From IMG/VR virus record IMGVR_UViG_3300013093_000017, positions 62,001 to 126,000 of that record: a stretch of DNA of 64,000 nucleotides. One strand, 5' to 3'. The position numbers and the translations under genes are program-made. Below are positions 1 through 64,000 of the stretch, one piece after another. The notes beneath the pieces are model-generated. The model ran no database searches. It was not told the origin of the DNA and saw only the letters and a list, made by a program, of their open reading frames with translations. Every line of letters starts with the position of its first letter. The first letter of the stretch is position 1.

Positions 1-113
1 TTTACAAAATCTGCATAACCGTGCTTCTCAGCATATCGTACTTTAACCGGACGAGTGATATCTGCCATCTCTTGATAGTTTGGTGTGTGATGCGTTACTA
101 ATGCTATTTTCAT
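1..113 (-). CDS. Partial CDS (N-terminus only), GT34-like glycosyltransferase paralog
   Basis: Reads MKIALVTHHTPNYQEMADITRPVKVRYAEKHGY off the window edge; similar to the N-terminus of 6378-7022. Confidence 0.65.
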   Translation of the reverse strand, partial: MKIALVTHHTPNYQEMADITRPVKVRYAEKHGYADFV

Positions 114-829
114 AGTGTTTCCTTGTTGTTAAATGGTGTATTTGGGACTGTCCATCCTATACCTTTTCCGGGACATCCCCAATCTGTTAGATTAGGCCAC
201 GCAGACCAAGCGTTAGCTGATGCTAGTCCAACCCATGCTTCTGCTTCGTGTCTATTAGTCCAACCTCGCATGTCTAATACAGTAGGACTGTTAGGTGAAG
301 TGGGCAATGGTAGTAATGGTAACCTGCGTATGTAACTGCTGGTGGCCCACCAAACGTTACCGCAAAAATGCGGCCACGGTTCTGTTAGCCATTGTTGCCC
401 GGCGGCATCAAAACCTTCTTCTAGTTTGCTATAGAGTAAAGACCAGCGAACAATATTCCAATACTCAATTGAATCTCTCCAGGTAAAGGCAATGTCTTGT
501 TCAGGATGATTAACATAGTTAGAACTTTTATTGTGCAATCTTAATACTGCCCACTCTTCTGTATCCCTATCACATATCTCTTTCAATCGATGATTAGAAA
601 AACTCTCACCTCGTGATTTAATACTGTCAGTAAAGAAGTGCCAAATTATTTTATCGGATGAATGTGCGTTCTTAAATTCTGTAAATAGTTCCGGAGTATA
701 ATGACACATCATATGTATTTCATCTGCGGACTCCCATAACCCAGCCGCGGTCATTTTAGCAATACAATTGTTGGTTAATTCTTGCCACCCGCCTTGTGCT
801 ACTATATGATAGGATATTCTTATTTTCAT
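110..829 (-). CDS. Hypothetical protein, probably glycosyltransferase-related
   Basis: 239 aa ORF overlapping its neighbours in the sugar operon; LHNKS and HFCGNVWW motifs. Confidence 0.55.
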   Translation of the reverse strand: MKIRISYHIVAQGGWQELTNNCIAKMTAAGLWESADEIHMMCHYTPELFTEFKNAHSSDKIIWHFFTDSIKSRGESFSNHRLKEICDRDTEEWAVLRLHNKSSNYVNHPEQDIAFTWRDSIEYWNIVRWSLLYSKLEEGFDAAGQQWLTEPWPHFCGNVWWATSSYIRRLPLLPLPTSPNSPTVLDMRGWTNRHEAEAWVGLASANAWSAWPNLTDWGCPGKGIGWTVPNTPFNNKETL

Positions 830-1626
830 AATTTATTGTATTCTTTGAATCCAGCAGCTAGTCCATCTAGTTCTATGTTTAATGAATAGAGTGTACTATG
901 GTCGCCGGTTAATGGAACACCTAGCGATTTAGTTTCTATCTTGGGAGATATATTGTTAATATCACAGAACATAGTTACCTGCTCGGACAGCATATATTTT
1001 TCTTTATAAACTAGATTAATATCTCTACTATCTGGTCTATTGTCTATGACAAATTTAACTACCTTGAGCACATCGTTTAGATTAAAGTAATCGAAACATT
1101 TATCTTCGTTGATTACGAAATTAGTAGATGTGTATAATTTTCTAAAGAATCTAAATTCTTTTTCAGTGTAGTGAAAATTGCCAAACAATCTTAATGTGTA
1201 GAAATTATCAGTATCAGCACATACCCTTGCCATAATATTCTTAGCATAGCCATAGCTGTTTCTTGGCAAGGTATTTCTAACATCAGCTAGTGTAGCATTT
1301 ACATTATCAACTGCTAGATCTAATTCATAAGCTGATCCAAATTGTATCAGTTGAGTGTATCTATGTCTATTGTAGTATATATTGCGCCACATTAATAGAC
1401 TGTCAATAAGATATTGAGGATCAGAGGAGAATAAGTTTTCTCTTCCTGTCAACGCTGTATGTATTACAATGTCTATACTATGCTGTTGGAAGAACGTATC
1501 AACTGATTGTTTATCCAAGCAATCTAATTCTTTTCGAGTAGGAGCATAGATAGTATGTTGATCTTTTAGATATGCTGTTAAATGCCCTGCAAGAAATCCA
1601 GAGCCGCCTGTTATCAATATGTTCAT
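826..1626 (-). CDS. NAD-dependent epimerase/dehydratase (extended SDR)
   Basis: ITGGSGFLA Rossmann motif, YGYAK (YxxxK). Confidence 0.85.
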   Translation of the reverse strand: MNILITGGSGFLAGHLTAYLKDQHTIYAPTRKELDCLDKQSVDTFFQQHSIDIVIHTALTGRENLFSSDPQYLIDSLLMWRNIYYNRHRYTQLIQFGSAYELDLAVDNVNATLADVRNTLPRNSYGYAKNIMARVCADTDNFYTLRLFGNFHYTEKEFRFFRKLYTSTNFVINEDKCFDYFNLNDVLKVVKFVIDNRPDSRDINLVYKEKYMLSEQVTMFCDINNISPKIETKSLGVPLTGDHSTLYSLNIELDGLAAGFKEYNKL

Positions 1627-2174
1627 AGTTGAGAGATCAGTGGTTGATTCTTATCCTTGTCGCTGATGATCGGTTCGGCGCCATTTAACGGCCAAGGAAT
1701 ATTTACTTCAGGATCGGCCCAATGTATTCCGGAATCTAGATCCGCTGAATGATACTGATCAACTTTATATCCTAGTATTACATTATCTGTTAGTGTAAGA
1801 TACCCGTGATAACAGCCTGGTGGTACTAGAATCAAATAGGGCATGTCACCTGATAGTGTTACCGATATGTGTTTCTTGTAAGTAGGCGAATCTTTCCGAG
1901 CATCGACAATTACATCAAATATATCACCTTGCAGTACAATTATCAATTTATATTGTGCTGCTTCTTCTTTAAGGGCATGCATGCCTCTTAATGTATATTT
2001 GTTCTTGCTAACAGACCACATGTCTTGGACAAAGTTTATATTCAATCCAAGTTCTTCATTCCAGGAATCTCGCCAGGTCTCATTTAACCAGCCACGGAAA
2101 TCCTTATGTCTAGTTAATGTAATTAATTTTACACCCGGAAGGCCTAGTTCTCTACTTTCCATATTCATTACCAA
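1623..2174 (-). CDS. rfbC: dTDP-4-dehydrorhamnose 3,5-epimerase (RmlC/RfbC family)
   Basis: DFRGWLNETW, LRGMH, DVIVDARKDSPT, PPGCYHGY, IISDKD motifs. Confidence 0.9.
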   Translation of the reverse strand: MVMNMESRELGLPGVKLITLTRHKDFRGWLNETWRDSWNEELGLNINFVQDMWSVSKNKYTLRGMHALKEEAAQYKLIIVLQGDIFDVIVDARKDSPTYKKHISVTLSGDMPYLILVPPGCYHGYLTLTDNVILGYKVDQYHSADLDSGIHWADPEVNIPWPLNGAEPIISDKDKNQPLISQL

Positions 2175-3115
2175 ATAAAGGTCTCAAGATAGTAATCAAC
2201 TATAGGAGCAAGTGCAATATCAAAGTTAGCCGTTGGCTGCCATCCGAGTGCTTTCAGTTTGCTATCATCGATGGCATAGCGTACATCCTGACCCGGACGA
2301 GTGACCCCAAGATCTAAATAATCTAAAGGATCACCTGGCAGGCCCATCTGCGCAATAATCTTTTTGGCCACTACAATATTTTGGTCTTCGTAGTTGCCCG
2401 AGATATTGTAAATCTCATTTACTACACCTGCTTCAATTATCTTAATAATTGCTGCGGCTGTGTCACTTGCGTGTAGCCATGTTCTAACAGGAGTGCCGCC
2501 TTGGTGTAGGGGAGCTTTCTGGCCGAGGTTTAAATGCTTAATAGTATGCGGAATAAACTTTTCAGTATATTGCCCAATCCCATAATTGTTTGTTGGACGT
2601 ACGATAACATACGGAATTTTGTATGTTCTGGCCCACGCAGTAATCAGCATATCAGCTGCGGCCTTGGTAGCTGAATAAGGATTACTAGGTTTAAGTAAAT
2701 CTTTTTCAGTGTGAGCACCTTCTACAATATCACCATAGACTTCGTCTGTGCTAAAGTGTAGTAGGATTGGCATACGTAGTCTACTTTTAGATTTAATCAA
2801 CTCTAAGATATTATGAACACCGTTTACATTACTCTTTAAGAAAATGCCACTTGATGCAATACTGTTATCAACGTGTGTTTCAGCCGCAGTATTGATGAAA
2901 TAATCACATTCGTATAACATATCCAGATAATTGATATCTTGTTGTTCAAATACGAAATTATCATATTCCTGTAATTCATCTAATAAATTCCAGTTGGCAG
3001 CATAAGTGCCGCTGTCAATCCCGCGAACGTGCCATCCTTGATCTAAACAGGCTTTGGTAACGTGATATCCAATAAACCCTAAACACCCTGTAACATATAC
3101 AATCTTCTTGCTCAT
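2168..3115 (-). CDS. rfbB: dTDP-glucose 4,6-dehydratase-like (RmlB/RfbB family)
   Basis: TGCLGFIG, AAETHVDNSI, STDEVYG, PYSATKAA, RPGQDVRYAID. Confidence 0.85.
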   Translation of the reverse strand: MSKKIVYVTGCLGFIGYHVTKACLDQGWHVRGIDSGTYAANWNLLDELQEYDNFVFEQQDINYLDMLYECDYFINTAAETHVDNSIASSGIFLKSNVNGVHNILELIKSKSRLRMPILLHFSTDEVYGDIVEGAHTEKDLLKPSNPYSATKAAADMLITAWARTYKIPYVIVRPTNNYGIGQYTEKFIPHTIKHLNLGQKAPLHQGGTPVRTWLHASDTAAAIIKIIEAGVVNEIYNISGNYEDQNIVVAKKIIAQMGLPGDPLDYLDLGVTRPGQDVRYAIDDSKLKALGWQPTANFDIALAPIVDYYLETFIW

Positions 3116-3906
3116 TTATAATCCTTTAATCCTTGCTCTAATCCATCTAATGGAATATTTAGAGATGCTAATCGATCACCGTTTCCGGTATAGTCCTTTC
3201 CACCTGATGCTAAATCTAATGTAACAAATATATTATGATATACTCTGAAATTATCTAATATAGTCATTAATTTATATTTTTCTTGATAGACACAGTTGAC
3301 ATCTTTAATTGATACTTGGTTATTTAAGTAATGCAATAGTACTCGATAGAAGTCTCTGGCACTAAAGAAATCAAATCCTTTATCTTGTACAGGAATGTAT
3401 TCGTGGGTCATGCACTTTCTTAACAAACTATCTTTGGGTTCGCTGGAATCAAAACAGCCAAACAATCTCAACGTGTAGAAATTATCTTTATCTAATATCA
3501 TTCTAGCAATTATATTCTTACTGTATCCGTAACTACTTGTAGGTCTAGCAGTAAGTATGTTCTCTTCATTGGCTGAGATGATATGCTTACTGTTATCAAA
3601 TTCTGCGCCCGATCCTATGTTAATAAACTTTCCAAATAAATTGCTATTGTTATAGAAATTTAGAAAGATAGAAATATTATTCTGTATATCAGCATACACA
3701 ATATTGTTAACATTTTTGCGCCCAGCAGTGGCACAGTTAATAACTGCATCAGGCCGAGTCTTATCCAGCCATTCTTCAACGGTAGTATAATCAGTTAGAT
3801 CTAATGTATCTCTAGTTATGGGTAATACATCATACCCGTCCGATTGCAGATGTGAGGTAATGTAACTGCCCAGGAATCCGCCTGCTCCTAATACAGCTAC
3901 TTTCAT
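3112..3906 (-). CDS. NAD-dependent epimerase/dehydratase (extended SDR)
   Basis: GAGGFLG, GSGAEF, YGYSK; paralog of 826-1626. Confidence 0.85.
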   Translation of the reverse strand: MKVAVLGAGGFLGSYITSHLQSDGYDVLPITRDTLDLTDYTTVEEWLDKTRPDAVINCATAGRKNVNNIVYADIQNNISIFLNFYNNSNLFGKFINIGSGAEFDNSKHIISANEENILTARPTSSYGYSKNIIARMILDKDNFYTLRLFGCFDSSEPKDSLLRKCMTHEYIPVQDKGFDFFSARDFYRVLLHYLNNQVSIKDVNCVYQEKYKLMTILDNFRVYHNIFVTLDLASGGKDYTGNGDRLASLNIPLDGLEQGLKDYK

Positions 3907-4445
3907 TTGCCGTAATCCGAAAATTCAACAACGATGGTACTACGACCATCTGTGCGATTATATGCTTTTTGATAAGCAGGTAGAATACTGTCCGGAGTAA
4001 AGCATTCAATGACGTCTATGGTCTTACACATAAAACGAAATGCGTCACTGAAATTGCCCTTGTGTTGATCCTGCGGATCTACTGGATTTTCTGATCCCAC
4101 AGCCACGCGAATGATTACCTTAGGTTGGCATCGACCATCACTTAGTATAGACATCTTGTCTAGATGATTTACAATTTGATCCGTGGCACAGATTAAGAAG
4201 TTCCAACGCGGTACTATGCTGACAGGAACAATCCCGTTGATTGCCAATCCTGTGCTAACACCTATTTGTAAATTTTCAACTACTGGAAATTCTAGTTTTT
4301 TCTCATCAGGTACTTCAACCAGACTTTCATAACAGCCTGTGCCAGCGTAGCGTACTGCTTGCCCAAGAAACAATGTATTTGGCTGTTCTGCTAGCCAGTT
4401 CATTGCGGCCACTAACTGTTGATTATATATTTGATTTTCATTCAT
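3903..4445 (-). CDS. TPP-dependent enzyme, pyrimidine-binding (E1-beta/transketolase-like) subunit
   Basis: LGQAV, EFPVVENLQIGVSTGLA, DQIVNH, PQDQH. Confidence 0.8.
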   Translation of the reverse strand: MNENQIYNQQLVAAMNWLAEQPNTLFLGQAVRYAGTGCYESLVEVPDEKKLEFPVVENLQIGVSTGLAINGIVPVSIVPRWNFLICATDQIVNHLDKMSILSDGRCQPKVIIRVAVGSENPVDPQDQHKGNFSDAFRFMCKTIDVIECFTPDSILPAYQKAYNRTDGRSTIVVEFSDYGK

Positions 4446-5065
4446 TAGAATTGAACCCTTACTCCGGCTCCAGCATGCGGATATTTGCCATTGTGATATT
4501 TGTAATATATTAGATGTGAGTCTTCATAGTACTCTCCTACTACATCAGGAAGATACCAACGTTTAGATCCCCACATCTCGTGTGTTGGAGTTAGCACGCT
4601 AAGTTCATTATCTTCTACAACAAATGTGATAGGAAGATCCTGCGCAATTGCGTAACGATACGCTTCACTCCATGCACCTGTTTCGGAACTCATATCTCCT
4701 GTCCAGCACCAAACGTGTTCTCCGGTGCCTTTCAGTTTGGCTGCTAGTGCTAGTCCAGTAGCAATACTAGGAATGCCACCGACTATGCTTGAACATATAA
4801 ATTTGTATTCTGGCAGGTTCATAACCATGCTCTTGCCCGCTAAAATACGCTCACGCAATAGATCTTTTGGAATGCCTTTCAGCAATGCCTGATAATGATT
4901 GCGCCAAGTACAGCATACCCAATCTTTCTTAATATCGATCTTTTCAAATACCTGTATGATCTGTTCTTCATTACCATCATATAAGTGAATAGGCGCACGG
5001 ATTTCTTTGTTATTAAATCTGTTGCCTATTTCAGTTTCAAAATCAATTAGGTCTTGTTTGTTCAT
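4445..5065 (-). CDS. TPP-dependent enzyme, E1-alpha-like subunit
   Basis: HLYDGNE, SSIVGG, GDMSSETG...VEDN TPP-binding motif. Confidence 0.8.
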   Translation of the reverse strand: MNKQDLIDFETEIGNRFNNKEIRAPIHLYDGNEEQIIQVFEKIDIKKDWVCCTWRNHYQALLKGIPKDLLRERILAGKSMVMNLPEYKFICSSIVGGIPSIATGLALAAKLKGTGEHVWCWTGDMSSETGAWSEAYRYAIAQDLPITFVVEDNELSVLTPTHEMWGSKRWYLPDVVGEYYEDSHLIYYKYHNGKYPHAGAGVRVQF

Positions 5066-6381
5066 GCAAATTTACTCATAAATTGATCAACGATCGTTCC
5101 GATGTACGCAATCTGTTCTAGTGTTACAACAGGACTGGTACCAAGGAAGAATGTGTTTAACATCACATGTGTTGCTACTGGAAATTGATCACGAGCAGTC
5201 TGCGGATCCATTAGATGATCGTAAGCAGGTTGTAACATGATATTGCCAGCAAAGTAAGGGCGTGTTTGGATCTTAGCATCTTCTAAGAAGTCTACAATAT
5301 CAGCACGCTTAAATGGCGCATCTGGACGAATAGTTAATGCAAAGGCAAACCAGCTTGGATCACTATGCTCACGAGCACGTGGTAACATAAAGAATTTTTC
5401 ATATTTTTCAAATACACTAAACAACGCTGAATAGTTTTCTCTACGGCGTGCTTCGATCACTGGCAATTTATCTAATTGCTTAAGGCCCATGCTACCCTGT
5501 AGCTCAATTGGTTTGATGTTGTAACCAATTTCATCATATACATATTTGTGATCAAAGATTTCATCTTTCAACGCAGGAATCCAATTGCTAAAGCGTGTCT
5601 TACAACTACCGCATTTCAATTTGTTTGCTTCTGGTCCTACACAGTAACAGCCACGACCCCATTCACGGAAACTGCGCAGGATGTCTTCTGTTACCTTACC
5701 GTTACAGGCAACAAAGCCGCCTTCTCCCATGGTGATGTGATGTGCTGGGTAGAAACTGCAACTGGCCATTTCACCAAAACTACCTAATGGTTTGCCATCG
5801 TAGGTAGTGCCTAGTCCATCACAACAATCCTCTAATAAGATTAAATTGTATTTTTCAACAAGTGCCATCAGTTGTCGCATGTTTGGCGGATTGCCTAAGA
5901 CATGTGCAAATGTAATCACACGTATATCTGGATCTGCTGCTAGAATTGCCTCTGCTTGATCTAAATCTAAATTTAATGTGTCAAACTCAATATCCACAAA
6001 CACAGGAACAAAGCCCACTTGTAACATTGGATTAAGTGTTGTTGGAAATCCTGCAATAGGTGTTAGTACTTTAGTACCTACTGGTAGATTATGTCCACGT
6101 TTACTTTTCAGTGCTGACATCATCAATAGGTTAGCACTTGAACCACTGTTGGTTAACACGCCATTTGTCTTGTCAAAGTACTTGGGAAATTTATTCTCAA
6201 AACGTGAGCAATCATTGCCCATGACTAACCACCCTTTGAGTAGGGTTTCTACTGCGGCCACACTTTCTTCTGCGTCAAACAATGGACCTGCGTAATTAAC
6301 AAAGTCCTCACCAGCACGCCATGTTTTGGCTGCTTGTTTATCTTCTACGTATTTTCTAACTTGATCTAAAATTTCTTTCAT
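5062..6381 (-). CDS. rfbH: CDP-4-keto-6-deoxyglucose 3-dehydrase (RfbH/DdhC; DegT family)
   Basis: NSGSSANL, SFYPAHHITMGEGG with His in place of the PLP lysine, WGRGCYC, DHKY. Confidence 0.9.
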   Translation of the reverse strand: MKEILDQVRKYVEDKQAAKTWRAGEDFVNYAGPLFDAEESVAAVETLLKGWLVMGNDCSRFENKFPKYFDKTNGVLTNSGSSANLLMMSALKSKRGHNLPVGTKVLTPIAGFPTTLNPMLQVGFVPVFVDIEFDTLNLDLDQAEAILAADPDIRVITFAHVLGNPPNMRQLMALVEKYNLILLEDCCDGLGTTYDGKPLGSFGEMASCSFYPAHHITMGEGGFVACNGKVTEDILRSFREWGRGCYCVGPEANKLKCGSCKTRFSNWIPALKDEIFDHKYVYDEIGYNIKPIELQGSMGLKQLDKLPVIEARRRENYSALFSVFEKYEKFFMLPRAREHSDPSWFAFALTIRPDAPFKRADIVDFLEDAKIQTRPYFAGNIMLQPAYDHLMDPQTARDQFPVATHVMLNTFFLGTSPVVTLEQIAYIGTIVDQFMSKFA

Positions 6382-7022
6382 TTGATTATTTGTCCCATGT
6401 AATGATTTGCTAAATTAATTCGATGCGGCAATGATAGTCCGGGCCAGTGGATTAATAAATCTCCCTGCTCCCATTGTCCACTTGCACCTGTTTGATCTAT
6501 CGGTTTGCACTCTGGATATAATGAATATTCATATGCATTGATTAGTTTTTGAGGTAATACTTTGATTATATCTTTGTACTCGTCTCGTGAATCGATGATG
6601 GCCTGCTGTTCTGCCCAAACGTGTGCTTTATATTGATCGTGTTTAGAAATAATCATATCTATAAAGCCGCGACCTTCGGGCGTGTTTCTGACCAATAGAC
6701 TATCTGCGTTAAGACCATTACAATCTGCTGCTATGATAAAATGGTAATCATTGTCAATTCTATCTTCCAACTTGATAGTTAAATTGGTAATCATTGTATC
6801 GCATCCAGTCCACCAAAACCAATCGATGTCCGGATAACTTTCCATCATGTCACGTAGGAAGAAGATCTTTTCAAATCCAACTCCAACATTATAAAATCCT
6901 TCTGTCTTACAAGCGTGGGCGTACCCATGTAAATCAGCATATACGACTTTATTCTGTTCCCACGTAATATCAGCCAATGGTTGATAGTTTCTATCATTAA
7001 GGCTTACTAACGCAAAATTCAT
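6378..7022 (-). CDS. Glycosyltransferase, GT34/galactosyltransferase-like
   Basis: NKVVYADLHGY, WFWWTGCD, EQQAI, GDLLIHWPG. Confidence 0.7.
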   Translation of the reverse strand: MNFALVSLNDRNYQPLADITWEQNKVVYADLHGYAHACKTEGFYNVGVGFEKIFFLRDMMESYPDIDWFWWTGCDTMITNLTIKLEDRIDNDYHFIIAADCNGLNADSLLVRNTPEGRGFIDMIISKHDQYKAHVWAEQQAIIDSRDEYKDIIKVLPQKLINAYEYSLYPECKPIDQTGASGQWEQGDLLIHWPGLSLPHRINLANHYMGQIIK

Positions 7023-7139
7023 CGTTTTCCTTTCTTTATTATATAGGTATTTAATGGTTTTGTACTTGACCAGAAAATATTCCTTGTGTTATAGTATACG
7101 TTAAATAGAAGCACCTTACAAGAGATTACGAAAGAAATT

Positions 7140-7994
7140 ATGAAAATATTTGATTGCTTTACATTTTATAACGAATTTGATTTACTAGAGCTGCGGTTAA
7201 ATGAGCTTTGGGATACGGTAGATTACTTTGTTATTTCAGAAGCTAGCTCAACTCACAGTGGAAGACCTAAGCCTTTCTTATTAGAAGAAAACTGGGCACG
7301 CTTTGAAAAGTATGCCAGCAAAATACGTCACTTGAAAAATACCGATGTTCCCCTAACAGGCGATTCTTGGGTAATTGAACGGTGGCAACGCAAATCTATC
7401 GAGCGGGGGCTTACTGACCTAACTCCGGAAGATATTGTTATTGTTTCGGACTGTGATGAGATCCCTAGTGCCGCTGCAATACAAGCAATTAAAGAAGATA
7501 CCAATGATTACGATAGATACATTCTTGGGATTCCTTTGTTCTATTTCAAACTGAACTATATGATGGTACAACCATCAACCCGTCAGCGCAATATTATGGT
7601 AACACGCGGAAGAGTGTTTACAGATCCACAGGCAGAAAGAGCATTAACATTCCATGGGTCAAAAGGTTTACCGCTAAACTATTGTAATTCAGAATTCTGT
7701 ATATTAGATCTAGCAGGATGGCACTTTACATATTTTGGTGATACCGAATTTACCAAAAATAAAATCTTCAGTTTTGCTCATACAGAAACCGCGGGCATTA
7801 TTGGTGATGTAGATGCTCTAAGTGTTGATTGGATGATTGACAACAAAGTGGGCATTGCTGGATTTAATGGGCAAGAACGGTTTGAGTACGTTGAAGTTGA
7901 CGATTACTTTCCGGAATATATTACTAATAATCTAGACAAATGGCAACACATGATTGTTGCTAAGAGTTCCAACACTGTTGAGAAATTATATTAG
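7140..7994 (+). CDS. Glycosyltransferase family 17 (GnT-III-like)
   Basis: DCFTFYNEFDLLELRL, SDCDEIP, AGWHFTY, FAHTE. Confidence 0.85.
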   Translation: MKIFDCFTFYNEFDLLELRLNELWDTVDYFVISEASSTHSGRPKPFLLEENWARFEKYASKIRHLKNTDVPLTGDSWVIERWQRKSIERGLTDLTPEDIVIVSDCDEIPSAAAIQAIKEDTNDYDRYILGIPLFYFKLNYMMVQPSTRQRNIMVTRGRVFTDPQAERALTFHGSKGLPLNYCNSEFCILDLAGWHFTYFGDTEFTKNKIFSFAHTETAGIIGDVDALSVDWMIDNKVGIAGFNGQERFEYVEVDDYFPEYITNNLDKWQHMIVAKSSNTVEKLY

Positions 7995-8060
7995 TCACTG
8001 TAATCTTAATTTAATATATGCGCACATAAATAAGAGTATCATATTGAAAGCGAGATTACA

Positions 8061-9122
8061 ATGGCCACCAAAATTTTATTCATTCTTAAACGCCGAGAAG
8101 ATTATAATGAAATAACACACAGCCCTAAAGGATTATCCACGGGGCTGTTCAACTCGGCAAGTTTCATGGAACAGATGCTAAACGAATCGGGCATCGAATC
8201 TGTATTAGAAGTAGCGATTGACAATAACTGTATTGATCGATTAGTCCAAAAACATAAACCTTCACATGTTATTATTGAAGCACTTTGGGTAGTACCACAA
8301 AAGTTTGCTGTCCTAACTAAACTACATCCCGGAGTAAAGTGGATCATTCGCTTGCATAGTGAAATGCCGTTTATGGCTGGCGAAGGAATGGCCATGGATT
8401 GGTTAGGTGATTACGTTACCTATCCGCAGATTACTATTGGCGTAAATGCTCCACGCATGTTAGACGAAGTACAGACATTCTTAAGACTTAGCCAGTCTTG
8501 GTCAAATACCACTACAAAAAATCGTGTGGTGTATATGCCAAATTATTACCCAAAAGATTATAAAACAAAGACATTCGATCATAATAAAGAATATATAGAC
8601 ATTGCCTGTTTTGGTGCAGTTCGCCCATTAAAGAATCATATGGTGCAAGCAGTGGCAGCAGTAAAGTTTGCCGATCAACTGAACAAAAAATTAAGATTCC
8701 ATATTAATGTGGGACGTATTGAAATGAAAGGTGATCCAGTATTAAACAATCTACGTGGATTTTTCCAACACCTGTATGATCGTGGACATCAAATGATCGG
8801 ACACGAGTGGCGTCAGCGTGATGGATTCTTAGATCTATGCAGCGAAATGGATATTGGCCTACAATGTAATTTCAGCGAAACATTTAATATAGTATCAGCT
8901 GACCTAATCAGTCAAGGTGTGCCAGTAGTGGGCAGTTACGAAATACCGTGGGCAACTAGATGGTTTAATGCTCGTCCAGCAGAAAGCGATGAGATAGCCA
9001 GTAAAATGATGTTAACATATCAATTTCCAGATATTAATGTTTGGTTAAATCAACGTAATTTAGATAAATACACTAATAAAACCCGTAGGATATGGGAACA
9101 ACTGTTTAATGGAGTAATATAA
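8061..9122 (+). CDS. Putative GT-B fold glycosyltransferase
   Basis: FGAVRPLKNH and SETFNIVSADLISQGVPVV resemble GT4-type motifs. Confidence 0.65.
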   Translation: MATKILFILKRREDYNEITHSPKGLSTGLFNSASFMEQMLNESGIESVLEVAIDNNCIDRLVQKHKPSHVIIEALWVVPQKFAVLTKLHPGVKWIIRLHSEMPFMAGEGMAMDWLGDYVTYPQITIGVNAPRMLDEVQTFLRLSQSWSNTTTKNRVVYMPNYYPKDYKTKTFDHNKEYIDIACFGAVRPLKNHMVQAVAAVKFADQLNKKLRFHINVGRIEMKGDPVLNNLRGFFQHLYDRGHQMIGHEWRQRDGFLDLCSEMDIGLQCNFSETFNIVSADLISQGVPVVGSYEIPWATRWFNARPAESDEIASKMMLTYQFPDINVWLNQRNLDKYTNKTRRIWEQLFNGVI

Positions 9123-9313
9123 TGAGCAAATTTAAAGTAAGAAAAGACACGTGGGTAGAAGGCATATTGCAAGTTGAAGAGGTATTATTTGATCTATTCG
9201 AAGATGCTGTAGCACACGTTAAGCACAGTCATCACCATGGTGCTAAAGTAATCGATGAAGAAGGTCGCGTGATCCATCGCGAAGGTCCAGCTACTGGCGA
9301 ATCGTACGCTTAA
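9122..9313 (+). CDS. Hypothetical protein
   Basis: 63 aa, SD GGAG, coupled to the upstream stop. Confidence 0.7.
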   Translation: MSKFKVRKDTWVEGILQVEEVLFDLFEDAVAHVKHSHHHGAKVIDEEGRVIHREGPATGESYA

Positions 9314-9334
9314 TAAAATAATTGAAAATAATGG

Positions 9335-9363
9335 TTGACAGGCGATTATTTTCAATATATAAT
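9335..9363 (+). promoter_or_regulatory. sigma70 promoter P1 of tRNA array leader
   Basis: TTGACA-17-TATAAT, followed by AGCTACATA. Confidence 0.85.
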
Positions 9364-9428
9364 AGCTACATATTTAGAGATTGATAAATAATCTTATAAA
9401 TAAAAGATAAATAAATTATCAAAAGAGG

Positions 9429-9457
9429 TTGACAACAACTAAATTTGATAATATAAT
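9429..9457 (+). promoter_or_regulatory. sigma70 promoter P2 of tRNA array leader
   Basis: TTGACA-17-TATAAT, followed by the same AGCTACATA as P1. Confidence 0.85.
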
Positions 9458-9494
9458 AGCTACATAGTAAGAAATTAATTAAAGGGAAAAGACA

Positions 9495-9644
9495 ATGTTT
9501 ACAACGCAACATCAATTTAGAGGATCGAAACAAGTGCAACTACTTGCCACGATGTCTTATTGGTCAGCGATTGAGACATTTGGCGGCAATGATCGCACAC
9601 CGAGTAATTGTATTAGGGTTCGAGAGGGATGGGATGGTTATTAA
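9495..9644 (+). CDS. Putative attenuator leader peptide (49 aa, all 20 amino acids)
   Basis: SD AAGGGA; MFTTQHQFRGSKQVQLLATMSYWSAIETFGGNDRTPSNCIRVREGWDGY*; its 3' end overlaps the antiterminator. Confidence 0.7.
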   Translation: MFTTQHQFRGSKQVQLLATMSYWSAIETFGGNDRTPSNCIRVREGWDGY

Positions 9645-9679
9645 GTAAATAACAAAATCCAAAACTTTAAGAACCCTAA
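9613..9679 (+). promoter_or_regulatory. Putative antiterminator hairpin
   Basis: TTAGGGTTC (9613-9621) pairs with GAACCCTAA (9671-9679); inner helices GGAT/ATCC and GTTATT/AATAAC. Confidence 0.7.
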
Positions 9680-9707
9680 GATCGAAAGACTTAGGGTTTT
9701 TTGTTTT
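9672..9707 (+). terminator. Rho-independent terminator (attenuator)
   Basis: AACCCTAAG-a-TC-GAAA-GA-CTTAGGGTT followed by a T-rich tract. Confidence 0.85.
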
Positions 9708-9810
9708 ATGTGTCTAGGAAACGAGGTCCAAGACAAGGCACATTAAAGATTGTATGTTGAACTGGCGGACAAGTGGATGGCATTTCCTTTTGTGGAAAGA
9801 AAATACTTGT

Positions 9811-9898
9811 TATAATAAAGCATTCTAACACGGGTAGGTAACGTGTGGGGAAGAAATTGCCCCTAGAGTGCTTTATTATACGCATTCATATGAGTGCG
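9811..9898 (+). ncRNA. Structured RNA: long closed stem plus adjacent hairpin
   Basis: TATAATAAAGCATTCTA...TAGAGTGCTTTATTATA, then CGCATTCATATGAGTGCG. Confidence 0.45.
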
Positions 9899-9905
9899 TT
9901 AACAG

Positions 9906-9986
9906 ATTGCAGTATTTTAGGTGGGCACCTACAGCGGCGGCAGCCGTCAAGATCGCAACTTGAGAGGTTCGAGTCCTCACTGCAAT
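9906..9986 (+). ncRNA. tRNA-like RNA without canonical anticodon arm or CCA
   Basis: ATTGCAGT/ACTGCAAT closing stem, T-arm GAGG-TTCGAGT-CCTC, three internal hairpins. Confidence 0.5.
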
Positions 9987-10038
9987 ATTTTAATACGGCC
10001 TTTGTCGCTAGCATAGCTGGTGCTCAAAGGTTCTTTAT

Positions 10039-10116
10039 CGGAGTGTATGTCAGTCTGGCTAGACGGCCTGCTTTGGGAGCAGGAGGCCGTAGGTTCGAAT
10101 CCTACCATTCCGACCA
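10039..10116 (+). tRNA. tRNA-Pro(TGG)
   Basis: Cloverleaf, CCTGC-TT-TGG-GA-GCAGG, CCA. Confidence 0.93.
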
Positions 10117-10120
10117 ATAT

Positions 10121-10196
10121 GTCCCTATCATCTAGCGGCCTAGGATACTGCCCTTTCACGGCAGGTACACGAGTTCGAATCTCGTTAGGGACACCA
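10121..10196 (+). tRNA. tRNA-Glu(TTC)
   Basis: CTGCC-CT-TTC-AC-GGCAG, CCA. Confidence 0.93.
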
Positions 10197-10202
10197 AATA
10201 AT

Positions 10203-10289
10203 GAGTGTTCGGGGACGTGGGAGTGTCTCGGCTGGCTGTAACCCAGTTGCCTTATGGCTTAGTAGGTTCGAATCCTACAACATTCACCA
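10203..10289 (+). tRNA. tRNA-Tyr(GTA)
   Basis: GCTGG-CT-GTA-AC-CCAGT, long variable arm, CCA. Confidence 0.88.
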
Positions 10290-10295
10290 AGTTAT

Positions 10296-10390
10296 GTCGC
10301 AGTTCCAGTTACACTAATCTCTCAGTTCAAAGCTGTTAGTGTGTAAAGGACACGAGAAAGTCAACTTCTTCTGGGTAGACTGTGACGCCA
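10296..10390 (+). ncRNA. CCA-terminated non-cloverleaf structured RNA
   Basis: GTCGCAGT/ACTGTGAC stem followed by G-CCA; internal TTACACTAA/TTAGTGTGTAA helix. Confidence 0.4.
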
Positions 10391-10394
10391 TTTT

Positions 10395-10504
10395 TAGACT
10401 CGTGTAGGAACTTTGAGATCGTATAACCTCTTGAAACTGGATAAGTGAGAGCCAGGCCAGTCAAAAACACGTACGGTAAATGCTGTGCAACTCGGCAGAG
10501 TCTA
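10395..10504 (+). ncRNA. Structured RNA with T-arm-like 3' hairpin
   Basis: TAGACTC/GAGTCTA closing stem; GCTG-TGCAACT-CGGC hairpin just before the 3' strand. Confidence 0.35.
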
Positions 10505-10619
10505 TTTTATAGTAGTAAATTTTTAGGAGAAACCAAAGTGAAGAGTACTAAACTTTAGTGTCATCTTTAATCCCATGTATGATTAAGGATAGGCACGTTA
10601 AACATCTTTATACATATAT

Positions 10620-10694
10620 GGGGGTATAATTCAATGGCTAGAATATCCGGCTTTTACCCGGACTATCAGAGTTCAAATCTCTGTGCCCTCACCA
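10620..10694 (+). tRNA. tRNA-Lys(TTT)
   Basis: TCCGG-CT-TTT-AC-CCGGA, CCA. Confidence 0.92.
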
Positions 10695-10699
10695 ACATA

Positions 10700-11581
10700 T
10701 TAAATTACATTCAGTGAGTGCAATTTAGTATGTTGTAATAATTTTAACAGTTGTTTTATTTTACTACCTGCTTGGTATTCGTCGTATGATATTCTAAATA
10801 CAGTAATGCCTAAATGGGTTTGTATATATGCATCACGCAGTTCGTCTGCTTCTTTATGTTTAGGCTTTTCGTGTTGTTTACCGTCAAGTTCTACTATAAG
10901 ATTTACGGTAGGGAAATAATAATCAACAAAATACCATTTACCTGTTAGATGATTTTTAATAAAGTGTTCGTCAATGTACTTGGTGGATATTTTATTATCA
11001 ACTAACCATCGTTCAAATGATTGTTCTAAATAAGATTTTTTATCTCTTCTGTAATTGCTTCTGCGATTGGTTTTGATGCGTTTAATTATCTTATCGGAAA
11101 TTAAAGATGACTTACATTCATCTGAACAGGTTTTGCGGTGACTGTGTTTAATAACAGTACCACATTGATGACAAAAAGATACTTTTGAATATTGCGGCAA
11201 TGGGTTTTCGTTATTATATTTTTGGACGCCCTTTGAGATTTTTTGTTTTCGGTTGAGGTCTATAGCAATACCTTTTCTATCTTTATTGTAATACACAGCA
11301 GAGCAAGATGTAGAACAAAATTTGTTATGTCTTCTTTTGTATTCGAGTGCTAAATTACATTGAATACATTTAGACGGAGACTGGATATAATCTAATTTTA
11401 TAGATTTTAATTTTTTATTATTTGCCTTAACAGCAGATATTTGTCCAAGTTTGCCATTTTTAAGATTTCGTAGTTTGCCTTCTTTGGTATGAGAAATAAG
11501 ATAATGAGAATGTATTCCTTTAGAGGTTTTGGGTTCTCGACAAACTACGCAGGAGCAAGGATAAGATGTTTTATTAGTCAT
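10700..11581 (-). CDS. Free-standing homing endonuclease (Zn-finger N-terminus, DUF559/Vsr-like nuclease)
   Basis: Several CxxC pairs; YFVDYYFP..LIVELDGKQH..D..RD; antisense inside the tRNA array; TATAAATA upstream on the minus strand. Confidence 0.75.
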   Translation of the reverse strand: MTNKTSYPCSCVVCREPKTSKGIHSHYLISHTKEGKLRNLKNGKLGQISAVKANNKKLKSIKLDYIQSPSKCIQCNLALEYKRRHNKFCSTSCSAVYYNKDRKGIAIDLNRKQKISKGVQKYNNENPLPQYSKVSFCHQCGTVIKHSHRKTCSDECKSSLISDKIIKRIKTNRRSNYRRDKKSYLEQSFERWLVDNKISTKYIDEHFIKNHLTGKWYFVDYYFPTVNLIVELDGKQHEKPKHKEADELRDAYIQTHLGITVFRISYDEYQAGSKIKQLLKLLQHTKLHSLNVI

Positions 11582-11628
11582 ACAAGTATTTATACATCAA
11601 AACGAATTTCTCCTACCAAATTGAAATA

Positions 11629-11720
11629 CCATACAAAAACACATTCTTCAAAGAATACAGGGTTCAATTCCCGGCCGTTGATCACGGAACTGCCAAGGTG
11701 GTGAGTGTATTCCTATATGG
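11629..11720 (+). ncRNA. Structured RNA with internal T-arm-like hairpin
   Basis: CCATA..ACATTC / GAGTGT..TATGG closing stem; GGG-TTCAATT-CCC. Confidence 0.35.
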
Positions 11721-11726
11721 TTCAAT

Positions 11727-11801
11727 GTTGTCTATAGTGTAGTGGTAGCACCCAATCCTGTGAAGATTGTAGTATGAGATCGATACTCATTAGACAACCC
11801 A
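11727..11801 (+). tRNA. tRNA-His(GTG)
   Basis: G-1 8-bp acceptor, CAATC-CT-GTG-AA-GATTG, atypical T-loop ATCGATA, CCA. Confidence 0.88.
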
Positions 11802-11808
11802 AAGTTTT

Positions 11809-11883
11809 GCCTCGTTCATATAGTGGTTATTATGTCCGCCTGTCTAGTGGAACATAGGGGTTCGATTCCCCTACGAGGCGCCA
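11809..11883 (+). tRNA. tRNA-Asp(GTC)
   Basis: TCCGC-CT-GTC-TA-GTGGA, CCA. Confidence 0.9.
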
Positions 11884-11892
11884 AATTAAAGG

Positions 11893-11921
11893 TTGACGTG
11901 AAAAATCGTTGACTATATAAT
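11893..11921 (+). promoter_or_regulatory. Internal sigma70 promoter in tRNA array
   Basis: TTGACG-17-TATAAT. Confidence 0.75.
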
Positions 11922-11943
11922 AGTAACAGTTAGAAAGATCAAT

Positions 11944-12016
11944 TGCGGTAGAAGTGTAGTGGCGCATGATAGTCTCATAAGCTATCGGGGTGGTTCGATT
12001 CCAACGTCCGCATCCA
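11944..12016 (+). tRNA. tRNA-Met(CAT), imperfect stems
   Basis: ATAGT-CT-CAT-AA-GCTAT, TTCGA loop, CCA; mismatches in acceptor and T stems. Confidence 0.7.
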
Positions 12017-12032
12017 TAATTAGGAGAAGTAA

Positions 12033-12194
12033 ATGGCAGTTAAGAAAGCAAATCCAATGCAGACACGCACTGGTAAGACACGGTTAGGTCCATTGAATTT
12101 AACACAGTTACAAACTATGTTAGAAAAGACTTCTAAGAAAAAGATCAAGGCGCAGATTCAAAAGCGCATTGCAGAATTAGAAGCACGTAAGTAA
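12033..12194 (+). CDS. Small basic hypothetical protein (53 aa), not in ORF track
   Basis: SD AGGAGA; MAVKKANPMQTRTGKTRLGPLNLTQLQTMLEKTSKKKIKAQIQKRIAELEARK. Confidence 0.75.
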   Translation: MAVKKANPMQTRTGKTRLGPLNLTQLQTMLEKTSKKKIKAQIQKRIAELEARK

Positions 12195-12202
12195 AGTTTT
12201 AC

Positions 12203-12277
12203 GCCCAGTTAGCAGAGTGGTAATGCGCCTCACTTGTAATGAGGATATCGGGAGTTCGATTCTCTCACTGGGCACCA
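12203..12277 (+). tRNA. tRNA-Thr(TGT)
   Basis: CCTCA-CT-TGT-AA-TGAGG, CCA. Confidence 0.93.
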
Positions 12278-12284
12278 GTATTAA

Positions 12285-12369
12285 GCCCCTTTGGTGGAAT
12301 TGGTAGACACCGCGGTCTTAGAAGCCGCCGACGAAAGTCATGAGAGTTCGAGTCTCTTGGGGGGCACCA
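12285..12369 (+). tRNA. tRNA-Leu(TAG)
   Basis: GCGGT-CT-TAG-AA-GCCGC, long variable arm, CCA. Confidence 0.92.
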
Positions 12370-12379
12370 AAAGTTTTAT

Positions 12380-12453
12380 GCGGGATTAGTTTAATGGTAG
12401 AACTGCAGATTTCCAATCTCCTGGTGAGGGTTCGATTCCCTTATCCCGCTCCA
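12380..12453 (+). tRNA. tRNA-Gly(TCC)
   Basis: GCAGA-TT-TCC-AA-TCTCC, CCA. Confidence 0.9.
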
Positions 12454-12458
12454 GAACA

Positions 12459-12669
12459 CAAGGTTTACACTTTTACCTTATAGAAAGTGGGTCATTGCTA
12501 ATACCAGAACGGCAGGGTGCGCACGATGGTCTAGACCATACCACAAGTCCCACTATCCGGGAGCCTTGAAAGTATCGTGGGAGTTTTATTGTTTCTTACC
12601 ATATGGAAACAGTTGGACAGGGTAACTACTCAGTTTTGGGCTCGGTTGTGCGAGTAGCAAAACACTGAT
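12459..12669 (+). ncRNA. Candidate structured ncRNA(s) between tRNA-Gly and tRNA-Ala
   Basis: CAAGGTT/AGCCTTG multibranch with CACTTTT/AGAAAGTG, TGGTCTAGACCA and TCCC/GGGA hairpins; no credible ORF. Confidence 0.35.
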
Positions 12670-12671
12670 TC

Positions 12672-12746
12672 GGGCTGTTAGTATACTGGGTATTATTCCT
12701 GCCTTGCACGTAGGAGAAGACGGATCGTAACCGTCACGGTCCACCA
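12672..12746 (+). tRNA. tRNA-Ala(TGC)
   Basis: G3:U70 pair, CCTGC-CT-TGC-AC-GTAGG, T-loop ATCGTAA, CCA. Confidence 0.9.
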
Positions 12747-12752
12747 TATTAT

Positions 12753-12829
12753 AGAGGATTAGCTCAGTTGGTACGAGCAACTGCCTTACAAGCAGAAGGT
12801 CACTGGTTCGACCCCAGTATCCTCTACCA
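12753..12829 (+). tRNA. tRNA-Val(TAC)
   Basis: CTGC-CT-TAC-AA-GCAG, CCA. Confidence 0.93.
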
Positions 12830-12836
12830 GTTCTAT

Positions 12837-12915
12837 TCCGCAGAATCCGAGCTAGGCGCACGGACTTGACTGTTAATCAATGATTAGCTGGGTTCGAATC
12901 CCAGATGCGGAGCCA
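12837..12915 (+). tRNA. tRNA-Asn(GTT)
   Basis: TTGA-CT-GTT-AA-TCAA, CCA. Confidence 0.88.
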
Positions 12916-12919
12916 TATT

Positions 12920-13020
12920 TGCAGAGCGTGGGCTAGTCTAGCGTCGACGTACACTCCGAGTTAGTTGCAACTAACAACAGATTGTGAAAACTAGACAACG
13001 AGGTTCGATTCCTTACTGCA
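12920..13020 (+). ncRNA. tRNA-like RNA, same acceptor/T-arm module as 9906-9986
   Basis: TGCAG...GAGG-TTCGATT-CCTT-ACTGCA; internal GTCTAG/CTAGAC and GTTAGTTGCAACTAAC helices. Confidence 0.5.
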
Positions 13021-13029
13021 TCTTAAATT

Positions 13030-13490
13030 TATCGTCGATAGCCGGAGCAAATCCTTTGAGCGGCTTGAGCATAAGCAAGGCACCGAGACGCAGGTGTATA
13101 TTTCCGGTGAAAGTCCGGACGGTAATAGATTTTATCTCCCTCCGTAAAGGATGGAACAGTGAGCTCTCAGTTCCCTGCAAGGTAGTAGTAGACAAGAAGC
13201 AAACAGGCGTACTAGTCATACGCAATGTGCTGATTAGGTCGCTATGCAACCTCTGACAATAGGTCATGACTGGCCAACGATAGGAGACACTTGTAAAGCT
13301 CTCACAGTTTAACCGGTGGTGAAAATCCACAGGGGAGGCCAGTTTTGGGATAGACGGCAAGATCTTAAACGAGTCCTAAGTAGCGTCAGTAGTACGAAAC
13401 ACATTTTGCGCGAAATATAGATGAGCTCTCTTGTTCGAGACAATCCAGCAAGGCCTTTGGAGAAAAGGATAGCTGGGCGCCCAAAAACCC
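13030..13490 (+). ncRNA. Candidate large structured ncRNA (~460 nt; GOLLD/ROOL-type context)
   Basis: GC-richer non-coding block with T-loop hairpins CCGG-TGAAAGT-CCGG and GTGG-TGAAAAT-CCAC and long-range helices CTGGCC/GGCCAG and TTTTGGG/CCCAAAA. Confidence 0.55.
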
Positions 13491-13496
13491 TTTTAT

Positions 13497-13571
13497 GCTT
13501 CGGTAGCTCAGTGGTAGAGCAATCGGTTGATAACCGATAGGCCGGTGGATCGTTCCCACCTCGAAGCACCA
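13497..13571 (+). tRNA. tRNA-Ile(GAT)
   Basis: ATCGG-TT-GAT-AA-CCGAT, T-loop ATCGTTC, CCA. Confidence 0.9.
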
Positions 13572-13579
13572 TTTATATG

Positions 13580-13608
13580 TTGACAGACGGATAAACATCT
13601 GTTATACT
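13580..13608 (+). promoter_or_regulatory. Internal sigma70 promoter
   Basis: TTGACA-17-TATACT. Confidence 0.75.
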
Positions 13609-13775
13609 ATGTTTTAAGATTTGGAAGAAAGCCGGTACATTATGTATTCGAGGTTAGGAGAGACCGGCAAACCGTCCGATTAGAGTAGGTAATACTGCGG
13701 TTCGACTCCGCCGATTGAATTACTGTATGATTCTGCACATACCTAACAGGCCTGTATTGGCCGCAGATCGTTTAT

Positions 13776-13864
13776 GGAAGGTTATGCAATCTGGGATATT
13801 GCCGCGCACTTGAAATGCGCTGGAGCCTACGGGCCAGGAGTTCGATTCTGCCATCCTTCCGCCA
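13776..13864 (+). tRNA. tRNA-Ser(TGA)
   Basis: GCGCA-CT-TGA-AA-TGCGC, long variable arm, G73-CCA. Confidence 0.85.
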
Positions 13865-13876
13865 GTTTGAAAATAC

Positions 13877-13967
13877 GGAGAGTGGGCCGGACGGTAAGGC
13901 ACCACCCTGCTAAGGTGTACACTTGTGATGAACAGGTGACAGGGTTCGACTCCCTGACTCTCCGCCA
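13877..13967 (+). tRNA. tRNA-Ser(GCT)
   Basis: CACC-CT-GCT-AA-GGTG, long variable arm, CCA. Confidence 0.92.
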
Positions 13968-13972
13968 AATAC

Positions 13973-14008
13973 CCGGTGTTAGTTAAATGGATATAACAGG
14001 GGATTTCG
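13973..14008 (+). pseudogene. 5' half of a tRNA-Arg-like gene, truncated in the anticodon loop
   Basis: CCGGTGT-TA-GTTA-AATGGATA-TAAC-A-GGGGA-TTTC, then an abrupt switch to TATAAATA. Confidence 0.65.
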
Positions 14009-14022
14009 TATAAATAAACAAT

Positions 14023-14099
14023 GCGGTTGTAGCTCAGTGGATTAGAGCAACGAGCTTCTACCTCGTTGGCCGGGGGTTCGAGTCCCTCCAGCCGCACCA
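14023..14099 (+). tRNA. tRNA-Arg(TCT)
   Basis: ACGAG-CT-TCT-AC-CTCGT, CCA. Confidence 0.93.
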
Positions 14100-14114
14100 T
14101 TTAATAGAATACTT

Positions 14115-14798
14115 ATGTATCAAAAATTAACTAACTGTAAATATTGCAATGTTTCATTACTTGAAATGACTACTTCTCGGCGAGCAAATCACTCTCGATG
14201 GTGCAAACTAAATCCTAAGCATACTGAATATATAAATGCATTAGAAATTTCTAGAGAGAATATAGTTAATCGACGTAATCAATTTATGAAGGCTAAAGAG
14301 GATGGAAGGCCGATTCCGCCAGGAACACAGACCGGAAAACCAGGTACAATGTTAGGTAAGAAGCATTCTTCTAAAACTAAACAGCGTCAAAAAGAAAAGG
14401 CACTAGCAAGTCCTCATAGAAGATTAGTTAGATCTATTCGGAAATATACAAAAAAGGACGGAACTATAGTTAGTTTAGATTCGTTCTGGGAAGAAGCATT
14501 AGCTATTCGGCTTGATACTATAGGTGTTAACTGGATAAGACCGTCGCCTATTAAATGGATAGACAATGATAACGTAACTCATAATTACTTTCCAGATTTC
14601 TATCTACCAGAGTTTGATTTATATTTAGATCCAAAAAACCCGTATGCTGTCAAAGCTCAACAAGTTAAGATACAGTGTTTAAAACAGCAAATACAAAACC
14701 TTATAATTATAACAAGTTTAGAGGATTGCAACAATTATATTCCTCAACCAGTATTGCCCTATAGTTCAATGGAAGAACGGCTCCCTTATAAGGAGTGA
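14115..14798 (+). CDS. Free-standing homing endonuclease (NUMOD3-like repeat, PD-(D/E)XK nuclease)
   Basis: GKKHSSKTKQRQKE, SFWEE, YFPDFYLPEFDLYLDPK; its 3' end overlaps tRNA-Ile(TAT). Confidence 0.75.
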   Translation: MYQKLTNCKYCNVSLLEMTTSRRANHSRWCKLNPKHTEYINALEISRENIVNRRNQFMKAKEDGRPIPPGTQTGKPGTMLGKKHSSKTKQRQKEKALASPHRRLVRSIRKYTKKDGTIVSLDSFWEEALAIRLDTIGVNWIRPSPIKWIDNDNVTHNYFPDFYLPEFDLYLDPKNPYAVKAQQVKIQCLKQQIQNLIIITSLEDCNNYIPQPVLPYSSMEERLPYKE

Positions 14799-14846
14799 GT
14801 GCTAGATAAGCCGCTAATGTAGGTTCGAGTCCTACTAGGGGTACCA
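14755..14846 (+). tRNA. tRNA-Ile(TAT) with long variable arm
   Basis: GCTCC-CT-TAT-AA-GGAGT, ~20 nt variable arm, CCA; top of acceptor stem imperfect. Confidence 0.75.
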
Positions 14847-14848
14847 AT

Positions 14849-14923
14849 GCTGATGTAGCGTAGAGGTAGCGCAACGCCTTGGTAAGGCGTAGGTCGTGGG
14901 TTCAACTCCCATCATCAGCACCA
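14849..14923 (+). tRNA. tRNA-Thr(GGT)
   Basis: ACGCC-TT-GGT-AA-GGCGT, CCA. Confidence 0.92.
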
Positions 14924-14942
14924 GCAATACAGTAAGATCAAT

Positions 14943-14972
14943 TGGCTCATGGTGTAGTGGTAGCACAACTCA
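14943..14972 (+). pseudogene. 5' fragment of a tRNA-Gln-like gene
   Basis: TGGCTCA-TG-GTGT-AGTGGTA-GCAC-A-ACTCA; ends before the anticodon loop. Confidence 0.6.
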
Positions 14973-15012
14973 AAAAAATCCTTTATGTTGCTAAATACAG
15001 TAAGGAGATAAT

Positions 15013-15573
15013 ATGTTAGTTACTATTATAGAATACATGAACCAGACGAGAGAAGAAAGACGCTCTCGATTAAAGTTAGATGAACCATGCGATGAGCGCG
15101 GATTAGTGTACAGTTATCATTTAACTGGGCTATTAGCGTACTTAACAAACACAAGTATACCTAAAAAAGGTGATAACGCTATTGTGTGTCATGGATGTAA
15201 CAACGCAAAATGTTCAAACCCAAATCATTTATATTGGGGATCTTATAAGGATAATCATACGGATCAGGTTGAAAATGGAACATGGGATAGTCCGTATGCT
15301 AGGGCTAAGAAAAAATACAGTACTGTTGAGATGAATGAGATATACTCAAACAATGCCAAAGGTAATAAAGGTAATAAACAACCTAGATCCGAAGAGCATA
15401 AAAGAAAAATATCTGAGTCAATGAAAAAAGTTCAGCAAGAACTAAATCCTAATTTAGGAAAAGTAAGAAACAAAGTAGAATGCCCTCATTGTGGAAAGCA
15501 AGGTGCTATGAATACAATGAGCCGATGGCATTTTGATAATTGTCTTAATAGGCGTGTGGTGAAGATGGCTTAA
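15013..15573 (+). CDS. Free-standing HNH homing endonuclease with NUMOD3-like repeat and Zn ribbon
   Basis: VCHGCNNAKCSNPNHLYWGSYKDN, RSEEHKRKISESMK, CPHCGK; its 3' end overlaps tRNA-Gln. Confidence 0.8.
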   Translation: MLVTIIEYMNQTREERRSRLKLDEPCDERGLVYSYHLTGLLAYLTNTSIPKKGDNAIVCHGCNNAKCSNPNHLYWGSYKDNHTDQVENGTWDSPYARAKKKYSTVEMNEIYSNNAKGNKGNKQPRSEEHKRKISESMKKVQQELNPNLGKVRNKVECPHCGKQGAMNTMSRWHFDNCLNRRVVKMA

Positions 15574-15627
15574 CACACTGGATTTTGATTCCAGCATTCC
15601 TAGGTTCGAATCCTAGCACGCCTGCCA
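15550..15627 (+). tRNA. tRNA-Gln(TTG)
   Basis: CTGGA-TT-TTG-AT-TCCAG, CCA. Confidence 0.92.
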
Positions 15628-15747
15628 GAACAGTCCGGGAACAGCTCTCCTTTCGTAAGAAAGTGTAACTGACTATAGCTGGGATTTACCAGTGAACTTA
15701 CAGGACGCTGTAAGGTACGGGCATACAGGAGGATAACTCCAATCTAT

Positions 15748-15821
15748 TCCGGTGTAGTATAATGGCAGTGCGACGGTCTCCAAAACCGTTAGTGGGGGTT
15801 CGATTCCCTCCACCGGAGCCA
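15748..15821 (+). tRNA. tRNA-Trp(CCA)
   Basis: ACGGT-CT-CCA-AA-ACCGT, CCA. Confidence 0.93.
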
Positions 15822-15830
15822 AACAATGTG

Positions 15831-15859
15831 TTGACTTTTAGTTAAGTTGATAGTATAAT
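15831..15859 (+). promoter_or_regulatory. sigma70 promoter
   Basis: TTGACT-17-TATAAT. Confidence 0.75.
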
Positions 15860-15886
15860 GTGCTTTTATTTGAAATGGAGCATGAA

Positions 15887-16351
15887 ATGTCAAAAGTTAT
15901 TAAATCAGAGTATGTTGAAGCAGCCATGGAACAATTAGATAGTGCGGCTAAATTACTCAAAACAGCCTACACCAATCCAAACAAAAATCTTGTGTTAATA
16001 TTAGACATGATTGATGATATTTGGGGGCAATTAGAATTGCTAGCTGATACACAGTACGACAAAGAAAATCCAGGTAAAGAAATGACGCAGGCTCAATATG
16101 ACACTGAGCACAGTGAGCGGGTGGCTAGGATTAAAGCCCTACAAGAAGTTACCATTACCAAAGTAGACAAGGCCACATTCAAAGCCATTAGTGATGATTT
16201 ATACACAGCAATTGGCAATGTCAGTGGCAAATACAATCTGTCTATTGCCTTTCCGTTATCCAGTTTCTCATTCCGTGCCTATGATTCGGAGAATCCCGAG
16301 CAGTATTGGCCACTAGGTAGAGAGTTTGATACAGAAATAAATCCATTATAG
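15887..16351 (+). CDS. Hypothetical protein
   Basis: ORF 15860-16351; likely start ATG 15887 after SD GGAG. Confidence 0.7.
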   Translation: MSKVIKSEYVEAAMEQLDSAAKLLKTAYTNPNKNLVLILDMIDDIWGQLELLADTQYDKENPGKEMTQAQYDTEHSERVARIKALQEVTITKVDKATFKAISDDLYTAIGNVSGKYNLSIAFPLSSFSFRAYDSENPEQYWPLGREFDTEINPL

Positions 16352-16352
16352 G

Positions 16353-16381
16353 TTGACAGGTACCATATGCTCCTGTATTAT
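16353..16381 (+). promoter_or_regulatory. sigma70 promoter
   Basis: TTGACA-17-TATTAT. Confidence 0.65.
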
Positions 16382-16409
16382 TAATGAATAGTCAAAAGGA
16401 CAAAAGAAT

Positions 16410-16979
16410 ATGAACGTTACATTACGTAAAGCAAGTGCGTTACAGAACGCAATCAACGACACAATCAAAGGCATTCAGCTTAAAGTAGCTGTAAACCTAA
16501 GTGAGTTCCAAGATGCAGAAACAGTAATTTCTAAATCTCGCCAAGCATTGTTAAACAATGTTGATCGCAAGGTAGCACTAACCAAGGCATTGTATGCAAT
16601 TCGCGCCTCAGTAGGTGCAGCAAACAACGCCTCAGTAGATGCACTGTTGGCACAGGTAGCACAGGTTGAAAAAACAATCCAAATCTACACAAACTTAGCT
16701 GAAACAGAAGTGCGTGAAGATGCCACAGTTATTGCAGGTAAGTTGGATAAGATTAAGAACCGCACAGCAGATGCTCGTCCAAGTTACTACGGACACAGTG
16801 ACGAAGTAAACACCAGTGTATTAACACAAGATGATATTGAATCTTTCCGAGGTTTCATTGCACTGGCAAAGAAAAACAAACAGACTTTGCAGGATCAAAT
16901 CCTTGAAGCAAACGTTCGCACTGAAATCACTTTAGATGCAGACACAGTAGCAACACTAACAGCAGAAAAATTGCTGTAA
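16410..16979 (+). CDS. Helical protein, possibly DIP1984-like family
   Basis: Coiled-coil pattern; C-terminal LQDQILEANVRTEITL resembles the DIP1984-type ending (family call tentative). Confidence 0.6.
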   Translation: MNVTLRKASALQNAINDTIKGIQLKVAVNLSEFQDAETVISKSRQALLNNVDRKVALTKALYAIRASVGAANNASVDALLAQVAQVEKTIQIYTNLAETEVREDATVIAGKLDKIKNRTADARPSYYGHSDEVNTSVLTQDDIESFRGFIALAKKNKQTLQDQILEANVRTEITLDADTVATLTAEKLL

Positions 16980-17021
16980 TAGTTTTTGGTGGTTTGGCTC
17001 TAGGGCTAAAATCACCCAGAT

Positions 17022-17249
17022 GTGAGAAAGAGACGAGGATTGGCAAGGACATCATACATCGTATGATTCCATACTTAATGAGCAATCGCCTTGAAAAGCG
17101 ATCGTGTTTGCGTGTTCCGGTTATTATATAAATTTGTTTATTGCCACCGTTGAAATATGCAAGCCCCTGTGTTTTGAACATTGTCTTTTGTCAGCGGATA
17201 TTATAATAATATCTTTTGTCATTTGCTGTGCCATTTACTTACTTTCTCA
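17022..17249 (+). ncRNA. Candidate ncRNA downstream of 16410-16979
   Basis: TGAGAAAG/CTTTCTCA long-range closure; repeated (A/T)TTG motifs separated by short hairpins. Confidence 0.4.
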
Positions 17250-17261
17250 ATCTGTTTCTTC

Positions 17262-17339
17262 GCACACGTGGCTGAGTGGCCCAAAGCAGCGGCCTGCAAA
17301 GCCGTAAAACCGCCGGTTCAAATCCGGCCGTGTGCTCCA
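17262..17339 (+). tRNA. tRNA-Cys(GCA)
   Basis: GCGGC-CT-GCA-AA-GCCGT, U73-CCA. Confidence 0.92.
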
Positions 17340-17340
17340 T

Positions 17341-17416
17341 AGTAATGTAGCATAGTGGCTAATGCGGCACCTTCATACGGTGTATATCGTGAGTTCGAGT
17401 CTCACCATTACTACCA
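17341..17416 (+). tRNA. tRNA-Met/Ile2(CAT)
   Basis: GCACC-TT-CAT-AC-GGTGT, CCA. Confidence 0.88.
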
Positions 17417-17423
17417 GCTTTAC

Positions 17424-17532
17424 ATTAACAACCTTAACGCAACTCGGTACACGGATACCTGATCAGTGGGAGTGTTTGACATAGTCGGACCGCTGCAACA
17501 CTGTGGGTGGCAAAGCCGTGCTCGTTGTTAAT
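17424..17532 (+). ncRNA. Candidate small structured RNA
   Basis: ATTAACAAC/GTTGTTAAT closing stem with nested CACGG/CCGTG and CAGTG/CACTG helices. Confidence 0.4.
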
Positions 17533-17534
17533 TT

Positions 17535-17610
17535 GCCCTGTTAGTTCAACGGATTAGAATTAGAGTCTTCGAAACTCAGGATGGGGGTTCGATTCCCTCA
17601 CGGGGCACCA
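17535..17610 (+). tRNA. tRNA-Arg(TCG)
   Basis: GAGT-CT-TCG-AA-ACTC, CCA. Confidence 0.9.
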
Positions 17611-17660
17611 AACAAGTAATCGCATAATGTAGCGGAATACACTACGTTATGTAAATCAAT

Positions 17661-17736
17661 GCGGCTGTAGCTCAGTTGGTAGAGCGTCTGCTTGCCAAGC
17701 AGAAGGTCACGAGTTCGAGACTCGTTAGCCGCTCCA
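17661..17736 (+). tRNA. tRNA-Gly(GCC)
   Basis: TCTGC-TT-GCC-AA-GCAGA, CCA. Confidence 0.94.
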
Positions 17737-17746
17737 TTTATTTTGA

Positions 17747-17775
17747 TTGACAGTTGGTAATACCTATGCTATAAT
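17747..17775 (+). promoter_or_regulatory. sigma70 promoter
   Basis: TTGACA-17-TATAAT. Confidence 0.8.
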
Positions 17776-17799
17776 ATGCTTGTACAGTTAGGAAATGAT

Positions 17800-18105
17800 A
17801 TGAAACACTACGTATATGAACCAGGTATAAAGAAAATTGAAAAAGTATTACCGTATTCTGTGGCTGTTCCGCAGGGTTATAAAACTCACGCACAGGCCCT
17901 ATGCCAACGAATATTAGGCAAAAGATATTGTCGTTGGGATCCAAGATGGCGCAGAGTTAATAATTGGACAGTGAAAACCACTACCAGGTGGACAGTATAT
18001 GAAGATGCAGTTTGGCACTACAAAGATGGTATACTTTACTTCAAAGATGAAGCTAATACTAAAATGCTTACAATGGTATTATTAAGTAAAACCAAAAGGA
18101 GATAG
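17800..18105 (+). CDS. Hypothetical protein
   Basis: ORF 17776-18105; likely start 17800 after AGGA. Confidence 0.65.
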   Translation: MKHYVYEPGIKKIEKVLPYSVAVPQGYKTHAQALCQRILGKRYCRWDPRWRRVNNWTVKTTTRWTVYEDAVWHYKDGILYFKDEANTKMLTMVLLSKTKRR

Positions 18106-18109
18106 TACT

Positions 18110-18592
18110 ATGAAACCATGGATTGAAAACATCAGCTTAGAAGATGTAAAGAAAGGCTATCACCACGATGCTGGCGATAATTCTATGCTAATTCAAATCG
18201 TAGATCCTGGTGTAGAGTTTCCAACTCCTAAGTACAAGTTTAAGCGAGTATCACAGTACTTCTTCCTTGATGTAGAGGATAGAGATATTCCCGGTGCTAT
18301 ATTTGATGCGGCAATCACTGACGCAGACGCTATCGGTATTGCCGAAGATTTGAAATACGCATTGGCCAATAACATGAACGTAATTGTTCACTGTCATATG
18401 GGTGTGTGCCGTAGTGGTGCTGTAGCAGAAGTAGGTGTTATGTTAGGTTTCCAAGATACTGAAAAGTATCGTATTCCTAACACAATGGTCAAGCGTAAAC
18501 TTATGGAATACTTTGGTATGACATACACAGAGTCCGAGCTCCCTAAAGGGGCTTGGGCACTTGACGAAAATGGAATTAGACATTATTATTAA
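18110..18592 (+). CDS. Protein-tyrosine/dual-specificity phosphatase-like protein
   Basis: VHCHMGVCRS (CX5R) motif. Confidence 0.8.
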   Translation: MKPWIENISLEDVKKGYHHDAGDNSMLIQIVDPGVEFPTPKYKFKRVSQYFFLDVEDRDIPGAIFDAAITDADAIGIAEDLKYALANNMNVIVHCHMGVCRSGAVAEVGVMLGFQDTEKYRIPNTMVKRKLMEYFGMTYTESELPKGAWALDENGIRHYY

Positions 18593-18598
18593 GAATAT

Positions 18599-18674
18599 GC
18601 TACCTTAGCTCATCTGGTAGAGCACCGGCCTGAAGAGTCGGGTGTGCTTGGTTCAAGTCCAAGAGGTAGCACCA
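18599..18674 (+). tRNA. tRNA-Phe(GAA)
   Basis: CCGGC-CT-GAA-GA-GTCGG, CCA. Confidence 0.92.
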
Positions 18675-18690
18675 AACAAAGGAAATAGAT

Positions 18691-18858
18691 ATGGCAGGCA
18701 TTTACGGAGTTTATGAAAAATACGAAGGTCCAGAAGACTGTGATGTAGCCTATTCTAAAGTACAATCTGGCGAATGGGATCTAGCACGCTTTAAGGAATA
18801 TGTGAGCTGTGTTGAGAAGATCACATGGCAAGATGCCACCGCAGATGAGAGTTTCTAA
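18691..18858 (+). CDS. Small hypothetical protein (55 aa), not in ORF track
   Basis: SD AAGGA; MAGIYGVYEKYEGPEDCDVAY... Confidence 0.65.
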   Translation: MAGIYGVYEKYEGPEDCDVAYSKVQSGEWDLARFKEYVSCVEKITWQDATADESF

Positions 18859-18860
18859 TC

Positions 18861-19121
18861 TTGACAGAAGATGAACAACTAATGTGGGATGTGCTCAAGG
18901 CATCACCTGATGCTGATTGGGTAGAGTTCCGTAAACAGCATAATCGACTTTGGCTAACTAAAGATCGCAGAATTGTCCTGATAAAGAACATGCAAAGCGA
19001 CTACATTCTTAGTTGTGTTAATATGTTGGAAGCATTAAGTCAAACCAACACTGCGGCCTATAAGGGATTGATTAAAGAATTGCGCCAAAGAGGAAGTCAG
19101 ATACCTGACAACTCAATATAG
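18861..19121 (+). CDS. Hypothetical protein
   Basis: 86 aa ORF in co-directional run. Confidence 0.6.
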   Translation: MTEDEQLMWDVLKASPDADWVEFRKQHNRLWLTKDRRIVLIKNMQSDYILSCVNMLEALSQTNTAAYKGLIKELRQRGSQIPDNSI

Positions 19122-19137
19122 AAAAGAGGATAACGAT

Positions 19138-19593
19138 ATGAACAGTACATTTAGCAGTTTGATTGGACACCGCATCAACGCAGTGTTTCTCGCCAACGCA
19201 AATGAGACCATTGTTTTCCGCACGACTGAGGGAAAGTATCTACGATTTGATACCTGCAATGATTGTTGCAACACTGTTTGGTTTAATCACATTAACGGTA
19301 GTGGCTGTGTTGGGCAGGGTGACACCTTTGATCTTATCCGTGGTGCATTAGTTATAGGCTGCGAGGATAAAGATTGGACTGAGAATAGAGCCTGGACCCC
19401 AGAAGATGGCGGCGATTACGGTGATACTATTCAAGACGGATTCTACACCATCAAGACTGACCGCGGTTATATTGATCTAGAAGTGCGTAACGATCACAAC
19501 GGCTACTACGGTGGCACTGTTATGGAAAATGAAGATCTTGATTGGGAGATTACCGATCTAGAAAATCTTGTAGAGATTAAGGAAGATTTCTAA
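19138..19593 (+). CDS. Hypothetical phage protein
   Basis: SD GAGGA; DCCN and HNGYYGG motifs. Confidence 0.7.
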   Translation: MNSTFSSLIGHRINAVFLANANETIVFRTTEGKYLRFDTCNDCCNTVWFNHINGSGCVGQGDTFDLIRGALVIGCEDKDWTENRAWTPEDGGDYGDTIQDGFYTIKTDRGYIDLEVRNDHNGYYGGTVMENEDLDWEITDLENLVEIKEDF

Positions 19594-19594
19594 A

Positions 19595-19870
19595 ATGAAA
19601 ATTATCAAGTTAGACCGCAGACACAGAATGCGGCGAGATTTTGATATGCGATATGCTCTAGTTTGGGAAAGTTATGGATATGTTTGCAGACCATATGAAA
19701 AATGGTTAGAAAAGCAATTTGGAGTAAGTTGGTATACACATAATCCTCATTGGAAGTCAGGATACGGTAGCAATTCTAGCCGTGGCGATCGTCCAACTTT
19801 CTATGTCGCAGTCAAAGAAAAAAGTACATTAACAATGATGTTTTTGGCATTAGGAGATACAAATGAATAA
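19595..19870 (+). CDS. Hypothetical protein
   Basis: Tightly packed ORF. Confidence 0.65.
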   Translation: MKIIKLDRRHRMRRDFDMRYALVWESYGYVCRPYEKWLEKQFGVSWYTHNPHWKSGYGSNSSRGDRPTFYVAVKEKSTLTMMFLALGDTNE

Positions 19871-20207
19871 ATTTGATTGGGGCGGTATATTCAGCAAAGT
19901 GCCAGACCATACTCAAGAGGCACTCGAACGCTATTTCCTGTACGGATTAGAGCCAGGCAGTTTCTTACAAGCGGTATTAAGCAATGACCTGTACAGTGCT
20001 GTGGCCCGTGCAGATACTTGGAACAAAACTGCTATAGCAGAAATTGTAACTTGGATTGCTCACAACGCACCGGAAGGCAGTTGGGGACATCCTGACTATT
20101 ACCGTGAATGGGTTAACAAAGGTCCTGCATTTGTTCGATTTGAAAAGAGTCGTGTTTGGAATATTTTGTCTAATGAACACACAGAAATGAAGGAACCTGA
20201 GTGGTGA
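19863..20207 (+). CDS. Hypothetical phage protein
   Basis: SD AGGAG; PGSFLQAVLSNDL motif. Confidence 0.7.
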   Translation: MNKFDWGGIFSKVPDHTQEALERYFLYGLEPGSFLQAVLSNDLYSAVARADTWNKTAIAEIVTWIAHNAPEGSWGHPDYYREWVNKGPAFVRFEKSRVWNILSNEHTEMKEPEW

Positions 20208-20392
20208 AACAGAAACCAAAATGGGTTGAAACTCGAGAAGCTCTTAAAACAATGGGTCAAGAACCTTTAGAGTTTATTGGCAAAATGGGCGCCGATGGGG
20301 TCATTAATGGCTTACTACCTAACGGTGAAGAGTACGGTTGGTATAAACGTAGAGGCACTAAAGATACTAAATTTAAAGGAAGGAAAGTTTAA
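20201..20392 (+). CDS. Hypothetical protein
   Basis: Coupled to its neighbours. Confidence 0.55.
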   Translation: MVKQKPKWVETREALKTMGQEPLEFIGKMGADGVINGLLPNGEEYGWYKRRGTKDTKFKGRKV

Positions 20393-20964
20393 TGGCTAAA
20401 ATATTTATGATTAGCGATACGCACTTTGGACACAAAGGCGTTTGTGAATTTAAGCGTGATGACGGTGTTACTGATTTACGCCCGTACGATACCGCAGACG
20501 AGATGGATGCAGATATGATTGAAAAGTGGAATGCCAAGGTTGGCCCAAACGATAAAGTTTATCACTTAGGTGATGTTGTAATTAATCGCAAGGCATTGTC
20601 TACATTGGGCAAGTTGAATGGTGAAAAGGTTCTAATCAAAGGCAACCACGATATCTTTAGGTTGGAGGAATATACTCCGTACTTTAAGGATGTTCGCAGT
20701 TATCACGTCCTTAATGGATTGATCCTAAGCCATATTCCGATTCATGAAGCTAGTTTGGGCCGTTTCGGCACTAACATTCACGGACACTTGCACGCCAGTA
20801 GAGTTATGAAGGATGGTGCTATTGATCCTCGGTACTTTAACATGTGTGTTGAGAATCATAATTATGCTCCAGTTGAATTTGAAGAAGTTATGGAGTTAAT
20901 TAGAGCAGAGGGCGGCACAGTTGGGTTTCGAGAACACAAATGGCCAAACGAACTAGTAGGGTAA
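20392..20964 (+). CDS. Calcineurin-like metallophosphoesterase
   Basis: SDTHFGH, HLGD, KGNHD, HGHLH. Confidence 0.9.
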   Translation: MAKIFMISDTHFGHKGVCEFKRDDGVTDLRPYDTADEMDADMIEKWNAKVGPNDKVYHLGDVVINRKALSTLGKLNGEKVLIKGNHDIFRLEEYTPYFKDVRSYHVLNGLILSHIPIHEASLGRFGTNIHGHLHASRVMKDGAIDPRYFNMCVENHNYAPVEFEEVMELIRAEGGTVGFREHKWPNELVG

Positions 20965-20970
20965 GCCTTT

Positions 20971-20994
20971 AAATAGGGCTTGCCCTATTTTTTT
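20971..20994 (+). terminator. Rho-independent terminator
   Basis: AAATAGGG-CTTG-CCCTATTT plus T tract. Confidence 0.7.
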
Positions 20995-21000
20995 GACTTA

Positions 21001-21138
21001 TTAATCGCAGTCTGAATATGCTTGTACTAAGCGTGCAACACATTCTGTGTCACCTGGCTTACATACAATATTTGGTATACTTGGAGTTGTTTCTTCTTGC
21101 AGGGGTTGGATTGGTAATGTATCTGTAGTATTTGACAT
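21001..21138 (-). CDS. Small hypothetical protein (45 aa), not in ORF track
   Basis: SD AGGTGA; MSNTTDTLPIQ...CKPGDTECVARLVQAYSDCD. Confidence 0.55.
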   Translation of the reverse strand: MSNTTDTLPIQPLQEETTPSIPNIVCKPGDTECVARLVQAYSDCD

Positions 21139-21251
21139 TTTGTGTCACCTTTCTAAAATGAGATTGTGTCTCTAATGATTTATTTATTAAACTACTATTG
21201 TATATTAAAGTACCAATATTGTCAACACCTTGATAAATTTTGATAAATTAG

Positions 21252-21280
21252 TTGACATACTATAAAAAACACTATATACT
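21252..21280 (+). promoter_or_regulatory. sigma70 promoter
   Basis: TTGACA-17-TATACT; only 6 nt before ATG 21287, so possibly leaderless. Confidence 0.7.
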
Positions 21281-21286
21281 AAACAA

Positions 21287-21541
21287 ATGAGATACACTCC
21301 AGAACAAATTATTGAATTAGCAAAAGAAGTAGAACTTACAGACAACGATATCGAGTGGGATAATTTACCTCTTGAAAAAGATCGTATCTATCAAATCCTC
21401 GGTAGTCAAACTTTTGATATGTATAGCCGGTGGACTCAAATGGAAGATAGTGATAGCGGCGAAGCTATTATGTTAGCAACCATCACTAAACTACTAGTAG
21501 AAAATTTCGTATTAAATCTTAAATTAAATCAAGGAAAATAA
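21287..21541 (+). CDS. Hypothetical protein
   Basis: 84 aa ORF after promoter. Confidence 0.7.
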   Translation: MRYTPEQIIELAKEVELTDNDIEWDNLPLEKDRIYQILGSQTFDMYSRWTQMEDSDSGEAIMLATITKLLVENFVLNLKLNQGK

Positions 21542-21542
21542 A

Positions 21543-21749
21543 ATGGCTAAAACAAACTCCAGTTTCAAGATTGGCAAGATGGTTAAACTATCAATGGGTG
21601 CAACGCTTAATAAAGAGCAACGTTTAATCTACAAGAACTGTATGATTGATGCTAAACAGTCATATATTGCTAATCGTAATCGTAAACATAAAGATCCTAT
21701 TGCACGTGATAGCAGCAATGATCAAAACAAAGATGCTCCAAAGGCCTAA
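21543..21749 (+). CDS. Hypothetical basic protein
   Basis: SD AAGGA. Confidence 0.65.
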   Translation: MAKTNSSFKIGKMVKLSMGATLNKEQRLIYKNCMIDAKQSYIANRNRKHKDPIARDSSNDQNKDAPKA

Positions 21750-21752
21750 TTA

Positions 21753-23045
21753 ATGGATTATAAAGTAGCGGACATTGGCCTAGCCGCTTGGGGCCACAAA
21801 GAAATTGCAATCGCAGAAACGGAAATGCCGGGATTAATGGCAATTCGTAACGAATTAAAACCAAATCAACCACTTAAAGGTGCTCGCATTGTGGGGTCAT
21901 TACACATGACTATTCAAACTGCTGTGCTGGTACAGACTTTAGTTGCTCTAGGCGCAGAAGTGCGTTGGAGTAGCTGTAATATTTTTTCAACACAAGACCA
22001 CGCCGCAGCAGCCTTGGCAGAACAAGGTATTCCTGTATATGCTTGGAAAGGTGAAACTGAAGCTGACTACTGGTGGTGCATTGAACAGACTATTAAAAAT
22101 CCAAACGATCCAACCTGGAAACCCAATATGTTGTTAGATGATGGACATGATCTAACTTGGTATATCCACACTAACTATCCAGAACTATTAGATGGTATCT
22201 ATGGTGTTACTGAAGAAACAACTACAGGTATTCACAAGATTAACGAAGCTATTGCTAATGGTAGTTTCCGTCTACGTGCTATTAATGTTAACGATAGTGT
22301 AACTAAAAGTAAGTTTGATAACTTATATGGTTGCCGTGAAAGTCTAGTAGATTCGATCAAACGTGCTACCGATGTTATGATTGCTGGTAAGACCGCAGTA
22401 GTAGCAGGCTACGGTGATGTGGGTAAAGGTTCGGCCGCTAGTCTTAAGGCACTTGGTGCGCAGGTTTGGGTAACTGAAATTGACCCAATCTGTGCCCTAC
22501 AAGCCGCAATGGAAGGCTACAAGGTAGTTACCATGGACTATGCCGCAGACAAAGCAGACATCTTTGTAACAGCCACAGGCAATGTAGACATCATCACACA
22601 TGCGCACATGTTAAAGATGAAACACAATGCTATTGTATGTAACATTGGGCACTTCGACAGCGAAATTCAAATTGCTAGTTTGGCTGGCTACGAGTGGGAC
22701 GAGATTAAACCGCAAGTAGATCACGTGACTATGCCTAGTGGTAATAAGATAATTATCTTAGCCAAAGGTCGATTGGTAAATTTAGGTTGTGGTACAGGAC
22801 ATCCTAGCTTTGTTATGTCAAACAGCTTTACTAATCAAGTAATTGCACAGGTTGAAATGTTCCAAAACTATGCTAACTATGAGATTGGTAAGATGTATTT
22901 GTTACCTAAACACCTAGATGAAAAGGTAGCTAGTCTACACCTAGCACAGATTGGCGCAGAGCTAACCGACCTAACACCTGCGCAAGCAGACTACATTGGC
23001 GTAAAGGTACAAGGTCCATACAAACCAGAAACATATAGGTACTAA
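21753..23045 (+). CDS. ahcY: Adenosylhomocysteinase (SAH hydrolase)
   Basis: [54 protein letters not shown]. Confidence 0.97.
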
Positions 23046-23046
23046 A

Positions 23047-23403
23047 ATGAAAAGACTAGAAGGGTTTGTTGAAAAAGGTTGGGGATCAGAGTTAATATGG
23101 GCTACTAACCATAAGTATTGTGGTAAACTGTTAAAGTTTAATAAAGATGCCAAATTCAGTATGCACTTTCATGCTGAAAAAGATGAATCTTGGTATGTAT
23201 TAGATGGTCAATTTATTATTAAATGGATTGATACCAGCGATGCTTCATTACATGAGCAATATCTTAATCCAGGGGATACATACCGTAACTTTCCGTTATT
23301 TCCTCATCAATTGATCTGCATCGAAGAAGGTACAATTATTGAGGTTTCTACTCCGGACAGTGTAGAGGATAACTATCGAGTAATGCCCGGAGATAGTCAG
23401 TAA
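23047..23403 (+). CDS. Cupin-domain protein (sugar isomerase-like)
   Basis: KGWGSE, SMHFHAEKDESW, PH, EVST. Confidence 0.8.
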   Translation: MKRLEGFVEKGWGSELIWATNHKYCGKLLKFNKDAKFSMHFHAEKDESWYVLDGQFIIKWIDTSDASLHEQYLNPGDTYRNFPLFPHQLICIEEGTIIEVSTPDSVEDNYRVMPGDSQ

Positions 23404-23404
23404 T

Positions 23405-23499
23405 GCGGTCGTAAGCAAAAGGCAAAGCTCTAGGACCTAGGTCCTAGGATAGGGAGAACCTAGTTCCCCTTGTTGGTTCGACTCCAGCCGACCGTACCA
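23405..23499 (+). tRNA. Orphan tRNA-Leu-like gene with palindromic, non-canonical anticodon arm
   Basis: GCGGTCG/CGACCGT acceptor, A73-CCA, D arm, long variable arm, GTTGG-TTCGACT-CCAGC T arm; anticodon arm CTAGGA-CCTAGG-TCCTAG. Confidence 0.7.
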
Positions 23500-23512
23500 T
23501 AAATACACTACA

Positions 23513-24229
23513 ATGAACAAATTCAATTGTAGTCCAAAATTGGGTAGAGAATTCTCAATTCCATCGAGAAACGATTTATTGCCCATCATACACGAAATAT
23601 CTCCCGAGATAGTTAACACCGTTATTGGCACTTATGAGCTAATATTGAAACTAGGTACCCATCTTGGCAAGAGATTTCGTGTTCATATACTACATGTTGA
23701 AAACCCTCACGTGCTACCAAACGAGCTAGATGCTAATGGAGTATATGATTCCGAAGATGATGAGCGAGGAAAGATATCAATTAGCCTATATCTTATCAAT
23801 AATCCAGCAGACCGCACGTTGTTATGGGATCAAGAAACATTTGATCGTGTGGCAAAACGCATAGCTGATTGTTTAATACACGAACTAACCCATCTACATC
23901 AATCAAGAGCTCGACATTTCTTAAATGTTTCAACACATCATACTGGAAGAGAAACAGAAGAAGAAGAAGCACAAACATATCTTAGTGAGTTTGACGAGAT
24001 AGATGCATACGCACGCAACATTGCAGGCGAGCTATCAGACCTAGATGACACTGTTGACCTACACAAATGTCTCGAACATCCGAGTGGTATAAGCCTTAAT
24101 GTAAGTCCTAATCTCTGGGGTTACATAACTGCCTTCAAAAAAGACCTAAATCATCCTGTAATTAAACGATTATTGAAAAAAATCTATAAAAATTATCAAC
24201 TTTTGACAAAAAAAGACTTGCGTTCTTAA
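23513..24229 (+). CDS. Putative zincin-like metallopeptidase
   Basis: IHELTH (HExxH) plus downstream Y..DEIDAYA. Confidence 0.6.
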   Translation: MNKFNCSPKLGREFSIPSRNDLLPIIHEISPEIVNTVIGTYELILKLGTHLGKRFRVHILHVENPHVLPNELDANGVYDSEDDERGKISISLYLINNPADRTLLWDQETFDRVAKRIADCLIHELTHLHQSRARHFLNVSTHHTGRETEEEEAQTYLSEFDEIDAYARNIAGELSDLDDTVDLHKCLEHPSGISLNVSPNLWGYITAFKKDLNHPVIKRLLKKIYKNYQLLTKKDLRS

Positions 24230-24326
24230 TCCTTTGGTAGTATACTAGTCTTATAAACATAATAACCAATACTAGTCGGCAGGCGTCTACAGTATAGATA
24301 ATTACGTATAACAATAAAGGATCATT

Positions 24327-25082
24327 ATGAAAAACAAAGGTAAATTAAGCATTCCAACCCGCCCAGCGGCAAAGCCTGCTCCACAAGCATCACGTCCTGC
24401 AGCACCTACAGCAAATGCTGCACCTACAGCACTACCAACTAATGCACAGGGACGACCACCGTCAATTATGATTGCTGTTCCGGCAATGGAAATGGTTAAT
24501 GCAGAATTTGCACAACACTTGGCCATGGCAGCAGCTAATTTAGTAGCTAACGGTATTAGAATTAACTGCGCATTTAATATCGGTTCAGTTATTACAATTG
24601 CCCGCAGAAACTTAACAGATATCTTCTTAAAGAGTGATTTTGATTACATTTGGTGGGTAGACAGTGATATGAAGTTTCCTATTGATGCACCTATACGTTT
24701 ACTTAAACGCAACAAAGACATTGTTGGTGTAAATTATCGTCGACGTCGTTTCCCTAATCCAAACTTTACAGGCATGCAAGGTACTCCAGGTGCTTATTCA
24801 GAGTTCCAAACTACTGACAATAGTCCAGCAATGGAATTAATCGATGTATTACCACATGGTTGTGTATTAGTTAAACGTTCTGTATATGAAACAATTCCAC
24901 AACCGCATTATCTGCAAGAATTCATTCCAGAGTTAAATTTGGAAATTGGAGAAGATATCTACTTCTGTCAGCAGGCACAGAAATCAGGATATCAAGTATG
25001 GTGTGATCAAGAGCTGAGCCGTGAAACTGCTCATATTGGGATCTTCCACTTTAATTACAACCTAAGTGTTCCACAACAATAA
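24327..25082 (+). CDS. GT-A (family 2-like) glycosyltransferase
   Basis: ARRNL, WVDSDM (DxD), GEDIYFC, HIG. Confidence 0.75.
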   Translation: MKNKGKLSIPTRPAAKPAPQASRPAAPTANAAPTALPTNAQGRPPSIMIAVPAMEMVNAEFAQHLAMAAANLVANGIRINCAFNIGSVITIARRNLTDIFLKSDFDYIWWVDSDMKFPIDAPIRLLKRNKDIVGVNYRRRRFPNPNFTGMQGTPGAYSEFQTTDNSPAMELIDVLPHGCVLVKRSVYETIPQPHYLQEFIPELNLEIGEDIYFCQQAQKSGYQVWCDQELSRETAHIGIFHFNYNLSVPQQ

Positions 25083-25096
25083 GCAAAGGAAAATCA

Positions 25097-25258
25097 ATGT
25101 TTGAAAGTATCGAAATTCGTAAGGTAAAAAATGGTGTCGTAGTTACACTTCGTAGCGACGATGAAGATGCTGAATACGTTTACGATACTGATCGTAAGGC
25201 GTTGAAGTTCATTAAAGAAATGCTTGAAACTAGAGCAAGAGATATACAGGCTAACTAA
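25097..25258 (+). CDS. Small hypothetical protein (53 aa), not in ORF track
   Basis: SD AAGGA; MFESIEIRKVKNGVVVTL... Confidence 0.7.
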   Translation: MFESIEIRKVKNGVVVTLRSDDEDAEYVYDTDRKALKFIKEMLETRARDIQAN

Positions 25259-25615
25259 ATGTTACTGTTAACTCTTGTTCTGTTTCAGTTAAAACATTGG
25301 TATATTGACTTTGTGAATCAAACTCAAACAGAAGTTGATCACAAAGGAATTTACCTAGATTGGCTTGGCATTACACATAGTTTAAAACATGGACTTGCTA
25401 CTGCATTAATTGTAGCATTTACATCGGGTTATATTAATTTTGCCATAGCCGTGGGGTTTATAGATTTCTTTATTCACTATCATACTGACTTTGTCAAGAT
25501 GAAATTTGGATGTAGAGATATTACTAACCCATTATTTTGGAATCAATTGGGATTTGACCAGTTCGTACATCAATTTACCTATATAGGTATTGCAGTAGCA
25601 CTGGCACAACTATGA
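25259..25615 (+). CDS. DUF3307-like membrane protein
   Basis: HWYIDF..Q, H...H, HYHTDF.K, GFDQFVH. Confidence 0.75.
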   Translation: MLLLTLVLFQLKHWYIDFVNQTQTEVDHKGIYLDWLGITHSLKHGLATALIVAFTSGYINFAIAVGFIDFFIHYHTDFVKMKFGCRDITNPLFWNQLGFDQFVHQFTYIGIAVALAQL

Positions 25616-25989
25616 AAAAAGAATACGCAATTAAAGATACTGTATGGATACATAACGGTGAACGAGCACTTGTACAAGGTCGGGTAGTCGAAGTTATAGA
25701 CTTATCCCACCTAGGTGAAGGACACTCTGCTGATCAGGAACTTTATATAATTGAGATTCCTACTGGAATTGATGACATTTACGAAGTTCGTCCATATGAT
25801 CTAATCAGCCCAGATGCTAAAGGACCAATTGCGCTGTTTAGAGATACCGAAACTCGACGTGCTAATCGGTTATTTAGAAAAATGGGAATGGATGCTCCAA
25901 TAGGTGAGGAAGTTACAGCATTGATTGCCGATACCCCAGCTACTGAATCTAAACCTCGACGTAAGTATTACAGAAAACCAAAGAAGTAA
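25612..25989 (+). CDS. Hypothetical protein
   Basis: Overlapping start/stop with neighbour. Confidence 0.7.
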   Translation: MKKEYAIKDTVWIHNGERALVQGRVVEVIDLSHLGEGHSADQELYIIEIPTGIDDIYEVRPYDLISPDAKGPIALFRDTETRRANRLFRKMGMDAPIGEEVTALIADTPATESKPRRKYYRKPKK

Positions 25990-26244
25990 ATGGCCATAGA
26001 TGTTCGTATCCTTCCTAGAGGAAAGAAATGGGCAGTAATTATCGATGACTTTGTTGATGATGATCATTTATTATATCCCGATAATGTTGAAATTGGACTC
26101 TTACAAGAGATCATCGATTGGACTATTCAAACGCTAGAGACCTGGCCGAATGTTAATAGAGGGAGCTACGATATGTGGATCTTCCAAAAGCGCAGAGATG
26201 CAGAAAAATTTACAGTGTTATATAATTTAAAATGGGCCAAGTGA
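25990..26244 (+). CDS. Hypothetical protein
   Basis: Packed ORF. Confidence 0.65.
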   Translation: MAIDVRILPRGKKWAVIIDDFVDDDHLLYPDNVEIGLLQEIIDWTIQTLETWPNVNRGSYDMWIFQKRRDAEKFTVLYNLKWAK

Positions 26245-26537
26245 GATGTAAAGTAATCAACGGTGTAGTGCATGAAATACATCGAGTAGTTGTTCATCGT
26301 TTTGAAATTAATGAACAACATTCCAACCCTGATCTGTTTGCAAAAGGATATCTATACCATTGGCAACAATCTACTCCAGACGGACAGTTTATAACCGAAC
26401 ACGCTATAGATGAAATAGATTATGAAAAATACCTTGATCCATTGACCTATGACTATAAAGCTGTTATAATAGCAGAAATCGAAAAGAAAAAACTAAGTGA
26501 ATATTATTTAAGATTTCCAAATAAAGGAACAGTATGA
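26232..26537 (+). CDS. Hypothetical protein
   Basis: Packed ORF. Confidence 0.65.
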   Translation: MGQVRCKVINGVVHEIHRVVVHRFEINEQHSNPDLFAKGYLYHWQQSTPDGQFITEHAIDEIDYEKYLDPLTYDYKAVIIAEIEKKKLSEYYLRFPNKGTV

Positions 26538-27364
26538 GAAACTATTGGAGTTGCAGTAAGTTTGCAGATTGGCTACGAGGCACTGACAAACTAGACAGCG
26601 GTACAAGCAAAGAGTGGAATACATGGCGGCGTGCGAGCAAACAAGCACATCCTTTCCGCTTCTGGCTAGTTGAAGAAGGATTAGATAAAGTACAGGACGT
26701 ATTCCGCTGGCTTCCAGAACGCATTAATGATGTACGCTACTACTTAAACAATCGCTATGAAGCAAAGACACACGCACTATCAAGTCGGTTAGCCAAAGGC
26801 AAATGGCACGAGTATGAAGAACGCTTACTGCACTGTACCTTTGATAGCTTTGTAGATTTCATTGAAATTGAAACTGCTTGGAGTCACTGTATGTGGAGTG
26901 ATAAGGATTGGGACGACTTTAATGTACCATGGTGGAGACGTCAATGGTATACCCGTTGGTTCCTCACTTGGCGCTGTCCCGAAGCAGCCGTTGCCCACTT
27001 AGAGTGGGAAATGACTCTTAAGTATGACGATGAGTGGATCAAGCAAGATGATCCAAACTATGGCAAACCTACACATCAAGCAGAAGCCGCAAAAGAAAAA
27101 TGGGCATTATACTACTGGTGGAAATATGTTCGTCCGCATCGTGTAGATGCTATGGAATATTGTGGTTGGAGTGAATACTGCGAAGACCGTAGAAAGGCTG
27201 TTGGTGAAGATGATTGGATATTCGATGAAACCGAACAACCTAAAGATAAAGAACGCAGTCGCAAAATTCTAGATGCCATGGATCGTCTTGAAAAGCAATA
27301 TGATTCAGAAGATGAAGAAATGCTAATTCGTCTTATCAAACTTAGAAAAAGTCTCTGGACTTAG
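26534..27364 (+). CDS. Trp-rich hypothetical phage protein
   Basis: 276 aa, SD AAGGA. Confidence 0.75.
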   Translation: MRNYWSCSKFADWLRGTDKLDSGTSKEWNTWRRASKQAHPFRFWLVEEGLDKVQDVFRWLPERINDVRYYLNNRYEAKTHALSSRLAKGKWHEYEERLLHCTFDSFVDFIEIETAWSHCMWSDKDWDDFNVPWWRRQWYTRWFLTWRCPEAAVAHLEWEMTLKYDDEWIKQDDPNYGKPTHQAEAAKEKWALYYWWKYVRPHRVDAMEYCGWSEYCEDRRKAVGEDDWIFDETEQPKDKERSRKILDAMDRLEKQYDSEDEEMLIRLIKLRKSLWT

Positions 27365-27367
27365 TAC

Positions 27368-27396
27368 TTGACCTTTCCCTCAGTTGGTGCTATAAT
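27368..27396 (+). promoter_or_regulatory. sigma70 promoter
   Basis: TTGACC-17-TATAAT. Confidence 0.75.
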
Positions 27397-27429
27397 AAGT
27401 ATAGTGAGTTAACAATTGAGGGAAATACA

Positions 27430-28596
27430 ATGGCTGAACAAAATAAACGTGTACCTGTAGCAAAAGATCAAAGTCCAAAGTGGGACAATGCTGATAAAAT
27501 GACAGCATCTGAATTCTTAAAAACATTCCGTGACAGCATGGCTTGGTATCGTTTAGAAAGCACAGGCAAAGAACTCAAACCTAAAATTATCAATTGGATG
27601 GCTGCTAACGGCTACACCAAAGAACAAATCGCAGAATTCAAAGCAACTAAAGATTGGCGCAGTAATACTACCATTGGTGGTATTGCTAGTTGTCTATTAA
27701 AAGGTATGCCAGAGGTACATCCCGGCTTTAACGAAGGTCGTAATACTGCTACTTGGTTAAAATCTCGTATTGCAGATATTATGCGCGGTGGCAATGATGA
27801 TGTTGACGAAGAATCAGTTGATCCAAAAACACCTAAGGTTATGGCACCTGTTGTGAATATTCAAATTCGTATTCGTGAACAAGCTGGTACTATCAGTGAA
27901 GATTTAGATCATGCTATTGATTCATTTAATAAGAATCCAGAAGCTTTTGATCCAAAAGCATTTAAGATTGTGAGTTTATTACGTGGCAAAGGTGCTAAGG
28001 CAGCACAGGCACGTTATATCAAAAGCTTCTTTGAACGTGGACATGCTGAACTATTAGAGTTAGCAGGTGGTAGCACTGATGAACAATTAGTAGAAGGCTA
28101 CAGTCATTTAAGCAAAAAGAATCTTAAGAAACTACTAGACTTCTATGAAGGCATTAAGGCAGCCTGTGATCAGATTGCCGCAGAAGCTAAAGTTATGAAG
28201 GCACCGCGTGCTAAGAAAACTAAACCTGCAGAAGAGTTAGTTAAGAAACTTAAGTTTCATAAGAGCGATGACAAATTAAACATCACCAGTGTTCCACCAA
28301 CTCAATTAATTGGTGCAAGTGCCGCAGTAGTTTATAATATCCGTACTCGCAAGATTGGTTATTATATTGCTGTAAATACTAGCGGTCTAGCAGTTAAAGG
28401 AACAAGTTTAACTAACTTTACAGACAAATCAACACAAAAGACTTTACGCAAACCACCAGAACAGATTAAAGAGTTCAAAACAATGAACACTCAAAAACGT
28501 TTTGAAACTTGGTATGCTAAGGATGTTAAGACAACTGAAACCGTACTCAATGGTCGCTTTAACGAAGATACGGTAATTTTGAAAGTATACAAATAA
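27430..28596 (+). CDS. Hypothetical phage protein
   Basis: 388 aa, SD GAGGG; C-terminal KTLRKP...NGRFN. Confidence 0.8.
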   Translation: MAEQNKRVPVAKDQSPKWDNADKMTASEFLKTFRDSMAWYRLESTGKELKPKIINWMAANGYTKEQIAEFKATKDWRSNTTIGGIASCLLKGMPEVHPGFNEGRNTATWLKSRIADIMRGGNDDVDEESVDPKTPKVMAPVVNIQIRIREQAGTISEDLDHAIDSFNKNPEAFDPKAFKIVSLLRGKGAKAAQARYIKSFFERGHAELLELAGGSTDEQLVEGYSHLSKKNLKKLLDFYEGIKAACDQIAAEAKVMKAPRAKKTKPAEELVKKLKFHKSDDKLNITSVPPTQLIGASAAVVYNIRTRKIGYYIAVNTSGLAVKGTSLTNFTDKSTQKTLRKPPEQIKEFKTMNTQKRFETWYAKDVKTTETVLNGRFNEDTVILKVYK

Positions 28597-29021
28597 TGCC
28601 AATAGGTTGGGATGAAGTACAACGTATAAAACGTGTAGAGGCCAAGGCTAACGAACTTGGGTTTATGTTTAGTACAGGCAGCTATTCTTATGGGAAAGAT
28701 GTTATTAGTTATATTTGTCTAAAGCCCAAGGATACATGCTTACCACATTATAGTCGCGGTGCCGAACTATTTACAGGCACACTCGATGATATTAATACCT
28801 GGTTGCGTGGTATTGAATGGGCTCGTAACTATGACGAGATGCTTAAACTATCTAACAGTAAGAAGCGTGAAGCTAAAGAGCAAGTTGAAAAGAATAAGCA
28901 ACTAATGAAAACTCTTAAAACTGGTAAGTTGGTACAAGGTATCAATCCGGGCAGATCGCTTGAAGAAGCATATGATGAAGATTACGATGATGAAGAGTAT
29001 GATGATTCATTGCCTTTCTAA
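28596..29021 (+). CDS. Hypothetical protein with acidic C-terminal tail
   Basis: Ends DDEEYDDSLPF. Confidence 0.75.
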   Translation: MPIGWDEVQRIKRVEAKANELGFMFSTGSYSYGKDVISYICLKPKDTCLPHYSRGAELFTGTLDDINTWLRGIEWARNYDEMLKLSNSKKREAKEQVEKNKQLMKTLKTGKLVQGINPGRSLEEAYDEDYDDEEYDDSLPF

Positions 29022-29403
29022 TAGTCGCGACCTTGTGCAGGATCTAAAAGCATCCGAGCTAATTGTAGCTAAATGCCGTGAGGATCGATATGCTCAAAAT
29101 CTATACGCAGCCTTGTGTAATATGCAGTGGCAGCGTACAACTCCATGGATCAAAACTGCAGGCGAACTTGCAGTGTTAGATGATTCTTCTTTGTGGTCAT
29201 GTACTTGGCGCTCAGCAGGTGGTATTGTAGCAGAACTACAGGGTCGAGGTGATTACCTAAGTTGGTACTGTAGTGGCATGGGACGTGGATACTCGCCTGA
29301 TGACGAAATAGAGGAAGGCTTTGTCAGTGAAAGCACTGTAACAGATGAAATACGTAGTGATCTAGCTAGTTTAGGATGGTACCCAGTGCCTTGGAAGGAT
29401 TAA
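28960..29403 (+). CDS. Hypothetical phage protein
   Basis: YAQNLYAALCN, WRSAGGIVA, DYLSWYCSG; true start probably downstream. Confidence 0.7.
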   Translation: MKKHMMKITMMKSMMIHCLSNSRDLVQDLKASELIVAKCREDRYAQNLYAALCNMQWQRTTPWIKTAGELAVLDDSSLWSCTWRSAGGIVAELQGRGDYLSWYCSGMGRGYSPDDEIEEGFVSESTVTDEIRSDLASLGWYPVPWKD

Positions 29404-29595
29404 ATGTTTAAACCAAAACTAATTAGACGTAAGGTCGCAAGAGAAAAGTTAATGATGAATAATCCTAACTTCTATCGTCCGGTGATTAGAGCGCAGTACG
29501 GCACTGAGATTTACTATCGTTGGAACTGGTGGGGATTGTTTGATCGTAAAATCAAAACAGTTTGGCAGCATCAAAAAGATTGGGGTATTCAATGA
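29404..29595 (+). CDS. Hypothetical protein
   Basis: SD AAGGA. Confidence 0.6.
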   Translation: MFKPKLIRRKVAREKLMMNNPNFYRPVIRAQYGTEIYYRWNWWGLFDRKIKTVWQHQKDWGIQ

Positions 29596-29780
29596 AGAAG
29601 TTCGTAGGTTATATAGCAAGTTGGACACTATATTGGTTAGGTGATTTAGTCAGTAAACCTATGCATTGGACTTATGGATATCGTTTATATCCAGTGTATA
29701 ATCGCTTGATGATTTGGAGTACTGACGTACAAGATTGGGCCAATGTTAACGGCCCGTGGAGTGAAGAGGGGAAAAAATAA
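29592..29780 (+). CDS. Hypothetical protein
   Basis: ORF 29562-29780; likely start 29592. Confidence 0.6.
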   Translation: MKKFVGYIASWTLYWLGDLVSKPMHWTYGYRLYPVYNRLMIWSTDVQDWANVNGPWSEEGKK

Positions 29781-30040
29781 TGGCAACATATCAAAGTTTT
29801 TCATTTAGTGTAGAAGAATACGCAGAAGAAATGACAGCACAGACTCACCGTACTATAGATTGGATGGTGAATAACGGCTATATTGACAAAGAAACTTGGG
29901 ATATACTAACAGGTACATTAGTAGTTACTCCTATATCAAATAAGAAAGGGTGGGGTAAGAAAATCCTGCAGAGATTCTTTGGTAAGAAAGACCCAGATGG
30001 GCAAACATTTGTCTTTCCGATTGTGCAGTTAGAAGAATAG
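29780..30040 (+). CDS. Hypothetical protein
   Basis: SD GAGGGG. Confidence 0.65.
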   Translation: MATYQSFSFSVEEYAEEMTAQTHRTIDWMVNNGYIDKETWDILTGTLVVTPISNKKGWGKKILQRFFGKKDPDGQTFVFPIVQLEE

Positions 30041-30126
30041 TATATGGGCCCAACAGATAACCCGGAACCAAAAGGTAAACCAAATTTATCAGTAGTAAAA
30101 AATATTAATCAACCTAAGGAAGAAAA

Positions 30127-30753
30127 ATGAACCAAGCATCACTAGTACCAATGGTAGTTGAAAAAACAGGTCAAGGCGAGCGTGCTTTTGATATCTTTTC
30201 AAGACTGTTAAATGAACGTATTGTATTCTTAAATGGTCCTGTAGATGATCACTCAGCTAATCTTGTGGTAGCACAGTTACTACATCTTGAAAGTAGCGAC
30301 AGCGACAAGGATATTCACTTGTATATTAACAGTCCAGGCGGTAGTGTTACTGCTGGATTAAGTATCTATGATGTTATGCAGTTTGTTAAACCAGATGTGG
30401 CAACTTACGTAATGGGACAGGCCTGTTCAATGGGCAGTTTCCTTGCACAAGCGGGCGCCAAAGGCAAGCGTTTTGTTCTGCCAGAAAGCCGTACAATGAT
30501 TCACCGTGTTAGTTCAGGTACTCCCGGCACACGTGGTTCAGTACACGTACAAGAACTACAGTTTGAAGATGCTGTACGTAGCATGGAAGAAAGCCGTCGA
30601 TTAAACGAACGCCTAACAGAATTGTATGTACGTCATAATACTGCGGGCAAACAATACGATGAGCTATTTGAAACAATGAAGTTTGATACATTCTTATCAG
30701 CAGAAGAAGCAGTAGCCTATGGTCTTGCTGATAAGGTGGTTGCTTCTCGTTAA
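30127..30753 (+). CDS. clpP: ATP-dependent Clp protease proteolytic subunit
   Basis: [39 protein letters not shown]. Confidence 0.95.
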
Positions 30754-30754
30754 T

Positions 30755-31576
30755 ATGAAAGCGGTATTAGGTATTACATTAGTTGGACTGTTATTAGTCA
30801 GCAGTCCAGCTGATGCTAAACACCGTAAGGTCTGCGCCTTGCCTCAGAATAAGATTCTTGCCACTAGTTATTTGGTACAGGATTTAGATTCGGGCGAAGT
30901 GCTGGTAGAAAAGAATAGCTCAGAAGTGCGCAGTATTGCCTCTATAACCAAACTAATGACTGCTATTGTGGTATTAGATGCCCAACAAGATCTTAATGAA
31001 CCAATTGAAGTACGACCGCTAACGGGGGTACACTCTAGAATTGTACATCAAACCCTTACCCGAGGTGATTTACTATTGTTGGCTCTAATGAGTTCAGATA
31101 ATCTTGCTGTTAAAACTCTGGCTGTAAATTATCCAGGTGGTGAAGAAGCAGCAATCGAAGCAATGAATCGCAAAGCCTACGACCTGGGCATGAATCACAC
31201 ACACTATACCGATCCTACTGGATTAGATGAAACTAACGTGAGCAATAGTAAGGATCTTTCGAGGTTATTAAACGTAGCAGAAACCTATCCTTATATATCT
31301 TATGCCAGTACCAATCCTAGTAAAGAGTTTGAAGTTCCGGGAAAAAGGCATCCTATTACGCTGTTTTTTCATACAACCAACCGACTGGTAACATCTATCC
31401 CCGATATTGTGGTAAGTAAAACAGGTTGGATCAACCGCAGCGGTGGATGCTTGATTATGAACATACACGACCAAGGTCGGCGCCTAGCTGTAGTCCTGCT
31501 AAATAGTAGAAACACTCATACTCGTCTGCGAGATGGTGAACTACTATACGGACTACAACATGGTAAAAATATTTGA
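30755..31576 (+). CDS. D-alanyl-D-alanine endopeptidase (peptidase S11, PBP7-like) with signal peptide
   Basis: SITK (SxxK), SDN (SxN), KTG motifs; hydrophobic N-terminus. Confidence 0.88.
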   Translation: MKAVLGITLVGLLLVSSPADAKHRKVCALPQNKILATSYLVQDLDSGEVLVEKNSSEVRSIASITKLMTAIVVLDAQQDLNEPIEVRPLTGVHSRIVHQTLTRGDLLLLALMSSDNLAVKTLAVNYPGGEEAAIEAMNRKAYDLGMNHTHYTDPTGLDETNVSNSKDLSRLLNVAETYPYISYASTNPSKEFEVPGKRHPITLFFHTTNRLVTSIPDIVVSKTGWINRSGGCLIMNIHDQGRRLAVVLLNSRNTHTRLRDGELLYGLQHGKNI

Positions 31577-32579
31577 ATTTAGCGGCAATGACATCAACGG
31601 TGGAACAATTACTAATTTTGCCAGCACGGGCATAACTGATAATAGTACTAAGCAATCTTTAGTTGTCGAAGACGACAAGATCACAGTTAAAACAGCAACT
31701 ATTGACACACTTAATCAAGGCATTACCATCAAAGGCGATGTTAAGATCTATGGTATATTAGATGCTGGATTTGTTCGTACTACAGAATTCATTACCAATC
31801 AACGCTACGAAAAACAATACCTAGAATTTTCTAATCCCAGCGGTGAATCAGCAGGTACTGGACTACTTTGGTTAGGTGCTCAAAATCGTCAATTCGTATT
31901 CATGCAGAATCCAGACCGCTTTTGGTCAACTGAAAATTTCGATCTATTAGGTGGTAAATCATACCTTATTGATAGTACTCCTGTATTGTCAGCAGATACG
32001 TTAGGACCAGGAGTAGTTAAGAGCAGTATTCAATCAGTCGGCACACTTAACAGTCTTGCTGTTGCAGGTGAAGTTACCATTGATGATCATATTTTCTACA
32101 ATCCAGTATCACAAAGATTAAGCATTGGACAAGAAAGTGGCAATGGTCTATTAAGCGTCTACGATTACATCAACAACGTTGAGGTAGTACTTGATAGCAA
32201 CGAATTAGGACACGGTGTAATTGGTACCTACAGCACCAAGGCACTTGACATTATCACAGATGATCAAACACGTTTAAGTATCAGCGAAACTGGCAATCTA
32301 ACAATTGGTAACGAATATAAAGATAGTACAGTAACTCGCGTCTACGGCAAAATGGGCGTAGGTGTAAAGAATCCTACAGAACAATTAGAAGTAGCAGGTA
32401 ACATCAAATTTGGCAATCGATTGTTTGCCAACGGTAATTCAGCTCCTATAGACGGCAGCTATCAAATTGGTGACATCGTTTGGAACTCTAATCCGCGTAT
32501 TGATTCATACGTTGGATGGGTATGCATCACAGGTGGTGCTCCAGGGCAATGGAAACCATTCGGTAAGATCGAATCATAA
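31560..32579 (+). CDS. Probable virion structural/tail-fibre-related protein
   Basis: beta-rich; MGVGVKNPTEQLEVAG repeat and GDIVWN...GWVC...GQWKPFG C-terminus. Confidence 0.6.
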   Translation: MVKIFEFSGNDINGGTITNFASTGITDNSTKQSLVVEDDKITVKTATIDTLNQGITIKGDVKIYGILDAGFVRTTEFITNQRYEKQYLEFSNPSGESAGTGLLWLGAQNRQFVFMQNPDRFWSTENFDLLGGKSYLIDSTPVLSADTLGPGVVKSSIQSVGTLNSLAVAGEVTIDDHIFYNPVSQRLSIGQESGNGLLSVYDYINNVEVVLDSNELGHGVIGTYSTKALDIITDDQTRLSISETGNLTIGNEYKDSTVTRVYGKMGVGVKNPTEQLEVAGNIKFGNRLFANGNSAPIDGSYQIGDIVWNSNPRIDSYVGWVCITGGAPGQWKPFGKIES

Positions 32580-32638
32580 TCTGCCACTAAAATTCCCTGT
32601 GAAGCAATATTAAATATTGTTTTACAGGAATACTCATT

Positions 32639-32977
32639 ATGGCACATATCACTCAAAAACTATCATCTTTCAGAGACCATCTCATTAAATTAAATTACGA
32701 CCGTAAGGTCTGGCTGTTTCTTAGCGGAGGTGCATTCTTCGCTATTGTAGGAATCATACTTGGTTGGAATAAACTAACCGTCATAAATTCAAATGTCATT
32801 TGGACAATTATCGCACTTGGCGCTATTATATTAGCAGTTGCTTGGTGGTATTGGACTATGATGCTAATACGCAAACTACTCGAGATTCAAATTGATGTAG
32901 TTGACATTCTTAAAGAACTAACTACTGATATTAAAGTTATCAGAGTAGAAGTAAAAGATATCTTTACTAAAAATTAG
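32639..32977 (+). CDS. Two-TM membrane protein
   Basis: Two hydrophobic segments followed by a coiled coil. Confidence 0.7.
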   Translation: MAHITQKLSSFRDHLIKLNYDRKVWLFLSGGAFFAIVGIILGWNKLTVINSNVIWTIIALGAIILAVAWWYWTMMLIRKLLEIQIDVVDILKELTTDIKVIRVEVKDIFTKN

Positions 32978-33044
32978 CGGTCTTGGTGTCAACCCGCTTG
33001 ACAAATTCTGCCACCTATGTTACAATTATAAATCATCATAGGAG
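32976..33044 (+). promoter_or_regulatory. preQ1-I-like pseudoknot with SD-sequestering hairpin, overlapping a sigma70 promoter
   Basis: AGCGG/CCGCT stem, loop TGGTG can pair with TGCCA, CCTATG/CATAGG covers the SD; TTGACA(32998)-17-TACAAT also present. Confidence 0.4.
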
Positions 33045-33050
33045 ATAGAT

Positions 33051-33083
33051 ATGGCTTGGGTAATTGATAAAACGTTTGAATTT
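33051..33083 (+). pseudogene. Orphaned 5' end of ancestral queD
   Basis: SD AGGAGA, MAWVIDKTFEF aligns with MGYKFTIDKEFSF at the start of 33873-34418. Confidence 0.7.
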
Positions 33084-33112
33084 GACATAAATATATCAAA
33101 CAGGAGTCTGCT

Positions 33113-33883
33113 ATGTCAAAATATTATGTGTACGAATATCGCCATCCACTAACAAATATTCCGTTCTATGTAGGTAAAGGAACAGGAACTCGTATGTACA
33201 AACACTTAAACGAAACTAAAGACAATACAGAAAATTACAAGAAGTGGGCATATATACAAGGGTTGCGAAACAAAGGATTAGAGCCTATAATAGTAAAAGT
33301 ATTTGAAACTGATTCGTCTACCGATGCGTATAATGAAGAAACAAAATTGATAAAACTTTATGGTAGAAGAGATATAGACGAAAACGGAATTCTAACTAAT
33401 ATATGCGAAGATAATAGGCCACCTAAGACTACTGGACCCAGAAGTGAAGAAACAAAATTAAAGATGTCTCTTGCTAAAAAAGGAAAACCCAACCATCAAT
33501 TAGGGTTAAAGAGGTCTAAAGAAACTAAACAGAAAATAAGTTTAGCCAATAAGGGCAAGCCCGGCACAATGACAGGCAAAACACACACTGAAGAAACTAA
33601 ACAGAAAATTGCTAACTCAAATAAAGAAGCGTGGACAGAAGAAAAGAGAGAAGAAGCAAGTAACCGAATGTTAGGTAAACAGTTTACAGAAGAACACAAA
33701 CAGAAATTGTCAGAGTCGCATAAAGGGAACATTGCGTCTGATGAGACAAAACAAAAGATGAGCAATGCTCAAAAATTAGCAAGTGTATCAAGAAGTAAAA
33801 TAGTATCAGAAAAACTTAAAGGCAAACCGTGGTCAGAAGCACGCAGAGCTGCACAACTTAAAAGGAAAACAAATGGGTTATAA
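33113..33883 (+). CDS. GIY-YIG homing endonuclease with NUMOD3 repeats
   Basis: YYVYEY..PFYVGKG..R; repeated SEETKxKxS motifs. Confidence 0.85.
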   Translation: MSKYYVYEYRHPLTNIPFYVGKGTGTRMYKHLNETKDNTENYKKWAYIQGLRNKGLEPIIVKVFETDSSTDAYNEETKLIKLYGRRDIDENGILTNICEDNRPPKTTGPRSEETKLKMSLAKKGKPNHQLGLKRSKETKQKISLANKGKPGTMTGKTHTEETKQKIANSNKEAWTEEKREEASNRMLGKQFTEEHKQKLSESHKGNIASDETKQKMSNAQKLASVSRSKIVSEKLKGKPWSEARRAAQLKRKTNGL

Positions 33884-34418
33884 ATTTACAATAGACAAAG
33901 AATTTTCGTTCGAGATGGGACATCGGGTATGGGCACAAAAATTAGATCGCCCGGATTTAAGTATCGAAACTGAATGTGCGTGTAAACATCTTCACGGACA
34001 TTCTTATTCCATCAAAGTATTCTTAGGAGCAGATACCTTAGATCAAAGTTCTATGGTAACAGATTTTAAGAACTTAAACTTTATGAAAGAGTTCGTAGAT
34101 AGTGTGTTAGATCATAAGTTTATGATCGATATCAATGATCCTAATTTCCAAATTATCACAGCTACACAAATTGCTCCGCCACTGCCAGAACATATTCCAA
34201 ACTTCACTAATTTATCTTCTATAATTGACGGAGATCATTTCCATCATTCCATTAGATCACATTGGGGTGGTTTCGTATTAGTGGACTTTGTTCCCACAAG
34301 TGAAAACATCTGTAAGTATCTCAAACTATATGCCCAAGAACGCATCGGTGATTTTGCTAAAGTAACAGCCGTTGAACTTTGGGAAACTAAGAAATCGCAT
34401 TGTCGTTACGAAGATTAA
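33873..34418 (+). CDS. queD: 6-carboxytetrahydropterin synthase (QueD/PTPS)
   Basis: GHRV, CKHLHGHSY, DFK..LDHKF, PTSEN, ELWET. Confidence 0.9.
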   Translation: MGYKFTIDKEFSFEMGHRVWAQKLDRPDLSIETECACKHLHGHSYSIKVFLGADTLDQSSMVTDFKNLNFMKEFVDSVLDHKFMIDINDPNFQIITATQIAPPLPEHIPNFTNLSSIIDGDHFHHSIRSHWGGFVLVDFVPTSENICKYLKLYAQERIGDFAKVTAVELWETKKSHCRYED

Positions 34419-34419
34419 T

Positions 34420-34626
34420 ATGTTATTAGGATGGGGCAGTGACGCATTCACTGAAGCAGAAGAAAGAGCAAAAGAAAGGAATAGTATAAACGACAAGGAA
34501 TGGTTAGAGAAAGTAGATACTGCTTTCAAAGTATATGAAGAAAAGTTTGGCCCTCAAAACAATGCTGCGGCATTTATAGATTGGCTATTTAAGCAGTACG
34601 GTATCGTACACAAGGATAAGAATTGA
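34420..34626 (+). CDS. Hypothetical protein
   Basis: ORF 34372-34626; likely start 34420. Confidence 0.6.
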
Positions 34627-35555
34627 AAAAGATTTTAGTTACAGGCGGTGCTGGATTTCTAGGAAGCCACCTTTGTGAACGTTTAGTCAAAGAAGGGCAT
34701 CATGTGTTATGTGTTGATAATTACTTTACTGGATCTAAGAGTAATATTGAACACCTGTTAGATTACAAGAACTTTGAAGTAATGCGACATGATGTGTGTC
34801 TTCCGTTATATGTTGAAGTAGATGAGATCTATAATTTAGCCTGTCCAGCAAGCCCGATACACTATCAACACGATCCAATCCAAACTACCAAAACTAGTTT
34901 CCTTGGTGCTTTCAATATGTTAGGACTGGCAAAGAGAACTGGTGCCAAGATTCTACAGGCCAGTACTAGTGAGATTTACGGTGATCCATTAGAGCATCCA
35001 CAAACTGAAGAGTATTGGGGCAATGTAAACACCATCGGTACACGTAGTTGTTACGATGAAGGTAAGCGTGCCGCAGAAACATTATGTTTTGACTATTATC
35101 GTCAACATGGTGTTCGTATCAAAGTTATTCGTATTTTCAACACATACGGTCCTCGAATGGCCAAGGCAGACGGTCGTGTAGTCAGCAACTTTATTGTACA
35201 GGCCTTAGAAGGTAAAGACCTTACTATCTACGGTAACGGTGACCAAACCCGTAGTTTCTGTTATGTAGATGATCTAGTTGAAGGAATTATTCGTATGATG
35301 GCCACTGATGATACTGTGTTAGGTCCTGTTAATTTAGGTAATCCAAACGAATTTACCATTAGAGAGCTTGCTGAAAATGTACTGGCACTTACTGGCGGTA
35401 ACAACAAACTTGTACAAGAACCACTGCCTAGCGATGATCCTCAACAACGACAACCAAATATAGACCGTGCTAAACAGTTATTAAATTGGGCGCCTACTAT
35501 TCAATTGAAAGACGGATTGATCAAAACGATTGAGTACTTTCGTACAGTTACTTGA
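34623..35555 (+). CDS. UDP-glucuronate decarboxylase (UDP-xylose synthase)
   Basis: [42 protein letters not shown]. Confidence 0.92.
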
Positions 35556-35580
35556 CAAAACCAATAGAGCATGTTATAAT
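35552..35580 (+). promoter_or_regulatory. sigma70 promoter
   Basis: TTGACA-17-TATAAT. Confidence 0.8.
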
Positions 35581-35609
35581 GTTTTATACTGTTAATTACA
35601 AGGCGTTAA

Positions 35610-35783
35610 ATGGATCCTATTAAATTTCGATATATACCTCCAAGTGGCAAATGGAATAGACTATTTGAAGCACAGAGAATATTAAACCTATCGGCTCAGC
35701 TAATAGAGCTTGATAGATTAGAACCAATTACTAACTTTACAGATGCATTGGCAGTCATTGCTGATATTAAGGATACACTTTGA
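35610..35783 (+). CDS. Small hypothetical protein (57 aa), not in ORF track
   Basis: MDPIKFRYIPPSGKWNRLFEAQ...; stop overlaps the uvsE start. Confidence 0.55.
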   Translation: MDPIKFRYIPPSGKWNRLFEAQRILNLSAQLIELDRLEPITNFTDALAVIADIKDTL

Positions 35784-36805
35784 AAAAAATTGGCTTTGCT
35801 TGTAAGTGGATTGACAGTACAGATCAGGTTAATGGTATTAAACCTACAGATGATGCTAAACAGTACAATACTGGTAGCACTACTGTGGCTTGGCTTAATC
35901 GACAAACACGTGATGTAGCTGAACAAAAGCTATGGGACCTAATGGTCCAAAATATCGAAAGTACACATAAATTAATCAACAAGGTTGGAGCATTAGATGA
36001 ATCGCTTAGGATGGTTCGTATCAGCAGTGATATATTACCAGTATATACAGAGTCTACTTGGAGTTATTTTTGGCGCCGCCCTGACGTCCGCAATTATTGT
36101 GAACAAGCGTTCGCTCAAGTGGGTAGCAGTGCTCGTAGCCTTGGGGTGCGCTTATCTTTTCATCCGGGTCAATTCACTGTTTTGGCAAGCGACAATCCAG
36201 ACATTGTCCAGCGCAGCATAGAAGAGTTTGAATACCATGCAGACATGATTCGCATGATGGGCTATGGTCAAAAGTTCCAAGACTTTAAATGTAACGTGCA
36301 TATTGCAGGTCGTCTAGGCTATCAAGGTATACTAGATGTGTACCCTAAACTAAGTGTTGAAGCACGTAACACTATTACTATTGAAAACGAGGAGATGAAA
36401 CATGGTCTTGATGATTGCCTCAATCTTGTCGATACTTTACCTATTGTTCTTGATATCCACCACCATTGGGTCCGCGAAGGGCATTACATTGATCTTAAGG
36501 ATGCCAGAATTGCACGCATTCTTGACAGTTGGCGCGGCCTGCGTCCTACGCTACACTATTCTGTATCCAGAGAAGACGTTCTCACCGCTCATTCATCTAG
36601 TACAGCTCCTAACCACAGCCTACTACTAGAGCAAGGCTACAAGAAAAGTAAGATGCGTGCGCACAGTGACTTCTATTGGAATACTGCGGTCAATGATTGG
36701 GCTCTTAGTTTCTTAGACAAGTTTGATATCATGTGCGAGGCAAAAGGAAAAAATTTAGCATCGTTTGCTCTTCACACTCGTGCTAAGGAACTTGGGCTCG
36801 TTTAG
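35780..36805 (+). CDS. uvsE: UV damage endonuclease UvsE/UvdE
   Basis: IGFAC, RISSDILP, SFHPGQF, IENEE, LDIHHH, RAHSD, MCEAK. Confidence 0.92.
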   Translation: MKKIGFACKWIDSTDQVNGIKPTDDAKQYNTGSTTVAWLNRQTRDVAEQKLWDLMVQNIESTHKLINKVGALDESLRMVRISSDILPVYTESTWSYFWRRPDVRNYCEQAFAQVGSSARSLGVRLSFHPGQFTVLASDNPDIVQRSIEEFEYHADMIRMMGYGQKFQDFKCNVHIAGRLGYQGILDVYPKLSVEARNTITIENEEMKHGLDDCLNLVDTLPIVLDIHHHWVREGHYIDLKDARIARILDSWRGLRPTLHYSVSREDVLTAHSSSTAPNHSLLLEQGYKKSKMRAHSDFYWNTAVNDWALSFLDKFDIMCEAKGKNLASFALHTRAKELGLV

Positions 36806-37361
36806 CTTCCCAATATTTGAGCATAGATTGTCGTTTCTTTTCTAATGCTTCAGGTGTATGTTTTCTACCTTTGTTTGATTTTCCTAACTCAGAAACTTGC
36901 TTCTTTCTATCAAGATTATCTACCCAATTTTTCTTAGAAGATTCTGTCCAGACTTTTTGATGTTCTTCACTTCTCGGTTTTGGAATACCTTTACAAGATT
37001 CTGATAAATTCTTTTTGTGCTCGTTGCTGCGTGGGGGTTTTTTGGTGCCTGTTAGTTTCTTGCTAATAACATCTCTTACCTCTTGACTTGGTGATTGACC
37101 ATCTCCACCATATGTTAAGTTTACAAGAGATCCACCATCTTGTTTTAGCCCATATTGCTGTATGAGTTTTTTCTCTAGATCAAATGCTTCTTTTTCGGAT
37201 AGGTGCTCGTGAAGAATTTGTATCTTACTATCATCTTTAGGTTTAATGTCAGCACCATTAGATCTTTTATGCGATACCCACGCACGATCTAATTTACCTT
37301 TTCCGATGTAGTAAGGTGTGTTATCTTCTCTTATATATTGATAAACGTAGTAAATATTCAT
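36783..37361 (-). CDS. GIY-YIG homing endonuclease with NUMOD3 repeats
   Basis: YYVYQY..PYYIGKG..R, NLTYGGDG; convergent with and overlapping the uvsE 3' end. Confidence 0.85.
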   Translation of the reverse strand: MNIYYVYQYIREDNTPYYIGKGKLDRAWVSHKRSNGADIKPKDDSKIQILHEHLSEKEAFDLEKKLIQQYGLKQDGGSLVNLTYGGDGQSPSQEVRDVISKKLTGTKKPPRSNEHKKNLSESCKGIPKPRSEEHQKVWTESSKKNWVDNLDRKKQVSELGKSNKGRKHTPEALEKKRQSMLKYWEAKRAQVP

Positions 37362-37398
37362 ATAGTTATTTATCACATTATGTGTGAAACTAAACTTA

Positions 37399-37427
37399 TT
37401 GACAATCTAATAATTAGATGTTATAAT
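37399..37427 (+). promoter_or_regulatory. sigma70 promoter
   Basis: TTGACA-17-TATAAT. Confidence 0.8.
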
Positions 37428-37460
37428 ACTAACATACGCTAAAGAAAAAGGAATAATTTA

Positions 37461-37688
37461 ATGGCCTCTGGGTGGTGGGGTAGTCCAAACTGGGCCGCAG
37501 ACTGGCATCCGTGGTCCTGGTATTCGAAGTTTGCTTGGTTTCCTCGAAAAATGGACAGCGGTCATTGGCTTTGGCTTAAAGAATACTATCACGGTCTTAG
37601 ATTAATCACCGGCCCCGGCGAGCCTGTGGTCTTACATCAATATATGACACCTCAACAATATACCTGGCACTGTCTAACACAGAGATAA
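37461..37688 (+). CDS. Trp-rich hypothetical protein
   Basis: SD AAGGA. Confidence 0.65.
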   Translation: MASGWWGSPNWAADWHPWSWYSKFAWFPRKMDSGHWLWLKEYYHGLRLITGPGEPVVLHQYMTPQQYTWHCLTQR

Positions 37689-37692
37689 ATAT

Positions 37693-37794
37693 TGCTGAGC
37701 GGTCAATAGGGCATCCGAGGATCCGCAAGCTATGAATTTTCCCTATTTCTTTTTTCAGCACAGCCAATGTGGCTAAACGGTAAATCGGCGCTCA
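37693..37794 (+). promoter_or_regulatory. Structured 5' leader of SOD gene (pseudoknot/switch candidate)
   Basis: AATAGGG/CCCTATT, GCGG/CCGC, TGCTGA/TCAGCA versus TGAGCG/CGCTCA. Confidence 0.4.
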
Positions 37795-37803
37795 CTAAAC
37801 ATT

Positions 37804-38349
37804 ATGTATAACTTTATCAGACAAATAACAGAAGGCAGACTAGGAAAAACACTTGAACGTGTTAAGTTAGCCTATCCACTCGACGGCCTGGGCAAAAGCC
37901 TTAGCAAACAAGCATTAGAATATCATTACGGTAAGTTATACAAGGCCTACTGCGATCGTTATAACGCAGGAGAAGGTGATGCAGACTTTAACGAAGCTGG
38001 TGCATACCTACATTCGATCTACTTTAGTCAGTTCCGTGCGCCAAAAGGCAGCAACAAGCCAGACGGTAGTGTGTTAACTCTTATTGAAGAACATTTCAAA
38101 TCTTGGGAGAAGTTCCAAGAGGCCTTTGAAAAAGCCGCAATGGCTATCCAAGGCAGTGGTTGGGTTTATCTTGCCAAAGATGGCGAAATTAAGACCATAA
38201 AAAACCACCAGATCAAAAAGGACATTGTAATCCTTGTTGACTGGTGGGAACATTCGTTTTGCATCGACTACCAGGCTGATAAAAAGGCCTATCTCAACAA
38301 TCAATGGAAGATCATTGATTGGTCTATAATCAACGCTAGACTTACTTAG
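37804..38349 (+). CDS. Fe/Mn superoxide dismutase
   Basis: YHYGK, LHSIYF, GSGWVYL, DWWEHSF. Confidence 0.88.
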   Translation: MYNFIRQITEGRLGKTLERVKLAYPLDGLGKSLSKQALEYHYGKLYKAYCDRYNAGEGDADFNEAGAYLHSIYFSQFRAPKGSNKPDGSVLTLIEEHFKSWEKFQEAFEKAAMAIQGSGWVYLAKDGEIKTIKNHQIKKDIVILVDWWEHSFCIDYQADKKAYLNNQWKIIDWSIINARLT

Positions 38350-38647
38350 TTTTCTTAGCCTTTGGTGCTTTTGGTGCTGCTGGTTTATTAGCACTAGTAG
38401 GTGTCTTAACTGCGCCATTTCCGCCTTTAGCCTTGCCTTCTGCCACTGCTGGTTTAGCAGTTTTCAAAGTCTTAACAGCAACCGGAGCCTTTGGTGTACG
38501 TGGTTTACGTGCAGGTTTAGCTGGTGGAATATATGTTGCTACTGGCGTTGCTTCAACTACAGGTGCTACAGGTGCTTCAACTTTATAAGGCGCTGCCGTT
38601 GCAACAACAGGTTTACCAAATAAAAGTTCTTTAAGTTTCTTTAACAT
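38342..38647 (-). CDS. Lys/Ala/Pro-rich histone-H1-like protein
   Basis: Low-complexity basic KAPKAKK tail; likely start 38647. Confidence 0.6.
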   Translation of the reverse strand: MLKKLKELLFGKPVVATAAPYKVEAPVAPVVEATPVATYIPPAKPARKPRTPKAPVAVKTLKTAKPAVAEGKAKGGNGAVKTPTSANKPAAPKAPKAKKTK

Positions 38648-38747
38648 CGTGTATTTCCTCATGAAAAAATTTACTGTGTATTTAATATCAATAAATATCA
38701 GAAACAATATTCTTGATTATAAGGTCGCAATACTATATAATATAACA

Positions 38748-39476
38748 ATGCTTAAAATAAAACATCTAACAACAGCAGTAGACGAACAAGAATTAATCAA
38801 CGATATTTCATTAGAAGTGAAAGCTGGCCAAATACACGCTATTATGGGGCCGGCACATTCTGGGAAATCTTATCTAGTACATTCAATACTTGGCGTACAA
38901 TCAGTCGCAACCAAAGAAGGTACTATTACGTTCAATAAGAAATCAATTGCCGATAAGAACGTATATGAACGAAGTTTATTAGGTATATTTGCTAGTTGGC
39001 AAGATCCTCCAGTTATAGACTTTGTTACTAATTTCGAGCTGGCCAAGATAATCCTTAGCGCACATAATGATCCAAGAACCCCAAATGACATTGAAAAGGA
39101 TTATAAGGCATTATGTGCTAAATTAGGTCTTAGTTCAAATCACGGCCATAAGATGGTCAATCACGATTCGTTGACCGTCACAGAACGCAAGAAGAATGAG
39201 ATACTACACATGTGGTTATTAGATCCAGAACTGATTGTATTGGATGAGATCGATGCCGGAGTCGAATCAGACGAATTAGAAACTATTGCAAAAAGTATTA
39301 AAACATTTCTTATAGACAAGACCAAAGCCGCAATTATTGTCACGCATAGCCAAAAGTTATTAGACATCTTAGAACCTACACATGTTCATGTTATGGTAGA
39401 TGGCGAGATCCGTGAAACAGGATCAACTGAATTATATAAAAGGATCGTAGAAGATGGCTATACACAGTTTTCTTAA
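38748..39476 (+). CDS. sufC: SufC-like ABC ATPase with degenerate signature motif
   Basis: HAIMGPAHSGKS, LDEIDAG, IVTH, HVHVMVDG; LTVTE in place of FSGGE. Confidence 0.8.
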   Translation: MLKIKHLTTAVDEQELINDISLEVKAGQIHAIMGPAHSGKSYLVHSILGVQSVATKEGTITFNKKSIADKNVYERSLLGIFASWQDPPVIDFVTNFELAKIILSAHNDPRTPNDIEKDYKALCAKLGLSSNHGHKMVNHDSLTVTERKKNEILHMWLLDPELIVLDEIDAGVESDELETIAKSIKTFLIDKTKAAIIVTHSQKLLDILEPTHVHVMVDGEIRETGSTELYKRIVEDGYTQFS

Positions 39477-40278
39477 AGCAGAGCGTGGAGACCCGGATTG
39501 GCAGTTTAGTCCGGAAGAGTATTTTGATAGAGAATTTAAGATCCTCGATGCCGCCATGGTCGAACTCGATGAAGATCAATCGGATCAAGTAGTATTACGT
39601 CAAACGCCAACTGAAAAAGAATTATTAGCAAAACATTTAAAGATCTTTGTTCGTTCAGGTGCAACACTTGATATTAATATCTTAAATGAAATGGATGCTG
39701 AATTACAGCAGGTATTCTTGTATGACGTGCATTTAAAGCCCGGTGCTATGCTTAATCTTGGTATATATGCCAAGAATGGCAAACTTAACAAACACATTGT
39801 ACAGGTTTATCAAGAAGAAGGGTCAATCTTTAGTTCATATGGTCTTATCTATAATGATTGTGCAGGTGACACCGAGATAGTGACCAAGATCATGCATCAG
39901 GGTGCAAACTCAGTTAGCAGTCAATCATTTATGGGAATAGCAGGAGGCGAGAGCCAAACTGTGTATCAAAGCATTGCAGTGGTAGATCCTGAGGGCGTTA
40001 ATGCTAATATTGGCATTGAAAGTTCTAATCTAGTAATTGATCCAACAGGCCGTTGCTATTCTAAACCCGAAACATTTATCAACTCTGACTATGTTAATTC
40101 GGGATATGCTTCAGAAACAGGTAATCTCAGCTTTGAAAAGATCAGTTACTTAGAAAGCAGAGGTATCGAATACCACGCTGCACGCAAATTAATCATATCC
40201 GCATTTAGAGATCAAGCAATTGATCTTATCCCACACGAAAATATCAGAGAAGAACTACGCGACATGTACACTGACTAG
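39454..40278 (+). CDS. SufB/SufD-like beta-helix protein (short, divergent)
   Basis: SKPETFI..D.V, YLESRGI...ARKLIISAF; coupled to sufC. Confidence 0.75.
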   Translation: MAIHSFLKAERGDPDWQFSPEEYFDREFKILDAAMVELDEDQSDQVVLRQTPTEKELLAKHLKIFVRSGATLDINILNEMDAELQQVFLYDVHLKPGAMLNLGIYAKNGKLNKHIVQVYQEEGSIFSSYGLIYNDCAGDTEIVTKIMHQGANSVSSQSFMGIAGGESQTVYQSIAVVDPEGVNANIGIESSNLVIDPTGRCYSKPETFINSDYVNSGYASETGNLSFEKISYLESRGIEYHAARKLIISAFRDQAIDLIPHENIREELRDMYTD

Positions 40279-40381
40279 TGTATCCTACAGTCTGTCCAAT
40301 CACTAAGGTTTTAGTTTTAGGTAAATACCTTAGTGATGTTATAAGCCAAATCTACGGTAAATATAGCAATAGAGGACAGAC

Positions 40382-43300
40382 ATGAGTAAGCAAATAATCA
40401 AGATTGGAACCCAAAGTAATGACGGTACAGGTGATAGTATCCGTGATGCGTTTAATAAAGCCAATCAAAACTTTAGCGAATTATATAGTTTATCGGGTGC
40501 AGAGAATGGTCTGTACTTTACTAAGAATCTAGTAGATACTCCTAAGACCTTAACAGCAGATACGTTAACCAATGCTGCTTCAATTATTGGGGTCAATATA
40601 CTAGGCAATAGTTTAACTAACAAGATATTAGTAGCAGGTACAGGAATATCAATTGTATCAACTGGCTCTAACATCTATATCAGCAACACTGCTTCAAACT
40701 TATTTTCCGATCCTGCTCCAACTTTAAGTGCTACACTTAATGGTAATAATCAATATGCTATTAACTTTAATGATCCTGTAAATCCTAAAGATCTTGCCAA
40801 CAAAGAATATGTTGACAAAACTTCATTTGCCAGTTCAATTAATCTATTTGTCAGTCTTTCAGGATCTGACACTAATGATATAACCTTTGGTGATCCTACT
40901 TCAGGCGGCAAAGGTGGTAGAGCATTGGCCTATGCTTTCAAATCAATCAATAAAGCATGTCAAGTAGCAGAAAAATTAGTTGCACAATCTAATTTAGAAT
41001 TAGGTCCTGATCAAAAATATATCACATACGGTCAGGCTAATAACGAATCTCTCATCCAAACTATTACTACCAGCACACGTATTCCGGGTAATCTTGTACT
41101 AAATGTAAACTACACTGGCAACGGCACAAATGCATGGATTGAAAATGATATCCACCCAGGTCAATATGTTAAAGGTATGACCAGCGGTGCTATTGGATTT
41201 ATTGATTATCTTTCTAATCAAGGTACCAACGGAGCATACGAATCTTACGATGTTAAAGTAATTGCACAGACTCCTCCAAAGACATTCCAAGCTAACGAAC
41301 CTTTAATGTATGGTAATCCGGTTGTTCTTTCGAATATTACAATTATAGTCGAGTCAGGCATCTATGAAGAGCATCTTCCAATTAAAGTTCCAGCAAATAC
41401 CTCTATTCGCGGTGACGAATTCCGCCGTGTAATTATTAGACCAAAAGCAGGATTGGCCAGTACTAGTCCTTGGGTAGGAACATATTTCTACAGAGATAAG
41501 ACATTTGACGGTTTGTCTGTTGCAACAACCGGAACATTAAGCGTAAATGGTAACGGATACTTTGGATATCATTATCTAGTAGATCCTACTAAACCATACG
41601 ACCCTATTACCAATCCGGGAAAAAATAACGAATTACTAGATGTATTGTTAATGAACGATCAAACGATCTTGCGTGCTGTCAGCGGCCAAGGTCACGGTGG
41701 ATTCATGGTGGTCTTAGATCCAGAAGGTCAAATCTTAACCAAATCACCATACATCCAAAATTGTTCAAGTATCGCTAGATCACTTAATACACAAACATTT
41801 GCCGGTGGTATGTATATCGACGGTATGGTCGGAAACTTGCAGGCATATCCAACTAATACTTCTACATTCTTTACTGGTACAACTACAATTAGCGTAACAG
41901 GATTAACTATTAGACAACCACAGGTTCCTTGTAGATTCGTTGTTAACGGTGTAGGATACGAAGTTGATTATGTAGAAGGTTGGTCAACAGACGGCAATGC
42001 TATACTACATCTTAACCCAAATAATCCAGGTGGTGTTAGTTATTATAATGGAATTATTCCTGTTAATTCAGGAACAGGATACACATCTGCTCCAACGGTA
42101 CAATTTTCATCACCACAGAGTGCAGGAGGAGTTGTTGCTCAAGGAACTGCTACTGTCGTTGGCGGTGTATTAACTCAAATTAATATTTCAAATCCAGGAT
42201 CTGGATATACTGCTACTCCAACTGTAACCCTTACAGGTGGTGGATATGCTACTCCTGCTACAGTAACATTATCTAGTTCAACTATACAAAAAGGATTTAT
42301 TGGCAACCTACCGTCAGTTATTGAAATCGGCACTGCTGGGTATCGTTCAGCACTTGCAGCAGACTTTACACAACTTAACGATCTAGGATACGGTGTTGTT
42401 GTAACTAACCTTGCGTTCTCAGAATTAGTATCTGTATTCACATACTTCTGTCATGCTGGTTATTATGCTAACAACGGTGCGCAAATTGGTTCATCAAACG
42501 GTGCTATCAAGTATGGTGATTATGCTTTAATATCAAACGGATCTGATACGCTGGAAGTACCAATTCCTATACGATTATCTAACAGCATGATCACTACTGC
42601 TACAGTAGTAAGTCAATCAAATACTTGGGGACTATACACAATAAACACAGCAAGTGATACTACTTTATATGTCAGCAACTGGGCATACGTTCCAAATAGT
42701 CAATCTATTATGACTGTAGATCACGGCACTGCTACCTACGCCAATGGACAAGTAATTGGTAGACAAGACTATACAATCAGTAGTGCTAACACAGTTACAA
42801 ATACCAGCACCATTGTACAACTTAATTTAAGTACTGCGGCTGGCTCATTAGGTGGTCTTCTTGCACCAATCGCTGATGGCACCAGCGTAATTATTAGAGC
42901 TAACAAGACCTTTACATTCTCAGGTGTAGATACTACCACAATTACAAGACCAGGTACTGCTTTAGATTTCACTGAATCACAATCGATAGCCTATCAAGTG
43001 TTAACATATGATACCGCTGGACAAGCAGCCGGTGTAGCTAATGTGGCCCTGAAAGAGCCATTTAACTACATAAGTTTAATTCCATATACTACCGCTACTA
43101 CAGGAACCACTGTATTACACATTGTTGCTCCTTCAACTAGCACCGGAATAACTACAGCTATCTCAGATAGTCAACGTTTAAACAATGCAGTATTATCTGC
43201 AGATACTACAGACAACTATATATTTGGTTGGAATAACCAAATACATACTATCACAGGATTTAATTGGTTAGGTAACAACACTGCTACTATTACAATTACT

Positions 43301-45262
43301 CCTGCGTTAACCGCAGTAGTTCCAGCAAATGTATCAAACAATACACTATATGCCGGCTTACAATCTAATCGCCCTGCTGAAATTTCAACAAGAATTTCAT
43401 TATTAAGAGCAACAGGACACGATTTTGTGGACGTAGGTACAGGTGGGCGCGAATCATCTAATATACCAAACGACATCTACGGACCTCCAAGAATTCCTCG
43501 CAATTCATCTAACGAAGTTATTCAATCTGGCAGAGGTCGTGTATTTGTTACAGCCACTGACCAAAACGGTAATTTCCGTGTTGGTGATCTGTTTGAGATC
43601 AATCAAGGCACAGGCGAAGCAACATTAAGTGCGTCAATATCATTAACTGGCATTACTGGATTAGGTTTTGAGTCTGGCGTGATTGTTCATAGATTTGACG
43701 ACAGTAATAGCACTATGAATCCAGCAGGACACGATGTTGTTCCTACACAATTTGCAGTAACTGAATATGTAGATCGTCGTCTAGGATTAACAGTAGCAGG
43801 TGGTGTTAGAGGTGACAAACTAGATTCTGGTTATTTAGATTTAACTGGTATTCAAGCAATGACCGGTGCTCTTAATATGGGCAGCACTGCTACAGGATAC
43901 ATTTATAATCTACAAACTCCACCATATGGCATTAATACCACTGCAACATATTATGCTACTAACAAAGTTTATGTAGATACTAACGATGCATTAAGAGTAG
44001 CAAAAGCCGGCGATACAATGTCAGGCACGTTAATTCTGTCACGTGATCCAGTTTATACTGATCCGATGACACAGGCAACCACTCGTCATTACGTTGATCA
44101 ATATAGACAGGTAAGTGTATTAAGTGACGTTGCTTTAAACAATGTAGCTGATACTGATCTATTAATGTTTGCTGGATCTTTAAGTGTAAACACAGCAACT
44201 AGCCAACCAATATGGAATGCTACTCGTCAGATCATAAACGTTACTAATAGTTCAACATCTAATATTGCTATTACACGCTCAGGAAATACAGCGGCGCTAT
44301 CAATTAAAGCAGGTAACATTATTGATTCTATGATTAGTTCTAGTGCTGCTATTGCACAGACTAAACTAGCATTGAATACTGCTAACGTATTTGGCAATCA
44401 AGCAGGTAGTGTTGGCAATCTTGGAGTTTCTGCGTTTGATTCTGCGTTCTTTAAAGCCAATAGCGGATTTATATCCCTAGCAGCCGGTACTGGAAATACT
44501 CCTAATGCTGTTATAGTGTCTGATGGGTCAGGAATAGTTTCTTGGCAATCAATTGCAACAGTAGTCAGCGGAGCAACAGTTAGCACATCTACCTATGCTG
44601 TACAATTACAAACAGCAAGAACTATTAACGGTGTATCATTTAACGGTACAGCGAACCTTACTAATGTTCCAGTAGCCAACGGATTAACAGCAGGATCTTA
44701 CCTGTTATCAAACAACCTTAACGCATTTACTGGTAGCACTGCTACTACATTCTCAGTTAATGCTTCTACAGATACTACTGCTAATACCATTGTTGCTAGA
44801 GATTCATCAGGTAACATTACTGCCAACGGTTGGACAGGCAATTTACATGTAACTGGTCAGATCACAGCTACCAACAGTATTACATCGTTTGGCGCTGACG
44901 TTGCTGAAAAATATATTGCTGATGCCGACTACGAACCAGGTACTGTGGTAGTGTTTGGTGGTGCAAACGAAATTACTATTTCAACTGAACACATGGATCG
45001 TAGAGTTGCTGGTGTTATTTCAACTGATCCAGGTTATTTAATGAACGTTGGAAGTTCTGGCTTGCCAGTAGCATTACAAGGACGGGTACCTTGTAAGGTT
45101 GTAGGTTTGATCTACAAGGGCGATATGATGATTAGCTCAGGTACTCCGGGAGTTGCAATGGCTGAAAATAATCCTAAGATGGGTACAGTAATAGGTAAAG
45201 CATTAGAAGATTACCATAGCACAGAGGTTGGTACAATCGAAGTTGTTGTAGGAAGATTATAA
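40382..45262 (+). CDS. Large virion structural protein (tail fibre/baseplate-associated)
   Basis: N-terminal IGTQSNDGTGDSIRDAFNK, GSGYT repeats, C-terminal DVAEKY...GRVPCKV...GKALE domain. Confidence 0.8.
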   Translation: MSKQIIKIGTQSNDGTGDSIRDAFNKANQNFSELYSLSGAENGLYFTKNLVDTPKTLTADTLTNAASIIGVNILGNSLTNKILVAGTGISIVSTGSNIYISNTASNLFSDPAPTLSATLNGNNQYAINFNDPVNPKDLANKEYVDKTSFASSINLFVSLSGSDTNDITFGDPTSGGKGGRALAYAFKSINKACQVAEKLVAQSNLELGPDQKYITYGQANNESLIQTITTSTRIPGNLVLNVNYTGNGTNAWIENDIHPGQYVKGMTSGAIGFIDYLSNQGTNGAYESYDVKVIAQTPPKTFQANEPLMYGNPVVLSNITIIVESGIYEEHLPIKVPANTSIRGDEFRRVIIRPKAGLASTSPWVGTYFYRDKTFDGLSVATTGTLSVNGNGYFGYHYLVDPTKPYDPITNPGKNNELLDVLLMNDQTILRAVSGQGHGGFMVVLDPEGQILTKSPYIQNCSSIARSLNTQTFAGGMYIDGMVGNLQAYPTNTSTFFTGTTTISVTGLTIRQPQVPCRFVVNGVGYEVDYVEGWSTDGNAILHLNPNNPGGVSYYNGIIPVNSGTGYTSAPTVQFSSPQSAGGVVAQGTATVVGGVLTQINISNPGSGYTATPTVTLTGGGYATPATVTLSSSTIQKGFIGNLPSVIEIGTAGYRSALAADFTQLNDLGYGVVVTNLAFSELVSVFTYFCHAGYYANNGAQIGSSNGAIKYGDYALISNGSDTLEVPIPIRLSNSMITTATVVSQSNTWGLYTINTASDTTLYVSNWAYVPNSQSIMTVDHGTATYANGQVIGRQDYTISSANTVTNTSTIVQLNLSTAAGSLGGLLAPIADGTSVIIRANKTFTFSGVDTTTITRPGTALDFTESQSIAYQVLTYDTAGQAAGVANVALKEPFNYISLIPYTTATTGTTVLHIVAPSTSTGITTAISDSQRLNNAVLSADTTDNYIFGWNNQIHTITGFNWLGNNTATITITPALTAVVPANVSNNTLYAGLQSNRPAEISTRISLLRATGHDFVDVGTGGRESSNIPNDIYGPPRIPRNSSNEVIQSGRGRVFVTATDQNGNFRVGDLFEINQGTGEATLSASISLTGITGLGFESGVIVHRFDDSNSTMNPAGHDVVPTQFAVTEYVDRRLGLTVAGGVRGDKLDSGYLDLTGIQAMTGALNMGSTATGYIYNLQTPPYGINTTATYYATNKVYVDTNDALRVAKAGDTMSGTLILSRDPVYTDPMTQATTRHYVDQYRQVSVLSDVALNNVADTDLLMFAGSLSVNTATSQPIWNATRQIINVTNSSTSNIAITRSGNTAALSIKAGNIIDSMISSSAAIAQTKLALNTANVFGNQAGSVGNLGVSAFDSAFFKANSGFISLAAGTGNTPNAVIVSDGSGIVSWQSIATVVSGATVSTSTYAVQLQTARTINGVSFNGTANLTNVPVANGLTAGSYLLSNNLNAFTGSTATTFSVNASTDTTANTIVARDSSGNITANGWTGNLHVTGQITATNSITSFGADVAEKYIADADYEPGTVVVFGGANEITISTEHMDRRVAGVISTDPGYLMNVGSSGLPVALQGRVPCKVVGLIYKGDMMISSGTPGVAMAENNPKMGTVIGKALEDYHSTEVGTIEVVVGRL

Positions 45263-45265
45263 AAT

Positions 45266-47365
45266 ATGGCATTGCCTCAATGGATTACTCCGGCAGGATT
45301 CCTAGGAACTGCCACTGAAAGAGTACACACATCTTTTCCGTTAGCAACACAGACCACCTCTACATTTTCTGTAATAAGCGGCACATTGCCAGGCGGGTTA
45401 TACCTAGCCAATACAGGAACAATCTACGGAACTCCATTTAGCGTTGGGCAAACAATTACCTCACAATTCGTAATCCGTGCAGCAAACAGCAACGGCATTA
45501 CTGATCGTACATTTATTATAGATACCCAAGGAGCAACTGATCCAGTCTGGCTTACTCCTGCAGGTTATCTATCAGTAGGCCTAGGTGGTCAATCTTATGT
45601 GGTCAATAAAGAATACGTTGATTATCAATTTAGTGCGATATATGATGTATTACCTCCAGGACAAAAATTAAGATACTACATTGGCGATATGGAAGGAGAC
45701 CTTCCTCCAGGATTAACATTAAGTGAAGATGGTAGACTATCTGGATATGTTACTGATACATTAGGTATCGATGTATTAGTTTCACCAGTCGGCGGATATG
45801 ATAACGAAACATACGATAACTATCCTTACGATCATGCGACAGTATTCGCCGGTGGGGTGGTCAATCAACGTCCTACATTCTTAGCAAAAGTTTATCAATT
45901 TTATATTACTGTCACAGACGGGATCGCTAGCGCACGCAGATTATTCCAAATTAAGATAGAAGATCCAAGCTCGTTTAGAGTAGATACTACATTAATCGAC
46001 GGTGACTCTACAATTTACACAGCAGACAGTTCTTATCTAATCACACCATCTTGGATAAGTCCTATCAATTTAGGCTACGTTAGAGCCAGCAATTATCAAG
46101 TTATACAATTATCCACATATGATCCAGACCCTAATACAGGACCTACTACCTACGATTGGACCACTCCAACTACTAACATAGACGGATCACCTAGTGTACA
46201 TCCTCCGTATTTTGATCTCGACCCAGTAACTGGAGTGTTATTTGCTAGATTACCTTACGAACCTATATACAATACTCCTTATAACTTTACTGTAAGATTA
46301 ATCAAAACTGATGTCAATTCAGGCGAATCATCATATCGCGATCGTACGTTTACTCTTACGATCAAAGGCAATGTTGATAACACATTAGAATTTGTGACTG
46401 CTAACGATCTTGGATCTATATCTCCAGGGTATGTCAGCGAGTTAGCAATAGTAGCACAACACACATCTACCCCTACTGCTATTCAATATCAATTGACTGG
46501 AGGACGATTGCCTTCCGGGCTATCATTAGCCAGCGATGGTACTATTATAGGTCGTGTAAATTACAATTCACAAACTTATTTTGATCTTGAAAATTACGGA
46601 TTTAATGCATTTACGTTAGATCACGGAGCAACAACTGTGGATAAAGACTATGTCTTTACAGTACAGGCTACAGATGTGTATCAAAAAAACATAATAGATC
46701 AACAGTTTACAATCACAGTAGATGAATATAATATCAACGAATACGTACGAATGTACATAGCACCTTATATGTCGTCTACTGATAGAAAACTATTTGAAGA
46801 TTTTATAACGGATCCTTATGTGTTTGACACATCAATGCTATATAGACCGTTAGATCCAGAGTTTGGTGTGCAAACTAATATGAAATTTGTCTTAGAATAC
46901 GGTATACAGAAAGAAACTTTAAGAACGTATGCAGCCACAATGAACAATCTATTCAAAGAACAACGTCTTTTATTCAACGGATTAAAGACCGCAGTTTCTA
47001 AAGATAGTAATAGCAATGTGATGTACGAAGTAGTTTATGTAGAATTAATCGACGAAGCAAATATTGTCATCGATTCTATAAAGAATCATTTGGATGCTAA
47101 TTTCTTAACTGACGAATATACCATGCCTAACTGGATGAGATCTATACAATCTTCATACGGATCTCCTCCTGGATATGTTAAAGCATTACCATTATGCTAT
47201 GCATTGCCTGGCATGAGTAATATTATATTAGAACGTATTGCTTTATACGGATTTGATTTTAATCAATTAAATTTCGTAGCTGACAGAGTTTTACTATCAT
47301 CAACTACTGATCACCCGGACACTAAGTATTTGTTATTCCCTAATAGGATGGCAATTCCAGGATAA
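45266..47365 (+). CDS. Virion structural protein with Ig-like repeats
   Basis: PxWxTPAG and GxLPxGLxLxxxGxIxG repeats. Confidence 0.75.
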   Translation: MALPQWITPAGFLGTATERVHTSFPLATQTTSTFSVISGTLPGGLYLANTGTIYGTPFSVGQTITSQFVIRAANSNGITDRTFIIDTQGATDPVWLTPAGYLSVGLGGQSYVVNKEYVDYQFSAIYDVLPPGQKLRYYIGDMEGDLPPGLTLSEDGRLSGYVTDTLGIDVLVSPVGGYDNETYDNYPYDHATVFAGGVVNQRPTFLAKVYQFYITVTDGIASARRLFQIKIEDPSSFRVDTTLIDGDSTIYTADSSYLITPSWISPINLGYVRASNYQVIQLSTYDPDPNTGPTTYDWTTPTTNIDGSPSVHPPYFDLDPVTGVLFARLPYEPIYNTPYNFTVRLIKTDVNSGESSYRDRTFTLTIKGNVDNTLEFVTANDLGSISPGYVSELAIVAQHTSTPTAIQYQLTGGRLPSGLSLASDGTIIGRVNYNSQTYFDLENYGFNAFTLDHGATTVDKDYVFTVQATDVYQKNIIDQQFTITVDEYNINEYVRMYIAPYMSSTDRKLFEDFITDPYVFDTSMLYRPLDPEFGVQTNMKFVLEYGIQKETLRTYAATMNNLFKEQRLLFNGLKTAVSKDSNSNVMYEVVYVELIDEANIVIDSIKNHLDANFLTDEYTMPNWMRSIQSSYGSPPGYVKALPLCYALPGMSNIILERIALYGFDFNQLNFVADRVLLSSTTDHPDTKYLLFPNRMAIPG

Positions 47366-47414
47366 TCGCCTGACAATACGATTTGAATAAATATTTCTAA
47401 ACAGAGGATTTACA

Positions 47415-47978
47415 ATGAGCAGCAATATAAACACAGTCGCAGCAAATATAGACGCTACATTTCCAGTAGCAGGACAGGATAATTCTAGCCAAGGATTCCG
47501 TGATAATTTCAGTGCTATTAAACTAGCGTTTAGTACAGCAACTACTGAGATATCAAACTTACAACTTAATTCTGCTCAAGTAAATCGATCAAACGATTTC
47601 CAATTTAATGGAAGTTTATTACGTGCCAAGATACAGAATAGTGGGTTTGTGGCAAATAATAATGCTACAACCAGTGGTGAACTTGATTATAGTCAGGCTA
47701 ATTATAATAAAGTAACTACAACAACTGCTACTTCTACAACAACATTCTATGTTACCAACTGGCCAACTACTGGCATATATGCGCAGGTAAGATTAGAAGT
47801 TGTTGCACCATCAACAGGTCCACAAGATATTAATTTTTCTGCACCAAATAGCGGTGTTATTCGCACTACTGCTTCATTCCCATATACTATCAACACTTCT
47901 ACTACTACTGTTTGGGATCTATGGTCAACTGATGCAGGTGCTAATGTATTTGTTAATTTAGTGGGCGGTCCTTACTAA
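47415..47978 (+). CDS. Virion structural protein
   Basis: IDATFPVAGQDNSSQGFRDNF; TAAATA upstream. Confidence 0.7.
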   Translation: MSSNINTVAANIDATFPVAGQDNSSQGFRDNFSAIKLAFSTATTEISNLQLNSAQVNRSNDFQFNGSLLRAKIQNSGFVANNNATTSGELDYSQANYNKVTTTTATSTTTFYVTNWPTTGIYAQVRLEVVAPSTGPQDINFSAPNSGVIRTTASFPYTINTSTTTVWDLWSTDAGANVFVNLVGGPY

Positions 47979-47979
47979 T

Positions 47980-48222
47980 ATGTTTCATCCGTTACTAGGT
48001 AACCTAACAGAAATCAAAGAACAAGACCTTGAAGTTAAGATTGCGGAATTAAGTAGAAAATACTCAATTGCTGCTAGAATGGGCGACGGTGGATTATGTA
48101 GTCAAATATTAATGGCCCTCGAACAATATAAAGCTGAACAACAGATGCGTCTTCAAGCAAAATCAAAAATCAATATGAAGAACCAAGACAAAGATTTAGA
48201 TGATTTAATAAATGTTGACTGA
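47980..48222 (+). CDS. Hypothetical protein
   Basis: Packed ORF. Confidence 0.7.
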   Translation: MFHPLLGNLTEIKEQDLEVKIAELSRKYSIAARMGDGGLCSQILMALEQYKAEQQMRLQAKSKINMKNQDKDLDDLINVD

Positions 48223-48781
48223 TTCTTCTGAGTTCTTTACCTGGCCAACTAACTTTTCTTGCATCTTAGTAGTCGATGATGTAATCTTACCTATTAATTA
48301 CGACCTTACCGTAAGTATGATGCCCAGCAATGGTCACAGTATATCCGGTATAGGATTGACAAAAATCAAAGAGTTTACTAACAGATTTGTTCAAAATTCG
48401 GTCATAATAGATCAAAATAATGAGTTTTTGGAGCAGTTATCTACCCTAGATACTACTACCATACAACTACCACAAGAACCCAGCGATTACTTTTTTGCCA
48501 ATACATTGTTCTATAAACTATCAGCTATTGCACGAGATTATTTCTCTATTCGCCAAATAACCATTGACAGCACGGTAGGTAATCGTGTAAAATATCAAGT
48601 AAATGAAACTTCCACAGCATACAAAGACATACTTGATGAAGAAGGTTGGTGGTCACGAGATGACGTTAGCACAAACAACACACAATATTTCCCACGTTGG
48701 GAAGACCTCAACATCTATGTTGCTCCAAAGTTTTCTGCGCGAGTAGTCAGGGGTGGCCGGGGTGAAACTAAATCAATATAA
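48212..48781 (+). CDS. Hypothetical protein
   Basis: 189 aa packed ORF; weak resemblance to the QueD/T-fold pattern. Confidence 0.65.
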   Translation: MLTDSSEFFTWPTNFSCILVVDDVILPINYDLTVSMMPSNGHSISGIGLTKIKEFTNRFVQNSVIIDQNNEFLEQLSTLDTTTIQLPQEPSDYFFANTLFYKLSAIARDYFSIRQITIDSTVGNRVKYQVNETSTAYKDILDEEGWWSRDDVSTNNTQYFPRWEDLNIYVAPKFSARVVRGGRGETKSI

Positions 48782-49289
48782 CGAAGTAATAGTAGACGAA
48801 CAGGATATCCTCAAGGGATTATATTCTGGGCAGATTAGTTCGTTCTCAAGATTAAACATCAAAGATCCTAATTTAATCCAACAGTTCAATAGCAATGTAG
48901 AAATAAACGCTGACAGTATCGATCGTATGATCGAGTATGTAGAACCCACTTGCTCGGTTGAGGAGTTCGATTTACGCAATCAACAACAATGGTTTATTCC
49001 AAAAGAATATAAGGATCTGCGCATTGAAGAATTCTTATTAGATCAATGTACTACAGAAGAACAAACAGAACGAGTATTACAAGAGTTAGAACTGTTTTTC
49101 CAGCATGACATGATAGACGTTCTAGTATGCGTTAAATACTTGGTAGATTATATGCGCAAGCATAATATAGTATGGGGATTAGGTAGAGGAAGTAGTGTAG
49201 CAAGTTACTGTTTATACTTAATAGGCATACATAAGGTTGATAGTATAAAATATCAATTAGACATAAAAGAGTTCCTAAAGGGAGAATAA
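48753..49289 (+). CDS. Stand-alone fragment of DNA polymerase III alpha (DnaE-like)
   Basis: ERVLQELELF...VDYMRKHNIVWGLGRGSSVASYCLYLIGI..VDSIKYQLDIKEFL. Confidence 0.8.
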   Translation: MAGVKLNQYNEVIVDEQDILKGLYSGQISSFSRLNIKDPNLIQQFNSNVEINADSIDRMIEYVEPTCSVEEFDLRNQQQWFIPKEYKDLRIEEFLLDQCTTEEQTERVLQELELFFQHDMIDVLVCVKYLVDYMRKHNIVWGLGRGSSVASYCLYLIGIHKVDSIKYQLDIKEFLKGE

Positions 49290-49290
49290 A

Positions 49291-49590
49291 ATGGCAAAAC
49301 AAATTTATAGATCAATGCAGGGTAAAGAAGTAGACATGGACGCACTATTAGCGAAAAATGAAACTATGCCTGCTGTAGGTAATATTCGTGTTAACGCACG
49401 TGGTGACGAATTAGGCCCAGGCGGCAAGATTATCAAAAAACGCGAAGATGTTGTAGCGGAATATTATGAAGATAATCCAAATGCAACTCCAGAACGCAAT
49501 GCAGCACCAGTGGCTCCTGCTCCTGCGGCAAAACCTGCTCCGGCAGCAAAAACTGCTCCAGCGAAAGATCTAAAGGCAACAAATGAATAG
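49291..49590 (+). CDS. Hypothetical phage protein
   Basis: SD GGAG; AVGNIRVNARGDELGPGG. Confidence 0.75.
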   Translation: MAKQIYRSMQGKEVDMDALLAKNETMPAVGNIRVNARGDELGPGGKIIKKREDVVAEYYEDNPNATPERNAAPVAPAPAAKPAPAAKTAPAKDLKATNE

Positions 49591-49969
49591 AGTACTAGGC
49601 ACGCTTATTCCATTAAGAGACAAGATCTTTGTCAGCGAAATGCATTTTGGCGAAGAGAAAACTGAATCAGGTCTTTATCTGCCATCAGACGATGGTAAAG
49701 GTTCAGGCATTCATCCTCGTTGGTGTAAGGTGTATGCTGTAGGTCCAGAACAAGAAGATGTTCAGGTAGGAGAATGGATCTTGCTCGAACATGCTCGATG
49801 GAGCCGCGGCATTACCTACGTCCAAGAGGATGGTACAGAAGTTGAATTATTTCTAGCGGACAATAAGGCAATCTTATTAGTCAGCGATGAAAAACCAAGC
49901 AATACAACCGTACGGGCCGAAGCAGCAGGTGCTGGCTCAAACTTTAACTTTAATATTCCAGGTGCTTAA
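49583..49969 (+). CDS. GroES-like co-chaperonin
   Basis: PLRDKIFV, KTESGLYLP, VYAVGP, VQVGEWIL. Confidence 0.8.
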   Translation: MNRVLGTLIPLRDKIFVSEMHFGEEKTESGLYLPSDDGKGSGIHPRWCKVYAVGPEQEDVQVGEWILLEHARWSRGITYVQEDGTEVELFLADNKAILLVSDEKPSNTTVRAEAAGAGSNFNFNIPGA

Positions 49970-49970
49970 T

Positions 49971-50336
49971 ATGAATGTCTTTAGAGATCAAGAAAAATTC
50001 ATGCGAGCCTGCGACCAATCCGTCGAAGGCTTTAATGAAGATCAGTTTAATCTTTACACAAGTTTAATCCAAGAAGAAGTAGACGAGCTTTGGGCCGCTA
50101 ACGCTGCGGCTGACAAGGTAGAAACCTTAGATGCTCTTATTGACATCTTAGTAGTAACCATCGGTGCAATACATAGTATGGGTGCCGACGGCGAAGGTGC
50201 ATGGAAAGAAGTCATGCAGACTAATTTTGCCAAAATTGACCGAGAGACAGGCAAGGTACGCAAGCGTGAAGATGGTAAAGTATTAAAACCCGTAGGTTGG
50301 GTTCCTCCAAACTTAGAAACGTTTGTTTCTAAATAA
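49971..50336 (+). CDS. MazG-like NTP pyrophosphohydrolase
   Basis: LIQEEVDEL, DALIDILVV, EVMQTNFAK, REDGKVLKP. Confidence 0.8.
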   Translation: MNVFRDQEKFMRACDQSVEGFNEDQFNLYTSLIQEEVDELWAANAAADKVETLDALIDILVVTIGAIHSMGADGEGAWKEVMQTNFAKIDRETGKVRKREDGKVLKPVGWVPPNLETFVSK

Positions 50337-50340
50337 TCAC

Positions 50341-50377
50341 AATAGGGCTTGACAGGCCCTATTTTTTTCTGTATAAT
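50341..50377 (+). promoter_or_regulatory. Terminator hairpin with sigma70 -35 box in its loop
   Basis: AATAGGGC-TTGACAG-GCCCTATT plus T tract; TTGACA-17-TATAAT. Confidence 0.75.
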
Positions 50378-50383
50378 AACTGT

Positions 50384-50605
50384 ATGAAAAACCATTGTCA
50401 GGATATTCAAATAATGTCATCACCTAACACAGGTAGTATTACATTCGCTCCTTCCGGGGATGGCGAAGTGCCAATGTTAAGGATTGGACCAGACGGCTTC
50501 TATGTGCGTGGTGTTAAGGTGCCGGTAGATGAGAACGAAAGTATGGCTGTATTCAAAGCATTCAAGCAGTGGATGGTAGAGGTAGAATTAAGGAGACCCT
50601 ATTGA
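50384..50605 (+). CDS. Hypothetical protein
   Basis: ORF after promoter. Confidence 0.6.
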   Translation: MKNHCQDIQIMSSPNTGSITFAPSGDGEVPMLRIGPDGFYVRGVKVPVDENESMAVFKAFKQWMVEVELRRPY

Positions 50606-51081
50606 TATTCAATAAAGTAAAAGATCTTAAAGACCAAGGCAAAAAAATTGGTATTGTGTTCAGCACCTTTGATATGTTACACGCTGGGCATATTGCTATG
50701 TTAGCAGAAGCAAAGAATCACTGTGATTATCTAATTGCTGGATTACAAACTGATCCAACATTAGATCGCCCAGACACAAAGAATCCTCCAGTGCAGAGCA
50801 TTGTAGAAAGACAAATTCAATTAAGTGCTACACGATTTGTTGACGAGATTGTAGTCTATCAAACTGAACAGGATCTTGTTGACCTATTGCTTATTCTGCC
50901 AGTTGATGTTAGAATATTAGGTGAAGAATATAGAAATGTAGACTTTACAGGCAAGGGCGAATGTGTTGTACGTGGTATTGAAATCATCTACAATGAACGC
51001 TCACATTCATTTAGTTCAAGCAGTTTACGCAAGCGTGTAGCACATGCAGAAACAACTAAACTTTTAAGGAGTGCAAAATGA
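50602..51081 (+). CDS. Cytidylyltransferase (TagD/glycerol-3-phosphate CTase-like)
   Basis: TFDMLHAGH (HxGH), SSSSLR; TTG start after SD AGGAG. Confidence 0.85.
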   Translation: MIFNKVKDLKDQGKKIGIVFSTFDMLHAGHIAMLAEAKNHCDYLIAGLQTDPTLDRPDTKNPPVQSIVERQIQLSATRFVDEIVVYQTEQDLVDLLLILPVDVRILGEEYRNVDFTGKGECVVRGIEIIYNERSHSFSSSSLRKRVAHAETTKLLRSAK

Positions 51082-51221
51082 TTATAGGTTTTATTATCTG
51101 GTTAGTATTGATAGTTCTAGGATTAATGTTTCTTGCAGGCGCTAATAAAGGCGGTGGGTGTTGCGGAGGTAGTTGTAATCAAGGACGATCAAAATGCGAG
51201 GACAATTGTGAAGATAAGTGA
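51078..51221 (+). CDS. Small membrane protein with Cys-rich tail (47 aa), not in ORF track
   Basis: SD AAGGAG; MIIGFIIWLVLIVLGLMFLAGANKGGGCCGGSCNQGRSKCEDNCEDK. Confidence 0.65.
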   Translation: MIIGFIIWLVLIVLGLMFLAGANKGGGCCGGSCNQGRSKCEDNCEDK

Positions 51222-51393
51222 TAACGCAAAACTGCTTATAGCAGGAATAGCCTTGGCCCTAGTAATAATAGCACCATGGATTTGGCCCGAACATCATATA
51301 ACTGTTATATACGATTGCAACATTTCAGAGATCTCGCCAGACATACCGGTAGCAGTTAAAGAACAATGTAGAAAATTAATGGAGAAGAAGTAA
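51208..51393 (+). CDS. Small membrane-anchored hypothetical protein
   Basis: ORF 51133-51393; likely GTG start 51208; YDC..SEISPDIP...C. Confidence 0.55.
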   Translation: MKISDNAKLLIAGIALALVIIAPWIWPEHHITVIYDCNISEISPDIPVAVKEQCRKLMEKK

Positions 51394-52316
51394 TGGCAAA
51401 AGCATTATGGGTCGAACAATATCGTCCAAACACAGTAGCAGACTATGTGTTTCGCGATGACCATCAAAAGAAACAGGTCGCAACATGGATTAAAGAAGGT
51501 AGTTTCCCGCATTTGCTTTTGAGTGGTAGCGCAGGTATTGGCAAGACTACTTTGGCAAAAGTGTTAATCCACGAGATTGGCATCGAAGATTATGATGTAT
51601 TACAGATCAATGCATCACGCACAAACTCAGTAGAAGATGTCCGTGACAAGATCACAAACTTTGTTCAATCAATGCCGTTTGGTGCTTTCAAAGTGGTATT
51701 GTTAGACGAAGCTGATTACCTAACTCCAAATGCGCAGGCTGCCCTACGTGGTGTTATGGAAGAATATTCAAACACTGCCCGCTTTATCCTAACCTGCAAT
51801 TATCCAAATCGTATCATTCCAGCGATTCATAGTCGTTGTCAAGGATTCCACGTTGAGAAAATTGACCAAACTGAATTTACTGCGCGAGTAGCAACTATTC
51901 TAGTAACTGAAAATATCGACTTTGATTTGGACACGTTAGACACCTACATTAAAGTAACCTATCCCGATTTGCGTAAATGTATTAATATGGTACAACAAAA
52001 TACGCAGGATGGCAAATTATTATCCGCTAGTCAAGGAGATGCTGGACAAGTTGATTATAAAGTAGAAATGGTCGAATTATTCAAAGCAGGCAAAATCCAA
52101 CAGGCCCGTAAACTTGTTTGTGCTTCAGCTCGTCCAGAAGAAATGGAAGATATCTATCGATGGTTGTATGACAACTTAGATTTGTTTGGCAAGGATGACG
52201 AAACTAAAGATCAAGCACTATTAATTATTAAACAAGGGTTAATAGATCATACTATTTGTGCCGACAGCGAAATAAATCTTGCGGCCTGTTTGGTTAAACT
52301 AGCGCGACTTCAATAA
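51393..52316 (+). CDS. Sliding-clamp loader ATPase subunit (RFC/T4 gp44-like)
   Basis: LWVEQYRP, GSAGIGKT, LDEAD, SRC motif. Confidence 0.92.
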   Translation: MAKALWVEQYRPNTVADYVFRDDHQKKQVATWIKEGSFPHLLLSGSAGIGKTTLAKVLIHEIGIEDYDVLQINASRTNSVEDVRDKITNFVQSMPFGAFKVVLLDEADYLTPNAQAALRGVMEEYSNTARFILTCNYPNRIIPAIHSRCQGFHVEKIDQTEFTARVATILVTENIDFDLDTLDTYIKVTYPDLRKCINMVQQNTQDGKLLSASQGDAGQVDYKVEMVELFKAGKIQQARKLVCASARPEEMEDIYRWLYDNLDLFGKDDETKDQALLIIKQGLIDHTICADSEINLAACLVKLARLQ

Positions 52317-52357
52317 AAAAGCGATGTAGTTCCATTGCAGGTGTATACTACATCGCT
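52315..52357 (-). terminator. Terminator between convergent genes
   Basis: AGCGATGTAG/CTACATCGCT stem with an A tract on the plus strand. Confidence 0.55.
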
Positions 52358-52374
52358 CACGTACTATATTATTA

Positions 52375-53127
52375 CTAATCTGTTTCTTTATAGATCGATA
52401 ATATCTCCTTAACGACCGGGTGTCGCTCGATGTCTTTTGCTTCAAACCACGCCATATCAATTAGATTATGACGGTCTACTTGTTCGTATAATCCTACGAA
52501 TTCTAGTAGGCCGTTTTCTCTAGGTCTATCAGCTTGGTTTAAGTCACCTGTTACAACCATACGAGAATTATCGCCTAGTCGAGTTAACAGCATTTTCATC
52601 TGGCTCGGTGTGGCATTCTGCATTTCGTCGGCGATGATAAATGAATTTTTGAAAGTGCGACCACGCATATAAGCAAGTGGGCTAATTTCAATAACACCAT
52701 CGTCTAACATATCTGCTATTTCTCTTGGATGGTAGTACTCTTCGAATACATCCATAATAGGACGAGTCCAAGGTTCCATCTTTTGGTTTAAAGTACCAGG
52801 CAAAAATCCGTGGTCTTCGTCTACACTTACCGCAGGCCGTGTGATAACTATCTTGGTAATCACCCCCTCTTTTAATTGTTTAATGGCCATCTGAACACCA
52901 ATCATTGTTTTGCCTGTACCAGCTGGGCCGATAGCAAACACTATACATTTCTTAGGGTTCTTTAATAGTTCTAGGTAAGTTTCTTGACTTAGATTACGCG
53001 GGATAATCTGTACTTGAGGCTTTCTTCGTAGACTTTGATTGAAGTTAATCAAGTTTCTACTGTCTTGTTGTGGGCGAGAGTCCTGCGCAAGCTGGACAAC
53101 ACGCTCTTTTCTTCTTGTTCTAGGCAA
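52375..53127 (-). CDS. phoH: PhoH family ATPase
   Basis: GPAGTGKT, GFLPG, YMRGRTF, DEMQN, GDLNQ. Confidence 0.93.
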   Translation of the reverse strand: MPRTRRKERVVQLAQDSRPQQDSRNLINFNQSLRRKPQVQIIPRNLSQETYLELLKNPKKCIVFAIGPAGTGKTMIGVQMAIKQLKEGVITKIVITRPAVSVDEDHGFLPGTLNQKMEPWTRPIMDVFEEYYHPREIADMLDDGVIEISPLAYMRGRTFKNSFIIADEMQNATPSQMKMLLTRLGDNSRMVVTGDLNQADRPRENGLLEFVGLYEQVDRHNLIDMAWFEAKDIERHPVVKEILSIYKETD

Positions 53128-53242
53128 AGTTTAACTCCTTCTGTGAACAAAACACCTGCATAGATATTTAAGTTAACTTTCAAAAACAGTAATCAAACGC
53201 CATTAAATCGGATCGTATAAATATAAACAAGAGAGAACCATT

Positions 53243-53770
53243 ATGCATGATATCGTAGATGTTATAAAAAACTTACAAACACTAACCGTAAACGACTCCG
53301 CATTTAAGATCCTAAAGGATTTTGAACGTGTGTTAGACGAGTTAGACATTTATGTTTACAAGAACTGGGAAGATGGCGAGCTATTAGCTGGCCCAGACGT
53401 CGGTCGTTACCTAGTCACTTGTAAATTCCTATGGCCATATGCAAGTATGCCAGATCCAGAAGGTGCAGAGCGTTTACTAGATTACGGGTGTGAAATCAAA
53501 TATGAACGTACAAAAATAATGATTCCACGCAAAGTACACAAACCAAGCGACTTCCGCCCTGGCACTAAGAAAGGCAAGATTGATCCACATCCAATTTGGG
53601 TAGTGACTATCAGCATGCCTAAGAAATTAATGCAGGATATCTATCAAGGTTATAAAGAAAAAGACAGCGCAAGACTAGCCGACCTAATGAAATACGATCA
53701 ACCAGAAATGACTACTGGACAAGTAGCACCGGAGACTGAGCCAAATGCAGAACCGCCACAAACAGCCTAG
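53243..53770 (+). CDS. Hypothetical phage protein
   Basis: 175 aa; TATAAATA upstream. Confidence 0.75.
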   Translation: MHDIVDVIKNLQTLTVNDSAFKILKDFERVLDELDIYVYKNWEDGELLAGPDVGRYLVTCKFLWPYASMPDPEGAERLLDYGCEIKYERTKIMIPRKVHKPSDFRPGTKKGKIDPHPIWVVTISMPKKLMQDIYQGYKEKDSARLADLMKYDQPEMTTGQVAPETEPNAEPPQTA

Positions 53771-54506
53771 ATTATTTGAAGGACTACGTTCTGGCGACTT
53801 AAAGAACATGGTTGATAATAGATTTACGGTAGACCAATACAAGAGCAAAATGGGACTAGACGATGATATCATTGTAATCTCATTCCGTGTTAAGGATAAA
53901 TTTCCTGCTACTGATCTAGTAGATTTCATTGAAAAAGGCTATCCATCAGTGTTAGATGCTGATATGAGCACAGGTGAAGAGAAAGATGGTGATTACGCAG
54001 TGTTTATCGAATTAAAGCGTGATAAGAAGGTTGCTAAAGAATTAGATAGTATCCTTAGAGGTATGTCACAGTTATGCGATTGCAAGGATTGGCGCTTTAG
54101 ATATTTCAAAGATGTTGAGTCACACGATTTCACAGTGGATGCGTTTGAACAATTTGTTCCACTAACTAAAGATGATTACCTAGCTCGCGTTAAACAGCAA
54201 AAAGTAACAGATGTTAGCGATGTGCTTGATCAAGGCCCTGCATCAGTGGCAGATATCGACGAAAGCAATAATCTTACATTTAACAAAGTATATTCGGGCG
54301 ACCTAACTGTACAGTTAGAAGCTATCGGTACTTACGAAGATCTAAAAGAATCACTACAAGGTGGTATTCAATTAGATGAAGCAAGTCGTGGACAAACATT
54401 ATACTTAGAAAAATACCTAGGCAATTATGATATTAACAAGATTAATAACAAATTCCTAATTAGAAATAAAGACAAAGCCGTAATCATCAGTAAAGGAGAT
54501 TGGTAA
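53745..54506 (+). CDS. Hypothetical phage protein
   Basis: 253 aa packed ORF. Confidence 0.75.
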   Translation: MQNRHKQPRLFEGLRSGDLKNMVDNRFTVDQYKSKMGLDDDIIVISFRVKDKFPATDLVDFIEKGYPSVLDADMSTGEEKDGDYAVFIELKRDKKVAKELDSILRGMSQLCDCKDWRFRYFKDVESHDFTVDAFEQFVPLTKDDYLARVKQQKVTDVSDVLDQGPASVADIDESNNLTFNKVYSGDLTVQLEAIGTYEDLKESLQGGIQLDEASRGQTLYLEKYLGNYDINKINNKFLIRNKDKAVIISKGDW

Positions 54507-54985
54507 TGGTTCAACTTACTTGGATTTTCAATTTAATTCCATTGAGCTTCTGGCATTGGTTAATAGATCTAATGCTGTTAGCTGGAATTGCTGGCATTAT
54601 TGTTAGCATATTCATTAAGGTCATTCCGTTTGTGAATAAATGGCGTTATATTATCAAACCAGTTAGTTTGGTGTTATTAGTAGTAGGTGCATATTTCAAA
54701 GGTGGATTTGTTGTAGAAGCGCAATGGCAGGCCAGAGTTGACGAAATGAAAGCCAAAGTTGCAGTTGCTGAAGAAAAAAGTAAAGAAACCAATGTCGAAA
54801 TTCAAACTAAAATTGTAACTAGAACAAAACTGATCCATGATACTAAAATAATTACTAAACAAATTCTTAAAGAAAAAACAGTAGCAATTGATAACTGTAG
54901 CGTTCCAGATGTTATTGTAGTATTAAACAAGGCAGCTACTCGCCCACAATTAGATTTATCATTACCTAAGGATGATGCAAAATGA
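54500..54985 (+). CDS. Putative i-spanin (Rz-like)
   Basis: TM segments followed by a coiled coil; upstream of a lipoprotein and the endolysin. Confidence 0.55.
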   Translation: MVMVQLTWIFNLIPLSFWHWLIDLMLLAGIAGIIVSIFIKVIPFVNKWRYIIKPVSLVLLVVGAYFKGGFVVEAQWQARVDEMKAKVAVAEEKSKETNVEIQTKIVTRTKLIHDTKIITKQILKEKTVAIDNCSVPDVIVVLNKAATRPQLDLSLPKDDAK

Positions 54986-55251
54986 AAAGATTATTAGTGC
55001 TAATTCCTTTCGTATTATTATTAGGCTGTGATCAAGATGTCCCTGTTAAACCAGTATGGCCGGATATTCCTGCTGATCTTAAAGCCGCTTGCCCAGATTT
55101 AAAGCAAATTGATCCTAGTACAGCAAAATTAAGTCAAGTAATAGATACAGTAGTAGACAATTATAGTCAATATCACGAATGCCAAGACAAAGTAGACTTT
55201 TGGATGGAATGGTATAAGAAACAACAAAAAATCTACGAGGATGTTAAATGA
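54982..55251 (+). CDS. Putative o-spanin lipoprotein (Rz1-like)
   Basis: Lipobox LLGC, Pro-rich, CPDL...NY..YHEC. Confidence 0.65.
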   Translation: MKRLLVLIPFVLLLGCDQDVPVKPVWPDIPADLKAACPDLKQIDPSTAKLSQVIDTVVDNYSQYHECQDKVDFWMEWYKKQQKIYEDVK

Positions 55252-55643
55252 AAAAACTATTATTAGTAGCATTGTTATCCTTAAACGGATGTGCGTTAGT
55301 TGATGCGTATCTAATGAAATACGATGTTATGGAATATAATCACATAACAGAGATTAGAACACTAGCCAGCATTGCTAAAGATAAATGTGATGATCCGCTG
55401 GCAGTGGTAGGGTATGCTGATAATATTGCTAATAAAACATTAAACTTCAAAAACTACACACAACATTTACCACACGACGAGCCTGCTGCCAATGCTGCAA
55501 TTAAATTAAATGAAATTGCGCAAGGCCTAAATGAAAAATACAAGAATGATTCAGTAAGCCCGATGTTCTGTAAAATTAAACTTGAATCGATTGAAAAGTC
55601 AGCAGAAACAATGCAAACAACTATAGGAGCTAAACCAAGATGA
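55248..55643 (+). CDS. Putative lipoprotein
   Basis: Lipobox LNGC. Confidence 0.65.
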   Translation: MKKLLLVALLSLNGCALVDAYLMKYDVMEYNHITEIRTLASIAKDKCDDPLAVVGYADNIANKTLNFKNYTQHLPHDEPAANAAIKLNEIAQGLNEKYKNDSVSPMFCKIKLESIEKSAETMQTTIGAKPR

Positions 55644-55894
55644 GCATAGAAGAAAATCAAGCAATATTAAGTAGCATCAGCAGTCCAGATCCAGAAGTAA
55701 ATGTAGCAGCAGTAAAGGCTAATCAATACACTGCAATGTGTAAAGCTGGTCAAATCAGCGGTGCTGAACTAATTGAACTATTACAAGACATTCAACGTAC
55801 AGCAGCAATTGACCAAACAATGAACGACCTACATTCATTAGAAATGCTAAATGTAGCAATTAACGCACTAGTAACAATCGCACAAGCTGTATAA
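55640..55894 (+). CDS. Hypothetical protein
   Basis: Packed ORF. Confidence 0.65.
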   Translation: MSIEENQAILSSISSPDPEVNVAAVKANQYTAMCKAGQISGAELIELLQDIQRTAAIDQTMNDLHSLEMLNVAINALVTIAQAV

Positions 55895-55955
55895 ACTGCT
55901 AATATAATCCCAAAACCCCATCCGTTAAATACTGCTATAACATAAGGAGTATTAA

Positions 55956-56573
55956 ATGGATGGTTTAACCAAGGCCCAACTAGGTCAATTAATTCCAGGT
56001 AATCCGTACCTAGATCACTGGTATGATGCATTATCGCAAGCATTACCAGATTACGATATTACAACCCCAAAACGCATCGCTGCTTTCTTAGCACAGTGCG
56101 CACACGAATCAGGTGGCTTTAGAGCTATCAAAGAAAACTTAAACTACAAAGCAGAATCGTTAGTTAGAGTATTTCCAAAGTATTTCCACTCTATTGACGA
56201 AGCTCAGCAATATGCAAATAATCAATCAGCTATTGCTAATCGTGTTTATGCTAACCGCATGGGCAACGGTGACGAAGCAAGTGGCGATGGTTTCAGATAC
56301 TGCGGCCGTGGTTTGATTCAAATCACAGGTAAGAGTAACTATCAAGCATTTGCTGATAGTCTACAAATGAATGTAAGTGATGCTCCAGATTATCTAGCCA
56401 CATTTGAAGGCGCTGTACAATCAGCTTGCTGGTTTTGGGAAGCAAATAATCTTAACGCATTAGCAGACCAAGGTGATATTCTAGCACTTACTAAAAAGAT
56501 CAACGGTGGTACTATTGGGTTAGATGACCGTACTGCACGTTATAACAAAGCATTACAAGTATTAGGAGCATAA
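55956..56573 (+). CDS. Endolysin, glycoside hydrolase family 19
   Basis: AFLAQCAHESGG, ENLNY, GRGLIQITG, INGG..GL..R. Confidence 0.9.
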   Translation: MDGLTKAQLGQLIPGNPYLDHWYDALSQALPDYDITTPKRIAAFLAQCAHESGGFRAIKENLNYKAESLVRVFPKYFHSIDEAQQYANNQSAIANRVYANRMGNGDEASGDGFRYCGRGLIQITGKSNYQAFADSLQMNVSDAPDYLATFEGAVQSACWFWEANNLNALADQGDILALTKKINGGTIGLDDRTARYNKALQVLGA

Positions 56574-56574
56574 G

Positions 56575-57147
56575 ATGGCATTATTAGATTCAGTATTAAA
56601 CATGATAACCAAACAACCTAAAGATAGTAAACCGGCACCTGCAGGTTCACGTTCTGAACGCGAAGCTGCTATTAAAGGCAAAGCAGGGCTAGTGATCAAT
56701 ATATTTGCAGCCTTATTAGCATTTAATGTATGGTATGGCGGCGGATTAAGTTCCACAGTAATGAACAATACCATCAAAGCCAATGATATTTGGAACTTCT
56801 ATCAAGCAAAGAGTATCAAACAAACCGATTACGAATTAGCAGCTCAAACTACTAGCGATCCAGTGAAGGCTAAGAAATTTAGTGAAAAAGCTGCCAGCTA
56901 CGACCAGGGTGAAGAAGGCAAAGCAGCATTGTTTGAAAAGGCTAAGAAATTAGAAGCAGAGCGCGATCATGCTAAGAAGAAAAGTCCATGGATTGGTTAT
57001 GCAGGTACAGCATATCAGTTGAGCATTGTATTACTATCAGCAAGTATCTTAGCAGTTAGTATGATGTTGTTTTGGAGCAGTTTCGTAGTAGCAGGATTGG
57101 GAGTTTTATTAATGAGCCAAGGTATTTGGCTTTGGTTACCAGTTTAA
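56575..57147 (+). CDS. DUF4337-like membrane protein
   Basis: ANDIWNFYQAKSIK, QLSIVLLSASI. Confidence 0.7.
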   Translation: MALLDSVLNMITKQPKDSKPAPAGSRSEREAAIKGKAGLVINIFAALLAFNVWYGGGLSSTVMNNTIKANDIWNFYQAKSIKQTDYELAAQTTSDPVKAKKFSEKAASYDQGEEGKAALFEKAKKLEAERDHAKKKSPWIGYAGTAYQLSIVLLSASILAVSMMLFWSSFVVAGLGVLLMSQGIWLWLPV

Positions 57148-57171
57148 CCACACACTATTAGGAGTAAGAAA

Positions 57172-57708
57172 ATGGCAGATGATCAAACAAGCGTAAGCGA
57201 ACAAAAGAAAGAAGATTGGATGAACAGTAAATGGCGTCCGATGATGGGTTGGATGTATATGCTAGTCTGTATGATGGATTTCGTAGGATTTCCAATCTTA
57301 TGGAGTTTATTACAAGCATTACACGGCGGTACAGTAACTAGTCAATGGCAACCACTGACCTTGCAAGGTGCTGGATTATTCCACATTGCAATGGGTGCAG
57401 TTATTGGTATTAGTGCGTATGGTCGTACACAAGAAAAGTTAAATGGTGCTAATAATGGCGGGGCAACTCCGGCAGCATTAGATCCTAGTAACTTAGCAGG
57501 ATTCGCAGCAGGTTCAGGTACAACATATCAACCTCCGGTACCGGCTCCAGTAGTAGTAACCCCTCCGCCTGCACCTGCTCCAGTAGCCCCGGCTCCTGCG
57601 GCACCAGTAACGGTAACTGTAGATGTTACACCAGCACCTGCTCCAGTAGCAACAACAGGATTTGGCGGCAAACCAGCACCAGCTCCTGAACCACAACCTG
57701 AACAATAA
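57172..57708 (+). CDS. Putative holin with Pro/Ala-rich tail
   Basis: WRPMMGW, TM segments, AVIGISAYGRTQEK. Confidence 0.65.
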   Translation: MADDQTSVSEQKKEDWMNSKWRPMMGWMYMLVCMMDFVGFPILWSLLQALHGGTVTSQWQPLTLQGAGLFHIAMGAVIGISAYGRTQEKLNGANNGGATPAALDPSNLAGFAAGSGTTYQPPVPAPVVVTPPPAPAPVAPAPAAPVTVTVDVTPAPAPVATTGFGGKPAPAPEPQPEQ

Positions 57709-57719
57709 GGAAAAGAGAA

Positions 57720-57923
57720 ATGAAAATGATATCAACATTATTAGTAGGACTAGCATTAGTAGTAGCGGTACCGTCATACGCAGAAGGTGTAGCAACCAAA
57801 GTGTGTCATGACAAGTTAGATAAGGCAGGCAAGCCTGTAGTAAAGAAAGGTAAGGTTGTACAAGATTGCAAGATGATCAAAGTACATAAGAAGTTAGAAG
57901 GCACAGTGGTTCCAAGTAAGTAA
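57720..57923 (+). CDS. Small secreted hypothetical protein
   Basis: Signal peptide, two Cys. Confidence 0.65.
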   Translation: MKMISTLLVGLALVVAVPSYAEGVATKVCHDKLDKAGKPVVKKGKVVQDCKMIKVHKKLEGTVVPSK

Positions 57924-57930
57924 TCACTTA

Positions 57931-57970
57931 AAGGGGGTAGGTTGACACTTACCCCTTTTTCATCTATAAT
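57931..57970 (+). promoter_or_regulatory. Terminator hairpin with sigma70 -35 box in its loop
   Basis: AAGGGGGTAGG-TTGACA-CTTACCCCTTTT; TTGACA-17-TATAAT, 6 nt before the dnaJ ATG. Confidence 0.75.
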
Positions 57971-57976
57971 GTAACT

Positions 57977-58798
57977 ATGGATGCATATACTACATTAGGC
58001 GTTGCTCGAGACGCTTCAGACGATGAAATCAAAAAAGCCTATCGCAAATTGGCCAGCCAACATCACCCCGACAAGGGCGGTGATACTGCTAAATTCCAAG
58101 AAATACAAAGTGCTTACGATACATTAAGCGATCCTCAAAAACGAGCAGAACACGATAATCCACGCCAAGCAAATAATTTTCATTTCCATACAGGTAATAT
58201 GCCTCCAGGGTTTGAAGACATGTTCGGCGCTTTTGGGTTTGGTGATATTTTTGGGCACCGAGCACAAGCTCGTCCTCAGCGCAATAGTACACTAAATTTA
58301 CACACATCGGTTAGTTTAGAAGAAGCATTTACAGGTAAAGAATTAGTAGCTACCGTACAATTGCCCAGCGGTAAAGAGCAGATTATTAACGTAAAAATAC
58401 CAGCAGGTGTAACAGATGGTACTGTGTTGCGACTAAGAGAAATTGGTGATGATCGCATATCAGGTGTGCCAAAAGGCGATATTCACCTAACAGTTATGGT
58501 ACGTAGTTCTGCTTTGTTTGAGAGACAAGGTGATGACCTAGTTAAATCAGTTGACATTTCTGCATTAGATGCTATACTAGGTATAGATAAGATAATATCT
58601 ACGATAGATCATAAGTCGTTAAATGTAACAATCCCAGCAGGTACGCAGCCAAATACCACATTAGCATTACACGGGCAAGGTATGCCTAATATGCACGATA
58701 GTAGATTTAGAGGTAGATTATTACTACGAATAAATGTTACAATCCCAACTAACTTAACTGATGAACAAAAAGAGTTCATTAGACAAGCAAGAGCTTAA
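57977..58798 (+). CDS. DnaJ/CbpA-type co-chaperone (no Zn finger)
   Basis: J-domain with HPD, G/F region, C-terminal domain. Confidence 0.92.
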
Positions 58799-58827
58799 AT
58801 ATTATTATTCACTAAAAGGAAACATTA

Positions 58828-61098
58828 ATGTTAGAACCAAATAAAGATTTAGCACGCATCTTTGAAAACGCAATTACTGAAGCTAGCGTTAGAAATCACG
58901 AATATCTTACCCTTGAACACTTCCTATATGGTCTAGTAATGGATAAGAAATTTGCTGCCTTATTAGATGAATACGGTGCCGACGTAGGTGAACTACGCAG
59001 CGACCTAACTACTTTCATCGATGAAAACCTAAGAGACATTGCAAACTTACCAGAAGGTGCTCGTCCTAAGAAAACCAACACTATCGAACGTATGTTAAAT
59101 CGTGCATTTACACAGGTGTTATTCAGCGGTCGTCAACTTATTGAACCAGTCGATTGTATGATCAGTTTGTTCTCAGAAAAACAAAGTCACGCAAATTACT
59201 TTATGCGCAAGGCCAATATTGAAAAAGATACGTTCTTAGAATTCGTAACTAAAGAAACAGATATCGTTGAAGAAAAAGAAGGCGCAAGTGAAGTATCAGA
59301 TCGTCAACTTGAAAAATTCTTAATTCAATATTGTGCTAATCTTACAGCCAAAGCTAAATCAAAACAAATTGATCCAGTCATTGGCCGTGAAAAAGAAATT
59401 GAAGAACTTACATTAATCCTAGCTCGTCGACATAAATCAAACGTTATGTTAATTGGTGATCCAGGTGTAGGTAAGACTGCTATTGCAGAAGGAGTAGCAC
59501 GTAAGATTATCGAAGGTAATGTTCCTAACTTTATCAAAGACCATTCTGTATATTCATTAGATATTGGTGCAATGTTAGCTGGTAGTAAATATCGCGGTGA
59601 TTTTGAAGAACGTCTAAAGAATGTTATCTCAGCACTTGAAAAGAAAAAGAATTGTATCTTATTCATCGACGAAGCACACATGATGTCAGGTGCCGGCGCA
59701 GTTAGTGGCGGAGCAAATGATATGAGTAACATGCTTAAACCTGCACTAGGTAAAGGTACTATTAAAGTTATTGCTAGTACCACTTGGGAAGAGTTCCGTA
59801 AACACTTTGAAAAAGATCGCGCTCTAATGCGCCGCTTCCAAAAGGTTATGGTTAATGAGCCAGATGAAGCAACCTGCATTAAGATTGTCAAGGGCCTACG
59901 CAAGTATTACGAAAAACATCATAATGTTAAGATTACTAATCAAGCTATTATTGATTCAGTTAAGTACAGTACAAAATATATGAGCGATAAGAAGCTTCCA
60001 GATAAAGCATTTGACTTGATTGACTGTGCAGGCGCTCGATTTAAAATGCGTGATGAAGAAGGTGGCATTGTTGATCACGATGAAATCTTGTTTGAAGTTA
60101 GCCGTATTACAGGTCTTCCGTTAGATCAAATTGCTGCTAAAGAAAACAAAAACCTACGCGATCTTGAAAAGAATATGAAAAACAAAGTGTTTGGCCAAGA
60201 AAAAGCAATTGAAGTATTGTTAGATAAGATCTTTATTGCACAAGCAGGATTGAAATCATTGAACAAGCCAATTGGTAGTTTCTTATTTACAGGGCCAACA
60301 GGTGTTGGTAAGACAGAGGCAGCTAAACAACTAGCGGCTAATATGAATGTTGAACTTGTACGTTTTGACATGAGTGAATACCAAGAACAACACTCAGTGG
60401 CTAAGTTTATTGGTAGCCCTCCAGGTTATGTAGGATTTGAAGATAATGCCGGTCAGTTAGTTACTAAACTACAAGAACATCCAAATGCTATCTTGTTGTT
60501 TGATGAAGTAGAAAAAGCACACCCAAGTGTGTTAACTATCTTGTTAGGCCTAATGGACAATGGGTTTGTTACCGGTAGTAATGGTAAGAAAGCAGACGGT
60601 CGTAACTCGATTATTATTATGACCAGTAACTTAGGTGCCAGCGATGCTGAGAAGAACAGTGTCGGTTTTGGTAGTTTAGAGCGTGATGGTGACCCTAAGG
60701 ATGCTATTAACAAGTTCTTTGCTCCGGAATTCCGCAATCGTTTAGATGGTATGATCCGCTTTGGCAAACTTGATCACGAAACAATGGTTAAAGTTGTTAA
60801 GAAATTCATGGACGATCTTAATGTATTGGTTAAAGAACGTAATGTACATGTTAAACCTACAGTTGAAGCAGTTGAATTCTTAATTAAGAAAGGATTTGAC
60901 AGCAAGATGGGTGCTCGTCCATTGCAACGTACTATTGATGAGTTTATTAAGAAACCGTTGAGTAAAGAGATCTTATTTGGTCGACTAGTAAACGGCGGCA
61001 TTGTTGAGATTGGTGCTACTGATACTGAACTTACTTTAAACTATGTTGATGTGCTGCCATTGTTGGATAAGCCAAAAGCAGTTGAAGAAAGTCAATAA
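58828..61098 (+). CDS. clpA: ATP-dependent Clp protease ATPase subunit ClpA-like
   Basis: Clp N-domain, two AAA+ modules (GDPGVGKT, GPTGVGKT), VGF docking loop, GARPL. Confidence 0.9.
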   Translation: MLEPNKDLARIFENAITEASVRNHEYLTLEHFLYGLVMDKKFAALLDEYGADVGELRSDLTTFIDENLRDIANLPEGARPKKTNTIERMLNRAFTQVLFSGRQLIEPVDCMISLFSEKQSHANYFMRKANIEKDTFLEFVTKETDIVEEKEGASEVSDRQLEKFLIQYCANLTAKAKSKQIDPVIGREKEIEELTLILARRHKSNVMLIGDPGVGKTAIAEGVARKIIEGNVPNFIKDHSVYSLDIGAMLAGSKYRGDFEERLKNVISALEKKKNCILFIDEAHMMSGAGAVSGGANDMSNMLKPALGKGTIKVIASTTWEEFRKHFEKDRALMRRFQKVMVNEPDEATCIKIVKGLRKYYEKHHNVKITNQAIIDSVKYSTKYMSDKKLPDKAFDLIDCAGARFKMRDEEGGIVDHDEILFEVSRITGLPLDQIAAKENKNLRDLEKNMKNKVFGQEKAIEVLLDKIFIAQAGLKSLNKPIGSFLFTGPTGVGKTEAAKQLAANMNVELVRFDMSEYQEQHSVAKFIGSPPGYVGFEDNAGQLVTKLQEHPNAILLFDEVEKAHPSVLTILLGLMDNGFVTGSNGKKADGRNSIIIMTSNLGASDAEKNSVGFGSLERDGDPKDAINKFFAPEFRNRLDGMIRFGKLDHETMVKVVKKFMDDLNVLVKERNVHVKPTVEAVEFLIKKGFDSKMGARPLQRTIDEFIKKPLSKEILFGRLVNGGIVEIGATDTELTLNYVDVLPLLDKPKAVEESQ

Positions 61099-61132
61099 AG
61101 GTAGCATAAATACTGCATCAGGATAATATACT

Positions 61133-61552
61133 ATGCCAGCATTAAGCTCACCATTTACTTTCATTATTAACTCAGGTACTTTCACTGCTACCTCAGTCGT
61201 TATACCATCAGCGGCTTATGCACCAGATGGAAGTACACTGTTTAACTCAATACCAGAAAAAGGCGATGGCTATTTCGGAGCCGCAGACGGTTTACACACA
61301 GTAACCTACACAGTGACTCCGAATTTTGCTGGTACACTGACTATGCAGGCAACATTAGCAGTTACTCCAGTCGAATCAGATTGGTTTAATGTGGCTAACA
61401 CTTCAGTAGAATATGTTTGGCCTATTGTGCCGGCAACAACTACAACCAACTACTGTAACTTTACAGGTAACTTTGTTTGGGTGCGTGCGCAGGTATTCCG
61501 CACAGTTGACCAACCAAACGGCACCTTAGAGTTTATCAACTATAACCACTAA
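61133..61552 (+). CDS. Hypothetical (probable structural) protein
   Basis: beta-rich; TAAATA upstream. Confidence 0.7.
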   Translation: MPALSSPFTFIINSGTFTATSVVIPSAAYAPDGSTLFNSIPEKGDGYFGAADGLHTVTYTVTPNFAGTLTMQATLAVTPVESDWFNVANTSVEYVWPIVPATTTTNYCNFTGNFVWVRAQVFRTVDQPNGTLEFINYNH

Positions 61553-61599
61553 TTGTTTCTTCGAATAAAACAGTATAAATACTCCATCGGAGTATTAAT

Positions 61600-61995
61600 A
61601 TGAAATTATACGAATTTTTTGGTGTACCAACTTACGAATCAGATCCAGACAAAGATAGTCGGGATGACGTAAATGGACAAACACAAGCAGATAAAGATAA
61701 ACTTGCCGACGAAGTATATTGGTATATCTTAGATCACGATCAATTACACAAAGACTATTTCGTTCCATTAGCGAAAGAAATATCAGACAAACAAAAAGCA
61801 AAAGAGTTTGATCACGGTGGTTACATTAAGAAGTGGATGCCGATGATTAATAAAGGTTGCATGGAGTTCTATAAAGAAGCTAAAATGGATCGTGATCCAA
61901 GAGACATTTTTCCTTTAGATATGCGTAAAGCATTATGTCATAGAATAGCAGAACAACATCATACTGATATAGAACAAGGTGCATACAAGACATAA
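61600..61995 (+). CDS. Hypothetical protein
   Basis: TATAAATA promoter and SD GGAG. Confidence 0.7.
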   Translation: MKLYEFFGVPTYESDPDKDSRDDVNGQTQADKDKLADEVYWYILDHDQLHKDYFVPLAKEISDKQKAKEFDHGGYIKKWMPMINKGCMEFYKEAKMDRDPRDIFPLDMRKALCHRIAEQHHTDIEQGAYKT

Positions 61996-62978
61996 TGCTA
62001 TTATCCGAATTATTCCACCATAAAAAGAAACTAATAGAAGGCGGCAACGTATTTGCAGGCAAGACCACCTCTATTAAGCTCGAACACATTAAACCAACTT
62101 TAGATGCGTACTTTGCAGAATTAAAACATCTGTTCCCAAAGAAAGCAGGCATATTTAACGAACAACATTTTGTTCCGCTCGGTTCAGTTGGTAAGAAAGC
62201 AGTATCAGGTGACATTGATCTTGGTGTTAGTGCCAGTGAACTTGTTGATAAAGAAATGAGCGATGCCAGTATAGCCGAATGGGGTATTGATCCCAAAGAT
62301 GTTGCAGCAGAAGCAGAAGCCTTGCAAAAACGTGCTAGAAGTTCTACTCCAGAACAATCACGCATGAAAGCATTTAATAAATGCCTAGTACGTTATATTA
62401 ATGCACATGCCCCGACATTACACTGCGATGAAACAAAAGTAACCAACGGTAATCTATTTGGATTATTTCCGCAGATAGACGAACAAGGCAATCACGTGGG
62501 CAGTGGTGTGCAAATTGATTGGATGATTGGAGATCTAAATTGGCTACGTTTCAGCTATCATTCAGCAGCATATCCAGAAGGGTCTAATGTTAAAGGTCTA
62601 CACCGTACGCAATTAATGTTATCAGCGTTCCAAGTGGCAGGACTATCATTTAATCACGTTGATGGTGTTAAAGATAAAGCAACTGGAGAGATTATTGCTC
62701 GGGATCCAGATCAAGCATTGACCATACTAGGACAACGTCTAGGATTTAAGATAACACAAGCAGATGCAGAAGATTATTATAAACTACATAATCTATTCAA
62801 AGCAAAAATGCGCCCAGAAGAATATAGTGCATTGCTAAACATCTACTTTAAGATATTAGACAGTACTCGCGCAGATATTCCTGACGATTTACAAGACGAA
62901 TGGCGCAAACGTCAATCGGCATTGGGCCTAACAGGTAAGTTCCTACCTGATAATTCAGCATTAAAGGTGAGACAATGA
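61995..62978 (+). CDS. Pol-beta-superfamily nucleotidyltransferase-like protein
   Basis: LGSVGKKAVSGDIDL (GS..DxD) and VQIDWM third Asp. Confidence 0.7.
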   Translation: MLLSELFHHKKKLIEGGNVFAGKTTSIKLEHIKPTLDAYFAELKHLFPKKAGIFNEQHFVPLGSVGKKAVSGDIDLGVSASELVDKEMSDASIAEWGIDPKDVAAEAEALQKRARSSTPEQSRMKAFNKCLVRYINAHAPTLHCDETKVTNGNLFGLFPQIDEQGNHVGSGVQIDWMIGDLNWLRFSYHSAAYPEGSNVKGLHRTQLMLSAFQVAGLSFNHVDGVKDKATGEIIARDPDQALTILGQRLGFKITQADAEDYYKLHNLFKAKMRPEEYSALLNIYFKILDSTRADIPDDLQDEWRKRQSALGLTGKFLPDNSALKVRQ

Positions 62979-64000
62979 GCGGAGTGGCCGGGGCAGATCG
63001 CATAAAGAGTCGTAACGATTTCAAGCAATTTCTTGCTTCCTATCAAAAACTGATTGCAAAGTTTCCTGGCTTTGTGTCAATGAACACCAGCGGAAGTTAT
63101 AACAGCGATCCAAGTAAAAATGATTTTGGTGATATTGATCTTATTGTACACATTAAGTCAGATAAAGATAAACCTACTGTAAAGAAAGAACTACAAGCGT
63201 TCTTACAAGCACAACCAGATACAGTTATTGTTCCGTTTACATCAGAGAAGCATGCCGGCAAACGTTCATACAATGCAGGTGAGCTAGTATCAGTTCGATA
63301 TCATGATGATCAATTAGGGTATTCGGCACAGATTGATAATATTGTTGCCCTAGACGAATCTGAAGCATCATTCAAGCAACAGTTCTTAGATTTGCCTGCT
63401 GAAAAGCAAGGACTAATTCTAGGCCTAGTTAAGATTGCTACAATTGAAACAGATCCTCAGAGGTTATTCAAAAGCCTGGGCATTACTGCACCGGTGCTTA
63501 CACAACCAAATGAAGAATACGAGTTTAATCTAAGCTCAGTTGAACTACAATTACGCAAGGTTACTTACAAACCAGGTACCTACGAACAAATTGGTCGCGA
63601 AGTTATTTGGACTAGTCGCAATTTTGACGATCTAAAGAAAGTATTATATCAATACAACCTAGATGCAGACTTTGATACACTGTTAGCACGTAGCAAACAG
63701 GTAATCAAAAATCCACGTAGCAATGCTCGTATGCAGGGTGTGTTTAGTAGTATGATTACAGTTAAATCAGGCGAGGTTGGCACTGCCAAAGGTGCCGGCA
63801 AAGAGGCTGCATTGGGCAAAATACAACAAACATTCCGCGAAGATGTATTCAAATGGACTGATTATGAAAATATAGACAACATGGATGATAGACTACATCT
63901 TGCCGAAACGTATTTTACAACTAATGATAATTTATTTGAATCCAATGAGTCCCATGCTACTAATTATTTCTTAAGTTTACGATCAGATGCTAATAATCCA
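62975..64000 (+). CDS. Second pol-beta-superfamily nucleotidyltransferase-like protein (partial, runs off window)
   Basis: MSGVAGADRI...TSGSYNSDPSKNDFGDIDLIV...AQIDNI; open to the window end. Confidence 0.7.
   Translation, partial: MSGVAGADRIKSRNDFKQFLASYQKLIAKFPGFVSMNTSGSYNSDPSKNDFGDIDLIVHIKSDKDKPTVKKELQAFLQAQPDTVIVPFTSEKHAGKRSYNAGELVSVRYHDDQLGYSAQIDNIVALDESEASFKQQFLDLPAEKQGLILGLVKIATIETDPQRLFKSLGITAPVLTQPNEEYEFNLSSVELQLRKVTYKPGTYEQIGREVIWTSRNFDDLKKVLYQYNLDADFDTLLARSKQVIKNPRSNARMQGVFSSMITVKSGEVGTAKGAGKEAALGKIQQTFREDVFKWTDYENIDNMDDRLHLAETYFTTNDNLFESNESHATNYFLSLRSDANNP

Follow-up and report, generated by a model that had tools for sequence, protein, structure and literature searches.

Freshwater jumbo phages carry a small family of tRNA-like RNAs in which the body of a class II tRNA is conserved and the anticodon is gone. 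The comparisons presented here establish the existence of this family, its covarying structure, the loss of the anticodon and a strong constraint on the tRNA body. At the level of primary and predicted secondary structure, they demonstrate that the acceptor helix, A73, the CCA end, the D arm and T loop (the predicted elbow) and the long variable arm have been kept, and that the anticodon has given way to a predicted closed hairpin of free sequence and length. Our preferred reading, to which we assign a probability of roughly 60%, is that these are functional, non-decoding tRNA-like RNAs, leucine-accepting mimics that would act through their acceptor end.

A tRNA-like RNA with a hairpin at the anticodon position

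The window, by which we mean the whole 64,000-nt stretch of DNA analysed here, covers bases 62001-126000 of the 229,675-bp IMG/VR record IMGVR_UViG_3300013093_000017, the genome of an AT-rich jumbo phage originating from lake-water metagenomes. ARAGORN calls an array of 24 canonical tRNAs on the plus strand of the window (10039-18674), every one with an encoded CCA; the tRNA-like RNA lies 4.7 kb past the last of them, in line with the distance of about 5 kb given in an earlier note on this DNA. Immediately upstream is a cupin gene (23047-23403, plus strand; PHROG annotation "cysteine dioxygenase") whose stop codon ends 1 nt before the RNA, and immediately downstream is gene P0001 (23513-24229, plus strand), which encodes a 238-aa HExxH protein of unassigned fold and starts 14 nt past the RNA, leaving 13 nt between the RNA and this next start codon. 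Since no convincing promoter is seen between the cupin gene and the RNA, we infer that the two are co-transcribed. The cupin-adjacent position is not a general one: in a scan of the best 80 cupin-bearing loci, the RNA was directly downstream only in a sister assembly of the same locus. Elsewhere in the genome, outside the window, there is a permuted tmRNA of the Betaproteobacteria type, which suggests that the phage has a proteobacterial, and by tmRNA type betaproteobacterial, host.

The RNA itself is 95 nt long (23405-23499, plus strand, as are all of its parts) and can be drawn as a class II cloverleaf with A73 and an encoded CCA. The 5' acceptor strand (23405-23411) pairs with 23489-23495 through G1.U72 and six Watson-Crick pairs, and is followed by U8, A9 and the D arm (23412-23429), which has a 3-bp AGC/GCU stem and a 10-nt loop with A14, A15 and G18G19. 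An 18-nt perfect palindrome (23430-23447) occupies the anticodon position; it makes a stem of 7-8 bp capped by a CUAG tetraloop, and a 7-nt loop is absent. A 4-nt linker (23448-23451; GAUA here, GAAU in most members of the family) leads to the variable arm (23452-23469), a hairpin of 3+4 bp in which one A is bulged and the triloop is CUA. This hairpin includes a second CTAG, as the earlier note had remarked. Two unpaired U residues (23470-23471) separate it from the T arm (23472-23488), which has 5 bp, one of them U.G, and the loop UUCGACU; the 3' acceptor strand, A73 (23496) and CCA (23497-23499) complete the molecule (23489-23499). The long variable arm and the A73-CCA end described in the earlier note can be read directly from the sequence. 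Its description of the acceptor and T arms as perfect holds in that both arms are present, but each stem contains one wobble pair.

The minimum free energy fold of 23405-23499 is this cloverleaf (-37.1 kcal/mol), again with the 7-8 bp stem and CUAG tetraloop at the anticodon position. ARAGORN, one of the checks proposed in the earlier note, labels the same interval tRNA-??? with a 2-nt "anticodon", implying a 6-nt loop; thus a program that fits a 6-nt loop and a fold that closes to a tetraloop both bear out the earlier statement that there is no 7-nt loop with U33. The RNA has a canonical 7-bp acceptor, a D arm with G18G19, a T arm with a UUCRA loop and a 3' NCCA, whereas an anticodon arm of 5 bp, with U33 and a 3-nt anticodon in a 7-nt loop, is lacking. 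In an Rfam scan by E-value (limit 1), in which overlapping matches from one clan were collapsed to the best one, the sole tRNA-clan match at the locus was tRNA-Sec, whose score of 24.2 bits falls short of its threshold of 47. We rejected this assignment: in addition to the score below threshold, the geometry is 7+5 and not 8+5, the D stem has 3 bp and not 6, and there is no UCA. The window copy also scores below the gathering threshold of the general tRNA family (RF00005, 29 bits), and among six relatives scanned only two, L112 (32.9 bits) and L096 (30.9 bits), are barely above it.

An RNA that neither ARAGORN nor Rfam accepts as a tRNA could be an assembly artefact or a recently decayed tRNA-Leu pseudogene. 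The first of these is excluded, because 321 bases spanning the locus are identical in a second, 259-kb IMG assembly from a sister sample, and because Logan contigs from two further freshwater runs of other studies (spanning 23359-23708 and 23333-23610) cross the whole RNA without a difference or a gap. The sequence, identical in these four data sets, is real. The public runs that hold the locus are all DNA, and no RNA run with the locus was present among those searched.

The RNA belongs to a covarying family

A covariance model built from the window RNA (R1; 123.8 bits for the window copy) was run on whole records of related phages. In the first homologue, a 102-nt RNA in a 327-kb phage (72.8 bits), substitutions in the acceptor, T and variable stems compensate one another. 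Scans of viral and metagenome collections with a D-arm/T-loop signature, together with a second model (R2; 79 bits for the window copy), enlarged the family to 15 members with 13 different anticodon-position arms, all of them from related jumbo phages of fresh water. No member came from outside freshwater viral and metagenome contigs: the D-arm/T-loop pattern had no match in 185,579 prokaryote genomes (one per species), and a nucleotide search of 50,697 GenBank phage records gave nothing useful. The earlier note had suggested that reads or relatives might reveal a normal 7-nt TAG loop; neither does.

Covariation across the family is extensive. In one alignment (A5), 99% of the cells at paired positions are standard pairs and 15 of the 27 pairs change on both sides; none of 500 shuffled alignments reached the observed percentage paired, either of two counts of pairs with changes on both sides, or the covariation score, and three of 500 reached the measure of further pair types. 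A larger alignment (A6) has 96.8% of cells paired and changes on both sides in 13 of 23 pairs, with none of 500 shuffles reaching the same four measures and 23 of 500 reaching that for further pair types. Both alignments were fitted to the model and are hence biased toward the structure. Nonetheless, we regard the predicted structure as secure, because controls in which the pairing was slid along A5 fail (about 28-44% paired) and because compensatory changes are visible in the raw sequences. Among the individual helices, the acceptor has changes on both sides in four of its seven pairs with 100% of cells paired, the T arm likewise has 100% of cells paired with two covarying pairs, and five of the six modelled pairs of the variable arm covary, with a tip motif, RAY-NUA-RUY, that recurs among members. 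The D stem (AGC/GCU) and A73 are invariant in 15 of 15 members, and the 3' end is CCA in 12 and CCG in three. Conservation in relatives, which the earlier note had left to be checked, is thus that of a structured family. ARAGORN makes no call for 13 of the 15 members and forces one into tRNA-Pro(ggg); with standard tRNA finders, such genes are passed over or given a wrong label.

Most relatives carry the RNA 6-25 nt directly upstream of tRNA-Thr(UGU) and/or tRNA-Arg(UCG or CCG), and in these phages it therefore belongs to tRNA operons. The window copy, standing apart from the tRNA array, differs from them in this respect. In another member, L022, the RNA has a promoter (TTGACT-17-TATAAA) on its 5' side and a dCMP-deaminase gene on its 3' side.

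These arrangements bear on the suggestion that the RNA is a processing or stability module, its tRNA shape serving only to recruit RNase P and 3' processing enzymes. Such a module would cut polycistronic transcripts or protect the end of a neighbouring tRNA or mRNA, as a natural "tRNA scaffold" or as punctuation. The tight spacing and the lack of a promoter of its own in the window, the position between promoter and gene in L022, and the place at the head of a tRNA mini-operon in other phages would all suit this role. RNase P, however, needs only an acceptor/T minihelix, and this need does not account for A73 and the D arm being invariant, for the conservation of the linker or for covariation in the long variable arm. 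We consider it quite unlikely that processing is the whole function.

Constraint is inverted relative to a normal tRNA

In the 11 phages with an adjacent tRNA-Arg, the mean pairwise identity is 89.5% for the 5' acceptor strand and D arm and 89.4% for the T arm and 3' acceptor strand, as compared with 68% for the neighbouring working tRNA-Arg. The linker and variable arm have 58% identity, and the anticodon-position arm has 27% (48% under optimal pairwise alignment, which is roughly noise). Measured in this way, the constraint is inverted relative to a normal tRNA, with a tight body and a free anticodon-position arm, and the body appears to be under purifying selection stronger than that on the neighbouring working tRNA. 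Across the family the arm ranges from 18 to 27 nt; in most cases it closes into a hairpin whose loop has 3-8 nt, and a conserved anticodon is absent. Predicted apical loops include CUAG, UCCG, UGCG, UACA, CUUG, UUUG, GUA, UUU and one 8-nt loop, and no loop sequence is common to the members. When compared with shuffles, most arms come out as the better hairpins; the mean z-score is -2.0, the window arm being the most extreme (-4.9). Four or five arms, among them those of L112, L116, L105 and L106, fold no better than shuffles, and the anticodon-position arm may therefore be simply unconstrained. The arm of L112 has a weak stem topped by an AUUAAAA loop, which may be a relic. Judged from these alignments and folds, anticodon function is lost in every member, while a helical stub of free sequence is usually kept. 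With 15 of 15 members lacking a conserved anticodon loop and the remaining tRNA parts conserved and covarying, the earlier description of the RNA as non-decoding fits the whole family.

The same data dispose of a recently decayed pseudogene. The poor folding of some arms is of the sort that decay would leave, but the covariation and the strongly conserved body exclude a recent pseudogene: decay would not produce a family with compensatory changes whose body is better conserved than a working tRNA. Together with the identity of the locus across data sets, this leaves an artefact or pseudogene scarcely credible.

Decoding and the palindrome

The earlier note had proposed a quadruplet-decoding (CUAG) or amber suppressor tRNA. 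A decoding tRNA of such an unusual type, acting as a +1 frameshift suppressor in the quadruplet case, has some appeal in that an 8-nt loop, ACCUAGGU, can be drawn for the window copy and CUAG includes the leucine codon CUA. Such a role would require a conserved loop, which is absent here: CUAG, CUA and UAG are missing from the apical loops of all 14 homologues, U33 is lacking, and the fold favoured on thermodynamic grounds leaves a loop of 4 nt. The genome provides no occasion for either activity. TAG is an ordinary stop codon, closing 35 of 239 long ORFs, and just one TAG separates two long ORFs in the same frame; recoding of TAG is not seen, and there is no 7-nt loop with a CUA anticodon to perform it. 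Long ORF pairs joined by an in-frame CUAG, the candidates for +1 frameshifting, number zero. We give both forms of decoding next to no chance.

The palindrome could have a role of its own in this phage, as an operator, cruciform or endonuclease site, or by forming a kissing dimer through CUAG loops. No other perfect palindrome in the 230-kb genome is as long (18 nt); it holds CCTAGG and CTAG, and ACCUAG is common to this arm and the variable arm, making alternative or intermolecular pairing possible. Nonetheless, shuffled genomes are expected to contain 1.36 palindromes of at least 18 nt. CTAG and CCTAGG are neither avoided nor enriched, and the observed/expected ratio for CTAG of 0.95 led us to reject an explanation from restriction or CTAG avoidance. 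The sequence occurs once in the genome, with no repeat copies of the palindrome or its halves, and is not conserved in relatives. The last point speaks against the DNA operator or att site suggested in the earlier note, and the suggested kissing dimer fares no better, as the loops of most members are not self-complementary. In prokaryote genomes the 18-mer gave scattered single matches at chance level and no arrays. We also rejected mimicry of a CRISPR repeat (an RNA anti-CRISPR), which was tested for the window's arm only: the 18-mer was found once per locus in 14 unrelated genomes, again at chance level. The palindrome alone is statistically unremarkable, and its significance comes from its position in the RNA; we think it very improbable that a role of the palindrome itself accounts for this gene.

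A plausible leucine identity

The E. coli leucyl-tRNA synthetase (LeuRS) needs A73, A15-U48, G18G19, A20a and the tertiary pairs linking the D loop with the T loop, according to the account of leucine identity in PMC9976931; in the same account, charging persists in a truncated tRNA-Leu without anticodon and variable arms, the antideterminant by which Ser is told apart from Leu and Tyr is G73, and U35 is a requirement of TyrRS. The window copy has the E. coli LeuRS set: A73, A14, A15/U48, G18G19, A20a and a canonical T loop, with the tertiary pairs G18:U55, G19:C56 and U54:A58 predicted from the sequence. Its D loop continues after GG with N-A-N-A, like the D loops of tRNA-Leu, and the best matches of both covariance models outside the family are phage tRNA-Leu(UAA/CAA). 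A leucine-type identity, and chargeability with leucine, are plausible because this identity set is present and because the nearest canonical tRNAs are tRNA-Leu(UAA/CAA).

Three observations weigh on the other side. The D loop is one nucleotide shorter 5' of G18G19 than in E. coli or phage tRNA-Leu, which could affect recognition by LeuRS. D-arm similarity among phage tRNAs did not single out Leu as the isotype. The great length of the variable arm would fit SerRS as well, although A73 in turn argues against this enzyme. As to the gene complement of these phages, tRNA-Leu(UAA) is missing from five arrays that bear the RNA and present in a 340-kb relative without it; a simple replacement of tRNA-Leu(UAA) by the RNA was nonetheless rejected, since one genome (G003) has both.

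What the RNA might do

We propose that the RNA descends from a class II tRNA, most probably of a phage tRNA-Leu lineage. After transcription together with tRNAs or with an mRNA, it would be excised as tRNAs are, through RNase P and 3' processing. Host enzymes whose recognition is confined to the upper body would then recognise it, chiefly LeuRS, to which the anticodon arm is irrelevant. Once leucylated, it could act away from the decoding centre through its leucyl/CCA end and its elbow, whether as a dedicated acceptor or donor or as a competitor for tRNA-binding factors. We propose action through the acceptor end because conservation falls on the parts by which enzymes acting on the upper body of tRNA recognise it.

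A more specific version of this proposal, which we put forward tentatively, is that the RNA is an anticodon-less aminoacyl carrier, charged by the host LeuRS, kept from decoding and used by freshwater jumbo phages outside the ribosome. Such a carrier might supply leucyl groups to a transferase or withhold them from it; it might titrate LeuRS, EF-Tu or a tRNA-targeting defence enzyme; or it might serve in signalling. The hypervariable closed arm would then be what the RNA pays for evading host nucleases directed at the anticodon, or the device by which it evades them.

Alternatively, the RNA may be an anti-defence or competitor decoy, an uncharged or irrelevantly charged mimic that soaks up a host enzyme attacking or modifying tRNA. 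Candidate targets would include nucleotidyltransferase or pyrophosphokinase toxins that act on the CCA end and nucleases that cut the acceptor or T loop; without an anticodon loop, the RNA would itself be immune to anticodon nucleases. That the body is more conserved than an ordinary tRNA while the arm is hypervariable would fit a decoy, as would the location in phage tRNA operons. Phage tRNAs are, moreover, known to counter tRNA-targeting defences, a concept cited in PMC13573597. We looked for phage enzymes that might use an aminoacyl-tRNA or otherwise partner the RNA in five large genomes (G000, G003, G008, G031 and G010), and found none of the families tested, namely class Ia and class IIa aminoacyl-tRNA synthetases, L/F-transferase, FemAB, the CCA-adding enzyme and reverse transcriptase; this negative result weighs against our preferred reading, and the missing user of an aminoacyl-tRNA also counts toward a decoy. 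On the other hand, neither a cognate defence system nor a binding partner was identified, a stoichiometric sponge would neutralise catalytic toxins poorly, and the D arm mimics no bacterial tRNA, given that its pattern with the T loop was matched in none of the 185,579 prokaryote genomes. We consider a decoy unlikely.

The gene next to the RNA offers no firmer lead to a partner of the leucine-accepting RNA that we favour. All eight RNA-bearing records compared have a homologue of P0001, at a distance of 0.01-4.3 kb on the downstream side of the RNA; nine other records have none. An unrelated control neighbour, P0002, has nearly the same clade-wide distribution, so we attribute the co-occurrence of P0001 to clade synteny and do not claim a functional link with the RNA. 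A predicted model of P0001 (pLDDT 72.7) had no convincing match in the PDB.

Relation to known RNAs

The closest canonical counterparts are phage and bacterial tRNA-Leu, with which the phage RNA shares the 7-bp acceptor, A73-CCA, the 3-bp D stem, the D loop pattern RAAN-GG-NANA, a long variable arm with two unpaired nucleotides after it, and the canonical T loop. It differs from them in having no 5-bp stem, 7-nt loop or anticodon, in its D loop, shorter by 1 nt, and in its variable arm, which is much longer (7-9 bp). Closer in spirit are the minimalist tRNA-Leu substrates of LeuRS, which are still leucylated after removal of the anticodon arm (Larkin et al. 2002, as summarised in PMC9976931). 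As described in that summary, these substrates retain A73 and the tertiary core of D and T loops, the exact set kept in the phage RNA; they are engineered, whereas the phage RNA is natural and conserved, and has a helical stub and a long variable arm.

The tRNA-like domain of tmRNA and the 3' tRNA-like structures of viruses are acceptor/T-arm mimics that are processed and aminoacylated without an anticodon reading codons. tmRNA depends on G3.U70 for its alanine identity, on SmpB and on an mRNA module, and has no D stem; plant viruses carry their tRNA-like structures at the 3' end of the genome. In the phage RNA, the pair at this position is G3-C70 or A3-U70 and the D stem is invariant, and these phages encode a separate tmRNA of the beta type. 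The tRNA cluster of phage T4 includes small stable non-tRNA RNAs of unassigned function that are co-transcribed and co-processed with the phage tRNAs, and by this general description alone they resemble the RNA described here.

A pseudo-tRNA of Bacillus cereus, tRNA-Other, has no role in translation and is possibly a structural element of a longer RNA (PMC3399842). It is likewise a tRNA-like gene without a decoding role that has been recruited elsewhere; it is chromosomal, flanks a genomic island and is known from a single locus (PMC3399842), while the phage RNA forms a covarying family inside tRNA operons, with a closed arm at the anticodon position. A full-text search of the literature found no description of such a phage RNA family, which is absence of evidence only. 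The phage RNAs are thus a small family, not previously filed, of the tRNA-like or pseudo-tRNA type.

Implications

The tRNA genes of phages are usually explained by codon supply or by replacement of host tRNAs cut by defence systems. Selection on a tRNA shape that is blind to codons suggests instead that the tRNA body itself is put to use, through charging, the CCA end or recognition of the elbow. There is also a practical consequence for annotation, in that ARAGORN missed most members, and such genes are skipped or mislabelled. Should the RNA prove to be charged, the minimalist LeuRS substrates would have a counterpart in nature, and the RNA would be a new example either of aminoacyl-tRNAs employed outside translation or of tRNA mimicry in the conflict between phage and host.

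Genes flanking the tRNA-like RNA

Immediately 5' of the tRNA-like RNA, window positions 21753-23403 (+) hold auxiliary metabolic genes. These comprise a full-length S-adenosyl-L-homocysteine hydrolase gene (430 aa; Pfam E-value 1.9e-127) and a gene for a cupin of 118 aa, which carries the PHROGs label cysteine dioxygenase and is present on more than 460 viral contigs. On the 3' side, an 8-bp inverted repeat, ACTACAAT ... ATTGTAGT, lies within window 23500-23545 and flanks the ATG of the downstream gene; before the transcript is processed, this repeat could mask the start codon. That gene (window 23513-24229, +) encodes P0001, an HExxH protein whose family evolves fast, with 25-45% identity between members as against about 80% for the neighbouring genes. 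The family has the invariant motifs ADxxxHExxH..Q.R.R and DExDAY, and in one relative its gene is tandemly duplicated (L022:4738-5469 and 5454-6164). P0001 matched no Pfam family, and there was no convincing fold match in the PDB.

Other tRNA genes in the phage and its relatives

The phage and its relatives share a conserved family of "tRNA-Ile" genes of 90-99 nt, with members at window 14755-14846 (+) and, in relatives' loci, at L043:1253-1342, L088:1501-1592 (-), L091:1501-1595, L100:535-626, L190:101-199 and L192:101-197. The anticodon is UAU, or GAU in one member, and the D stem is a normal 4 bp. Since the variable arm is long, the family is class-II-like in predicted structure. Many members have an AGAUAAG-like motif in this arm, which recalls the tip sequence GACAUAGUC seen in the tRNA-like family.

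ARAGORN also called several 77-nt tRNA-Leu(UAG/GAG) genes in relatives (L016:4796-4872, L067:6042-6118, L106:5509-5585, L100:174-250, and at about position 101624 of the large relative G010). These may be class-I-like leucine tRNAs, because their length is too small for the usual long variable arm; the Leu(UAG) gene of the window itself is a normal 85 nt.

A further relative with the tRNA-like RNA, G008, has a 75-nt, canonical-looking tRNA with an amber-reading CUA anticodon in a 7-nt loop (G008:C1:329801-329875). By crude ORF statistics, TAG closes 32 of the 371 long ORFs in this genome, a proportion similar to that in a relative lacking the CUA tRNA, and these ORFs gave no sign of genome-wide TAG recoding. 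In the genome of our phage, just one TAG, outside the window at G000:C1:12076, has a long ORF on either side of it in a shared frame (231 aa and 561 aa); these ORFs are most likely simply two neighbouring genes.

tmRNA and a possible host

The phage also encodes a permuted (two-piece) tmRNA of Betaproteobacteria type, with the tag ASNDSIFALAA, at G000:C1:24515-24845, outside the window (see also L123:495-821). Similar tmRNA genes adjoin the cupin gene in relatives. The tmRNA type hints that the host is a betaproteobacterium.

What the first reader, a model, noticed from the sequence alone, without database searches (positions are those of the whole stretch)
33040..33920. GIY-YIG endonuclease inserted into the start of queD and supplying a new N-terminus
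Seen: a strong SD and ATG at 33051 encode MAWVIDKTFEF, then the sequence switches to ATAAATA and a GIY-YIG/NUMOD3 gene. The end of that gene overlaps a fresh queD start, MGYKFTIDKEFSF-EMGHRV, which aligns with the orphan peptide. There is no room for an intron core. Inference: the same insert-and-replace strategy as in the tRNA array, here applied to a protein gene; it also uncouples queD translation from its original leader and SD.
Basis: partly seen in the sequence, partly recalled or inferred. Interest (0 to 1): 0.65.

Follow-up and report, generated by a model that had tools for sequence, protein, structure and literature searches.

The report
Homing endonuclease replaced a queD gene
In this lake-water jumbo phage a selfish GIY-YIG homing endonuclease gene sits just after codon 12 of one type of queD gene, of which only that stub remains, and is followed by a complete queD of a distantly related type, so the nuclease occupies a coding sequence without an intron.

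Summary
A strong promoter-like site, SD and ATG at 33051 encode MAWVIDKTFEF. Then come a 256-aa GIY-YIG/NUMOD3 gene (33113-33883) and a PTPS/QueD gene (33873-34418) whose start overlaps the nuclease's end by 11 nt.

The stub is not the old start of the present queD. It matches (35/35 nt) the 5' end of a second PTPS lineage, which I call QueD-II. About 100 viral contigs carry QueD-II intact (MAWVIDKTFEFCYGHRVW...).

The downstream gene is a complete QueD-I-type gene, 37% identical to QueD-II. Its MGYK start is the ordinary QueD-I start, also seen in endonuclease-free relatives.

Both types fill the same slot (membrane protein - queD - uvdE) in syntenic phages. Six other contigs, in three or four more backgrounds, carry the same break (TGT TA|). 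One has an intact-QueD-II relative 95% identical up to the break.

In one background a 1.49-kb block (nuclease, QueD-I, small ORF) replaces exactly the rest of QueD-II. No intron was detected.

Best reading: intronless homing that destroys the target gene and delivers an immune substitute. This is a new variant of a known kind. Cleavage itself is untested.

The parts
32998..33026 (+). Promoter-like site of the queD slot (TTGACA, 17-nt spacer, TACAAT with upstream TG). It now precedes the stub and the nuclease gene.
   Evidence: One search gives 11 of 12 matches. The leader 32972-33027 is 89% identical to the leader directly upstream of an intact queD in syntenic L006.
33041..33045 (+). Shine-Dalgarno AGGAG of the former queD start.
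   Evidence: Read directly from the sequence.
33051..33086 (+). Orphan 5' stub (12 codons, MAWVIDKTFEF+D) of a QueD-II-type PTPS gene. The frame runs on to a stop at 33152, giving a 33-codon ORF that overlaps the nuclease start.
   Evidence: 35/35 nt to L184 and 32/32 nt to L152 and L200. 11/11 aa to intact QueD-II of L126. About 100 contigs carry the same start contiguous with CYGHRVW. Alignment A4.
33087..33112 (+). Short cassette leader with the nuclease's own SD (AGGAG at 33102-33106).
   Evidence: It aligns with the 38-nt leader of the L002-type cassette.
33113..33883 (+). Free-standing GIY-YIG homing endonuclease gene with three NUMOD3 DNA-binding repeats ('HEG-A', 256 aa).
   Evidence: Pfam. 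A PDB GIY-YIG protein, 9u75, matches at E 0.0019. Orthologues in L002, L128 and L041 are 57-59% identical and sit at the same site. dN/dS among those orthologues is 0.05-0.10.
33862..33866 (+). SD (AAGGA) for the present queD, embedded in the nuclease's 3' end.
   Evidence: The overlap ATGGGnTATAA is kept in L002. It is also kept in L003 and L004, where only the last ~85 nt of the nuclease gene survive.
33873..34418 (+). Complete QueD-I-type PTPS/QueD gene (181 aa) that replaces QueD-II.
   Evidence: Pfam PTPS 9e-26. 79% aa identity to L002-L004, 74-78% to L005-L011, and 37% to syntenic QueD-II of L213. Identity to L002 is even along the whole gene, with no mosaic breakpoint. GHRVW, C-x4-HGH and DHKF are visible.
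34421..34626 (+). Small ORF (68 aa from the ATG at 34421) directly after queD. It may belong to the imported block.
   Evidence: A 40%-identical ORF follows QueD-I in L006. Syntenic QueD-II loci have no homologue. The right end of the replaced block could not be fixed in the window.

Best explanation
The queD slot of this phage lineage (membrane-protein gene, leader, queD, then uvdE) once held a QueD-II-type gene. A free-standing GIY-YIG/NUMOD3 homing endonuclease gene (HEG-A) now sits after codon 12 plus 2 nt of that gene. It is followed, with an 11-nt overlap, by a complete QueD-I-type gene, a distant relative (37% identity) that presumably does the same job.

Proposed mechanism. HEG-A cuts the conserved 5' end of QueD-II genes in co-infecting phages, in the IDKTFEFCY/GHRV coding stretch. 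The break is repaired from the HEG-bearing genome. Repair copies in HEG-A and the linked QueD-I gene, which lacks the site and is immune, and erases the rest of QueD-II. The 12-codon stub is what lies left of the break. It also serves as the left homology arm for the next round.

HEG-A has no promoter-like site of its own before it, so it would be read from the resident queD promoter. QueD-I translation is coupled to the end of HEG-A.

Shown: the anatomy; the lineage of the stub and of the new gene; the shared slot; the identical break point in other backgrounds, one with a matched intact allele; an exact replacement of the rest of QueD-II in the L002 background; purifying selection on HEG-A; and no detectable intron.

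Inferred: cleavage and its exact site, immunity of QueD-I, repair-driven spread, expression from the old promoter, and functional equivalence of the two PTPS types.
For: - Stub identity: 35/35 nt to intact QueD-II. QueD-II is a full 182-183-aa PTPS, Pfam 7.6e-28.
- The present gene is QueD-I along its whole length. Its start is native to HEG-less QueD-I genes.
- Same slot: L213, L233, L185 and L132 carry the membrane-protein gene, QueD-II and uvdE in the window's order. L006 carries the window-like leader, then QueD-I, then uvdE.
- Same break elsewhere: L002 (with L164, L189, L191), L128 and L041 all end the stub at TGT TA| followed by HEG-A.
- L041 and intact L168 are 95% identical over 2.3 kb, up to the break and no further.
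- Against QueD-II relatives such as L206, L002:3289-~4780 (HEG-A, QueD-I and a 74-aa ORF) replaces exactly QueD-II from codon 13 to its stop (514 nt). Homology resumes right after that stop.
- HEG-A genes have diverged a lot (dS 0.8-1.7) under strong constraint (dN/dS 0.05-0.10). Yet the stubs of L041 and L128 are identical, and each left flank resembles intact QueD-II alleles: L041 = L168 for 57 nt, while L128 is only ~88-89% identical to L120-type alleles over 122 nt. This fits repeated entry into resident genes.
- A second, unrelated-strand GIY-YIG gene (HEG-B), also linked to QueD-I, left a 29-codon QueD-I stub in L005 and a 28-codon QueD-II C-terminal remnant in L007-L011.
- No RNA family match.
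- Both junctions are confirmed in independent metagenomes.
Against: - No cleavage data exist, and the cut site is unknown.
- For the window's own lineage no near-isogenic empty allele was found. Only its own record and a 259-kb sibling hold the leader-plus-stub sequence.
- The window's right boundary cannot be placed between 34418 and 35780.
- QueD-I and QueD-II also swap ORF-for-ORF in near-isogenic phages with no nuclease or stub present (L012 against L168). So replacement does not strictly need this HEG.
- The high nucleotide conservation of the presumed target is biased by how the loci were retrieved.
- The 65%-complete record shows FolE but neither QueC nor a TGT/DpdA gene. The pathway served by this PTPS is therefore not established.
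Confidence: 0.68

Rival explanations
1. The endonuclease cassette carries only a recoded copy of the first ~13 codons. It patches the same queD gene it interrupted, and the body of the gene is the resident one.
For: The stub and the new start align (IDK-x-F-x-F), and the nuclease's end overlaps the new ATG.
Against: - The stub is QueD-II at 35/35 nt. The body is QueD-I throughout: 80% nt identity to L002 in every 20-codon block outside the variable loop, and 35-37% aa identity to QueD-II.
- The MGYK-type start occurs in QueD-I genes with no nuclease nearby.
- In L128 and L041 the same stub and HEG-A are followed by a third, bimodular PTPS-like gene.
Confidence: 0.04
2. The nuclease is a bystander. 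Ordinary modular or illegitimate recombination swapped QueD-II for QueD-I. The HEG merely sits at the exchange boundary, or arrived later.
For: - L012 (QueD-I) and L168 (QueD-II) are 97-98% identical on both sides. They differ by an ORF-precise swap with no nuclease and no stub.
- Nuclease genes are known to mark exchange boundaries (PMC10448857).
- L002 and L003 are 99.6% identical from inside HEG-A onward but only 84% identical upstream.
Against: - Every one of the seven stub-bearing contigs has HEG-A directly after the stub, at the same nucleotide. They span different upstream contexts and two different downstream PTPS genes.
- No stub occurs without HEG-A.
- HEG-A is kept intact under purifying selection.
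Confidence: 0.2
3. An intron or other RNA-level rescue: the stub is exon 1 and is joined to ...EMGHRV at about 33912 by splicing or ribosomal bypass.
For: Joining 33083 to 33912 would be in frame. No RNA data are available to exclude it directly.
Against: - No Rfam match at E<=1 across 32600-34500.
- Only 27 nt 5' and about 28 nt 3' lie outside the nuclease ORF.
- The downstream gene already has its own SD, its own ATG and a full native N-terminus.
- The stub comes from a different gene lineage.
- In L128 and L041 the stub precedes a gene with no matching joint.
Confidence: 0.02

Closest known systems
Intronless homing by free-standing GIY-YIG endonucleases of T4 (SegF, SegG, SegE, SegB) and MobE (review PMC2988022; SegB PMC2330249)
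   Same: - A free-standing GIY-YIG gene with no intron lies next to a variant of its target gene that it does not cut.
- The presumed spread is by a break in the HEG-less genome and repair with co-conversion of flanking DNA.
- It behaves as a promoter-less cassette read from an upstream promoter, with an overlapping stop and start (T4 segF overlaps the ORF upstream of it by 11 bp; here it is HEG-A's 3' end that overlaps the downstream queD by 11 nt).
   Different: - T4 Seg genes sit between genes, and the converted flank is an allele of the same gene.
- Here the insertion point lies inside the target's coding sequence (codon 13). The target is destroyed and a stub is left.
- Function is carried by a different lineage of the family (37% identity), not by a resistant allele.
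Genes-in-pieces made by HEG insertion (Aeh1 nrdA/mobE, T4 gene 39/60 mobA, phage 25 gene 43; reviewed in PMC2988022)
   Same: A free-standing HEG is inserted within a conserved coding region without an intron.
   Different: There the two halves stay and reassemble as subunits. Here the 3' part of the target is deleted and a whole substitute gene is supplied. The 12-codon stub has no plausible enzymatic role.
Mitochondrial mobile ORFs with a foreign C-terminus and an orphaned native C*-terminus (Allomyces atp6, Glomus atp6/atp9/cox2/nad3; PMC3630166, citing Paquin et al. 1994)
   Same: The endonuclease ORF enters a protein gene without an intron, brings replacement coding sequence, and leaves the native end as an orphan. 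The native piece matches relatives and the imported piece is divergent.
   Different: - The geometry is mirrored: a 5' stub here, a 3' stub there.
- There only the terminus is replaced, giving a hybrid gene. Here the entire ORF is replaced by a distinct paralogue lineage.
- This case is a phage, not an organelle.
HEGs at boundaries of genetic exchange in ICP1 phages (PMC10448857)
   Same: Sharp identity breaks coincide with nuclease genes, for example L002 against L003 inside HEG-A.
   Different: A text search of that paper for 'remnant', 'pseudogene' and similar terms found no passage describing a target-gene stub or a substitute gene.

Membership tests
GIY-YIG homing endonuclease (free-standing, Seg-like) | N-terminal GIY-YIG catalytic domain with the conserved Tyr, Tyr, Arg, Glu and Asn | tested here: met
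   Pfam LEM-3-like GIY-YIG 2.5e-11. PDB GIY-YIG protein 9u75 at E 0.0019. VYEY, FYVGKG, GTR, EET and TNI are conserved across four orthologues.
GIY-YIG homing endonuclease (free-standing, Seg-like) | C-terminal DNA-binding module | tested here: met
   NUMOD3 2.5e-23, three stretches.
GIY-YIG homing endonuclease (free-standing, Seg-like) | Presence/absence polymorphism at one defined site among related genomes | tested here: met
   Seven occupied contigs against about 100 intact QueD-II alleles with the same sequence up to TGT TA. The L041/L168 pair is 95% identical up to the break.
GIY-YIG homing endonuclease (free-standing, Seg-like) | Site-specific cleavage of the HEG-less allele and repair-driven inheritance | not testable with these tools
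   Needs enzyme assays or crosses. The phage is known only from metagenomes.
PTPS / QueD (Pfam PF01242) | Profile match over the full T-fold domain | tested here: met
   Window gene 9e-26 over profile positions 1-119. QueD-II of L213 scores 7.6e-28.
PTPS / QueD (Pfam PF01242) | Zn-ligand histidines and catalytic Cys (GH-R, C-x4-HGH) and the D-H pair | tested here: met
   GHRVW, CKHLHGH and DHKF are present in the window protein. The stub ends before the first histidine, so it cannot be active.
PTPS / QueD (Pfam PF01242) | CPH4-synthase role in a 7-deazaguanine pathway | tested here: inconclusive
   FolE is present. QueC and TGT/DpdA were not found in the 229-kb, 65%-complete record. A queF-like gene lies next to queD in L003.
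Group I (or II) intron with an embedded HEG | Ribozyme core flanking the ORF | tested here: not met
   No Rfam match at E<=1 in 32600-34500. Only 27 nt lie between stub and nuclease ORF, and the ORF's last 11 nt already overlap the next gene's start.
Mitochondrial-type mORF gene hybrid | Only the gene's terminus is replaced, so the rest of the ORF is the resident gene | tested here: not met
   The whole ORF is QueD-I and the stub is QueD-II.

The most novel reading that the evidence does not exclude
The queD slot of these freshwater jumbo phages is the arena of a nuclease-driven arms race. At least two GIY-YIG endonucleases (A and B) each travel with an immune PTPS gene and overwrite sensitive ones. 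Their pressure would maintain three mutually non-recombining PTPS lineages (QueD-I, QueD-II and a bimodular form) as alternative 'alleles' in otherwise 95-98% identical genomes. On this reading, swapping in a distant isofunctional gene is both the nuclease's way of entering a coding sequence without an intron or intein and the phage's way of becoming resistant. The retained stub would act as homing arm and, in some cassettes, as an RNA partner that masks the nuclease's ribosome-binding site.
Probability: 0.3. Interest if true: 0.75.

Novelty: new variant of a known kind. Interest (0 to 1): 0.6.

Why it matters
Homing endonuclease genes that enter coding sequences are thought to need an intron or intein, or else to split the gene into subunits that reassemble. 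This locus suggests a fourth route in a phage: destroy the target and bring a distant substitute for it.

It also offers a concrete, testable reason why isofunctional but strongly divergent gene lineages coexist at one locus in near-identical phages. And it names a predicted target sequence, the 5' end of QueD-II, for a new GIY-YIG enzyme.

For annotation, short strongly initiated 'orphan' ORFs upstream of nuclease genes can be fossils that reveal the target.

Tried and rejected
- Megablast of 32600-34700 against INPHARED phages found no match. tblastn there gave only distant QueD hits (<=45%) and Seg-like hits (<=36%), so no cultured relative is known.
- I looked for a mosaic breakpoint inside the window's queD that would mark an N-terminal patch. 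There is none: identity to L002 is even along the gene.
- Midway I held that the stub travels as part of the cassette, because no QueD-I gene starts with MA. I dropped this once the pattern scan showed intact QueD-II genes with exactly this start, and left flanks resembling intact alleles: identical for 57 nt in L041/L168, about 88-89% in L128.
- An Rfam scan for an intron found nothing.
- A search for a QueD-II C-terminal remnant in the window found none. One exists only in L007-L011 and L038.
- An exact-pattern scan of metagenome contigs for an empty allele of the window's own lineage returned only the window's record and its sibling.
- No RNA run holds the region, so splicing and expression could not be checked.
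- A hairpin masking the nuclease's SD is strong in L002 (z = -3.5) but absent in the window (z = +0.5). It is not claimed for the window.
- The nucleotide-conservation profile of QueD-II ranks the presumed target among the most conserved stretches. But the loci were retrieved with patterns from those very stretches, so it carries little weight.

Full report
**What is in the window.**
- A promoter-like site lies at 32998-33026: TTGACA, 17 nt, TACAAT with an upstream TG, 11 of 12 matches.
- AGGAG at 33041-33045 and an ATG at 33051 encode MAWVIDKTFEF. The frame then continues as unrelated residues to a stop at 33152.
- A 256-aa ORF (33113-33883) has its own AGGAG at 33102-33106. It matches Pfam LEM-3-like GIY-YIG (2.5e-11) and three NUMOD3 repeats (2.5e-23).
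- A 181-aa ORF (33873-34418) overlaps the nuclease's last 11 nt and matches Pfam PTPS from profile position 1 (9e-26).
- The window is bases 62001-126000 of a 229,675-bp IMG/VR virus record estimated 65% complete. It comes from lake and freshwater metagenomes.

**The arrangement is real.** Contigs assembled from other public studies cover both junctions without a single difference: left X3 32899-33174, X4 32810-33134, X6 32506-33145; right X4 33794-34138, X6 33654-33986, X8 33832-33987. None skips the nuclease gene. All runs are DNA, so nothing can be said about RNA.

**First set of relatives: QueD-I.** A scan of viral contigs with the window's QueD gave 39 loci. Their N-termini follow M-(x)-(Y)-K-W-x-IDK-E/S/T-F-x-F/W-E-M/G/A-GHRVW. 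The window's MGYKFTIDKEFSFEMGHRV is therefore an ordinary start for this lineage, which I call QueD-I. HEG-less genes such as L006, L014, L017, L029, L031 and L032 begin M-x-Y-K-W-V/T-IDK.

L006 shares the window's synteny: a tail-fibre-like gene, a small membrane-protein gene, a leader, queD, a small ORF, and uvdE. Its leader is 89% identical to window 32972-33027, followed directly by an intact QueD-I. The nuclease has a 57%-identical orthologue in L002. That orthologue overlaps the QueD-I start in the same way (ATGGGnTATAA). L003 and L004 keep only the last ~85 nt of the nuclease gene as leader and SD of an otherwise 99.6%-identical queD region.

**The turning point: QueD-II.** Aligning the window with L002 showed that L002 also has a stub, MAHIIDKTFEFC-stop, just before its nuclease gene. 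L041 and L128 have one as well. I then scanned viral contigs for the 20-nt core of the stub. This returned 118 stretches, and about 100 of them hold an intact gene that begins MA(H/W)(I/V)IDKTFEFCYGHRV(W/H)TQKLNGEYAADLKCAC.

This is a full-length 182-183-aa PTPS (Pfam 7.6e-28). It is only 35-39% identical to QueD-I. I call it QueD-II.
- The window's stub is identical to QueD-II alleles at 35/35 nt (L184) and 32/32 nt (L152, L200).
- The window's queD resembles L002's QueD-I evenly along its whole length, and no block resembles QueD-II. No QueD-II C-terminal remnant is present in the window.

**Both lineages occupy the same slot.** L213, L233, L185 and L132 have the window's gene order with QueD-II between the membrane-protein gene and uvdE. 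L006 and a group of others (L016, L018, L020-24, L034, L037) have QueD-I there. Elsewhere, L168 (QueD-II) and L012 (QueD-I) are 97-98% identical on both sides. They differ by an ORF-precise swap running from the SD-ATG spacer to the next gene's ATG.

**The break point is the same in other backgrounds.** In alignment A4 the occupied alleles of L002, L041 and L128 run with intact QueD-II genes up to TGT TA (codon 12 plus 2 nt). All three then switch to the same cassette leader. The window's own stub ends one codon earlier in form, reading GAC AT, and it has a shorter leader.
- L041 and intact L168 are 95% identical over 2.3 kb, ending exactly at the break.
- L002 was compared with a dozen QueD-II-bearing relatives such as L206. 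Homology covers the upstream genes and 48 nt of SD plus stub. It is then interrupted by L002:3289-~4780 (nuclease, QueD-I and a 74-aa ORF, about 1.49 kb) in place of the 514 nt from QueD-II codon 13 to its stop. It resumes immediately after that stop.
- In L128 and L041 the same stub and nuclease are followed by a third gene, a bimodular PTPS-like one (Pfam PTPS 1.2e-4), joined by an ATGA overlap.

The constant unit is thus the stub plus the nuclease. The linked substitute gene can differ.

**The nuclease looks functional and mobile.** Among L002, L128 and L041 the nuclease genes have dS of 0.8-1.7 but dN/dS of 0.05-0.10, and the GIY-YIG motifs are conserved in all four orthologues. Despite that divergence, the stubs of L041 and L128 are identical. 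Each occupied allele's left flank resembles intact QueD-II alleles: L041 matches L168 for 57 nt, while L128 is about 88-89% identical to L120-type alleles over 122 nt. This fits the nuclease entering resident QueD-II genes repeatedly, or continual conversion of the left arm. It does not fit one old insertion inherited vertically.

**A second nuclease does the same kind of thing.** In L005 a different GIY-YIG gene lies on the opposite strand (HEG-B, 226 aa). It follows a 29-codon stub of a QueD-I gene and precedes a new leader and a full QueD-I. The two copies of the 29 codons differ by many synonymous changes. HEG-B with the same leader and QueD-I occurs in L007-L011 and L033. There the block replaces a pyrimidine-dimer glycosylase-like gene and QueD-II codons 1 to about 160, leaving a 28-codon QueD-II C-terminal remnant.

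**What it is not.** An Rfam scan at E<=1 found nothing on either strand of 32600-34500. There is no space for a ribozyme core. The downstream gene has its own SD, ATG and native N-terminus. The N-terminal patch idea fails because stub and body belong to different lineages.

A bystander role for the nuclease cannot be excluded, since clean QueD-I/QueD-II swaps occur without it. But every stub found is followed at the same nucleotide by HEG-A, and no stub occurs without it.

**How it most likely works.** The closest known process is intronless homing by T4 Seg and Mob endonucleases. Those are promoter-less cassettes read from upstream promoters. They overlap neighbouring ORFs, cut a nearby gene in the HEG-less phage, and are copied in together with flanking DNA (PMC2988022; SegB, PMC2330249).

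Two features are unusual here. The insertion point lies inside the target's coding sequence. And the linked 'immune' gene is not a resistant allele but a 37%-identical member of the same enzyme family, so the target is destroyed and replaced. The nearest precedent in form is the mitochondrial mobile ORF, which brings a foreign C-terminus and leaves the native one as an orphan (PMC3630166). That case replaces only a terminus, at the other end of the gene. Nuclease genes at exchange boundaries have been described in ICP1 phages (PMC10448857), and the L002/L003 identity break inside HEG-A is of that kind.

**Limits.**
- Cleavage, its site and the immunity of QueD-I are inferred.
- The window's right boundary is not defined. 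The small ORF at 34421-34626 has a homologue after QueD-I in L006 but none in QueD-II loci. A 310-aa epimerase/dehydratase-like gene lies between queD and uvdE only in the window.
- No empty allele of the window's own lineage is on record.
- The record holds FolE but no QueC or TGT/DpdA, so calling the gene queD rather than a pterin PTPS rests on family membership and on a queF-like neighbour in L003.
- The names QueD-I, QueD-II, HEG-A and HEG-B are mine.

**Verdict.** This is a new variant of intronless homing, in which a free-standing nuclease overwrites its target gene with a divergent substitute and leaves a 12-codon fossil behind the old promoter.

Noticed in passing
L005:3099-4525: A second, independent case at the same slot. 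A 29-codon QueD-I stub is followed by a GIY-YIG gene on the minus strand (3187-3867, 'HEG-B'), then a new leader and a full QueD-I. The duplicated 29 codons differ by many synonymous changes.
   Followed up: partly
L007:4542-4625 (also L008-L011, L038): A 28-codon C-terminal remnant of QueD-II lies directly after the stop of QueD-I. It marks the right edge of a HEG-B plus QueD-I block that replaced QueD-II codons 1 to about 160.
   Followed up: partly
L003:3467-3548 and L004 (same region): Only the last ~85 nt of HEG-A survive, serving as leader and SD of QueD-I and preceded by a queF-like gene. From that point on the locus is 99.6% identical to L002, but only 84% upstream. This is an exchange boundary inside the nuclease gene.
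   Followed up: partly
L168:3925-4580, L012:2780-3430, L041:2365-2515: Three phages 95-98% identical in their flanks carry three different fillings of the slot: QueD-II, QueD-I, and stub plus HEG-A plus a bimodular PTPS-like gene. The QueD-I/QueD-II swap is ORF-precise, from the SD-ATG spacer to the next gene's ATG.
   Followed up: partly
L128:2-646 (minus strand); L041:3151-3358: A bimodular PTPS-like gene (Pfam PTPS 1.2e-4) follows HEG-A in place of QueD-I. Its first half lacks the HGH motif and its second half has C-x4-GHGH. It may be a third isofunctional lineage.
   Followed up: no
window 36783-37376 (minus strand): Another GIY-YIG gene (197 aa, about 37% identical to HEG-B) is convergent with uvdE and overlaps its 3' end. 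L213 has a GIY-YIG gene at the same position. The queD-uvdE module is therefore flanked by nucleases on both sides.
   Followed up: no
window 10039-18674: The 24-tRNA array is interrupted by endonuclease-like ORFs: 10700-11581 (minus strand), 14115-14798 and 15013-15573 (HNH-like with a NUMOD3-like repeat). A 25th ARAGORN call at 23405-23499 has an odd 2-nt anticodon.
   Followed up: no
L002:3236-3345: An RNA hairpin (-20.7 kcal/mol, z = -3.5, 0 of 200 shuffles as stable) pairs the 3' half of the stub with the SD and AUG of HEG-A. This could be translational masking of the nuclease. It is not seen in the window (z = +0.5).
   Followed up: partly
window 32972-33027 vs L006:2548-2604: The leader with the promoter-like site and a preceding short inverted repeat is 89% identical between phages whose neighbouring membrane-protein genes are only about 32% identical at the protein level. 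It looks like a conserved regulatory element of the slot.
   Followed up: no
window 34623-35555: A 310-aa NAD-dependent epimerase/dehydratase-like gene (by the look of its sequence; no family scan was run) lies between queD and uvdE. It is absent from syntenic L006 and L213. It may be further cargo or a separate insertion.
   Followed up: no
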